From Candidatus Electronema aureum (GTDB lineage: Bacteria > Desulfobacterota > Desulfobulbia > Desulfobulbales > Desulfobulbaceae): a stretch of 32,000 nt of DNA. Shown here one piece after another: positions 1 through 32,000 of this stretch (position 1 is its first letter; each line of letters starts with the position of its first letter). The stretch is from NCBI GenBank assembly GCA_004284765.1, contig NQJD01000004.1, positions 90,001 through 122,000 on the forward strand, given 5' to 3'. The notes beneath the pieces were generated by a model. That model worked only from the letters and a program-made list of their open reading frames with translations. It did no database searches and was not told the origin of the DNA. Made by a program: the position numbers and the translations under genes.

Positions 1-4
1 TTCA

Positions 5-38
5 AGGCCAGTGAATTTATGTTCACTGGCCTTTTTTT
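5..38 (+). terminator. Rho-independent terminator hairpin, probably for a + strand gene upstream of the window; may also serve the convergent gltA
   Basis: Perfect 11-bp stem AGGCCAGTGAA / TTCACTGGCCT (5-15 / 22-32) with a 6-nt loop, followed by a T-run to position 38. On the - strand the stem is followed only by TTGAA, so it is weaker in that direction. Confidence 0.7.
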
Positions 39-57
39 ATTCTCCAGCAAGCGGCGA

Positions 58-1353
58 TTATCGTTCGGACATCGGCACAAAGGGCCGCGCTGACTCACCG
101 AGATACACCTGCCGAGGCCGTCCAATCTTGGAGCGTGGGTCTTCTTGCTGCTCCTTCCACTGAGCAATCCAGCCGGGCAATCGTCCCAACGCAAACATCA
201 CTGTGAACATGTTGGTCGGAATACCGAGGGCGCGGTAGATGATGCCGGAGTAAAAATCAACATTCGGGAAGAGGTTACGCTCAATGAAATATTGGTCTTT
301 GAGCGCAACCTCTTCCAGACGAAGAGCGATCTCCAGCAGCGGATCAGAGACATTCAGCACGGCGAGCAGATCGTCGCAGGCATTTTTGATGATCTTGCCT
401 CTGGGGTCAAACGTTTTGTACACTCGGTGGCCAAAGCCAGACAGCTTAAAGGGATCAGCCTTGTCCTTGGCTTTGTCGATGTATTTCTTGAAATTGCCAC
501 CGTCCCGGTAAATAGCCTCCAGCATGGTAATCACTGCTTCATTAGCCCCACCGTGCAGTGGCCCCCAGAGCGCGTTAATCCCAGCAGCTATGGAGGCGTA
601 AAGGTTTACACCCGCGCTACCGACTAAGCGCACCGTGGAGGTGGAACAGTTTTGCTCGTGATCAGCATGAAGAATGAGCAGCTTGTTCATAGCTGCCACC
701 GCCTCAGGTCGCAGAGCATAAGGCGCGACCGGATTGTCGAACATCATGTTGAGGAAATTGGCGCAGTAGCTTAAATCCGGGCGGGGATAAACCAACGGTT
801 CACCAAGGCTCTTCTTGTAGGAAAAGGCAGCGATAGTGCGAATTTTTGAGATCAACCGGGCCGCTGTGAGGTCAAGCGGAGCCAGCGGGTCGTCGTTCAT
901 CTCTGGGTAGTAGCTGCACAGACTGTTGACCATCACCGACAGAATGGCCATCGGCGGCGCACCGGGCGGGAACCGGTCGAAGAAATGAATCATGTCCTCG
1001 TGGATCAGCGAGAAGCGATTGAGTAAATCCCGATAACGCTCATATTCCGCTGCGTTGGGCAAGTGACCATGCACGAGCAGGTAGGCAACCTCGACGAACA
1101 GACACTTTTCAGCCAAATCCTCAATAGCATAACCTCGGTAGCTGAGAATGCCCTTGTTACCGTCGAGAAAGGTGATTCGGCTGGTGCAGGCGGCGGTGTT
1201 TTTGTAACCAAGGTCAAGGGTGGTACACCCTGTTTCTTGGAGCAACTTACTGATATCGATAGCTCTATCGCCTTCTGTGCCGTACACAACAGGTAAGCTG
1301 TAGGATTTGCCATCAATGATGAGGGTAACGTTCTCGCTGCGGCTATTGCTCAT
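58..1353 (-). CDS. gltA: Citrate synthase (type II, ~431 aa)
   Basis: ORF 58..1470 translates to typical citrate synthase sequence (LHADHEQNCSTSTVRLVGSAG, GPLHGGANE, GFGHRVYK, NVDFYSG). The start is placed at the ATG at 1351-1353 (MSNSRSENVTLIIDGKSY), which has GAGG about 7 nt upstream. The longer N-terminal extension has no citrate synthase-like sequence. Confidence 0.95.
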   Translation of the reverse strand: MSNSRSENVTLIIDGKSYSLPVVYGTEGDRAIDISKLLQETGCTTLDLGYKNTAACTSRITFLDGNKGILSYRGYAIEDLAEKCLFVEVAYLLVHGHLPNAAEYERYRDLLNRFSLIHEDMIHFFDRFPPGAPPMAILSVMVNSLCSYYPEMNDDPLAPLDLTAARLISKIRTIAAFSYKKSLGEPLVYPRPDLSYCANFLNMMFDNPVAPYALRPEAVAAMNKLLILHADHEQNCSTSTVRLVGSAGVNLYASIAAGINALWGPLHGGANEAVITMLEAIYRDGGNFKKYIDKAKDKADPFKLSGFGHRVYKTFDPRGKIIKNACDDLLAVLNVSDPLLEIALRLEEVALKDQYFIERNLFPNVDFYSGIIYRALGIPTNMFTVMFALGRLPGWIAQWKEQQEDPRSKIGRPRQVYLGESARPFVPMSER

Positions 1354-1646
1354 GACGGGCACCTCTGTCTCTGGTAGTTGACTGATCGCTTTCATGCTCT
1401 TGCTGCATGAGAGCAGGCGCGCCCCGCAAGCGGCGGAAAGAGATACGCGGTCTTTCCTAACCGGGTACAATGGTTGCGCTGCAAGGGACTGAAAACAGGC
1501 GGCTGTGCGGACTATAGCTGAAGCTCTCGACAGCCTATGAAGTTGGACAAGGGGCGATTGTACCGCACTTCCCAGAAAAGATCAAGGCGCAGAAAATCCC
1601 CATCTATTTCCGGCATAAGCTGGGGTGTTGTCCGACTGAGATAAAG

Positions 1647-2312
1647 TCACATCTTTCCGTCTCTCTTCTCAATCTGTTCTTTCTTTTCTGCGGGCAGAGA
1701 GTCATAGAGGGTGTCGATATGCTTTGGTTGTGTGATCATAACATCCGCGATAATATTGACTAATTTGGCGAGTTGGGCAGCAGTGTCAGGATCATCGCGC
1801 AAGTCAAGCTCGCCTGGATGCACTGCCTCATTTCCAATCACGCGAACGATGTCCAGACTCTTTTGAATACGAGGGTTCAAGCCTTTCTTAACCAGCCCGG
1901 CAATATCCTGATTGATGTTCTTGCCAGACTCGCCCAAGTGTGCGCAGAGTTTCTGCACACAGAGCCGGAGCAGTGCGGCAGCACCACGAGGCGAGCGATT
2001 GATGATACTCCGTGCCTCCTCAAAATCTTGGCGGATATCATCGGGAAGATCACTGTTCGGCATAGGTGCTGTGGAGGAATCCGGGTGAACCATGTTGCCT
2101 TGCCACCAAATGCTGAACTGGCGGCAATGGAGGCATCGACAGACAGACATTTCCTTGATTAAGGTAGCACGTCGATCTTTCGGTTGAGTTGAGAAAAATG
2201 ATGGACCAATATCGAAGCCCCCAGCAGACCACTTTTGTTGCGCATATGCGTTACAGAATGGACAATTGAATGATGGTGCATCGAATGTCGGCGGAACATA
2301 TGGTTGTGTCAT
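1647..2312 (-). CDS. Zn-ribbon + DUF4145 domain protein (221 aa)
   Basis: The N-terminus carries CPFC...CRCLHC (four Cys, Zn-ribbon-like). The C-terminal half (AALLRLCVQKLCAHLG...IAGLVKKGL...LDIVRVIGNEAVH) matches my recollection of the DUF4145 pattern (R..GN.A.H). It starts 24 nt after the radA stop on the same strand. Confidence 0.6.
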   Translation of the reverse strand: MTQPYVPPTFDAPSFNCPFCNAYAQQKWSAGGFDIGPSFFSTQPKDRRATLIKEMSVCRCLHCRQFSIWWQGNMVHPDSSTAPMPNSDLPDDIRQDFEEARSIINRSPRGAAALLRLCVQKLCAHLGESGKNINQDIAGLVKKGLNPRIQKSLDIVRVIGNEAVHPGELDLRDDPDTAAQLAKLVNIIADVMITQPKHIDTLYDSLPAEKKEQIEKRDGKM

Positions 2313-2336
2313 ATTTTCATCCCTATTCTCGTTATG

Positions 2337-3707
2337 TTATACAAAGAGCCTCTCCACCACTTCATGCACGGTGCGGACGGGATGCACAAGGATGCCATCG
2401 GCGGAACCCGCCTCAAGCTGGCGACGGCTTGATTCGGGCATGAGGAAGGTCTTGAAACCAAGCCGCTGGGCTTCGCGCAGGCGCATCTCCATCTGACCAA
2501 CCGCCCGAATCTCACCCGCCAGGCCTACCTCACCGCAGACTACGGTAGCCGGGTCAACGATCTTCTCGTAGAGACTGGAGAGCAGGGCGACGATGACTGC
2601 CAGATCAAGGGCAGGCTCGTCAATGCGGATGCCACCCGCGATATTGAGGAAGATGTCATGGTTGAAGAGGGTCAGCCCGATTTTCTTCTCCAAGACTGCG
2701 GTGAGCAAGGCAAGACGCTGCGGGTCAGCACCAATGGCGGTGCGCCGGGCGGTGCCGAGGTTAGAAGGACTGACTAAGGCCTGAACTTCCACTAAGATAG
2801 GCCGGGTGCCTTCCACACTGGGCATGACCACTGAGCCAGGCACATTCACGGGCCGCTCGGCGAGAAAGAGCGCAGAAGGATTATCGACCTCAGCCAGACC
2901 GCTTTCCTTCATCTCGAACACGCCAATTTCGTTGGTGGAGCCGAAGCGGTTCTTGACCGTGCGCAGGAGGCGGAAGACTTGGCTGCTATCGCCCTCAAAA
3001 TACAGCACCGTATCAACCATGTGCTCTAACACACGCGGCCCGGCAATGCTGCCGTCTTTGGTCACATGGCCGATGAGGATAATCGGCAAGTCCGTGCGCT
3101 TGGCAAGGTTGACTAAGAGCGAGGTGGATTCGCGCACCTGCGTGACCGAGCCGGGCGCAGAGCTGACCGTCTCGCTGTACATGGTCTGGATAGAATCCAC
3201 AGCGAGAAAAGCAGGTTGCACTTCCTCCACCAAGCTGATAATGGCTTGCACAGAGTTCTCGGCAGCAAGAAAGATGCAGTCGCTTTGCACAGCTAACCGC
3301 TCGGCCCGCATCCGTATTTGACGGACAGACTCCTCGCCGCTGACGTAGAGGAGCTTGTGCTTCTGCGCGGCTAAGGCTGCAAGCAGCTGGAGAATGAGGG
3401 TGGATTTACCGATACCCGGATCGCCGCCGATCAGGATCATGGAGCCAGGTACGATGCCGCCGCCCAGCGTCCGGTCTAACTCGCTGATGCCGGTGACGAG
3501 GCGGACAGACTCCTCGCCGCCTTCACCGTTGAGCGGGAAGACCTCTGCTACCGCGCTGCCGCGCAGACGGGGCTTAGACTGCTGTTGCTCGCGCAGGCTG
3601 TCCCACTCGCCGCACTGCGGACAGCGGCCCAGCCATTTGCGGCTCTCGTGGCCGCAGCTGGCGCAGAGGAAGATAAGTTGTGGTTTAGCTGGGGCCATGC
3701 GGTTCAT
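2337..3707 (-). CDS. radA: DNA repair protein RadA/Sms
   Basis: N-terminal Zn-ribbon CASCGHESRKWLGRCPQCGEW, Walker A GGDPGIGKST, the RadA-specific KNRFG motif, and a Lon-like C-terminal domain. The ATG at 3705-3707 overlaps the upstream stop as ATGA. An alternative ATG at 3698 (MAPAKPQ...) is equally plausible. The ORF-track start at 3740 is a TTG. Confidence 0.95.
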   Translation of the reverse strand: MNRMAPAKPQLIFLCASCGHESRKWLGRCPQCGEWDSLREQQQSKPRLRGSAVAEVFPLNGEGGEESVRLVTGISELDRTLGGGIVPGSMILIGGDPGIGKSTLILQLLAALAAQKHKLLYVSGEESVRQIRMRAERLAVQSDCIFLAAENSVQAIISLVEEVQPAFLAVDSIQTMYSETVSSAPGSVTQVRESTSLLVNLAKRTDLPIILIGHVTKDGSIAGPRVLEHMVDTVLYFEGDSSQVFRLLRTVKNRFGSTNEIGVFEMKESGLAEVDNPSALFLAERPVNVPGSVVMPSVEGTRPILVEVQALVSPSNLGTARRTAIGADPQRLALLTAVLEKKIGLTLFNHDIFLNIAGGIRIDEPALDLAVIVALLSSLYEKIVDPATVVCGEVGLAGEIRAVGQMEMRLREAQRLGFKTFLMPESSRRQLEAGSADGILVHPVRTVHEVVERLFV

Positions 3708-5146
3708 CCGTGATGCCGCTTCCTGTGACAGTTCGGACAAAGAGCGACTGTATTTTCTATGGTGTCTGCTCCTCCTTGAGCCAATGGAACAATATGATGC
3801 GTTTCAAGGAAAGGCTCATTCGTCGATTTGCTGATAAAAGGCGCAGGTTGCTTGCAGTCGAAGCATATTCCGTTAGCTTTTCTTTTTGCATATTCGACAA
3901 TATATGGATTTCTTTTAAATTTTAAAACGATTACACTTAACCGTGACGATTCAATGCAGCAGTTGGCGTTTTTTATTCTCTCTTCCAGATCGTGAATACT
4001 CAATTTTTTGACTTCTTTTTCCATTTGCTCCTGTTCTCGATAATAATCATCGATTGCAGTGTAAACAGGATCAGAGGTGCGACTTGATAACACTTGTGAC
4101 AAATAGGCAGTTAATCCAGGGGAATGAGTCCTTCTCATCAGCGGAGTTATCTTGGTGTTGCGTATCGCATAATCGATAAAACGTCTGTTCGCTTCTTCTA
4201 AAGAAGGTAAAATATTAACAATATGCTCATGCGAAACAAGACAGCCGACAGAGTCGGGAACTTTGGCAAGACAGTCAGGGACTTCTTTTAGATTATTAGA
4301 AATAATCTTTTTCTTTCCTTGATTCCCTTGAAATTTCACAGCTGTTGTCTCTGTGAAATTTAAAAATTCTTTCAGAACGAGTACTAATGAATATTTTTTA
4401 TATATAGTTATGCAGTATTCTTGGCCAACATTAAATCTTATAAATTTTCCATCTTTATCAAGATTTATATTCCAATTATCACATCTCAGTTCGTTGGCGT
4501 AAAAAATCGCATCTGACAAGAAATGTAGAATATTTTTTCTCAATTTAACATCTGGAAGCAATTCTTCGGCGATCTTCTGAGCCGACTGAACGTTTTCTCT
4601 GTCAATTTTTTTAAATTCATTGCGATTATTATCTTTACCGCACTTCCAAATTTCTTCGAGTTCATTTGCCACATCATCAGGGATGATTGACCCAGACCCT
4701 CTCGGATGCCAATATTTTTTCTTTAAAACATGATGATTTTCAAGCAGATCAATATTTATCATGCGATCCGCCCCAGGAACAAGTATTCTGTCAAAATCTA
4801 TATCTACGTATAGTGCTTCCTTCTGAGTCTGACTATTATTCCAATGTGTATCAGGATACACATCTGATGCAGCCCATCCAGAAGCCATGATGCCTTTTGG
4901 CTCTTTCCCTAAACGAATAAGAAAAAGACGATCACCTTTTTGAATGGATTTCCGTGATCCTGTACTCCAGTCTCCTGAGAAGACTCCTCTTTTTTTAATT
5001 TCCTGAGCTGCATCGGCAATATTATCCCAATGATAATATTCAGGGTTCCATATCAATAAGTACGTGGCCATTTTTTCGTCAAAATTTGACGTTGAATGCC
5101 TTAAACGGCTGAACGCTCCGCTTGTCTTATAGAACGGCGAGGCCAT
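3704..5146 (-). CDS. PUA/EVE-like N-terminal domain fused to a McrA-type HNH endonuclease (candidate modification-dependent, type IV-like restriction enzyme)
   Basis: The C-terminus CFDCKQPAPFISKSTNEPFLETHHIVPLAQGGADTIENTVALCPNCHRKRHHG closely follows the McrA-family HNH motif. The N-terminus YLLIWNPEYYHWDNI...DWSTGSRKSIQKGDRLFLIRLGKEPKGIMASGWAASDVYPD follows an EVE/PUA-like pattern (W..., GD.., G.....YPD). The body of the gene (~3750-5100) is visibly AT-rich against GC-rich flanks. The start is ambiguous: ATG at 5146, or ATG at 5071 (MATYLLIWNP), which fits the domain boundary better. Confidence 0.7.
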   Translation of the reverse strand: MASPFYKTSGAFSRLRHSTSNFDEKMATYLLIWNPEYYHWDNIADAAQEIKKRGVFSGDWSTGSRKSIQKGDRLFLIRLGKEPKGIMASGWAASDVYPDTHWNNSQTQKEALYVDIDFDRILVPGADRMINIDLLENHHVLKKKYWHPRGSGSIIPDDVANELEEIWKCGKDNNRNEFKKIDRENVQSAQKIAEELLPDVKLRKNILHFLSDAIFYANELRCDNWNINLDKDGKFIRFNVGQEYCITIYKKYSLVLVLKEFLNFTETTAVKFQGNQGKKKIISNNLKEVPDCLAKVPDSVGCLVSHEHIVNILPSLEEANRRFIDYAIRNTKITPLMRRTHSPGLTAYLSQVLSSRTSDPVYTAIDDYYREQEQMEKEVKKLSIHDLEERIKNANCCIESSRLSVIVLKFKRNPYIVEYAKRKANGICFDCKQPAPFISKSTNEPFLETHHIVPLAQGGADTIENTVALCPNCHRKRHHG

Positions 5147-5172
5147 TTGCGCAGCCCCGCCGCTTCTCCATT

Positions 5173-8100
5173 TCAGTGCTGCTGTGACCCACACGCCAGC
5201 ATCTGCTCATTCAGCCGCTGGGCTTGCAGGCAGAAGGCCTCCATCCGCGCCTCGATGAGCTGCGGGAAAGGATTGCCGTCGGTTTCGATAGCGAGGAAAG
5301 GCAACTTGCGCTCTTTGGTCAGAAGAGACTCCCACGCCACGCTGTTGCCAAGCTGAATCTTCTTCTCCGTCGTGGTGAATTTCTCACTCAGAACTGCTTC
5401 AGCTACCCGTGAAGGCATACAGCCAAACGGCCCGATGGAGATCACCCCGCAAGACGGATGGAGGATTTCGTGCAAGGCCGCACCCACGGTGAGAATGGTC
5501 TCCACCGTGAACTGCTTGGAGACAAACCGCTCACCCGCCTCAATTACCGGTTCAATCGGCGAAGGAGTGCCGTCATAAAAGAAGAGGCCAGAGAGAGAGA
5601 GCCGCTTGCGGATAGCCTGATCAAAGTATTTCTTGATCTGTCGCCGGATGGCGAAGCCCGGTGTTGCCTCGCCCTCAATGCCTTCGCCGATCAGCCAGTC
5701 CACATACTTCATCCACTCGCCGATGGAAGCAGTGCGGGCAACAAAGCCACGGGCAGCCAGCTTCTCAATCAAGTGTTGCAGAGAAATAGGATCGTGGCGG
5801 ACGTAGATTTCACCGAGCAAGGAAATCTTAGGCATCTGCGCGTAGGGTATCTTCAGCTCAATCTGGCGCAGACGGAGCGCGCTACGGGAAAGCTGATCAG
5901 CTAACACCGGCCAGCGTCGGTGGATGACCGCCTGAATCGCCCGATGCTCTGCGTGGAAAATCTCCAACGCCTCTTCTCGGTCTTTGGCTCCAGCCAGCAC
6001 CGCAGGCCACATTTCATCAAAGATATCGCCGATGATGATTGCTCGCCAAGCCGCCCGCAGGAAGCTGTCGCTGAGGTTGCAGTAGCCGTTCATGGCAGTC
6101 GGGGTGAACATCGCCACGTCTGGAATGTGCTGCTGCTCCACCACCCGCTTGGTATAAACGTGGTACTGACCGAAACGGCAGGGGCCTTCCGCGCTGGCCA
6201 TATAATAAACCAGCACCTCGCCGGGCTTGCGCTGCTTGACGCTGTTGAGCAATGCGCCGAGCGTGGTTTGCAGCGGCAGACATTCCTTGCAAGAGGCGTT
6301 GCCACGGCCCAGCTTAAGAACTTCCTCATCCGCCGCTGGCATGACCTCAGCTTTTATGCCGACTCTGTTAAAGGCGGCAGCCAAGAGCGGGGTGGCATAG
6401 CGGCTCATGGCCGGAACTAAAAGCCGCACACGCGGATCAGTCATCGGCAGCCAGTCGCCGTCAGAAGTCCGCACGCCGGTCACGCCATCCCTGTTCTCTA
6501 CTTCCGCTGCGTGGAAGATCTTGCCGAGAGCCTGCTTCGGCTGGCCCTTCTTCTGAATCTCTCGGTAATAGCGGATGATATCCAAGAAGGCTTCAATCCG
6601 GGTTTCCAAGCCCGCATCAGCAGTGTGGCTGTCTAATTCCAAGGTCAGCGAGGGCTTGCGGCCCATGATGCTGCGGAAATAGCTGACAATGAAGGAGTCT
6701 GGCCCGCAAGAGAAGTTGGTGATATACGCCCCGTAGAGCTGCGGGTGCTTCTCGACAAAGCGCGCGCCCTTGAGGATGATCTGGCCCATAACCCAGAACA
6801 TGTTCGCATCATCAGCTAATTGCTCCTCCCAGTAGGGCAGCATGTCAAAAGGAATGATGCTGATGCCCCGGCTGGCAAACTTGGCTGGAATACCCTTGTT
6901 GGCGGCACTGGCAAAGCTGTTGTACGGTCGCCCAAAGACCACCACGCCGAATCTGTCCGGGTTCTGCTCAAGATCCGCCAGAGCCTGTTTGCCCATGGCG
7001 CGGATGTCTTCAGTGAAGGCATCTTGAGCGGCAATAGCGGCCTGCAAGGCAGCATCTGCCTTGGCAGCATCCATGCCGAACTGTTTGGCCAAGTCACGGA
7101 TGGCATCGCGGTCAGCCGTGTAGCCTTTGGCGAAATCCAACACCTGATAGATGACGTTCTTGCTGTTCTCCAAGGCTGGGAAGGCAGTGCGGAGATAATA
7201 CGGCTCGCCTTGCACTAACACGCAAGTACACGAAGTCTTGTCCTTCTCACCAAGATCAAAGCCCTTCAGTTGCGGCAGAAAGATGTAGTCTGGTTTCTCC
7301 GCTATGAGCGCAGCAATGTAATTATGGGCGATTTCCACCGGATAGCAGAAGGAAGAACCCTGCTGATCCGCGCCTCTGGGGTCTTGCGCCGCAGGCAAAG
7401 TCAGCCGGAAGCCCAGTGCCGCAAAGAAGGCGTTGAAAAAGGGGAAATAGGTGTTGAGCAGGAAGGAGCGGTTCATGCCGACCGTGGGCCGCTTGTCCTC
7501 CGGGCTGACTGGGGCGAGGTCACGGAAGACCCGCCGTTCGCGCCGGATGACTAAATCATAGTCGCCAGCCTCCACCTTGCGATTGTGAATTAAGTTGTCA
7601 TAGCGATTGCAGATGCCGCCAAAGGGATAGACCTTGCCCTTGATCTTGATCCGAGCAATCTCACAGCCCCGGTCGCAGTCCTTGCCACCGCCGCATTTGA
7701 ACGGCTCGCCGTATTCCACCTCACGGTTGATCAGCTCCTCCAAATCGTACTGCTCGGATTTGAGCAAGCCCTGCTCCATCCGTCGCTCGACCTCCAAAGC
7801 CACACCGAAAGCACCCATCAGCCCGGCTTCAGACGGCACCACCACCTGCTTGCCAGTCAGCCCAGCCAAGGCCGCTGGCACAGCCTGATTGTAGCAAACC
7901 CCGCCTTGGACAAAGACCTTTTTCCCCACCGGGCGGCTGCCTTTCACTCGATTGTTGTAATTCATGCCGATGGAATAGACTAACCCAGCCACGATGTCTT
8001 CCAACGGCACATTCTCCTGCACCGAGCGTTTGATGTCCGAGCCGATGAAGGCCGCGCACTGGTCACTGAAGTTGGGCGGGGCGGTGGCACGGAGAGCGGT

Positions 8101-9453
8101 TGCGCCGATATCTGTCACCTTGATGCCAAGGCTTTCTTTGGCCGCTTCTTCCAAGAACGAGCCGGTGCCTGCGCTGCACGCTTCGTTCATGGCGTAGTCG
8201 CTGGGCACACCGTTGGTGATGTAGGTGTATTTGGCATCCTGCCCGCCGATCTCAAAGATAGTGTCCACTTCGGGATCAAAATGCACCGCTGCCGTGGCGT
8301 GGGCGACAATCTCATTGATCACGCCATCAGTCAGGGCGTGCAGTCCGGCAATCTGTCTACCCGAACCAGTCACGCCCAAGCCCTCGATGACCACCGGCAC
8401 CTTGACCTGATCAGCCAAGGCACGATAGACATTCTTTGATGCGCCGATGGGATCGCCGTTGGTGCGCAGATACTCGGCAGCAATGATGGCCTTGTCCTTG
8501 CGCCGCATCAGTACGCCCTTGGTGGTGGTGGAGCCAACATCTAAGCCGAGTATGACCTGATCGCCAGCCTCAGCAATGCCCCGCTCTTGATGCTTGTAAT
8601 CCACCAGCTTCTGGCACTCGGACAAAGGCGGCAGAGTGGCCAGCCCAGCCCGATGCTCGGTGAAAATTGTATCCAACGAGATGAATTGCCTGCATTCATT
8701 GTCCAAGGCCCACAGTGCCGCGCCCACGGCCTCAAAGACAAAGGTCTCGTCTAAGATACGCAGCTCAGGCAAGGCTTCGCGCAAATAATGAATCATGGCC
8801 TTGTTGCCTGCGCAGCCACCCACCAGCATCACCGAATCCTTGGGCAGCTTTTTTAGCAGCTCCAGCACTTTGCCGGACATCATCTTGGATAAGCCAGCCA
8901 CTACTTGATTCTTGGGCACTCCTTTGTTGAGGGCATGGGTGCAGTCACTCTTGCAGAAGACTGAGCAGCGGCCCGACACCTTGTGCGGTTGCTCCGGCAA
9001 GTCCATTTCGCTGACTTCATTCAGGGTGATGGACATCCGCCCTAACTGCTGGAGGAAGAATTCACCAGTGCCAGAAGCACACTTGCTGCCGGTATGAATG
9101 TCGCTGACCCTGCCGTCCTCATCCAAATGATAGACCATGGTGGTCTCGCCGCCCGCGCTGATTACTACTCGGCAAGGCTGCTCTTTGGGCAGCAAAAAGG
9201 CAGCGGCTAACTCCACGGCCTCTGGTTCGGCAATACTGGAGAAGTTCAGCATATTCCTAAACTTGCGCCCAGTAGCCGCGATCTTGAATTCCTGAAGATT
9301 ATCAATCTGGCCAAGTAGCTCGCGCAGCGTCCGGCGCGGGTTGCCGTCATGGGCCTGAGAACTGGAAAAGAGGATATGGGTACCAGAGGCGTTCCGTTCC
9401 AGTCCCGCTAAGGAAATACTGGAGGCCCCAGCGCAGATGCCGAGAGATTTCAT
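5173..9453 (-). CDS. Giant fusion of two BcrAD/BadFG-type ATPase domains with DUF2229-type domains (2-hydroxyacyl-CoA dehydratase activase-related, 1426 aa)
   Basis: There are two acetate/sugar-kinase-fold ATPase modules: LGICAGASS...CASGTGEFF...RCSVFCKSD and LGLDVGSTTTKG...EIGGQDAKY...CSAGTGSFLEEAA. They are followed by a long C-terminal region typical of 'CoA-substrate-specific enzyme activase' fusions. The start is set at the ATG at 9451-9453 (MKSLGICAG); the track start at 9582 is a GTG, and the intervening 43 residues have no activase-like sequence. Confidence 0.8.
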   Translation of the reverse strand: MKSLGICAGASSISLAGLERNASGTHILFSSSQAHDGNPRRTLRELLGQIDNLQEFKIAATGRKFRNMLNFSSIAEPEAVELAAAFLLPKEQPCRVVISAGGETTMVYHLDEDGRVSDIHTGSKCASGTGEFFLQQLGRMSITLNEVSEMDLPEQPHKVSGRCSVFCKSDCTHALNKGVPKNQVVAGLSKMMSGKVLELLKKLPKDSVMLVGGCAGNKAMIHYLREALPELRILDETFVFEAVGAALWALDNECRQFISLDTIFTEHRAGLATLPPLSECQKLVDYKHQERGIAEAGDQVILGLDVGSTTTKGVLMRRKDKAIIAAEYLRTNGDPIGASKNVYRALADQVKVPVVIEGLGVTGSGRQIAGLHALTDGVINEIVAHATAAVHFDPEVDTIFEIGGQDAKYTYITNGVPSDYAMNEACSAGTGSFLEEAAKESLGIKVTDIGATALRATAPPNFSDQCAAFIGSDIKRSVQENVPLEDIVAGLVYSIGMNYNNRVKGSRPVGKKVFVQGGVCYNQAVPAALAGLTGKQVVVPSEAGLMGAFGVALEVERRMEQGLLKSEQYDLEELINREVEYGEPFKCGGGKDCDRGCEIARIKIKGKVYPFGGICNRYDNLIHNRKVEAGDYDLVIRRERRVFRDLAPVSPEDKRPTVGMNRSFLLNTYFPFFNAFFAALGFRLTLPAAQDPRGADQQGSSFCYPVEIAHNYIAALIAEKPDYIFLPQLKGFDLGEKDKTSCTCVLVQGEPYYLRTAFPALENSKNVIYQVLDFAKGYTADRDAIRDLAKQFGMDAAKADAALQAAIAAQDAFTEDIRAMGKQALADLEQNPDRFGVVVFGRPYNSFASAANKGIPAKFASRGISIIPFDMLPYWEEQLADDANMFWVMGQIILKGARFVEKHPQLYGAYITNFSCGPDSFIVSYFRSIMGRKPSLTLELDSHTADAGLETRIEAFLDIIRYYREIQKKGQPKQALGKIFHAAEVENRDGVTGVRTSDGDWLPMTDPRVRLLVPAMSRYATPLLAAAFNRVGIKAEVMPAADEEVLKLGRGNASCKECLPLQTTLGALLNSVKQRKPGEVLVYYMASAEGPCRFGQYHVYTKRVVEQQHIPDVAMFTPTAMNGYCNLSDSFLRAAWRAIIIGDIFDEMWPAVLAGAKDREEALEIFHAEHRAIQAVIHRRWPVLADQLSRSALRLRQIELKIPYAQMPKISLLGEIYVRHDPISLQHLIEKLAARGFVARTASIGEWMKYVDWLIGEGIEGEATPGFAIRRQIKKYFDQAIRKRLSLSGLFFYDGTPSPIEPVIEAGERFVSKQFTVETILTVGAALHEILHPSCGVISIGPFGCMPSRVAEAVLSEKFTTTEKKIQLGNSVAWESLLTKERKLPFLAIETDGNPFPQLIEARMEAFCLQAQRLNEQMLACGSQQH

Positions 9454-9661
9454 AGGCGTATGAGGGAGATCAGGTTCTATTGGTTCTACCGCTGATGAAA
9501 TGTTGAGCGGCGAACCAAAAAGTATTATAAGGCAGACAACAACGTGGGGCCGCCTTTCATCGTGCCAAATGTAGGAAAACACGTTCCACTTGAACAGGCA
9601 AGTTTTTTTTCAGGATGAGGGCGCAACACCGCTCGCAGCAGCGATGATGCGCTGATTTCTC

Positions 9662-9690
9662 TTGACGCGGGGCTGCAATTCAGTTAGACA
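9662..9690 (+). promoter_or_regulatory. Candidate sigma70-type promoter for the thiS leader
   Basis: TTGACG (9662-9667), a 17-nt spacer, then TAGACA (9685-9690), located just upstream of the TPP aptamer. The -10 element is weak, and this is a sequence-pattern call only. Confidence 0.3.
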
Positions 9691-9697
9691 CAGAGCT

Positions 9698-9795
9698 GCG
9701 TTTCACGGGGGGTGCTTCTGCGGAAGCTGAGAGAGGCGGCTGCCTCAACCCTTGGAACCTGATACGGGTCATGCCGTCGTAGGGACAGTGAGAAA
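9698..9795 (+). promoter_or_regulatory. TPP (THI-box) riboswitch aptamer
   Basis: All hallmark elements appear in order: GGGGUGC, CUGAGA, ACCC, GAACCUGAU, GGGUCAUGCCGUCG, UAGGGA. The DNA reads cacggggggtgcttctgcggaagctgagagaggcggctgcctcaacccttggaacctgatacgggtcatgccgtcgtagggacagtg. It lies upstream of thiS-thiG-thiH. Confidence 0.9.
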
Positions 9796-9838
9796 AGCCA
9801 TGCCGCGCCTTTCCCCCTTCCCTTCGTTTGTCCGTCCG

Positions 9839-9912
9839 GTAGGGGTGAACCTTGTGTTCACCCTGTTATATCACATCGGGCAAGATCGGGCGATCACAAG
9901 AATCGCCCCTAC
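9839..9912. repeat. REP-like hairpin doublet (REPIN-like), copy A, in the thiS 5' leader
   Basis: GTAGGGGTGAAC-CTTGT-GTTCACCCT ... GGGCGATC-ACAAG-GATCGCCCCTAC. These are two hairpins whose outer arms (GTAGGGG / CCCCTAC) are themselves inverted repeats. It is homologous to 13203..13291. Confidence 0.8.
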
Positions 9913-9952
9913 GTGTTGAATTTCCACCATATACCTGACTGTCTGGCATCTC

Positions 9953-10150
9953 ATGCACATAACCCTGAACGGCCAGTTCACGGCAACCGCCGCCCTCACC
10001 TTGCTTGACATGATCAATGAGCAAGGCTTTGTGCCGGATGCCGTGATTGCTGAAGTCAATTTCGAGCTGATTAAAAGAGACCGCTGGCAGCAGCACCTAC
10101 TCCACGAAGGAGATACGGTGGAGCTGCTCAGTTTTGTAGGAGGAGGCTGA
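9953..10150 (+). CDS. thiS: Sulfur-carrier protein ThiS (65 aa, C-terminal GG)
   Basis: MHITLNGQ...LLSFVGGG*. Size, the ubiquitin-like pattern, the terminal Gly-Gly and the position upstream of thiG all fit. No obvious SD sequence was seen. Confidence 0.88.
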
Positions 10151-10151
10151 A

Positions 10152-10943
10152 ATGGATGCAACAATGAACGCGGCAGACGATGCGCTGCTGCTCGGCGGGG
10201 TGCGCTTTGCCAGCCGCCTGCTCACCGGCACGGGCAAGTTTGCCTCGCACGACCTGATTGCCCCGATGCTCGCGGCCAGCGGCTCGGAGCTGATTACAGT
10301 GGCCTTGCGCCGGGTTGACCCCAAGGCAGGCGAGCAGGATATCCTGCGCTACATCCCGCCTTCGGTGCGGATATTGCCCAACACCTCTGGCGCGCGAACC
10401 GCCGAGGAAGCGGTGCGCATCGCTCGGCTGGCGCGGGCGGCAGGTTGCGGCGACTTCATCAAGATTGAGGTGATCACCGACAACAAATACCTGCTGCCGG
10501 ACAACGCCGAAACCCTGCGCGCCACTGAAATCCTTGCCAAAGAAGGCTTCATTGTCTTGCCCTACATGTTCCCTGATCTAACCGTGAGCAGGCAGTTGCA
10601 CGATGCGGGCGCGGCGGCGGTAATGCCGCTCGGCTCGCCCATCGGCAGCAACCGGGGCTTGGAGATGAAGGCCATGATCCGGCGGATGATCGAAACCAGC
10701 AAGCTGCCGGTGATTGTCGATGCAGGCATCGGCAAGCCCTCGCAGGCGGCGGAGGCAATGGAGATCGGTGCGGTAGCGGTGCTGGTCAACACCGCCATCG
10801 CCACCAGTAGCGACCCGGTCATGGCTGGCCGTGCCTTTGGCCTCGCGGTGCAAGCCGGGCGGCTGGCGCGATTAGCACAGCTAGCCGGGGAGAAAGACTA
10901 CGCCGAAGCCTCCTCGCCCCTGACCGGCTTTCTGCGAGCATAA
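10152..10943 (+). CDS. thiG: Thiazole synthase ThiG
   Basis: 263 aa with [46 protein letters not shown] and VDAGIG motifs. The start is 1 nt after the thiS stop. Confidence 0.95.
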
Positions 10944-10945
10944 GC

Positions 10946-12058
10946 ATGTCCTTCCTCAACGTTGTCCTTGCCTTAGAATCCTTTGATTTCGATGCCAGCC
11001 TGCACGCCATTACTGCTGCCGACGTAGAGCGCACGCTGTCCCGCGACGAGCAGCTTGACCGCCGCGACCTGCTCCACTTGCTCGCCCCGGCAGCGCAGCC
11101 GTATCTGGAGGAAATGGCCCAGAAAGCGCATCGTCTGACCTTGCAGCACTTCGGCAAGGTGATCGGCCTGTATGCACCGCTGTATATCTCGGATTACTGT
11201 GCGAACTCATGCACCTACTGCGGCTTCCATGTGGGCGTTGACTTTCCCCGCACCAAGCTGACGCTGGCTGAGATCGAGCAGGAAGCAGCAGCCATCGCCG
11301 CCACCGGAATCCGGCACATCCTTGTCTTGACTGGCGAAGCCCCGGCCCAGACTCCGCTGTCCTATCTGGCCGAGGCAGTGCATCGGCTGCGGGCGCATTT
11401 CTCGTCCATCGCCTTGGAGATTTTCCCGCTCGATGAGGCCGAATACCGCATCCTGCGCGAGGCCGGAGCCGATTCGCTGACCGTCTATCAAGAGGTCTAT
11501 GACCGCGCCATCTATCAGGAAGTGCATCCGGCAGGACGGAAAGCGGATTACGTCTGGCGTGTGCAAACCCCGGAGCGCGGCGCACGGGCAGGCTTCCGGG
11601 CGTTGAACTTAGGGCCGCTCTTTGGCCTTGGCCAACCCCGCCGCGAGGCATGGCTGGCCGCGCTCCACGCCCGCTGGCTGGAGGAGGAGTTCCCGGATGT
11701 GGAAGTCTCGCTCTCCTTGCCGCGCATGACCAAAGCAGCGGGCGCCATTGCCCCGCGCTCGCTGATGTCGGACAGCGAGTTCGTCCAATTCATGCTGGCG
11801 TGGCGGCTGTTTATGCCACGGCTCGGCATCACCATCTCCACCCGCGAGGCCCCCGCGTTCCGTGACCGGCTGGTCCAGCTTGGCGCAACCCGCTTCTCCT
11901 GTGGCTCGAAGACTGGCGTGGGCGGCTACGCGGTCAGGAAGCAGGACGAAGCCCCGGTGCAGTTCGCCGTGACCGATAACCGCAGCGTCGAGGAAGTGGC
12001 AGCGATGCTCCGCCGGAGCGGTTATCAGCCGATTTTCAAGGACTGGGAGCTGGTGTGA
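10946..12058 (+). CDS. thiH: 2-iminoacetate synthase ThiH (radical SAM tyrosine lyase)
   Basis: 370 aa with the radical-SAM CANSCTYCGF motif. It sits directly downstream of thiG and has the ThiH-like C-terminal half. Confidence 0.9.
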   Translation: MSFLNVVLALESFDFDASLHAITAADVERTLSRDEQLDRRDLLHLLAPAAQPYLEEMAQKAHRLTLQHFGKVIGLYAPLYISDYCANSCTYCGFHVGVDFPRTKLTLAEIEQEAAAIAATGIRHILVLTGEAPAQTPLSYLAEAVHRLRAHFSSIALEIFPLDEAEYRILREAGADSLTVYQEVYDRAIYQEVHPAGRKADYVWRVQTPERGARAGFRALNLGPLFGLGQPRREAWLAALHARWLEEEFPDVEVSLSLPRMTKAAGAIAPRSLMSDSEFVQFMLAWRLFMPRLGITISTREAPAFRDRLVQLGATRFSCGSKTGVGGYAVRKQDEAPVQFAVTDNRSVEEVAAMLRRSGYQPIFKDWELV

Positions 12059-12060
12059 TC

Positions 12061-12175
12061 GTGATACGTATGATGCCGCTGTCGTGATAGGTATCACGAC
12101 GATGCCATGATACGTATGATGATTTTGCCGTGATACTCGATGCGGCAGATTCGGGATACGTATCCTTTTTGGGGA
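12061..12175. repeat. Tandem repeat array 1, exact 23-nt period, 5 units
   Basis: Rows from 12061, 12084, 12107, 12130 and 12153: GTGATACGTATGATGCCGCTGTC / GTGATAGGTATCACGACGATGCC / ATGATACGTATGATGATTTTGCC / GTGATACTCGATGCGGCAGATTC / GGGATACGTATCCTTTTTGGGGA. The array contains a perfect palindrome GTCGTGATA-GG-TATCACGAC (12081-12100) and the palindrome GGATACGTATCC (12154-12165). Confidence 0.8.
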
Positions 12176-12186
12176 TGGATGGGTGT

Positions 12187-12211
12187 GCGGGCGAATCTTG
12201 TATTCGCCCGC
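12187..12211. repeat. REP-like single hairpin (third site of the REP family)
   Basis: GCGGGCGAAT-CTTGT-ATTCGCCCGC. It has the same CTTGT loop and the same GGGCGAA/TTCGCCC stem core as the hairpins at 9842 and 13206. Confidence 0.7.
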
Positions 12212-12345
12212 CTTGTTGCCTGCAACCACCAAGCGATCGGTATGGGAAGAGGGATTGCGCGAAAGAGAATATTGTCTGAGAACGGATAGTTAAGGATTTA
12301 GAGATGGTGTAAGAAGTACGATATTCCGCATATGAGGCTGTTTCT

Positions 12346-12951
12346 ATGAATATTTTTACGGCAGCAGTGACAGGATTTACCATTGTGGTCAAGAAAGTCG
12401 GGATTGTCTTCAAAGCAGTCCTGACCGGGATACGAATTCTGATCACACATATCATCATTTTCGTTGTCCGTGCAATAGAAGCGATTGTTGATGCCTTTCT
12501 ATCATTCTTGAAGTTAGTTTGGACGCAGATAGTCAAAGTCGTCAATTGGCTCTTCAGAATGTACTTATCAGAGTCAGGTATCGTTTCTTTGGCTCAGGAA
12601 TCAGTTAGCTTCGCAATCAGGCTGCGCTGGGGCGTTGTAATAATCTCTGGTTTGTATGCGATTTATAAATATTTTGGCGTAACTTATTTACTACTGGCAG
12701 TTGTTGTTTGTTGTGCATTGATTTTAATTGGCTATTCAGAAGCAAAAAAAGAGGAGGAGAAATGGAATTCTATTATAGATAGAATCAATGAAGTTATTGC
12801 ACGTTATTCAAGATATACAATTCGTTGTGCTATCCTTCTGTTCTCAGCTTATATTTTGTACATGCAGATTCCATTGAAAGGCTACAATAGCCAGACAATA
12901 ATGGAAAAATATATTGATCAGCAGCGCACAGAGAATGCAATACAACCCTGA
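12346..12951 (+). CDS. Hypothetical multi-pass membrane protein (201 aa), AT-rich
   Basis: The ATG has GAGG 8 nt upstream. There are several long hydrophobic segments (FTAAVTGFTIVV, ILITHIIIFVV, WGVVIISGLYAIY, LLLAVVVCCALILIGY, AILLFSAYILY). No family was recognised. The composition is clearly more AT-rich than the flanks. Confidence 0.5.
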   Translation: MNIFTAAVTGFTIVVKKVGIVFKAVLTGIRILITHIIIFVVRAIEAIVDAFLSFLKLVWTQIVKVVNWLFRMYLSESGIVSLAQESVSFAIRLRWGVVIISGLYAIYKYFGVTYLLLAVVVCCALILIGYSEAKKEEEKWNSIIDRINEVIARYSRYTIRCAILLFSAYILYMQIPLKGYNSQTIMEKYIDQQRTENAIQP

Positions 12952-13531
12952 CATTCATCATCGCCGCTCGATCCGCTTGCAGGGATATGATTATTCTCAG
13001 GATGGCGCATATTTCATCACCATCTGCGTTCAAGGCAGGGAATGTCTGTTCGGGGATATTGCAGAAGGAGGGATGCGGATGAATGAGGCGGGGAAGATGA
13101 TTCTTCAGATATGGAATGAATTGCCGCAGCGTTTCAGCAATGCGGAGATAGATATTCTTGCGGTCATGCCAAATCATCTGCACGGAATTATATTCTTGCA
13201 CCGTAGGGGCGAACCTTGTGTTCGCCCTGCATCACATTGTATTTCCTCCTTGCCATCAAACACCAAGGGCGATCATAAAGATCGCCCCTACGGAACCTTG
13301 CCTGATTCCATAGGCCGTCTTGTCCAAGCATTCAAATCCATCACCACCAATCAATATATCCACGGCGTGAAGAAACAGGGATGGAGACCATTTCCCGGCA
13401 GGCTTTGGCAGCGCAATTATTGGGAACATATCATCTGTGATGAAACGGAATTGGAGAAAACCCGTGAATATGTCCAGAATAATCCGGCTCAATGGGCACT
13501 GGATGAATTGAATCCCTTTTACGCGCCATGA
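12935..13531 (+). CDS. REP-associated tyrosine transposase-like protein (RAYT / IS200-like Y1 HUH transposase family)
   Basis: HUH motif in MPNHLHGII and a catalytic-Tyr context in LWQRNYWEHII. The N-terminus YFITICVQGRECLFG is typical of COG1943-type proteins. The ATG at 12935 is used because the track start at 12914 is a TTG. The ORF contains REP doublet copy B internally. Confidence 0.8.
   Translation: MQYNPDIHHRRSIRLQGYDYSQDGAYFITICVQGRECLFGDIAEGGMRMNEAGKMILQIWNELPQRFSNAEIDILAVMPNHLHGIIFLHRRGEPCVRPASHCISSLPSNTKGDHKDRPYGTLPDSIGRLVQAFKSITTNQYIHGVKKQGWRPFPGRLWQRNYWEHIICDETELEKTREYVQNNPAQWALDELNPFYAP
13203..13291. repeat. REP-like hairpin doublet, copy B, inside the RAYT ORF
   Basis: GTAGGGGCGAAC-CTTGT-GTTCGCCCT ...37-nt spacer... 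GGGCGATC-ATAAA-GATCGCCCCTAC. It is translated in frame as RRGEPCVRP...GDHKDRPYG. Confidence 0.8.
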
Positions 13532-14037
13532 CCGCCGCCGAACTCATCCGTCTCCTGAAGCTGGAGCCGCACCCGCTGGAAGGCGGCTATTTCCGCCGCA
13601 TTTACGAATCATCCCTGCGCTGCGACTGCGGCTATGGCAGCAGGCCGCTGCTGACTTCGATCTACTACCTGCTCACGCAGGAAAGCCCGGTCGGGTTGCT
13701 GCATAAGAACAGATCAGATATCCTGCATTATCATCAGCGCGGCGCGGCTGTCAAATACATCATGATATCCCCGGAGGGCAGTCTGTCAGAGCACATCCTC
13801 GGCCCGGACATTCAGCATGGCGAGACCCTGCAATTGCTGGTTCCGGGCGGCTGGTGGAAAGCGTCGCGGCTCTGCGAGGGTGAATATGCTTTGATCAGCG
13901 AGGCGGTCGCGCCGGGTTTCGACTATGCGGACAATGAGATTGCGACGGAGGAGATGGTGCAGCGGAATTACTCAGAGATGCTTGATGTGCTGAACAGGTG
14001 TATCAGGCAGAGACCTTCTGAGGATGCAGATTTATGA
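13528..14037 (+). CDS. Cupin-fold protein (DUF985-like)
   Basis: 169 aa. LEPHPLEGGYFRRIYES, then LLxxxxxSxxHxxxxSDILHYHxG, then WWKA. This matches the DUF985 cupin pattern as I recall it. Its ATG overlaps the RAYT stop as ATGA. Confidence 0.7.
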   Translation: MTAAELIRLLKLEPHPLEGGYFRRIYESSLRCDCGYGSRPLLTSIYYLLTQESPVGLLHKNRSDILHYHQRGAAVKYIMISPEGSLSEHILGPDIQHGETLQLLVPGGWWKASRLCEGEYALISEAVAPGFDYADNEIATEEMVQRNYSEMLDVLNRCIRQRPSEDADL

Positions 14038-14294
14038 GCAGCATACACGACAAGTTGAAGCAATTCAAAAACAACCCGAACGACGTGAAGTTTACGGAAC
14101 TCTGCAAGGTCTGCGAGTTCTATTTCGGCAAACCGCGTCAGTCCGGCTCCAGCCATACAGTGTACAAAACCCCTTGGCAAGGCGATCCCCGTGTCAATAT
14201 CCAGAATGACAAGGGCAAGGCAAAGGCGTATCAGGTGAAGCAGGTTCTCAAAGCTGTCGAGCGATTGGAGGTGGAGCATGGCGCTCAAGAATGA
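14034..14294 (+). CDS. hicA: HicA-family toxin (YcfA/HicA-like, 86 aa)
   Basis: The N-terminus ...KFTELCKVCEFYFG, then SGSSHTVYKTP...AKAYQVKQVLKAVERLE, follows the long-form HicA pattern (GS.H..., K.Y.V.QV...L). It overlaps the cupin stop as ATGA and is followed by a HicB-like gene. Confidence 0.65.
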   Translation: MSSIHDKLKQFKNNPNDVKFTELCKVCEFYFGKPRQSGSSHTVYKTPWQGDPRVNIQNDKGKAKAYQVKQVLKAVERLEVEHGAQE

Positions 14295-14576
14295 TCATTA
14301 CACCTACCGGGTGACGTGGTCGGAAGATGACAACGAATATGTCGGGCTGTGCGCGGAGTTTCCAAGCCTGAGCTGGCTGGCAAAGACGCACGAGGCCGCG
14401 TTGAAAGGCATTCGGCAGGCGGTGGCAGAAGTCATTCAGGATATGCGGGAAAACAACGAGCTGGTTCCAGAGCCTATCGCTGTGAAGCAGTTCAGCGGCA
14501 TCGTGATCTTGCCCTGAAAGCGGCGGAAACAGGTGTCAGCCTGAACCGGCTTGCCAGCTCCAAATTAAGCAGATGA
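14278..14576 (+). pseudogene. hicB: HicB-family antitoxin with its C-terminal ribbon-helix-helix tail shifted into another frame (frameshift or deletion variant)
   Basis: Frame A (14278-14517) gives MALKNDHYTYRVTWSEDDNEYVGLCAEFPSLSWLAKTHEAALKGIRQAVAEVIQDMRENNELVPEPIAVKQFSG, a HicB N-domain, and then stops after IVILP. A second frame continues across the same bases as HRDLALKAAETGVSLNRLASSKLSR* (to 14576), which is a typical RHH helix region. The beta-strand segment expected between ...FSG and ...HRDLA appears to be missing. Confidence 0.6.
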
Positions 14577-14590
14577 GGTGATGAGTAATC

Positions 14591-15631
14591 ATGAACGAAT
14601 CCAGACTCCTTGACGCGAACATCAACCGCGCTGCCGAAGGGCTGCGGGTTTTGGAAGACATCGCCCGTTTCGCCTTTGACCGGCAGGAGCTTTCTGCCGA
14701 ACTGCGCGGCCTGCGTCATACGGTGCGCGACCTCTTCAAAGGCCGAGAGAACAGCCTGCTGGCTGCCCGCAACGCAGCGGACGATGTGGGCAAAACCACC
14801 TCCGGGCAAAGCGCGAGCGACCAGCGCCGCAATCTGCGTGACACGGCCCAGGCCAACTTCAAGCGGGTGCAGGAGGCAGCCAGAACCTTGGAGGAAGTCC
14901 TCAAGGCGCAGGGCGAATACGCTGCGGGCAAGCGGCTGGAGCAGCTGCGCTTTCAGCTCTATGAGCTGGAGCCGCGTTTCCTGCCGCTCTTCCAGCGCAC
15001 GCTGCCTGCGGGGATATACGGCATCCTCGGCGAAAAGTTCTCCCTTGGCCGCAGCAACGCGGACGTGGCCCAGCAGATGACCGATGCCGGAGTGCGAATC
15101 ATTCAGTACCGGGAAAAGCTGAAGGACAAGAGCATCAGGGCGATTTACGAGGAATGCCTGAGCATCCGCCGCATCACCGCAGACGCGGGCGCACTCTTCA
15201 TTATCAATGATTATGCTGAGATTGCCCTGATGGTCGGCGCGGACGGCGTGCATCAGGGGCAGGATGATCTGCCGGTGAGCGAGCTGCGCCGAATTGCGCC
15301 GGGCCTGCTCATTGGTTGCTCAACGCACAGCCCGGAGCAGGCGGAACAGGCGGTGCGCGACGGGGCAGACTACATCGGCGTGGGGCCAATCTTCAGCACC
15401 CAGACCAAAGAGGATGTCTGCGCCCCGGTTGGGCTGAATTATCTCGACTACGTGGCAAAAAACATTCATATTCCCTTTGTCGCCATTGGCGGCATCAAAC
15501 GGGAGACCCTGCCGCAGGTGCTGGCGCACGGCGCGAAGACCGTCTGCTTGGTCACAGAGATCATCGGCGCGGAAGACATCGGGCAGCGGGTCAGGGAGAT
15601 TCAACAAATTATGGCAGCAGCGCAACCATGA
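14591..15631 (+). CDS. thiE: Thiamine-phosphate synthase ThiE with a ~135-aa N-terminal extra domain
   Basis: The C-terminal ~210 aa are canonical ThiE/TMP-TENI (IYGILG..., RIIQYREK, FIINDYAEIAL..GADGVHQGQDD, IGCSTHS, ADYIGVGPIFST.TK, FVAIGGI). The N-terminal part (MNESRLLDANINRAAEGLRVLEDIARF...) is not ThiE. GAGGTGA lies about 10 nt upstream of the ATG. Confidence 0.85.
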   Translation: MNESRLLDANINRAAEGLRVLEDIARFAFDRQELSAELRGLRHTVRDLFKGRENSLLAARNAADDVGKTTSGQSASDQRRNLRDTAQANFKRVQEAARTLEEVLKAQGEYAAGKRLEQLRFQLYELEPRFLPLFQRTLPAGIYGILGEKFSLGRSNADVAQQMTDAGVRIIQYREKLKDKSIRAIYEECLSIRRITADAGALFIINDYAEIALMVGADGVHQGQDDLPVSELRRIAPGLLIGCSTHSPEQAEQAVRDGADYIGVGPIFSTQTKEDVCAPVGLNYLDYVAKNIHIPFVAIGGIKRETLPQVLAHGAKTVCLVTEIIGAEDIGQRVREIQQIMAAAQP

Positions 15632-15652
15632 GCCTGCGTTGCCTGCGACGAT

Positions 15653-15760
15653 CATAACGCTTATGTCCCTCCGACTATAGTGCTTATGTCAGTCGGACAT
15701 ACGTGCTTATGTCGCTCTGACCTAAGCGTTATAGTCCGACCGACATACGTGCTCTGGCAA
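15653..15760. repeat. Tandem repeat array 2, ~23-nt period, about 4.5 degenerate units, immediately upstream of thiC
   Basis: Rows: ATAACGCTTATGTCCCTCCGACT / ATAGTGCTTATGTCAGTCGGAC / ATACGTGCTTATGTCGCTCTGACCT / AAGCGTTATAGTCCGACCGAC / ATACGTGCTCTGGCAAT. The core GCTTATGTC recurs at 15658, 15681 and 15704, an exact 23-nt spacing. Confidence 0.75.
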
Positions 15761-15785
15761 TATGGGACTAACTTCAGGAGAACAA

Positions 15786-17069
15786 ATGACACAAACATAC
15801 ACCACCCAGATGGACGCGGCCCGCAAAGGCATCATCACCCCGCAGATGCGCGAGGTCTTGGCCAATGAGGTTATCTCTGAACAGCTTTTGCTGGAGCGGG
15901 TGGCGCAGGGACGCATTGCCATCCCGGCCAATAAGCACCACCACAATCTCAAGGCAGCCGGGGTTGGTCAGGGTTTGAAAACCAAGATCAACGTCAATCT
16001 GGGCGTGTCCAAGGATGTCTGCTCCTTCGAGGGCGAGATGAACAAGGCTCGCTTGTCGCTCAAATACAAGGCTGATGCGATCATGGACTTGAGCGTCTCC
16101 GGCGACACCGAAGGCTTCCGCAAGCGACTGGTGGCGGAAGTGCCGGTGATGATCGGCACGGTGCCGATCTACGACACCATTACCCGTACTGGCAAGCCCA
16201 CAGAACAGATCACGGTGGAGGACTGGTTTGAGACGGTGCGCATTCACGCTGAGAACGGCATAGATTTCATCACCATCCATGCGGGATTGAACCAGAAATG
16301 CGCCAGCAGTCTGCGCCTCAACAAACGGCTTTGCGGTATTGTCAGCAGAGGCGGAGCGATTCTGTATGAATGGATGGCGAAGACTGGTCAGGAGAATCCC
16401 TTCTACGAATACTTTGACCGACTCTTGGACATTTGCGAGCAGCACGATGTCTGCATCAGCCTTGGCGACGGTCTCCGGCCTGGCGCGATCAAGGATTCGA
16501 CCGATGCGCCGCAGATCGAGGAGCTGATCACGCTCGGCGAGCTGACCAAGCGGGCTTGGGCGCACAACGTGCAGGTGATGATCGAGGGGCCGGGCCATGT
16601 TCCCCTGCACGAGGTGGAGATGAACATGAAGCTGCAAAAGAAGCTCTGTCACCACGCGCCGTTCTATGTGCTCGGCCCGCTGGTCACGGACATCGCGCCG
16701 GGTTATGATCACATAACCTCAGCCATCGGCGGCGCGCTGGCTGCCATGCACGGGGCGGATTTCCTCTGCTACGTCACGCCGGCGGAACACCTGCGCCTGC
16801 CTTCCGCTGACGACGTGAAGGAGGGCATCATCGCCTCCAAGATCGCTGCTCATGCGGGCGACTTGGCCAAAGGCATTCCCGGCGCGGCGGACTTGGATCA
16901 CGCGATGAGCGCGGCACGAGGCAGCTTGAATTGGGAAGGCCAGTTCAACCTTGCCCTTGACCCGGAGAAAGCGCGGGCCTACCGCGCCTCCTCTGAACCT
17001 GCGGACAAAGGCGTTTGCACCATGTGCGGCGACTTCTGCTCGATGAAGCGGCTGAAGGGGCTGCTGTAA
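15786..17069 (+). CDS. thiC: Phosphomethylpyrimidine synthase ThiC (short form, radical SAM)
   Basis: Strong ThiC sequence throughout ([67 protein letters not shown]-terminal [11 protein letters not shown]). The start is set at the ATG at 15786, preceded by AGGAGA 6 nt upstream. An in-frame ATG at 15762 is the alternative. Confidence 0.95.
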
Positions 17070-17123
17070 AATCGTCTTGCTCTTCGCATTTGTTGCATAA
17101 TTTGGAGAGCAAGGCAATTCATC

Positions 17124-17151
17124 TTGTGAAAGCAGGGGCAGGGGGTATAAT
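17124..17151 (+). promoter_or_regulatory. Candidate sigma70-type promoter
   Basis: TTGTGA (17124-17129), a 16-nt spacer, then a consensus TATAAT (17146-17151), 42 nt upstream of the 17193 ATG. This is a pattern-based call only. Confidence 0.4.
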
Positions 17152-17192
17152 GGCAGAAAACTTCAACTTCGTTCGCCTCCTGACTCTGCATC

Positions 17193-18890
17193 ATGCCTGA
17201 ACAACCACAAATGATTATCGGCACCCTTGGCCCATCGCATTCCCATGCGTGGCAGGCTGCTGCCCTGCATGATCCTGCTGCTGAGTTGAAAGCCTTTCCG
17301 CACACGAACGGCCTGCTTGCCGCTTTTGCTGCTGGAGCAATCGACCGAGCAGTGCTGCCAGTTTATAACACCCGTGAAGGCAGCGGCACTCAGTATTTTG
17401 GCCTGTTCAGTCAGATCAAAGCAGGTTGGTGGATCGACAACGTGGTGCTGCCGGTCAGCCTTTCGCTTGGTGTTTTCACTCCAAGTACGCAGCCAGAGGA
17501 GTTGAAAACGCTGCTGGGTCGTCGGGCCGTGTTCCGCCAGTGCGAGGAATATATTAGTCGCACGTTTCCTGATATTGCTCTGACCAGCGTTGCTGATCTT
17601 GATCTTGCTTTGGCTCGCGTCCGGGCACAGGGGGCACACAGCTGCGGAGTCATCGACACCGCTGAAATGCTCCTTGCTTACGGTTTGCACATCGCCGAGC
17701 GCGAGGTGGCACCGCACAGTCGCACCCGTTATGCTGTACTGGGCCGCAAGCTGGCCCGACCCACAGGCTACGATTCGACGGCCTTGTTGACCAAACCGCT
17801 CGATGACCGAGTTGGTCTCTTGGTTGATATCTTGGGTGAATTCGCTCGACGTGGGATTAACATCCTCGATATGAGTTCGGAGAATGACCCGCAGACCCAG
17901 AAGCTGCAAATCTACGTAGAGGCGGAAGGCCACATCGAGGACGAGGCGATGGCAGGCGCAATCGCTCAGATTGAAGAGCGCATTGTCGGCCAGAAGCATT
18001 CTCTCCGTCTGCTTGGCTGCTTTCCGCGTGTTGATATGCGGCCCAAACACATCCGTTCAGTCGGCTTCATTGGCACCGGCGACATGAGCGCGTGGTTTGC
18101 CGAGCGGTTAGAGAACGAGGGCTACCGCGTTTTCATGACCGGGCGCAATACTGAGCTGCGGCCTGAGCAAATGATTGCCGAAGTGGATGTGGTACTGGTC
18201 TGTGTGCCGATTTCAGTCACCGCAGATACGGTGCGGCAATACGGCCCGTTGATCGCGGACGGCAAGGCTCTAATCCTGCTGGCGGGCGAAGCGGACAGCA
18301 CGATCAGCACCGCGCTGGAATGCACGAGCAAGGGGGTGGAGGTGATGCTGGTGCATAACCTCTGGGGGCCAGCGGCAGCAGCAATGAAAGACAAAAACGC
18401 GGTGGTAGTGCGGACGCGGCGCAGTGGTAAATTTTCCAGTGAGTTTGAAGCGTTCCTCTACAAACACGGTGCGAGCATTCATTATGATTCTGCTCTCCGC
18501 CACGACTTACTCATGGGCATCGGTCAGAAGCTACCCACCGCTGTTTCCGTGGCCTTGGCTATGACCTTGGCGGAGAATCAAATCACTGCTGACGAAATCG
18601 CGGGCCACTGCACCCTGACTTCCCTTTACCCAATCTTGGCGATGGCGCGGGCGCATTCACAGAATCCGCGTACCTATGCGGAGATTCTCTCCATGCGTGG
18701 TGAGAGCGGCAAGATTGTCCGGGATTTTGCCCTTAATCTGGAGCGAGTGATGGCAATGGGCGACAAGGCTAAGATTCAGGAGCTATGCGGCCTGATTGAG
18801 CAGAACCGCAAGCATTTAACTGAACGCTTTCTTCAGAACCGGATGGATCAAGCCAAGGCCGTGGACAAGGTGCTGGGTGCGATGATTTGA
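17193..18890 (+). CDS. Fusion protein: prephenate dehydratase-like (PDT) + ACT domain + prephenate/arogenate dehydrogenase-like (TyrA) domain
   Basis: The N-terminal part is [15 protein letters not shown]...[12 protein letters not shown]...[10 protein letters not shown] (PDT with a TRF-like TRY). An ACT-like segment follows ([34 protein letters not shown]). The C-terminal part is [10 protein letters not shown] (Rossmann), LVHNLWGP (cf. the HPMFGP motif of TyrA) and [13 protein letters not shown]. The ACT segment lacks the usual ESRP motif, so the protein is divergent. Confidence 0.6.
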
Positions 18891-19103
18891 GCTGGCCCGC
18901 AACCCAAGCTGTGACCTATAACACCTTGAAAAATCCATGCTTCCCCGCATGTGGTATATTTTTGCTCGGCAGCCGCTCCATCCTTGCCACTTGGCGCACC
19001 TCGTCAACCAAGCTGTTTCGAGGGATACATTCTGACCTGAAGCGACTCGTCCAACGGCGACAGCGGGGCATCCGGCGAATCCAAGCGTCCGCTCAGGGAA
19101 ATG

Positions 19104-19273
<170 letters not shown>

Positions 19274-19277
<4 letters not shown>

Positions 19278-20242
19278 TTCGGTATACTGCACTGCCGTGC
19301 TGCCCGCACCTGCTCCAATTCCTCGCGGTCTTTCTCCAAATCAGGATGGCCGATATCCTCTTCAATCTGCACGGCCCGACTGATGTATTCCTCTGCCTTG
19401 GCAAGATCACCTTGGTTTTGGCAGGTGAGTCCAATGTTCCAGCAGGTGAAGGCTTCATGTGATTTATCACCGACCTCCCGTGCTATCACCAAAGCTTGTT
19501 CCCAATACTCTATGGCCTTGGTAGTATTGCCCTGCTTATCGTAAATCCTAGCGATGTTGTTCAGGTTTGCACCTTCCACGATCTTGTTGCTAACCTCGAT
19601 GTTGACAGACAGGCTCTGTTTAAGATAGGTCAAGGATGTCTCATAGTCGCCTTGGGCATCATAAACTTGACTGATATTGTTCAGGGTCATTCCTTCCCCT
19701 TCCCGGTCGCCAATCTCTCGCATGATTGTCAGACTCTGCTCAAGATACTGCAAGACTTGCTCGTGCCTGTTCTGCACATGGTAAATTTCGGCGATGTTGT
19801 TCAGCGTCCACGCTTCTCCCTGCCTATCGGACAGCTCGCGGCGTATCGACAAGCTCTGCTCATAGCAGGCCAACGCCTTCGCTAATTCGCCACGCTTCCG
19901 GCAGGTATAGCCCAGACTATTTAGGCACCAGCCTTCATCCTTGCGGTCGCCTGCCTGCCTTGCTGCATTAAGTCTCATAGTTATGGCAGCAATGTCCTCT
20001 GTCCAATATCCCTGCCGGTCTAAGTAAGTGCTGATTGCTCGCACCAAGACTTTTATCTCCTGCCACAGTTGGCTGTTCGAGCAACTCTTCATCACCCGCA
20101 AGCATTGCACCCGTTCCTTGTCCAAGCGGGCATAGCCTGCCGCACCACGAGCACTCTCTTTTTCTGCCAATGCGGTATAGTGTGCAGCAAGCCGCTGGCA
20201 TACTCCGGCAAGCTCGGCACTTGAAGCCGCATGTTCAGGCAT
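19274..20242 (-). CDS. TPR-repeat protein, paralogue 1 (322 aa), NB-ARC-associated sensor-like module
   Basis: Repeated 40-residue-class TPR units (W/TLNNIxxIYxxQGxYExALxYxxQSLxIxREIGDRxGE). The ATG at 20240-20242 ([11 protein letters not shown]...) matches paralogue 2. The 3' end and stop codon lie inside the valS-fragment junction. Confidence 0.85.
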
Positions 20243-20260
20243 TGACGGGACTCTTATGAT

Positions 20261-20329
20261 CACACTATGACCTCTCTTTCGGAGACACTATGGTCACTCC
20301 TGCGGAGATACTCTGGTGTCTCCTGCGAA
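20261..20329. repeat. Tandem repeat array 3, exact 23-nt period, 3 units, between the two TPR paralogues
   Basis: Rows from 20261, 20284 and 20307: CACACTATGACCTCTCTTTCGGA / GACACTATGGTCACTCCTGCGGA / GATACTCTGGTGTCTCCTGCGAA. Neighbouring units match at 17-18 of 23 positions. Confidence 0.8.
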
Positions 20330-20332
20330 GAG

Positions 20333-21313
20333 CTACGCCTCTCCGCCCTTTCCTTGTTCCACTTGCCGCGCTGCCCGTACCCGTGCCAATCCCTCGCGGT
20401 ATTTCTCCAAGGAAGGATGACCGATCTGCTCTGCAAGCTGCACGGCTTGGCTGATGTATTCCTCTACCTTGGCAAGGTTGCCGAGGTCTTTGCAGATGAG
20501 GCCGATGTTCCAAAACGACTCTGCTACTCCAACCCTGTCGCCAATCTGTTGATATATCGATAAGGCTTGTTCCAAATACTTCAACGCCTTAGCAGGCCTG
20601 CCAAAGGCACGGTAGATCATAGCGATGTTGTTCAGGGTTTGTCCTACTCCGATTTCATCGCCAGCCTCCCGCCTGATAGGTAGGCACTGTTCATAACAGG
20701 TCAAGGCTTGCTCGTAGTCGCCTTTGGTGTCATAAACCCCACCGATATTATTCAGGGTCGTACCTTCTCCCTTCCGGTCGCCGATCTCCTGCCAGATGCT
20801 CAGACTCTGCTGATATTGTTCCAAGGCCTGCTCATACCTGCCCTGTGCATGGTAAATCGCGCCGATGTTGTTCAAGGTTGCGCCTTCTCCCTGCTTGTCT
20901 TCCACCTCGCGATGTATCGGCAGGCTTTGCTTATAATAGGTGAGAGCCTTCTCACGCTCGCCGCGCCTTTCACAGGTATAGCCAAGCTCATTCAGGCACC
21001 AAGCTTCATCCCTGCGGTCTTCAACTTGTTGAGCCGCAGTGAGTTGCATTTTTAGAGCAGCTAGTCGATCTGCCCAATGACCCTGCCGGTCAAGGTACTT
21101 CTGGATTGACCAGACCAACGCTTGCACCTCCTGCCACAGCTTGCTTGCCAAGCACCTCTCTATCAACCGCAAGCACTGCACCCGCTCCTTATCCAAGCGG
21201 GCATACCCCGCCGCGCCACGAGCACTCTCCTTTTCTGCTAATGCAGTGTAGTGCGCAGCAAGCCGCTGGCATACTGCGGTCAGTTCCGCACTTGAAGCCG
21301 CATGTTCAGGCAT
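20333..21313 (-). CDS. TPR-repeat protein, paralogue 2 (326 aa), overlapping the NB-ARC gene stop
   Basis: It has the same architecture as paralogue 1. The ATG at 21311-21313 overlaps the NB-ARC stop (21306-21308) by 8 nt (...ATTGCAAATGCCTGAACATG...). Confidence 0.85.
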   Translation of the reverse strand: MPEHAASSAELTAVCQRLAAHYTALAEKESARGAAGYARLDKERVQCLRLIERCLASKLWQEVQALVWSIQKYLDRQGHWADRLAALKMQLTAAQQVEDRRDEAWCLNELGYTCERRGEREKALTYYKQSLPIHREVEDKQGEGATLNNIGAIYHAQGRYEQALEQYQQSLSIWQEIGDRKGEGTTLNNIGGVYDTKGDYEQALTCYEQCLPIRREAGDEIGVGQTLNNIAMIYRAFGRPAKALKYLEQALSIYQQIGDRVGVAESFWNIGLICKDLGNLAKVEEYISQAVQLAEQIGHPSLEKYREGLARVRAARQVEQGKGGEA

Positions 21314-22466
21314 TTGCAATGGTCTCCCACATGGATTTGGCATGAACTGTCAGGAGCGCGTGCATCTGAAAGCGCACCTCGCCATCCTCCTGATACGGCT
21401 CCAGCAGTCCGCGCTTCTCCAGCTCGCGGATTGCCGGACGCGGATCATCAACACCCCACGCAGCTGCTATGGCAGCACGATCAAAGGTTGCCGGTTTCGG
21501 CGCAAAGACTCCCAAGAAGGCAAACTGCTTCCGGGTCAGCGCATCAAGACGGTCTGTGCTTTTCCGTAGCAGTGCAGTCACAGAGGGTGTGGTCTGGCCG
21601 GATAAATCAGCGCGATCTGCGGGCGCAGCTTCTTGCAGCAGTCGGGTGCCTTCAGTCAGCTCGTCCAGCAACTCCCTGACTCCCCAGCCCATAGTTGCTT
21701 CGGCAGCAAGCAGGCTACCAGCAACACTTAACGCCAGCGGCATACCGTCTAACTCCTGCACCAGCTGCCGCACCCCTTGCTCATCCTGCGCCACAGACTC
21801 AGGCGAGAGCTGGCGGATCAGCTCGATGGAGTCCTCTTCCGACAGCACCAGCAGGCGGTACACCGCCTTGTCCGGCAAGCCGAGCTTCCGGGCCACATCA
21901 GGCTCACGGGTGGTGAGCAGCGTTCGGCACGCCCGCCCGCCGACAAGGAAGGGCTGCGCGTCAGCGGCCTGCCACACGTCATCTATGATCAGCAGCATCC
22001 GGCGGTCGCGCAGCAGTCCGGCGAGCCGATTCTGCCGCTCTTCAATGCGCTGATACCGCTGCGGATCATCACCGAAGGCAAGCAGCCATTGCCCCAGTCC
22101 TGCCAAGGGATTGGGCGACATGCCCAAGGCCGTCCACAGCACGCCATCAGGGAACGCCTTCTTCACTTCGGCATCATGCGCCATAGCTGCCGCCAGCGTG
22201 GTCTTGCCAATGCCAGGCCAGCCCCGCACACTGGTGATCAAGGTTGTTGACGGCTCGCCAAAGAGACGCTGCCGCAGCGCAGCCATGTCGTTGTCACGCC
22301 CGATGAACAGGTTGGGTGGGGCTGGCAGTAGACTTGGAGAAGGAAAAAGCACAGGCTGCTTGCCGTCTGTATATACGTTAATCATTGTGGCATGGTCTTT
22401 GACCACGGTTTGACCGCCACTATTGCTGTCGTAGTTATCACCATGCACCTCAGTCTGGTTGCTCAT
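21306..22466 (-). CDS. NB-ARC (STAND/AP-ATPase) NTPase, 386 aa, with no fused effector or repeat sensor domain
   Basis: Walker A GWPGIGKTTLA, Walker B MLLIIDDVW, LLTTR, and the GMPLAL motif, followed by a winged-helix-like end (FAFLGVF...MHALL). GGGGGAAGGA lies immediately upstream of the ATG. The N-terminal 32 aa is a short motif shared with the upstream small ORF. Confidence 0.9.
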   Translation of the reverse strand: MSNQTEVHGDNYDSNSGGQTVVKDHATMINVYTDGKQPVLFPSPSLLPAPPNLFIGRDNDMAALRQRLFGEPSTTLITSVRGWPGIGKTTLAAAMAHDAEVKKAFPDGVLWTALGMSPNPLAGLGQWLLAFGDDPQRYQRIEERQNRLAGLLRDRRMLLIIDDVWQAADAQPFLVGGRACRTLLTTREPDVARKLGLPDKAVYRLLVLSEEDSIELIRQLSPESVAQDEQGVRQLVQELDGMPLALSVAGSLLAAEATMGWGVRELLDELTEGTRLLQEAAPADRADLSGQTTPSVTALLRKSTDRLDALTRKQFAFLGVFAPKPATFDRAAIAAAWGVDDPRPAIRELEKRGLLEPYQEDGEVRFQMHALLTVHAKSMWETIANA

Positions 22467-22486
22467 TCCTTCCCCCTGTCATTATC

Positions 22487-22876
22487 TCATGCTGCCCAAT
22501 TCGTCCATTGCTCACCACACCAGATTAACCCCTGACCGAGCAGATTGCCAACAGCAACCGCCGCTTTAACAGTCTTTGAGCTTTCCTCCAAGATGGAGAC
22601 CGCTTCTTTCAGACTGTCTGCTATTCTTTTCCGGTCAGGAGGATTCCTTCTCGCCAGTCTCAACGCACCATTAACCTCGTGCTCCACATCCTCCTTGACT
22701 TCCTGCGCAACAGGCAGGTTTGAAAGCTCCTGCTTTGCTTTATCCAGAAGGGCAAGCAGCTCTTCAACCGGTGCCTGCTGGCTTATATTGATCTGCACAG
22801 CGTTGTCTTTGGCGATGTACTGCGGCCCGCCGCTACTTTCAAAGCTGTCTCCGTGAATAATCTTGATGTCACTCAT
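22487..22876 (-). CDS. Small protein (129 aa): shared N-terminal motif + helical region + C-terminal hydrophobic segment; candidate effector or adaptor of the NB-ARC system
   Basis: The ATG is preceded by AAGGGGGAA 7 nt upstream. The N-terminus MSDIKIIHGDSFESSGGPQYIAKDNAVQINIS aligns without gaps to the NB-ARC N-terminus. The C-terminus TVKAAVAVGNLLGQGLIWCGEQWTNWAA is hydrophobic and aromatic. No known family was recognised. Confidence 0.7.
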   Translation of the reverse strand: MSDIKIIHGDSFESSGGPQYIAKDNAVQINISQQAPVEELLALLDKAKQELSNLPVAQEVKEDVEHEVNGALRLARRNPPDRKRIADSLKEAVSILEESSKTVKAAVAVGNLLGQGLIWCGEQWTNWAA

Positions 22877-22900
22877 AGTTGTTCCCCCTTCAGAAAACAG

Positions 22901-25585
22901 TCATCGCAGCTTCCCCAGCCGCTCCCTCGACTCCTCATTCTTCGCCAGACGCGCCTTCAGCTCCTCCAGCTTGGCCTGCTCCTTGGCAACCACATCAGGC
23001 GGGGCATTGCTGAGGAAGTTCTCGTTGCCCAGCTTGCCGCGCACCCGCTGCAAATCTTGCTCGATCTTGCTGCGCTCGCGGGCCAGCTTGTCCAGCTCGG
23101 CATCCACGTCAATCAGCTCCTTGAGCGGCACCACCACCTCAACGCCGTTCACCAGCGCGTGACCGGCATCGTCAGGCACTGCACCGGATTCCACAATCTC
23201 CAATGCTTCGGCGCGGGTCATGGCGCAGATGGAGCCGCTGAAGGAGCGCAGCAGCTCGCGCTTGCCTGCGTCGGGACAAATCAGCACAGCCTGCACCTTC
23301 GCGCTCGGATGCACGTCCGCCTCGCTGCGGATGGTGCGAATCGCAGTGATGACCTCCATCAAGAGCTGCATGGACTGCTCCGCCTCCGCGTTCTCCCAGA
23401 GCGGCCTTTCTTCTGGGAACGCCTCCAGCATGATGGTGCCGCGTGTGCCCGGCAGCTGGCTCCAGATTTCCTCGGTGACAAAGGGGCAGATCGGATGCAG
23501 CATCTTCAGGATATGCTCTAAGACACAGAGCAGCACACCGCGTGCCTGCTCGCGTTTACCTGCGTCATCGCTGAACAAATCTGCCTTGATCCACTCCACG
23601 TACCAATCGCAGAACTCGTGCCACGTAAATTGATAAATGGCCGAGGCGATCAGGTTGAAATCATAGCCGTCCAATGCCTTGCGCACGTCGCAGATGGTGG
23701 CGTTCGTGCGGCTGAGGATCCAGCGGTGCGGCAGGGACAGCTTGCCGGGGTCATCGGCCACAGCAACAATGCCCGGCTCGCTCTCCTTAATGTGCATCTG
23801 GGCAAAGCGGGCTGCGTTCCAGAGCTTGTTGATGAAACGCCTGTAGCCGTCAATGCGCTCCTCATCCATCCTAATCTCACGGCCTTGCGCGGCAAAGGCG
23901 GTCAAGGTAAAGCGGAAGGCATCGGTGCCGTACTGCTTGATCATGTCCAGCGGGTCAATGACGTTGCCCGTTGACTTGGACATCTTCTTGCCCTGCTTGT
24001 CGCGCACGAGGGCGTGCAAATACACGTCGCGGAACGGCACCTCGTCCATGAAATGCAGGCCCATCATCATCATCCGCGCCACCCAGAAGAAGAGAATGTC
24101 AAAGCTGGTGATCAGCACCGAGGTCGGGTAAAAGGTCTGCAATTCTTTGGTGTTACCCGGCCAGCCGAGGGTGGAGAAGGGCCAGAGAGCGGAGCTGAAC
24201 CAGGTGTCTAAAACGTCGTGCTCCTGCGCCAGATGAATCTTGCCGCAGCGGGGGCAGAAGCCCGGATCCTCGCTGGCCACGATGAGATGGCCGCATTCGA
24301 GGCAGTTCCACGCCGGGATGCGATGGCCCCACCAAATCTGCCGCGAAATGCACCAGTCGCGGATGTTGTCCATCCACGCGTAGAAGGTATTGTACCAAGT
24401 GTCGGGATAGAGCTTGATGCGGCCCTCGCGCACCGCCGCCACGGCCTTGTCTGCCAGCGGGCGCACGGAGACAAACCACTGTTTGGAGGTCGTCGGCTCG
24501 ATGACTGTAGCGCAGCGGTAGCATTTGCCGACCGCATGCTCGTAGTCGTCGATCTTCACCAGCAGACCAAGCGCGTCCAAGTCCTTGACGATCTGCGTCC
24601 GGCAGGCGAAGCGGTCGAGGCCCGCGTATTTCCCGGCGTTCTCGTTCATGATGCCGCGCTCGTCCATCACCTTGACCCGCTCTAAGCTGTGGCGGATGCC
24701 GATCTCGTAGTCGTCGCGGTCATGCGACGGCGTGACCTTGAGCGCGCCCGTGCCGAAGTCGCGCTGGACATGATGATCAAGCACCACCGGAATGATGCGG
24801 TCAACGATGGGCAGACGGATGCCGATCTTCTCCAGCCCGGCATAGCGTTCGTCATCCGGGTGCACGGCCACCGCTGTGTCGCCGAGCAGGGTCTCTGGCC
24901 GCGTGGTGGCGATCACCACCGAGCCGGATCCGTCCGCGTAGGGATAGCGGATGTGGTACAATTTGCCAGCGGTCGGGTCGTGCTCAACCTCGTCGTCCGC
25001 CAGCGCAGTCAGGCAGCGCGGGCACCAGTTGACGATGTAGTCGCCCTTGTAAATCAGCCCCTCATTATATAGACGGACGAAGACCTCGCGCACGGCCTTG
25101 GACAGCCCTTCGTCCATCGTGAAGCGTTCCCTATCCCAATCGCATGATGCGCCCATCCGCTTGAGCTGCTGAATGATCGTGCCGCCCTTCTCCGCCCGCC
25201 ACTGCCATACCCGCTCGATGAACTTGTCGCGGCCCAGCTCGTGGCGGGTCGTCTTCTCAGCGGCAAGCTGGCGCTCCACCACGTTCTGGGTGGCAATGCC
25301 AGCATGGTCGGTGCCCGGCACCCAGAGGGTGTTGTCCCCCTTCATGCGGTGGTAGCGCGTCAGCAAATCTTGTAGCGTGTTGTTCAGGGCGTGGCCGATG
25401 TGCAGCACGCCGGTCACGTTCGGCGGCGGTATGACAATGGAAAAGGCCTGGCGGCCTTCGTCCATTTGCGCGCTGAAAGTCTTGTGCGCAAGCCAGTATT
25501 CGTACCAGCGTTGCTCAACCTCCTCAAACTCGTAGGCTTTGGGCAGGTCGTATTTGGCGGCGGACGGCGTGTTTGTATCGTTCAT
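22901..25585 (-). CDS. valS: Valine--tRNA ligase
   Basis: Class I HIGH (PPNVTGVLHIGHA) and KMSKS motifs, an editing domain, and a C-terminal coiled coil. The start is the ATG at 25583-25585 (MNDTNTPSAAKYDLPKAYEFEEVEQRWYEYW); the 22 residues upstream of it have no ValRS-like sequence. Confidence 0.97.
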   Translation of the reverse strand: MNDTNTPSAAKYDLPKAYEFEEVEQRWYEYWLAHKTFSAQMDEGRQAFSIVIPPPNVTGVLHIGHALNNTLQDLLTRYHRMKGDNTLWVPGTDHAGIATQNVVERQLAAEKTTRHELGRDKFIERVWQWRAEKGGTIIQQLKRMGASCDWDRERFTMDEGLSKAVREVFVRLYNEGLIYKGDYIVNWCPRCLTALADDEVEHDPTAGKLYHIRYPYADGSGSVVIATTRPETLLGDTAVAVHPDDERYAGLEKIGIRLPIVDRIIPVVLDHHVQRDFGTGALKVTPSHDRDDYEIGIRHSLERVKVMDERGIMNENAGKYAGLDRFACRTQIVKDLDALGLLVKIDDYEHAVGKCYRCATVIEPTTSKQWFVSVRPLADKAVAAVREGRIKLYPDTWYNTFYAWMDNIRDWCISRQIWWGHRIPAWNCLECGHLIVASEDPGFCPRCGKIHLAQEHDVLDTWFSSALWPFSTLGWPGNTKELQTFYPTSVLITSFDILFFWVARMMMMGLHFMDEVPFRDVYLHALVRDKQGKKMSKSTGNVIDPLDMIKQYGTDAFRFTLTAFAAQGREIRMDEERIDGYRRFINKLWNAARFAQMHIKESEPGIVAVADDPGKLSLPHRWILSRTNATICDVRKALDGYDFNLIASAIYQFTWHEFCDWYVEWIKADLFSDDAGKREQARGVLLCVLEHILKMLHPICPFVTEEIWSQLPGTRGTIMLEAFPEERPLWENAEAEQSMQLLMEVITAIRTIRSEADVHPSAKVQAVLICPDAGKRELLRSFSGSICAMTRAEALEIVESGAVPDDAGHALVNGVEVVVPLKELIDVDAELDKLARERSKIEQDLQRVRGKLGNENFLSNAPPDVVAKEQAKLEELKARLAKNEESRERLGKLR

Positions 25586-25910
25586 GGCAGCGGAAAAGGG
25601 ATAACTTTGTTGAAGGAAAGGCAGTTGAAGAGCAGGAGGTCTATTAAGCAAGTAGTGTTAACAGGCCCTAATGTGCATAGCCTCTTAAAAATACAGGAAT
25701 TTTATGTGCAGACGGCGAGATGCCCAAGTATGGGGTTATCATGTCAACCAGTTGGGATCACAATAAAATTAGAACCGCAGTGAGACTGTCTTCAGCGACA
25801 CACTATCCAAAAAAGAGTTGCACATTAGGTTCTCTGTTTATCGGGCGATGAATTTGCCGGGTGATGGGAAACCTGCCGATCCACACTACTGAGAAGGTGT
25901 CTTCTATGAT

Positions 25911-27608
25911 TCATGGCTTGCCGATCATCTCCTGCATCCTGATGATGGTTTTCTCCTTACTCCAGAAATAGAGCGGATTGCCGCTGTCGTCGCTTTCCGC
26001 AGCAACGAGGCGGAAGCGGCCCGGCTGCTCCGTGCTTCGTAAGACCTGAAAATCAACGGTATAACCGGGAACTTGCTGCGTTTCCCAGAGGTTATTCATC
26101 CGGCTGCCATCCCAGCTCAGGACAGAGACCGAAGAACCCTCGAACCAGCGTAGGCTTTTAAAGTATTTGACGCTCGTTACCCGGTTACGGCTGACGATGA
26201 TCTCTGGTTTACCGTCGCCGGTCATATCTTGGGCAATCAAGCGAGTGTGAAGATACATCCGGTTGCGTTCATGGGGCTGATCTACCTCAGCCTGCCGCCT
26301 GCTTGCCAAGGAGCCGAGGGCATCGCGGCTTGCACCATAGCTTTCTTCGCTCTTCCAAAGCGTTTTTTGTTCCTGATTCAGAATCAGCAGCTTGTTCTCC
26401 TCGGTCAGACCGACAAACTCGCGCCTGCCGTCCTGATCAAGATCAACGCGGATGAAATCATATAAACCGAAGCCTTGGGGAACTTGCACTTCCTCGGCCC
26501 GGCTGAGATCGCCCGCCCGATTGAGGCTTATGCGGTAAATGTTGCCGCCTGCTTGACCGAGCAGCACCGGCTTGCCTGCTGAATCACTATCCGGGCGAAG
26601 ATAGAAAGGCACCTGATCATGCAGGGTGTAGAACTTTTTGCCATCCCAAGCCATCACTAACGAAGAGGGAACACTGCCGCTGCTGGCTGAGATGTAAATT
26701 TCCAAGCGGCTGTCGTTATCGAGATCAGCTAAGTGAACGCTGTGCAAACCGAGATAGCTCGACAGCGGCAACTCGGCAATTTGCTGAAACCGGTCTGAAC
26801 TGAAGCGGCAGAGGATCAATTTACCCTGCTCCAGCAAAACGATTTCTTCTCTGCCGTCACCGTCCACATCGCCTGCATCCATCGCTCGGAGAGAAAGAGC
26901 TAACGCGCCGCTGTGTTGGCTATTCAGTACGTTCAAGGGACCGCTGCCGACAGAAGTAGTGGCAATGGTAGACTGCTCACTCATGGCATAAAGTCCGTTT
27001 CGATAGGCTTTATCAGGATGGGAGGTTTGAAAACCGCTGATGCCGTCTTTATCTGCCACAGCAGGTAGTTCCTCTTCAGCCACTTTTTGGTGAAAAACCT
27101 TGGTGGCGATTTCATCAGCCAGCGCATCAAGAGTCGGAATAGTCTTGTCCAAGGCATCAATGCGGCGCGAAAAAGAAGCTGGCGCAGCTTTGCCGCTCCT
27201 GAAGACATGAATCAGGATTTCATAGCCTTGTTCCTGCTGCTCTAAGTTGCCGAGGAATAGATAATCACCGTGCATATTTTTGAGAATCTTTTTCGCCTCT
27301 TGCTGATTGCCTTGCTGAAGCATCTCTTCTAATCCGCCGGTTTTATCAGCTCCATACACTGCGGCCAAGCCGGTGCGGTCAGCCATGCGGGTGGCTAAGA
27401 CGCTGGTCAATCCGGTACGAAGATGATCCTGCGGCGGCTGACTTTTCACCGTGAAGGGCAGGAAGACAATTTTGCCTTGCTTGGCTTCGGCGTGTGTGTC
27501 AACTGCCAATACGGCTGCGGGTAGGGCCGCAAGAAATAGAATAAACAGCAGGACGAACTGGCAGAGCTGGTTGCCGACAGCCAGCCAACTATCTGAATAC
27601 GCTTTCAT
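25911..27608 (-). CDS. Secreted FG-GAP/VCBS-repeat protein (565 aa) with an N-terminal signal or anchor
   Basis: Hydrophobic N-terminus (FVLLFILFLAALPAAVLA). Recurrent Ca-binding-like D.DGDG/D.D.DG repeats are present (DVDGDGREEIVLL, DLDNDSRLEIYIS, DLDQDGRREFVGL, DMTGDGKPEIIVS). GGAG lies 9 nt upstream of the ATG. Confidence 0.7.
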   Translation of the reverse strand: MKAYSDSWLAVGNQLCQFVLLFILFLAALPAAVLAVDTHAEAKQGKIVFLPFTVKSQPPQDHLRTGLTSVLATRMADRTGLAAVYGADKTGGLEEMLQQGNQQEAKKILKNMHGDYLFLGNLEQQEQGYEILIHVFRSGKAAPASFSRRIDALDKTIPTLDALADEIATKVFHQKVAEEELPAVADKDGISGFQTSHPDKAYRNGLYAMSEQSTIATTSVGSGPLNVLNSQHSGALALSLRAMDAGDVDGDGREEIVLLEQGKLILCRFSSDRFQQIAELPLSSYLGLHSVHLADLDNDSRLEIYISASSGSVPSSLVMAWDGKKFYTLHDQVPFYLRPDSDSAGKPVLLGQAGGNIYRISLNRAGDLSRAEEVQVPQGFGLYDFIRVDLDQDGRREFVGLTEENKLLILNQEQKTLWKSEESYGASRDALGSLASRRQAEVDQPHERNRMYLHTRLIAQDMTGDGKPEIIVSRNRVTSVKYFKSLRWFEGSSVSVLSWDGSRMNNLWETQQVPGYTVDFQVLRSTEQPGRFRLVAAESDDSGNPLYFWSKEKTIIRMQEMIGKP

Positions 27609-27677
27609 GATTGAACTCCGATAGTACGATTTTTTATTGCGAAGCTATGTTAAGTTCTTATTCTACTGAATCTTCGA

Positions 27678-29084
27678 TCAAAAATACACTCCTTTAATCT
27701 CCGCCGTACCGCCGTCCTGCACACCGCTTAAAATCCGCTTTGCCACCTTCCACGCCTCCTTGTGCATATCATTAATGCCGATGCCCTGCCAGCCAAAGCC
27801 GCAAATATGGAGGCTGTCGAGCATCTCGTGCATCTGGTTTCGCCAGGCAAGCAGGGCCGGATAGCCTTCCTCCATCTGCGGGATGCCCCATCTTGGTCGC
27901 AGCACCCGGCTGAAGACTGGCGGATCGGGCAGCTCCATCAGCTGCTTGATGTCTTCATAAGCCCGCGCCACGATTTCCTCATCCGGCAGTTCCAGCCGCT
28001 CTGGGTGCCTGCGCCCGCCGACTAAAGTCTCCACTAATAGATGTCCTTCCGGGGCGCGTCCTGGGAACATGTGCGAGGAGAAGAGGGTGCCGAGAGCGAA
28101 ACGCTGTTCCTGCTCCGGGGCGAGATAACCAAAGCCAAAGGGAACCTGCGCCTTGTCAGCGGCAAAGCCCATCGCCACGGTGGCGAGCTTGGCTTCCGGG
28201 ATAGACTGCATAGGCGGTTCCGGTAAACCTGCGCCGACCAGCAATTCAAGGCAACGATTAACCGGCAGAGCGATGATCAGGTGGCGGGCGTGCAATTCAA
28301 GCTGGCCGGTGCGCACCAGCCAGCCGTTGCCGGTCTGCTCGACACTGCGGGCAGCGGTGCGGTACATGATTTCCTGATTGGGAATCAGCTTGGCGGCCAT
28401 TGCCTGCGGCAAGCGGGCCATGCCGGTGCGGAAGCTGGTCATCGCGGGCAGCCCTTTCCGCTTCTTGTCCTTCTTTTCTTTTCTTGCCGCGAGCATTTTG
28501 GCGATGCCGCCGCGCAGCACCGAGCCATGTTCAAGCTCTAATTTCCGCAGGCCGGGCATCACGCCTTCTATTTTCAGCCGCTCAATATCGCCCGCGTAGG
28601 TGCCGGTGAAGACGGCATCGGCAAAAGGCAGCATCGCCTTGCCGAAACGGTGTTCGATCCACTCGGCAACGGTCGGCTCATCTGGCAAAGGCTTTTTCCA
28701 TAAGTCCGCCATGACTCGAAACTTAGCGGGCCACGACATCAGCGGTGCTTTAATGATCTTGCCCGGACTTTGCGGGATCAGATTGAGCTTGCCGTCTAAA
28801 CAAATATAACGGACAAACTTCGACAGCGGGGCTTTTTCCACCTCATTCGCCAAGCCAGCCTCATGAATCAACACCCGGCTTTCAAGACAGTTGTCCAAAA
28901 AGCCATGCGGCCCGCCTTCAGCCAAATAACCTTCCTCCAAATGCGAGCGCACGGCCCCGCCGGGCTGTTCTTCCCGCTCAATGACTAACAGAGAAATATC
29001 CGGCTGCTTGTGCTTGAGGAAGGTGGCGGCGGCAAGGCCGGACAAACCGGCTCCGATGATCAAGACATCTTTGGATGAATTCAT
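27678..29084 (-). CDS. FAD-dependent oxidoreductase of the protoporphyrinogen oxidase (HemY/PPOX) family
   Basis: N-terminal dinucleotide fold DVLIIGAGLSGLAAA...VIEREEQPGG, PPOX-like length, and a C-terminal GWQGIGINDMHKEA. The ATG at 29084 is used because the track start at 29099 is a TTG. Confidence 0.65.
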   Translation of the reverse strand: MNSSKDVLIIGAGLSGLAAATFLKHKQPDISLLVIEREEQPGGAVRSHLEEGYLAEGGPHGFLDNCLESRVLIHEAGLANEVEKAPLSKFVRYICLDGKLNLIPQSPGKIIKAPLMSWPAKFRVMADLWKKPLPDEPTVAEWIEHRFGKAMLPFADAVFTGTYAGDIERLKIEGVMPGLRKLELEHGSVLRGGIAKMLAARKEKKDKKRKGLPAMTSFRTGMARLPQAMAAKLIPNQEIMYRTAARSVEQTGNGWLVRTGQLELHARHLIIALPVNRCLELLVGAGLPEPPMQSIPEAKLATVAMGFAADKAQVPFGFGYLAPEQEQRFALGTLFSSHMFPGRAPEGHLLVETLVGGRRHPERLELPDEEIVARAYEDIKQLMELPDPPVFSRVLRPRWGIPQMEEGYPALLAWRNQMHEMLDSLHICGFGWQGIGINDMHKEAWKVAKRILSGVQDGGTAEIKGVYF

Positions 29085-29162
29085 GGCGGGCAGAATCAAG
29101 GAGAGGATTATCGCTGTTAAACAAACGGCAGGTTTAAGTTTAGCAGTGTTTTCTTGGAATTA

Positions 29163-29999
29163 TTATTGTCTACCGGAATGTTGTTTGTAATAACTGTACA
29201 ATTTTCCCCTAAATATCTTCTCGTAGGTTAAATGAAATCCCTGTTGATCAGAAATGAAAGTTTTTGATCGTTTGAATTCGCTAACGATGCTTTCAGCACA
29301 TGATTTATCTAATTGCTTTGGTAAGGGAACCTCGCTCTTGCCAAGATGCCACTGAAAACAGCCAGCCACGAAATCAGCGGCAAGGAGAAGAGGTTCTTCT
29401 TGCTCCGTTTTTAGGGCAACATTAGACATTTTAATCTCTAAGTTATATTTCTCTTTTAGCTTTGAACGATTGTGATAATCGTGACACATATCATAAAACA
29501 TGTCGGCGTTTTCTTCTCCTTGAATATCAGTGTCGCAGATCATGGTAATATCTAATATAGAATATCCTGCTGGAGTTATTATCTTTGGCAATCCCTGGCA
29601 TCGTAAACAGTAGCCTACTGCTTGCGTGCTTCCTCTGCGAAAGGAATCATAGCGAATAATAGTTGAAGGCTTAAGAAAGCCAATACGAGATTTTTCCGCA
29701 GACGCAATAACACTATGAAACTGCATTCCTTCATTCCAAAAGTTTTCCCACATTGGTTGCATTTTCTCTATTTGCATCACCGAAATAGCCATCGCATTAT
29801 CGAGAATAGCCCTGACCATTTTTGTGGCGGTACTGTTGTCTATATCACGCCACTTTTTTCCAACGATGCTTATTGAGTTCCGTGCTTCCTCGACTTCTGC
29901 CGTATCAACTATGATTCCTCCTACTGTATAGTATGAATGATTAGCCGCTTCTTTTGCGATGATGCCTGAACCATCTAAAAACAATGAATATTTTTTCAT
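29163..29999 (-). CDS. Hypothetical protein, DUF3800-like (278 aa), AT-rich
   Basis: The N-terminus YSLFLDGSGI...YYTVGGIIV resembles the DUF3800 start (y.D.SG...f.lgg), and the C-terminus LLLAADFVAGCF resembles its l.lAD..a motif. This assignment is from memory of the family pattern only. The composition is clearly AT-rich relative to the neighbours. Confidence 0.45.
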   Translation of the reverse strand: MKKYSLFLDGSGIIAKEAANHSYYTVGGIIVDTAEVEEARNSISIVGKKWRDIDNSTATKMVRAILDNAMAISVMQIEKMQPMWENFWNEGMQFHSVIASAEKSRIGFLKPSTIIRYDSFRRGSTQAVGYCLRCQGLPKIITPAGYSILDITMICDTDIQGEENADMFYDMCHDYHNRSKLKEKYNLEIKMSNVALKTEQEEPLLLAADFVAGCFQWHLGKSEVPLPKQLDKSCAESIVSEFKRSKTFISDQQGFHLTYEKIFRGKLYSYYKQHSGRQ

Positions 30000-30066
30000 G
30001 ACAATAGGATGGTTAAATCATTCCGCTCGCAAAATTCAGCTCCAGCCCCACCTTCTCCTCCCCATC

Positions 30067-30094
30067 TTGACACCAGCCTGATCGTGCTTATTGT
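30067..30094 (+). promoter_or_regulatory. Candidate promoter upstream of htpG
   Basis: TTGACA (30067-30072), a 16-nt spacer, then TATTGT (30089-30094). A CCCCAT just upstream of the TTGACA does not fit sigma32 spacing. Pattern-based only. Confidence 0.3.
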
Positions 30095-30171
30095 TGCGGC
30101 ACAATCCGTTATCTAACCACAGATATACTGTCCAGACCATAAAAAAACACCTGCCAACGAGGATGCCGATC

Positions 30172-32000
30172 ATGACCGCACAGGCTCAGACTAAGGAATT
30201 TCAGGCCGAGACCAGAAAGGTGCTCGATATTGTCATCAATTCGCTCTACACCGAGCGGGACATCTTTGTCCGCGAATTGGTCTCCAACGCTGCGGACGCG
30301 CTGGAGAAATTCCGCCATGTCTCGCTGACCGAGAAGCCGGAATTTGATGCCCATGTGCCGCTGGAAATCACCATTGATTGCAATGACAAGAAGCACATTC
30401 TGACCATCACCGACACCGGCATCGGCATGACCGCCGCAGAGCTGGAGGCCAACTTGGGCACCATCGCCCATTCCGGCTCCGGCAAATTTCTCGCCGAGCT
30501 GGCCGAGACCGCGAAGAAAGATGTCAATCTGATCGGCAAGTTCGGCGTGGGTTTCTACTCGGCGTTCATGGCCGCCAAGACGGTCAAAGTGCAAAGCCGC
30601 TCCTGGGACGGCAGCCAGGGCCACGAATGGTTTTCGGACGGCAACGGCAGCTACACCATCAGTGTCTGCGACGGCCTGCATCGCGGCACCAAAATTGTCA
30701 TGGAGCTGAAGGAGGATGCGCACGATTACGGCCAGAAATTCACCATCGAGCGGATCATCCAGCAGTATTCCACCTTCATTCCTTTCCCGGTCAAAGTCGA
30801 AGGCAAGAAGGTCAACACCGTTGAAGCCATCTGGACGCGGGCGAAAAGCGAAATCAAAGACGAAGAGTACACCGAGTTCTACAAATTCGTGGGCAATGCT
30901 TACGATGAGCCGCTCTACCGCTATCATTTCTCTGCCGACAGTCCGTTAGCTATCAACGCGCTCCTGTTTGTGCCGAAAGACAACTTTGAATCTATCGGCT
31001 TGGGCCGGATGGATCCGGGCGTGAATCTGTATTGCCGCCGGGTGCTGATTGATCAGCACAGCAAGAACATCCTACCGGAATGGCTGCGTTTTCTCAAAGG
31101 CGTGGTGGATTCCGAAGACCTGCCGCTGAACATCTCCCGCCAGTCGCTCCAAGACAACGCCCTTGTCGCCAAAATCCGCAAAGTCATCACCAAACGCTTC
31201 ATCAAATTCATGGAGGAGGAGGCGAAAAACGACGCGGAGAAATACCAAGGCTTCTGGAAAACCTTTGGCATTTTCATTAAAGAGGGAGCGACCTCTGATT
31301 ATGAATACCAGGCCGAGCTGGCAAAATTGCTCCGCTTTGAATCATCGGCAACAGAGGCTGGCAAAATGACATCTCTGGAAGATTATGTCAGCCGGATGAA
31401 GGAAGGGCAGAAGGAGATGTACTACATCAGCGGCCCCAGCCGGGCTGCGGTTGAGAACGGCCCGTATGTCGAGATGTTCAAAAAGCGGAACATCGAGATC
31501 ATTTACACTTTGGAGCCGATTGACGACTTTGTGCTGTCGCATCTCGGCACTTTTGATGAGAAGAATCTGCTTTCTGCTGACCGCGCCGACCTTCGTCTGC
31601 CAGAAAACACGGATAAAACCGAGCAGGAAAAGGCTGATGACGCAGGCAAGGAGAAACTTGCCGAGGCCGTGCAGACTTCGCTCTGCAAATGGATGAAGGA
31701 AGTGCTGGGCGAGAAGGTTCAGGAGGTCAAGCCGTCGAGCCGCCTGGTTGACAGCCCGGCCATGATTGTCAGCGTGGGCGGCCAGATAACCTCGACAATG
31801 GAGCGGATTCTGTCCAGCCAGAATCATGGCAAGCACAACCCGATGACGATGGGCAACAAGAAGGACATGGAGATCAATCCGGCCAGCGGGTTGATTAAGA
31901 AAGTCGCTGATCTGCGCGTTAAAGATCAGGATTTTGCCAAGGAGCTGGCCGAGCAGATTTACGACAACGCCATGATTCAGGCTGGTTTGCTGATCGACCC
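30172..32000 (+). CDS. htpG: Molecular chaperone HtpG (Hsp90), 5' partial view; continues beyond the window
   Basis: It is not in the ORF track because no stop is reached. ATG at 30172 with GAGGA 8 nt upstream. The translation MTAQAQTKEFQAETRKVLDIVINSLYTERDIFVRELVSNAADALEK..., GKFGVGFYSAFM and SRQSLQ are HtpG hallmarks. The frame stays open to position 32000. Confidence 0.95.
   Translation, partial: MTAQAQTKEFQAETRKVLDIVINSLYTERDIFVRELVSNAADALEKFRHVSLTEKPEFDAHVPLEITIDCNDKKHILTITDTGIGMTAAELEANLGTIAHSGSGKFLAELAETAKKDVNLIGKFGVGFYSAFMAAKTVKVQSRSWDGSQGHEWFSDGNGSYTISVCDGLHRGTKIVMELKEDAHDYGQKFTIERIIQQYSTFIPFPVKVEGKKVNTVEAIWTRAKSEIKDEEYTEFYKFVGNAYDEPLYRYHFSADSPLAINALLFVPKDNFESIGLGRMDPGVNLYCRRVLIDQHSKNILPEWLRFLKGVVDSEDLPLNISRQSLQDNALVAKIRKVITKRFIKFMEEEAKNDAEKYQGFWKTFGIFIKEGATSDYEYQAELAKLLRFESSATEAGKMTSLEDYVSRMKEGQKEMYYISGPSRAAVENGPYVEMFKKRNIEIIYTLEPIDDFVLSHLGTFDEKNLLSADRADLRLPENTDKTEQEKADDAGKEKLAEAVQTSLCKWMKEVLGEKVQEVKPSSRLVDSPAMIVSVGGQITSTMERILSSQNHGKHNPMTMGNKKDMEINPASGLIKKVADLRVKDQDFAKELAEQIYDNAMIQAGLLID

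Follow-up and report, generated by a model that had tools for sequence, protein, structure and literature searches.

A candidate NLR-type conflict module split over separate genes next to valS in Candidatus Electronema aureum

Introduction

The general principle that an NLR and the product of a neighbouring gene have a short motif in common has been described before, under the name BASS and in the form of effector-associated domains (EADs). Bacterial NLRs are paired with Bell-domain proteins through BASS amyloid signalling motifs (Dyrka et al. 2020, bioRxiv 10.1101/2020.01.06.895854), and Bab/Agp BASS11 has been described by Ibarlosa et al. (2024, bioRxiv 10.1101/2024.11.07.622273). EAD coupling operates in NTP-dependent conflict systems (Kaur, Burroughs, Iyer and Aravind 2020, PMC7159879; 2021, PMC8195603). 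Therefore, the novelty of the locus described here is that of a variant, not of a new category. A split NB-ARC gene accompanied by tandem arm-TPR genes was not found in the literature text searched.

We analysed an island of four genes in the window, by which we mean the whole 32,000-nt stretch of DNA under study from Candidatus Electronema aureum, a multicellular cable bacterium. The results support an NLR-type immune or cell-death module split over separate genes. In our judgement it is fairly probable that the island is a functional multi-gene NLR-type conflict module, serving regulated cell death or anti-phage defence, with its three roles carried on separate polypeptides.

Results

Layout and boundaries of the island

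Downstream of valS, and co-oriented with it on the minus strand, lie the genes for a 129-aa protein, an NB-ARC NTPase and two TPR proteins, TPR1 and TPR2. The spacing read from the sequence (Table 1) reproduces the four tightly packed genes of the original prediction. The closed genome OW818638.1 (Ca. Electronema aureum) and two independent Logan assemblies have the identical gene structure called, which rules out a sequencing artefact as the source of the split.

The upstream neighbour valS probably supplies the promoter for the island; no promoter-like or terminator-like site was found in the interval between valS and the small gene. In addition, the 3' third of valS appears to have arrived along with the island. 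A displaced valS fragment, 88% identical to the window's own valS, lies 3' of the island and marks its right end, and the junction read from the sequence places the TPR2 stop codon within this remnant. Relatives hold valS remnants as well, 1164 nt being kept in L007 and a short one in L030. Hairpin arrays related to the REP-like pair of the TPR1-TPR2 spacer come after the TPR genes in L008, L007 and L030. A hairpin predicted by consensus scan lies beyond the island, and the valS-to-TPR2 transcription unit and the convergent pheA/tyrA gene would both probably end there.

Table 1. Genes, motifs and flanking elements of the island (positions in the window)
Feature	Position (nt)	Strand	Remark
valS, 916 aa	22901..25651	-	ORF and translation; tRNA-synt_1 family in source genome
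Small partner protein, 129 aa	22487..22876	-	starts 24 nt past valS
Small protein, residues 1-33	22876-22778	-	motif rich in G, N, Q, I
Small protein, residues 37-119	22768-22520	-	four-helix bundle
NB-ARC NTPase, 386 aa	21306..22466	-	starts 20 nt past small gene
NB-ARC, residues 1-32	22466-22371	-	disordered N-terminal motif
Walker A GWPGIGKTT	22223-22197	-	
Walker B LLIIDDVW	21995-21972	-	
GMPLAL motif	21746-21729	-	
NB-ARC/TPR1 stop/start overlap ATGCCTGA	21306..21313	-	read from sequence
TPR1, 326 aa	20333..21313	-	ATG at 21313; 8-nt overlap with NB-ARC stop
TPR1, codons 1-48	21313-21170	-	constant arm; variable TPR array after
REP-like pair, 20-nt inverted repeats, TPR1-TPR2 spacer	20281..20323	.	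75% complementary; repeat search
TPR2, 322 aa	19274..20242	-	ATG at 20242, 90 nt past TPR1
Displaced valS fragment (valS nt 1537-1713, KMSKS region)	19104..19277	-	Pfam tRNA-synt_1 E = 4e-20
Predicted bidirectional terminator-like hairpin	18936..18951	.	consensus scan only

The NB-ARC hub

The NTPase matches Pfam NB-ARC with 91.2 bits against a cut-off of 23.5 (E = 8e-26). The GWPGIGKTT, LLIIDDVW and GMPLAL positions are invariant in 36 family members, and the protein stops 14 residues past the winged-helix motif RFQMHALL, so that both the complete NTPase motifs and the ending after the winged helix are as first proposed. Its AF2 model (pTM 0.77) matches ADP-bound Apaf-1 (1z6t, E = 1e-15, TM 0.68) and also the NB-ARC of NRC1, the best structural matches being 1z6t, 3sfz and 8bv0. 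Among the 120 best homologues, with identity down to 47% and several from Chloroflexota MAGs, 118 end 9-20 residues past the winged-helix motif without a TPR Pfam domain. The gene evolves with dN/dS of 0.12-0.18.

A motif in common between hub and small protein

Over their first 31 residues, the small protein and the NB-ARC protein reach a BLOSUM62 score of 76, whereas shuffled controls average 19 and never exceed 49 (0/2000 reach 76); the common N-terminal motif proposed for the two proteins is thereby confirmed. Cognate motif pairs score 51-116 versus about 20-30 when shuffled, the observed score again being reached by 0/2000. The motif occurs in three distinct types that change together in the small protein and the NLR beside it; an adjacent NLR has the matching type in 6 of 8 loci. 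The NLR next door bears a different motif type in L003/4 and L005 of Electrothrix, which counts against a motif relay, and in these loci the matching motif is found on an extra 91-aa protein. Relative to the bundle, the motif of the small protein is enriched in N (2.8x), G (2.1x) and I (1.6x) and depleted in L (0.14x), K (0.4x) and P (0.55x), in agreement with the published BASS bias (Dyrka et al. 2020). It is disordered, with AF2 pLDDT below 50. Relatives of the NB-ARC protein carry EAD7 or bDLD1 at the position of its N-terminal motif.

The small protein and its role

The remainder of the 129-aa protein is modelled by AF2 as helices 37-52, 58-75, 82-100 and 105-119 with pLDDT of about 90. 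The last of them carries a GNLLGQG glycine zipper followed by the tail WCGEQWTNW, and is amphipathic, not clearly membrane-spanning. The hydrophobic C-terminal segment once proposed to insert into a membrane is thus helix 4 of the bundle, with no obvious transmembrane helix. The view that the protein belongs to no recognised family stands for Pfam, where no family was matched, but not for PADLOC: each of the 30 small-protein family members tested hits PDC-M14B in its C-terminal part (best E = 8e-11), at about positions 153-259 of the 267 in the model. Neither structure nor profile comparison linked the bundle significantly to Bell/HetE-N, HeLo, MLKL or any PDB entry.

Cable bacteria encode 23 close homologues of the protein (52-94% identity); at profile level the homologues amount to 91 cluster representatives. 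The dN/dS of the small gene is 0.05-0.09. An NB-ARC gene lies within two genes of the small ORF in all loci with enough flank (the window, L001, L003/4, L005, L007, L017, L020 and L030). The contexts sampled numbered only nine or so. Conserved homologues and conserved linkage, on which the original prediction had staked the small ORF, are both found. In other proteins the bundle domain is attached behind CHAT and dCTP-deaminase-like domains, which could mean an adaptor and not a killer.

From its position and by analogy, the 129-aa protein is a candidate effector. It is possible, though we consider it unlikely, that the bundle is instead a homotypic adaptor, a chaperone or an inhibitor of the motif (a safety catch), the true output being elsewhere or the signalling non-lethal. 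The motif-plus-bundle unit is fused C-terminally to CHAT, dCTP-deaminase-like and pentapeptide proteins, whose enzymes may be effectors themselves, the bundle lacks a transmembrane helix and likeness to known pore formers, and the HTH or BTAD N-termini of some members of the NB-ARC clade suggest that some relatives are regulators. However, the island in the window holds no other effector candidate, and N-termini of other clade members are the direct effectors HNH, NERD and trypsin, which mark this as an output position. Moreover, the small-protein slot of L029 is occupied by a Bell-like HetE-N protein, which starts MD-, has a hydrophobic first helix and carries a C-terminal motif that scores 116 against the N-terminus of the NLR.

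The TPR genes

TPR_12 matches both TPR1 (E = 2e-45) and TPR2 (E = 5e-46), and the prediction that the TPR array is encoded apart from the NB-ARC, and twice, is upheld. Every TPR protein opens with a constant arm of ~48 aa, after which the repeat array is variable. TPR2, the second arm-TPR paralogue, aligns gap-free to TPR1, with 87% DNA identity over the first ~120 nt and 57-82%, mostly about 70%, beyond. Four TPR genes lie 3' of the NB-ARC in L025, two or more in each of L027 and L028, and five or six cassettes follow an 81%-identical NB-ARC in L029; the clade member L023 has no TPR neighbour. Within each locus, the TPR proteins have the same structural starting boundary and an N-terminus conserved inside that locus.

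Such arrays might be read as cassette switching, in which the NB-ARC works only with the TPR gene translationally coupled to it, while the copies further downstream stay silent and serve as a stock of replacements. Recombination through the constant 5' part and the conserved 3' end would swap them in, much as happens with pilS cassettes or Rhs/CDI orphan modules. We regard this as rather improbable. The cassettes are mosaic, with about 90% identity over some 130 nt at the start and some 100 nt at the end, and about 63% between; against L008, the DNA identity of TPR1 falls from the higher to the lower value near nt 21185 and rises again at the 3' end. Constant-region dS is 2-3 times lower, and an orthologous cassette stands at another array position, TPR2 (W_T2) being the orthologue of L029_Tb (variable-region dN 0.14, dS 0.62). 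In addition, L029_Te retains a degenerate copy of the NB-ARC 3' end, REP-like hairpins separate cassettes, and truncated cassettes are present. On the other hand, each downstream copy starts with an ATG of its own and has an intact frame, with dN/dS of 0.16-0.38, breakage usually hits the first copy (in L007 through an IS element, in L030 through an in-frame stop, and also in L029 Ta), and several intact TPR genes are also kept in distant loci. The constant region of TPR1 has dN of 0.02-0.15 and dS of 0.46-1.12, against a variable-region dN of about 0.3. Over all arms, dN is 0.02-0.25, mostly at most 0.19, while dS is 0.4-1.4. Since dS in the constant region of the cassettes is still 0.4-0.8, the conservation of the arm points to constraint mainly on the protein rather than to gene conversion only.

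The split between NB-ARC and TPR1

The ATGNCTGA stop/start junction is present in five cable-bacterial loci. A GGGAG Shine-Dalgarno-like element lies about 10 nt 5' of the TPR1 ATG, and the junction with a GGGAG(G) element is also seen in L007, L008, L029 (ATGTCTGA) and L030. A programmed +1 shift at GCC-UGA-A could fuse NB-ARC to TPR1 at low frequency through a junction peptide ...ETIANAEHAASS..., the active receptor then being a conventional fused NLR. We think this very improbable: without the U of the stop codon, GAA CAU GCG does fall in the TPR1 frame and the overlap is conserved in cable bacteria, but re-pairing from GCC to CCU in the P site would be poor, the start codon and Shine-Dalgarno-like element are conserved just upstream, in distant clade members the two genes are 10-18 nt apart or overlap by 1 nt, and TPR2 and further cassettes are not fusable by such a shift.

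Fused NB-ARC-TPR genes (647-706 aa) adjoin small-protein homologues in Electrothrix. NB-ARC and TPR1 are collinear with residues 1-349 and 344-660 of one such fused NLR, with 28% identity in the NTPase part and 51% in the TPR part. Because the NTPase part is only 28% identical, the fused Electrothrix genes represent a different NB-ARC lineage. Fused orthologues had been named beforehand as the sign of a decayed locus; fused genes do exist, but in that other lineage, while the clade of the window is sensor-less and under purifying selection. The reading that the locus is a broken fused gene, frameshifted at 21306-21313, with a leftover duplicate TPR fragment and no split-system function draws on these collinear neighbours and on the disrupted TPR copies of some relatives, yet it is already largely refuted and to us scarcely credible, given the other lineage of the fused genes, the common end point of the clade, the junction and its Shine-Dalgarno-like element kept in five loci, the low dN/dS of the NB-ARC gene and of the TPR genes (0.16-0.38 for the latter) with a strongly constrained arm, and the recurrence of split arrays in distant loci. 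Judged from these comparisons, the split is an old, widespread and conserved design rather than gene decay.

Discussion

For a functional module with three roles on separate polypeptides, we propose the following mechanism. TPR1 and TPR2 would be alternative sensor subunits, whose ~48-aa arm, the segment after the winged helix in fused NLRs, may dock in trans onto the sensor-less NB-ARC and keep it closed and ADP-bound. Ligand binding to the TPR array would then lead to nucleotide exchange and oligomerisation of the NB-ARC, clustering its disordered ~30-aa N-terminal motif. The clustered motif might recruit or template the matching N-terminal motif of the 129-aa protein, and this templating would change the state of the four-helix bundle as the output. 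By analogy with Bell, HeLo or Bab, the bundle would most likely be a membrane-perturbing executioner.

Several described systems resemble this module in part. PDC-M14B, a model of PDC-M14, which is a phage-defence candidate with no description found in the literature searched, has only its C-terminal domain in common with the small-protein family. Fused STAND receptors (Avs/AVAST, bNACHT) and the Electrothrix NLRs likewise combine an N-terminal output, a central STAND NTPase and a C-terminal repeat sensor, but in the window the sensor is on separate polypeptides in multiple copies and the output on a third; PADLOC Avs and bNACHT models have no match in the window. CED-4, Apaf-1 and the plant helper NLRs (NRC) have the same NBD-HD1-WHD fold, a likeness that is structural and conceptual only, at about 20% identity. 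Like CED-4, the hub is an NTPase without its own repeat sensor that would be controlled by another protein; it would also take input from more than one sensor, as happens in sensor/helper NLR networks and NAIP/NLRC4. Unlike in these systems, the trans sensors proposed here consist only of an arm and TPRs, instead of being full NLRs or Bcl-2-like inhibitors.

EAD systems are similar in that the core NTPase and a neighbour both bear a small non-enzymatic module, copies in adjacent genes are most alike, variable modules are swapped among close relatives, and an enrichment of the systems in multicellular prokaryotes is seen. The shared element in the window is, however, a disordered motif and not a folded EAD, and Pfam EAD and bDLD models have no match to the window's proteins.

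Several features set the locus apart from BASS pairs. The partner carries its motif N-terminally; in every amyloid signalling effector described, the motif is C-terminal. The partner is an unrelated four-helix bundle with its hydrophobic helix last instead of first, the receptor is split into an NB-ARC and separate TPR proteins, and the host is in Desulfobulbaceae, outside the phyla reported for BASS, with amyloid here only putative. As in BASS, adjacent and co-oriented genes encode a small helical protein and an NB-ARC/TPR receptor with a common motif of ~25-30 aa, and this motif is pair-specific, rich in G, N, Q and I, poor in L, K and P, and located at the N-terminus of the receptor. The bacterial host is likewise multicellular. 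Bell/BASS pairs are indeed a near precedent, as originally suggested, and the orthologous locus L029 has the canonical Bell/BASS layout.

Results

Gene order behind valS

The window DNA matches a closed genome of the multicellular cable bacterium Candidatus Electronema aureum, OW818638.1. The sequence has exactly the layout of the original prediction, four tightly packed, co-oriented genes after valS with successive spacings of 24 nt, 20 nt, an 8-nt overlap (ATGCCTGA) and 90 nt, and the two TPR genes proposed to be separately encoded both carry Pfam TPR_12 (see the table). Because the same gene structure was recovered in two independent assemblies, the split is not a sequencing artefact; sequencing error as its source is ruled out by three assemblies and five loci. 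A scan for consensus sites only found no promoter-like or terminator-like site in the valS-to-module interval, and one terminator-like hairpin elsewhere (see the table). Separately, thiC is annotated as two genes (284 and 148 aa) in the deposited closed genome and is a single intact ORF of 435 aa in the window and of 427 aa in a Logan assembly. The two-gene call is probably a frameshift error of the closed assembly.

Coordinates of the features discussed in the window and in related loci
Feature	Locus	Coordinates	Strand	Remark
valS	window	25651..22901	-
129-aa gene (small protein)	window	22876..22487	-	no Pfam family
NB-ARC gene, 386 aa	window	22466..21306	-	Pfam NB-ARC
TPR1	window	ATG at 21313, end 20333	-	TPR_12, E about 1e-45
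TPR2	window	ATG at 20242, end 19274	-	TPR_12, E about 1e-45
valS fragment, 174 nt	window	19277..19104	-	copy of valS nt 1537-1713
Terminator-like hairpin	window	18936-18951		consensus scan only
thiC	window	15762-17069		single ORF
Low-G+C patches	window	~4000-5000; ~12000-13500; ~29000-30000
REP-like hairpins	window	20281-20323
REP-like hairpins	L008	~5690-5880
REP-like hairpins	L007	~11600-11760
REP-like hairpins	L030	~4090-4290
IS element in first TPR gene	L007	9282-10652		Ca. Electronema halotolerans
Displaced valS 3' end, 1164 nt	L007	12727-13893
Displaced valS 3' end, short piece	L030	4296-4505
hicA/hicB-like pair	L008	2909-3306	opposite	Ca. Electronema sp. PJ
HetE-N gene	L029	1225-1659
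NB-ARC gene	L029	1640-2830		81% identical to the window's
91-92-aa gene	L001	8414-8689
91-92-aa gene	L003	8414-8692
91-92-aa gene	L005	6080-6355
Pentapeptide-repeat operon	L022	3814-10337		contig looks cyanobacterial
thiC, annotated as two genes	L012 (closed genome)	15808-17092

A sensor-less NB-ARC protein

The NB-ARC protein matches PF00931 over residues 58-259 with 91.2 bits against a curated cut-off of 23.5. The NTPase motifs described as complete are all in place (GWPGIGKTT, LLIIDDVW, GMPLAL), as is RFQMHALL; the protein has Walker A, Walker B, the GxP (GLPL) motif and the MHD-like winged-helix histidine, and G82, K88, T89, D162, D163, P243, L244 and H369 are invariant among 36 homologues. 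The AF2 model is a complete NBD-HD1-WHD module (pTM 0.77) preceded by a disordered N-terminus (residues 1-45, pLDDT <50). In Foldseek, its closest structures are ADP-bound Apaf-1 (1z6t, E = 1.4e-15, TM 0.68) and the NRC NB-ARC (NRC1, 8bv0, TM 0.68/0.76). As claimed beforehand, the protein stops just after the winged helix, 14 aa past its motif, and the TPRs lie in separate genes; the repeat sensor that a canonical NLR bears on the NTPase polypeptide is absent from it.

This NB-ARC lineage is large, with 984 matches at E < 1e-20. The best 120 of them, which reach down to 47% identity, are 265-637 aa long, carry no TPR domain and include several proteins from Chloroflexota MAGs. Length variation in the lineage is confined to the N-terminus, which in relatives bears bDLD1, EAD7, trypsin, HNH, NERD, HTH or BTAD domains. 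A genome scan with the NB-ARC protein returned only 2 close loci, and tblastn against plasmids only distant, uninformative cyanobacterial NB-ARCs (32% identity). The PADLOC models for Avs, bNACHT and other catalogued defence STAND proteins gave no match, the NB-ARC protein scoring only marginally against mad1 and mad8 (E > 0.003); TPR1 and TPR2 hit generic TPR models only.

The original prediction would have given way to a simpler reading if the locus were a fused NB-ARC-TPR gene in decay. Fused genes of 647-706 aa do exist, adjoining small-protein homologues in Ca. Electrothrix, and the window NB-ARC and TPR1 proteins are collinear with residues 1-349 and 344-660 of one such fused NLR. However, the NTPase halves are 28% identical, compared with 51% for the TPR halves, and the fused Electrothrix genes are therefore of a different NB-ARC lineage. 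Decay does not account for the split, which is a conserved design: 118 of the best 120 homologues end at the same point, 9-20 residues (median 11) past RFQMHALL, the junction is the same in five loci, and the NB-ARC dN/dS is 0.12-0.18. At this junction the stop/start overlap ATGNCTGA is identical in all five cable-bacterial loci (the window, L007, L008, L029 and L030), preceded in each by a GGGAG(G) Shine-Dalgarno-like element.

Arrays of TPR genes with a constant arm

Members of this NB-ARC clade are, as a rule, accompanied by arrays of separate TPR genes. Among the relatives' loci, L025 has an NB-ARC gene followed by four TPR genes, L027 two NB-ARC genes with TPR genes after each, L028 an HNH-NB-ARC gene followed by at least three, and L029, the orthologous valS-linked island, five or six cassettes; at L023 a TPR neighbour is absent. 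Within each sampled locus the TPR proteins share the same structural start boundary and an N-terminus that is conserved inside the locus. In the cable-bacterial group, every cassette opens with M[PS]EHxASSAEL and a further conserved stretch of 20 residues. Two of the L029 cassettes are linked through the 8-nt stop/start overlap seen at the NB-ARC/TPR1 junction.

For the constant arm, dN is 0.02-0.25 (0.02-0.09 among the window, L008 and L007 copies) at dS of 0.4-1.4, and the arm is therefore held by selection on the protein; pure gene conversion as the reason for its constancy was rejected at a dS of 0.4-0.8. The repeat array reaches a dN of about 0.3, and a per-column entropy map of the cassettes gave the usual scaffold/variable pattern only. 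Between the window and L008 (Ca. Electronema sp. PJ), DNA identity is about 90% through the NB-ARC gene and on for some 130 nt into TPR1, drops to about 63% beyond that point, and recovers in the final 100 nt. A recent tandem duplication of TPR1 and TPR2 is ruled out by their 61% protein identity and dS of about 0.8. The TPR2 orthologue occupies a different array position in L029 (variable-region dN 0.14), and first-position copies are broken in some relatives. In our reading of this pattern, several functional sensors act in trans on one hub and are shuffled by recombination; a model in which the TPR copies are silent cassettes is the weaker rival.

Other features of the arrays were also recorded. 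In L007 (Ca. Electronema halotolerans), an IS element with a 456-aa ORF, transposase-like as judged from the ORF alone, splits the first TPR gene directly after the constant region. The spacers between the TPR genes, and the DNA behind them, contain REP-like hairpin repeats (GGAGACAC...GTGTCTCC and GAGTCAGCAGAGTGACTCC; 20-23 nt), which form tandem arrays in some relatives; they may serve as terminators, RNA-stability elements or recombination sites. Further TPR-only proteins (P0277, P0270, P0286, P0299; 440-500 aa, 47-50% identical to TPR1) are encoded elsewhere in cable-bacterial genomes and may be sensors for other sensor-less NB-ARC hubs.

The small protein and its shared motif

According to AF2, the small protein consists of a disordered segment (residues 1-33, pLDDT <50) and a four-helix bundle (37-119, pLDDT about 90), whose last helix carries a nearly invariant GNLLGQG followed by a WCGEQWxxW tail. 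The small ORF does have conserved homologues, 23 in cable bacteria with dN/dS of 0.05-0.09. A metagenome scan with its alignment found only 5 loci, and a profile search over 1.84 billion representatives found 91 relatives, in some of which the motif-plus-bundle unit is preceded on its N-terminal side by pentapeptide repeats, CHAT or a dCTP-deaminase-like domain. The claim that it belongs to no known family stands for Pfam, where no match was found up to E = 10. In PADLOC, the C-terminal part of PDC-M14B (positions ~153-259) was matched by all 30 family members tested (best E = 8e-11), the window protein giving a partial-model match only (E = 6e-4). Judging from these alignments, PDC-M14B and the small protein appear to share a domain and not to be the same protein. 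Searches of PDB sequence profiles and of PDB and BFVD with Foldseek returned generic four-helix bundles only; the PDB sequence matches DP221 and PP507 are de novo designed proteins, and no solved structure, viral structure or Bell-like sequence was significantly similar. The comparison with Bell/HetE-N was negative: when the family was aligned to the L029 HetE-N protein with hhalign, the probability was 0.15%, and Pfam HetE-N was not matched.

The small protein and the NB-ARC protein, encoded 20 nt apart, share their N-terminal motif, as foreseen (alignment score 76 against a shuffle maximum of 49). Across loci the motif changes in concert between the small protein and the NLR, in three types: type A in the window, L030, L017 and NLR2 of the Electrothrix locus L001; type B in L007 (TFNITGSTVTVAEKIDVINQ / TNISNSIVNIVEEQGTVNQ); and type C in L020, with GDQNIAQGDGAIGKQVN on both proteins. 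N-terminal segments across the small-protein family are rich in N, G, I and Q (2.8x, 2.1x, 1.6x and 1.4x relative to the bundle) and poor in L, K and P (0.14x, 0.42x and 0.55x), with V not enriched. BASS (bacterial amyloid signalling motifs) are about 25 aa long, unstructured as monomers, enriched in G/N/Q/V/I and depleted of K/P/L (Dyrka 2020). In composition, length and disorder, and in sharing a motif with an adjacent collinear gene, the window proteins resemble such a pair.

L029 is the most telling locus. Here the small-protein slot is occupied by a HetE-N protein with an MD- start and a hydrophobic first helix; the glycine-rich motif at its C-terminus (SGSGAIAQNGGVAAGAGGVAIGGNVQGGINMP) matches the NLR N-terminus (score 116). 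At L008, hicAB, a hicA/hicB-like pair as judged by sequence, takes the place of the small gene, and the NLR has a type C motif. Strict pairing is complicated by the Electrothrix loci L003/4 and L005, in which the adjacent NLR is type C-like and an additional protein of 91 aa carries the type A-like motif. As a second complication, the window NLR motif is closest to that protein's, scoring 82-84, compared with 76 for the small protein. The extra 91-92-aa gene lies between the small gene and the fused NLR, overlaps the NLR start by 4 nt and encodes the motif plus about 60 helical residues. From the motif scores, the window NB-ARC gene may represent the motif of this protein fused to a bare NB-ARC. 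Apart from these loci, L022 contains an operon of pentapeptide-repeat proteins ending in short related motifs (e.g. IMGDKRVIEAGRDYLE, IMGNQTKKIAGRDFFE); these motifs reappear directly ahead of the four-helix bundle in a CHAT protein and in one pentapeptide protein, the latter with a long hydrophobic, possibly membrane-spanning stretch. It looks like a motif-linked network, with no NB-ARC gene in view.

Origin of the island

Directly 3' of TPR2 lies a copy of an internal part of valS (88% identity to the intact gene); TPR2 ends inside this copy, which provides its stop codon. Displaced valS 3' ends also occur in L007 and L030, and the L029 island is likewise valS-linked. The pattern is consistent with a Campbell-type insertion, in which the incoming DNA would have brought the entire module into valS along with a substitute 3' end for that gene; no integrase gene is present. 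Elsewhere in the window, three patches have a low G+C content (36-43%, the background being about 56%) and may likewise have been acquired.

Discussion

The usual picture of an NLR/STAND receptor is of one polypeptide whose repeat sensor auto-inhibits the NTPase in cis. For the module described here, the architecture, its conservation, the selection acting on it, motif co-variation and positional equivalence with a Bell-like effector were observed; the mechanism proposed below is drawn from the biology of Apaf-1, plant NLRs and MalT and from HET-S/NWD2 and Bab/Agp. The arm-TPR proteins would dock on the NB-ARC protein and hold it closed. Ligand binding would then lead to nucleotide exchange and NB-ARC oligomerisation, and the clustered N-terminal motifs would template the motif of the partner. 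The four-helix bundle would be remodelled and would act, probably on the membrane. That the bundle is an adaptor rather than the executioner seems to us unlikely.

We tentatively propose, as a possibility somewhat short of an even chance, that the module represents a widespread and apparently undescribed class of bacterial NLR with one hub and many sensors. A sensor-less NB-ARC protein would rely on interchangeable arm-TPR receptors that act in trans and come from an evolving array, each with a constant docking peptide and hypervariable repeats. In cable bacteria, an amyloid-like N-terminal tag would link the hub to a new four-helix-bundle executioner, with a topology inverted relative to Bell and HET-S.

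If true, prokaryotes would have their own equivalent of sensor/helper NLR networks. A large clade with multi-copy separate sensors would demonstrate that recognition is genetically separable from oligomerisation, and the cell could broaden recognition by adding small sensor genes, not whole receptors. The split hub and sensors would also offer a simple two-protein system for control of the NB-ARC switch by arm and sensor. In addition, motif-based amyloid-like signalling would gain another type of partner in the small protein, with its N-terminal motif and new bundle; searches limited to effector C-termini and Bell domains would overlook it. Machinery of this kind would extend to cable bacteria (Desulfobulbaceae), which fits the link between NLR-type conflict systems and prokaryotic multicellularity.

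Fusion in one polypeptide is the norm stated for NLRs in the field, and the papers searched contain no description of a receptor split into a sensor-less NB-ARC protein and arrays of arm-TPR proteins, in line with the original prediction, to which the arrangement was unfamiliar. Literature searches on HetE-N, on PDC-M14 and on NLRs or defence systems of cable bacteria found nothing relevant. That an NLR and its neighbour share a motif is a principle already published, for BASS/Bell, Bab/Agp and EAD coupling. As in EAD-coupled systems (Kaur 2020/2021), relatives in the NB-ARC clade bear EAD7 and bDLD1; the small protein and the NB-ARC N-terminus matched none of the Pfam EAD, bDLD and EACC families up to E = 10. 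The host lineage, Desulfobulbaceae, sets the module apart from the published motif-sharing NLR systems. In the BASS pair (Dyrka 2020), a C-terminal motif is joined to a Bell (HeLo-like) effector with an N-terminal hydrophobic helix. This layout is present only in the orthologous locus L029, whose pair has the canonical C-terminal effector motif facing the NLR N-terminus. Effector motifs in the literature lie at the C-terminus; in contrast, the partner in the window carries its motif at the N-terminus, ahead of a new four-helix bundle.

Follow-up and report, generated by a model that had tools for sequence, protein, structure and literature searches.

Gene organization of the module

The stretch of DNA that was analysed (the window, 32,000 nucleotides) comes from a Candidatus Electronema-like cable bacterium and carries, just 3' of valS, a module of four co-directional genes encoded in the minus strand. 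The gene next to valS (positions 22487..22876) codes a protein of 129 aa, named below the small protein, which is the presumed output or effector of the module. Its start lies 24 nt from the valS stop and is preceded by the ribosome-binding-like sequence GGGGGAA. The small protein is composed of an amino terminus tag (residues 1–32, positions 22781..22876, minus strand; type A, pattern KIIHGDxFExxGGxQYIAKDNA) and of a four-helix bundle (4HB) domain with a Trp-rich tail (4HB residues 37–119, positions 22520..22768, minus strand). Its close homologs (n = 23) are all from cable bacteria and their relatives. The second gene (21306..22466, minus strand) codes a stand-alone NB-ARC (STAND) ATPase of 386 aa, whose residues 1–32 (MSNQTEVHGDNYDSNSGGQTVVKDHATMINVY, positions 22371..22466, minus strand) form a tag recognized by alignment to the one of the small protein. 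The last two genes code TPR protein 1 (20333..21313, minus strand; Pfam TPR_12, E = 2e-45), the presumed sensor subunit, and its paralogue TPR protein 2 (19274..20242, minus strand; Pfam TPR_12, E = 5e-46). Inspection of the ORFs and a Pfam scan leave the small protein as the sole candidate output among the four genes.

The NB-ARC domain spans residues 58–259 (Pfam E = 8e-26) and has the P-loop GWPGIGKTT that identifies the protein as a STAND NTPase. A repeat sensor of the TPR or WD type is absent from the NB-ARC polypeptide itself, the TPRs being encoded by separate genes. The family counts at least 990 proteins with NB-ARC and without repeats; the best homologs listed are mostly about 375–460 aa long, and their precomputed Pfam annotation lists no repeats. 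The amino termini of this family are hypervariable and carry either short G/N/Q-rich peptides or known effector/adaptor domains. The tag thus sits at the position of effector coupling. The NB-ARC stop and the start ATG of TPR protein 1 lie in an overlap of 8 nt (ATGCCTGA), and the split between the NB-ARC and TPR genes is kept in loci L030 and L031. That the split represents a frameshifted pseudogene was ruled out, because the ATGCCTGA overlap of 8 nt recurs in L030 and the family of stand-alone NB-ARC proteins is very large. In L015 NB-ARC and TPR are fused in one protein, whose carboxyl-terminal half is 73% identical to TPR protein 1. The first 40 residues of TPR proteins 1 and 2 are common (38/40 along the alignment), and the two are probably exchangeable sensor subunits.

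The amino terminus tag

Residues 1–32 of the NB-ARC protein and of the small protein align without gaps, with 13 of the 32 positions identical and a BLOSUM62 score of 69 when the initiator Met is left out. This score and this identity were reached by none of 200,000 composition-preserving shuffles of one peptide, a control for the background likeness of low-complexity amino termini. The underlying DNA is identical at only 48 of 96 nt (50%), and at 9 of 32 third codon positions, which is the random level; the likeness is therefore held at the protein level and does not stem from a recent DNA duplication. A reading made beforehand from sequence only (the sequence-only reading) had described the same likeness and had attributed it to selection on the protein. 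Both statements hold: the two minus-strand ORFs were located, the 13 identities recounted, and the divergence of the DNA measured as above.

The tag is enriched in N (2.7x), G (1.85x), Q (1.85x) and I (1.8x), and depleted in L (0.27x) and P (0.10x). This is the Q/N/G/V/I-enriched, P/L-depleted composition typical of amyloid signalling motifs with two exceptions, V, which is not enriched (0.56x), and K, which is not depleted (1.25x, to be compared with 0.37x in BASS overall). The composition correlates with that of published BASS motifs taken together (r = 0.71) and of HRAM (r = 0.76) and not with that of disordered proteins (r = 0.00), in agreement with the G/N/Q-rich, signalling-motif-like character that had been proposed for it. 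No convincing or consistent family was found for type A among BASS1-10, the local alignment scores being 18–34 against the 2–4 representative sequences per family of the published Table S2; type A tags score 68–100 with their own partners. In the AlphaFold2 monomer models of the small protein and of a member of a divergent 4HB subfamily the tag is disordered, with pLDDT below 50 in the small protein, and the 4HB is confident. Docking of the tag onto the 4HB was ruled out, as the tag type changes while the 4HB is conserved and the AlphaFold2 models show no docking. Taken together the sequences support a candidate homotypic or amyloid-like motif common to the NLR and to its adjacent small partner; analogy and composition suggest that its state is probably amyloid-like.

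The four-helix bundle and its tags in other loci

The helices of the 4HB are predicted by AlphaFold2 at residues 37–52, 58–75, 82–102 and 104–119 with pLDDT of about 85–92, and the same fold is predicted for the divergent subfamily. Helix 4 is uncharged and Gly/Ala-rich, with a charged fraction of 0.06 versus 0.38–0.43 in the other helices; it is moderately hydrophobic, its mean Kyte-Doolittle value of 1.0–1.4 being below the usual transmembrane range. Pfam and NCBIfam scans of the small protein gave no match, and the PDB profile search with it, as well as the Foldseek search of the two models against the PDB, retrieved only generic helical bundles. No significant Foldseek match to HeLo, MLKL, Bell-type or pore-forming structures was obtained in the PDB (all E > 0.08), and no sequence or fold likeness to solved members of the HeLo/MLKL-4HB/Bell membrane-targeting superfamily was detected. 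EACC1 (Kaur et al. 2020), considered on account of the Gly-rich conserved helix, was set aside: it has a single transmembrane helix with alpha+beta flanks, and the Pfam scan was without match.

A representative search yielded 89 relatives of the 4HB, among which it was never seen on NB-ARC or NACHT proteins. The 4HB is the extreme carboxyl-terminal domain in 60 of 63 relatives and a G/N/Q/D-rich stretch lies ahead of it in all of them. It is found fused behind CHAT, caspase, dCTP deaminase, HEPN, HNH, TIR+EAD8, PNP_UDP, DUF4062 and HetE-N domains. Note that the Bell-like HetE-N followed by tag and 4HB in some relatives would be an odd arrangement if the 4HB were itself a membrane executioner. 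In L021 the gene ahead of the 4HB gene is labelled 'Gasdermin_protease' in a precomputed annotation, a label that a fresh Pfam scan does not reproduce.

Recurrence in adjacent genes of other genomes had been set beforehand as the check on the proposed motif. The tag of a 4HB protein matches a terminus of the adjacent NB-ARC, NACHT or TPR protein in 12 other loci, the paired genes being adjacent and co-directional with gaps of ~20 nt. The pairing is present in every cable-bacterial locus examined and also in other lineages: pairs were found in syntenic Electronema-type loci after valS, in Electrothrix scaldis and E. gigas, in one Desulfobulbaceae MAG, in Candidatus Vecturithrix and in several metagenome contigs. 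The NB-ARC tag is also carried by 91% and partial homologs in the syntenic loci L031 and L029, and a similar tag is found on 91-aa proteins of Electrothrix loci. The metagenome locus scan was made with a narrower alignment and gave 8 loci, the broad alignment A2 being too diverse for a locus search. The loci are surrounded by restriction-modification and toxin-antitoxin genes. Viral contigs were searched for relatives and none was found, with no sign of a phage decoy.

Three tag types are distinguished, each matched to its own kind. The partners of type A are NB-ARC-TPR proteins, type B (GDQNIAQGDGAIAKQ) has a TPR-only protein as partner, and type C (IHxGRDYFEHVxGDV) pairs with NACHT-FGE-sulfatase proteins and also with the carboxyl terminus of an upstream 397-aa protein in L021. 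A tag is also borne by a TIR-Lcl_C protein, and among relatives and partners the tag is seen in amino-terminal, carboxyl-terminal and internal positions. In a 13x13 Smith-Waterman matrix none of 200,000 permutations reaches the own-partner total, and 12 of the 13 pairs individually exceed all of 2,000 shuffles. Within type A, the scores with the partner of the same locus are above those across loci (p = 0.004). While the tag varies the 4HB is constant, hhalign giving a probability of 99.9% between 4HB subfamilies. Because the small gene adjoins the 5' end of the NLR gene, both can travel in a single recombination tract or by shared descent, which can account for part of the apparent co-variation. 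In L030 the NB-ARC protein is 93% identical, yet both tags differ; their likeness to each other is weak (Smith-Waterman score 28, p about 0.09), and L030 was dropped as a fourth matched tag type because this similarity is not significant. Some type C 4HB genes (L023, L026) have no recognisable partner nearby.

Proposed function and relation to known systems

The observed similarity, its recurrence, the co-variation of tag and partner, the domain architecture and the conflict-system contexts lead us to propose, with a probability of roughly 0.6, that the tag is the recognition element of a small NLR-type conflict module (abortive infection or cell death), relaying a signal from the sensor to the 4HB output. 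The best reading, by analogy, is that this relay would be homotypic, like those of Bell/BASS and HET-S/NWD2 but of inverted polarity. A TPR subunit would sense an invader or a damage signal and the NB-ARC protein would oligomerise, gathering its amino terminus tags. These might then take a cooperative beta fold, amyloid-like or beta-arch, able to recruit and template the matching tag of the 4HB protein. Folding of that tag beside helix 1 would destabilise the bundle and free the uncharged, Gly-rich carboxyl-terminal helix together with the Trp-rich tail, which would probably attack the membrane. What we infer in this scheme is that oligomerisation drives templating, that the tags reach an amyloid state, and that the 4HB acts as effector and targets the membrane.

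The tag could instead be a non-amyloid homotypic adaptor, forming a finite beta-hairpin or strand augmentation in a dimer or small oligomer and recruiting the 4HB protein to the activated NB-ARC protein in the manner of Death-like/EAD adaptors, without templated self-propagation. Recurrence and co-variation fit any homotypic interaction, the fusion partners of the 4HB are those of EAD-coupled conflict systems (EAD8 included), and the lysine content of the tag, at 1.25x, departs from the depletion to 0.37x seen in BASS overall. We consider such an adaptor rather unlikely all the same, given that the tag has ~30 residues, is non-globular and is disordered in the models whereas described EADs are helical domains of ~90 residues, that it is strongly enriched in N/G/Q/I and depleted in L/P, as beta-solenoid and amyloid signalling motifs are, and that its amino-terminal, carboxyl-terminal or internal placement is the one expected of a self-contained cross-beta unit. 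The EAD-like adaptor that the sequence-only reading had offered as an alternative is accordingly kept, but as a weaker rival: what the two proteins share is a non-globular peptide of ~30 aa and not a helical domain.

There is a small chance that the small protein is a regulator. As a decoy, safety catch or chaperone it would then use its own tag to cap the NB-ARC tag or to compete with it; the 4HB would be a solubilising cap against spontaneous nucleation, and the real output would lie elsewhere. Many relatives have tag and 4HB behind a bona fide effector (TIR, caspase, HNH, HEPN, dCTP deaminase, Bell-like HetE-N), so that the 4HB need not itself be toxic, and it is without a fold match to pore formers. 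On the other hand the modules of the window, of Electrothrix and of Vecturithrix lack any other candidate effector, and a mere cap would leave the free carboxyl terminus (60/63), the conserved uncharged helix and the Trp-rich tail unexplained; the 4HB gene of L021 has the position of an executioner, behind the gene with the 'Gasdermin_protease' label that the Pfam scan does not reproduce.

Binding of both tags to a common third partner (a TPR groove, a localisation or degradation machine, a phage protein) and not to each other is very improbable. TPR domains do bind short peptides, here they are on a separate polypeptide, and a shared targeting signal is compatible with the sequence; but the pairing persists without TPR, as in the NACHT-FGE-sulfatase proteins and the 397-aa protein of L021 with its carboxyl-terminal tag, the TIR-Lcl_C protein bears a tag as well, the strong divergence of tag types while 4HB and NTPases are conserved fits tag-to-tag recognition, and the varied position of the tag argues against an amino-terminal sorting or degron signal. 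A chance likeness of two short, compositionally biased, low-complexity amino termini, or the remnant of a recent local duplication, is refuted by the shuffles (0/200,000), by the DNA identity of 50% with third positions at random level and by the conservation of the pairing in many genomes.

If the tag relays the signal of the NLR to the 4HB, the locus defines a second candidate effector family, unnamed in Pfam and NCBIfam and of opposite polarity, for bacterial NLR-to-effector amyloid signalling, which so far consists of Bell-type effectors whose motif is carboxyl-terminal, with one E. coli system put to experimental test. In this candidate family the tags fall into at least three matched types and the sensor partners into several classes, and there is a broad range of fusions to known conflict-system enzymes. 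A wider and more tentative proposal, possible though not the likelier outcome, is that the 4HB is an undescribed, widespread cell-death/output module, a mirror image of HeLo/Bell in which a prion-like tag on the amino side controls the release of a membrane-active carboxyl-terminal helix, the tag being freely exchangeable and co-evolving with the amino termini of NB-ARC/NACHT proteins or with partner carboxyl termini, and the module being bolted onto TIR, caspase, HNH, HEPN and dCTP-deaminase effectors. Were this so, amyloid signalling would reach the cable bacteria of the Desulfobacterota and would gain a second, independent executioner fold. Present motif screens cover effector carboxyl termini only and would miss the class with amino terminus tags; more of its pairs could be mined by a simple rule, in which the residues just ahead of the 4HB are compared with the ends of the proteins encoded nearby. 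With its four genes, the module of this multicellular cable bacterium is compact and lends itself to direct tests.

Among known systems, the EADs of NTP-dependent conflict systems (Kaur et al. 2020, PMC7159879) are likewise constant modules that link varied effectors (TIR, caspase, HNH, HEPN, PNP) to STAND NTPases, and some 4HB proteins, as well as a partner NACHT, carry a fused EAD8. They differ in being globular helical domains carried by both partners, while here the NTPase bears the short tag and never the 4HB. The 4HB is homologous to the carboxyl-terminal part (~100 profile positions, E down to 5e-11) of the defence candidate PDC-M14B of PADLOC-DB 2.0, which has ~265 aa with an extra amino-terminal part and for which no paper was found in the literature searched. 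In the Bab/Agp abortive-infection system of E. coli with BASS11 (Ibarlosa et al. 2024, doi 10.1101/2024.11.07.622273) a motif of ~20 aa is common to a helical protein of ~110 aa and to a large sensor, and amyloid templating triggers a presumed membrane-targeting effector. That system is similarly minimal and lies in a defence-island context, but Bab has an amino-terminal hydrophobic helix and a carboxyl-terminal motif. No sequence or fold relation of Bab to the 4HB was found by PDB profile search and Foldseek.

The closest parallel is with the Bell/NLR pairs carrying BASS1-10 motifs (Dyrka et al. 2020, doi 10.1101/2020.01.06.895854). In both cases the genes are adjacent, mostly collinear and separated by very short gaps, a G/N/Q-rich motif of ~20–30 aa is present on a helical protein of ~120–140 aa and at the amino terminus of an NB-ARC/NACHT protein that goes with repeats (TPR or others), one constant helical domain occurs with several motif families, and the hosts are multicellular, filamentous prokaryotes. 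As in those pairs, the same short motif is found here on the effector side and at the amino terminus of the adjacent NB-ARC/NACHT protein. The tag precedes the helical domain in all relatives, whereas the effector motif of Bell/BASS is carboxyl-terminal; the unusual topology noted in the sequence-only reading, with an amino-terminal tag on the effector side instead of the described combination of effector carboxyl terminus and NLR amino terminus, is thereby borne out. The 4HB protein begins with a polar tag and lacks the hydrophobic amino-terminal helix, bearing an acidic residue (position 2–3 in Bell), by which Bell and HeLo proteins are marked; unlike Bell, it has no match to HetE-N or to another Pfam domain, and its only uncharged helix is the last one. 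Type A fits no representative sequence of BASS1-10, the host is a cable bacterium (Candidatus Electronema/Electrothrix-like), and NB-ARC and TPR, the two parts of the NLR, are encoded by separate genes. By motif position, Bell domain and BASS1-10 the window system is not a member of Bell/BASS.

In the fungal HET-S/NWD2 and HeLo/sigma/PP systems the amino-terminal motif of the NLR acts as template for its counterpart on a neighbouring helical executioner, and motif folding beside the bundle releases a terminal membrane-inserting helix. Relative to HeLo, which meets the membrane with its free amino terminus and has its prion domain at the carboxyl terminus, the polarity of the 4HB protein is mirrored, its carboxyl terminus being free (60/63) and its tag amino-terminal. 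The pairing points to an undescribed mirror-image form of the prion-like signalling of fungal and bacterial cell-death systems.

Gene organization of the module

The module genes lie on the minus strand, as does valS (22901-25651), in the order small protein (129 aa, 22487-22876), NB-ARC protein (386 aa, 21306-22466; Pfam NB-ARC, E=8e-26) and two TPR proteins recognized by Pfam (ORFs at 20333-21343 and 19274-20263). A gap of 24 nt lies between the valS stop and the start of the small gene, and one of 20 nt between the small gene and the NB-ARC gene. A GGGGGAA-type ribosome-binding sequence precedes each of these two genes, and no promoter-like or terminator-like site was found between them. 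The NB-ARC stop overlaps the first TPR gene start by 8 nt (ATGCCTGA), which sets that start at 21313 (MPEHAASS). The genes around the module are otherwise of the housekeeping kind, and the module itself forms a small insertion with valS on one side and a prephenate dehydratase gene on the other. Directly after the second TPR gene comes a 177-nt fragment (19104-19277, minus) that matches codons 512-571 of the intact valS (22901-25651) at 88% identity with a 3-nt indel. It resembles the remnant of a rearrangement or duplication tied to module insertion beside valS. At 1647-5194 (minus), a RadA/Sms-like gene lies between those of a DUF4145 protein (221 aa) and of a 496-aa protein whose C-terminal domain is an HNH nuclease; the two flanking genes may be a small defence or mobile element of their own.

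The NB-ARC/TPR split (19274-21313) is natural. The order valS, small protein, NB-ARC, TPR is found with the same overlap in a Candidatus Electronema assembly (locus L030) and is likewise that of a metagenome locus (L031). The NB-ARC family counts at least 990 members; its 120 best-scoring ones are mostly 375-460 aa long and carry NB-ARC without repeats. In other cable bacteria, fused NB-ARC-TPR proteins have a C-terminal half equivalent to the two TPR paralogues (73% and 58% identity). Recurring overlap and gene order, the large stand-alone family and the TPR paralogues are the grounds for rejecting a frameshift as the cause. The two TPR proteins are identical at 38 of their first 40 residues and at ~60% beyond, with 89% DNA identity across the first 150 nt, a pattern suggesting that they are interchangeable sensor subunits sharing a conserved docking segment, which gene conversion may maintain. 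Among the matches listed, the relatives nearest to the NB-ARC protein bear the labels Candidatus Electronema and Electrothrix, and those of the small protein the label Electrothrix. The N-termini of stand-alone NB-ARC homologues (P0142-P0201), many of them from Chloroflexota (Chloroflexus, Roseiflexaceae, Anaerolineae), are hypervariable: many are distinct short G/N/Q-rich peptides, others are EAD7 (PF19960), HTH, HNH, trypsin-like or NERD domains, or transmembrane segments.

The shared tag and its recurrence

The N-terminal similarity between the small and NB-ARC proteins put forward in the sequence-only reading was confirmed. Residues 1-32 align ungapped with 13 identities and a BLOSUM62 score of 69 without the initiator Met, and none of 200,000 composition-preserving shuffles reached this score or identity. 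The coding DNA had been said to be more diverged than the peptides, and it is identical at 48 of 96 nt and at 9 of 32 third codon positions. The tag similarity is therefore real, located where that reading placed it and maintained at the protein level.

Tag pairs on adjacent genes were found at other loci. Of 13 pairs scored, 12 individually beat all 2,000 of their shuffles. Type A (KIIxGDNFExxGGxQxIAKDxAT) occurs on both the small protein and its NB-ARC(-TPR) neighbour in E. scaldis (L001), E. gigas (L005), Candidatus Vecturithrix (L007), L011, L013, L014, L015, L016 and the syntenic L029 and L031. Type B (GDQNIAQGDGAIAKQ) is common to the four-helix bundle (4HB) protein and the adjacent TPR-only protein of L008. 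Type C (IHxGRDYFEHVxGDV) is found at L024 and L028 both on 4HB proteins and, N-terminally, on NACHT-FGE-sulfatase proteins encoded next to or divergently from them, and at L021 on the 4HB protein and the C-terminus of the upstream protein (...IHAGRDYFEHIEGNTRVTTGDH, then the stop). Two type C genes have no obvious partner. The L021 arrangement (5717-7453) is a C-terminus-to-N-terminus pairing between a 397-aa protein and the adjacent 4HB protein, followed by a Ser/Thr kinase with C-terminal transmembrane segments; the precomputed label of the 397-aa protein, Gasdermin_protease (PF27061), was not reproduced by our own Pfam scan.

In a 13x13 matrix of small-protein against partner tags each type matches its own kind, and 0 of 200,000 permutations reached the observed own-partner total. 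Within type A alone, own-locus partners are closer than cross-locus ones (p=0.004). Part of this co-variation can be explained by shared history, since linked genes share it and the NLR 5' end lies right next to the small gene, so that one recombination tract can move both tags. L030 (3989-5470; GCA_052785055.1) is the same syntenic locus after valS as window 21306-22876, with an NB-ARC 93% identical. Both its NB-ARC N-terminus (MSDNTISNSIVNIIQGRD) and its 4HB tag (MNNTFSITGSTVNVLEVEGNAV) are replaced relative to the window and are only weakly alike (p ~0.09), which indicates that the small gene and the NLR 5' end were swapped together, cassette-like.

Electrothrix loci code for a third tag-bearing protein of 91-92 aa, whose tag (MSKQTEVHGDNF...) is similar to that of the window NB-ARC protein (MSNQTEVHGDNY...). 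It consists of the tag and a short helical region, and its gene (L001 8414-8689, L003 8414-8692, L009 6080-6355) overlaps by its stop the start of an NB-ARC-TPR gene whose product carries a shorter B-like tag (ISFGTGDINIAQGDGAIA). It may be part of a three-component relay, or an adaptor. At L020 (336-1484) a TIR_2-Lcl_C protein starts with a type A-like tag (MSNGSQGDNFNSNGGNMNIAQDRG); a NACHT-Lcl_C protein and a truncated 4HB gene are nearby. Translation of the contig's second half (5600-10250) gives recurring short peptides (e.g. QKERNPWKGLK, GKKSLEGIET), which points to a DNA repeat array with regular spacing, perhaps CRISPR. The loci are found among toxin-antitoxin (HicAB, BrnT, PIN, YoeB/Phd) and ATPase genes; L007 has a ResIII-type restriction subunit on one side and a DNA methylase on the other, and L026 adjoins the gene for a type I HsdR. 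A search of viral contigs gave no relatives.

The four-helix bundle and its relatives

The AlphaFold2 model of the small protein, built on a 14-sequence alignment, has residues 1-33 at pLDDT <50 followed by a confident four-helix bundle at residues 37-119 (helices 37-52, 58-75, 82-102 and 104-119). In a divergent subfamily 42 disordered residues precede the same bundle, and the two subfamilies are clearly homologous (hhalign probability 99.9%, E=9e-36). Charged residues make up 38-43% of helices 1-3 and 6% of the Gly/Ala-rich helix 4 (KAAVAVGNLLGQGLIW), whose mean Kyte-Doolittle hydropathy is 1.0-1.4 and which is followed by a conserved CGEQWxxW tail. The 4HB had no match in Pfam and NCBIfam or, by sequence, in the PDB, where the fold search gave nothing at a significant level. 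It matches the C-terminal part (~100 profile positions) of PADLOC candidate PDC-M14B (best E=5e-11), on which no publication was found in the literature searched.

Searched with a profile, 1.84 billion representative proteins yielded 89 relatives. Among the 63 whose alignment extends to helix 4, the 4HB ends at most 10 residues from the C-terminus in 60. Thirty have an N-terminal extension of >60 aa. The domains in such extensions are those of the NTP-dependent conflict systems (Kaur et al., PMC7159879) and include pentapeptide repeats, CHAT, caspase (Peptidase_C14), dCTP-deaminase-like, HNH, TIR_2 with EAD8, EAD8 alone, PNP_UDP, DUF4062 and HetE-N, as well as weak HEPN_Swt1 matches (E=7e-4 and 4e-3, below Pfam's cutoff). 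No relative carried the 4HB on an NB-ARC or NACHT protein. Ahead of the bundle, every member read has a stretch of 30-45 residues in which G, N, Q, D and H abound, varying in sequence among subfamilies. Two relatives (P0058 and P0060) feature a Bell-like N-terminal domain (MDPITGAIVAAL...), with a Pfam HetE-N match in P0058 only, a central G/N/Q-rich stretch and a C-terminal 4HB. Their layout gives two putative membrane-active ends per chain, which complicates a simple executioner reading of the 4HB.

Proposed signalling and relation to known systems

A constant 4HB with a variable, partner-matched tag argues for tag-to-tag recognition with the 4HB as common output. The TPR subunit would sense a trigger and drive NB-ARC oligomerisation, a step expected from established NLR biology, thereby clustering the N-terminal tags. 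These might fold cooperatively into beta structure and template the tag of the 4HB protein, whose bundle would switch, laying open its Trp-rich tail and uncharged C-terminal helix, with attack on the membrane as the most likely purpose. Among other explanations, a finite, non-amyloid adaptor interface between the tags is a serious if unlikely one. That the small protein acts as a regulatory cap is improbable, and binding of the tags to a common third partner is considerably more so. Chance similarity of low-complexity N-termini, or the leftover of a recent local duplication, can be set aside in view of the shuffles and the diverged DNA. The comparative evidence supports the signalling-motif interpretation of the sequence-only reading.

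[quoted passage not shown] Among representative BASS sequences, type A had no match to BASS1-10 and type C shows a marginal resemblance to BASS8. The model of effector-associated domains (EADs) (Kaur et al., PMC7159879) does not fit, because the NTPase bears a short tag only. Published BASS are defined at the C-terminus of Bell-domain effectors and the N-terminus of NLRs (Dyrka et al. 2020, doi 10.1101/2020.01.06.895854), a polarity shared by the E. coli Bab/Agp pair that has been tested (Ibarlosa et al. 2024, doi 10.1101/2024.11.07.622273). Here, as the earlier reading had pointed out, the tag is instead N-terminal to the helical domain. The 4HB also differs from Bell and HeLo in having no N-terminal hydrophobic helix, while its near-universal free C-terminus mirrors their free N-terminus. 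By analogy, the module is best classed as probably working like Bell/BASS and HET-S/NWD2, outside those families; new within NLR-associated motif signalling would be its output domain and its inverted polarity.
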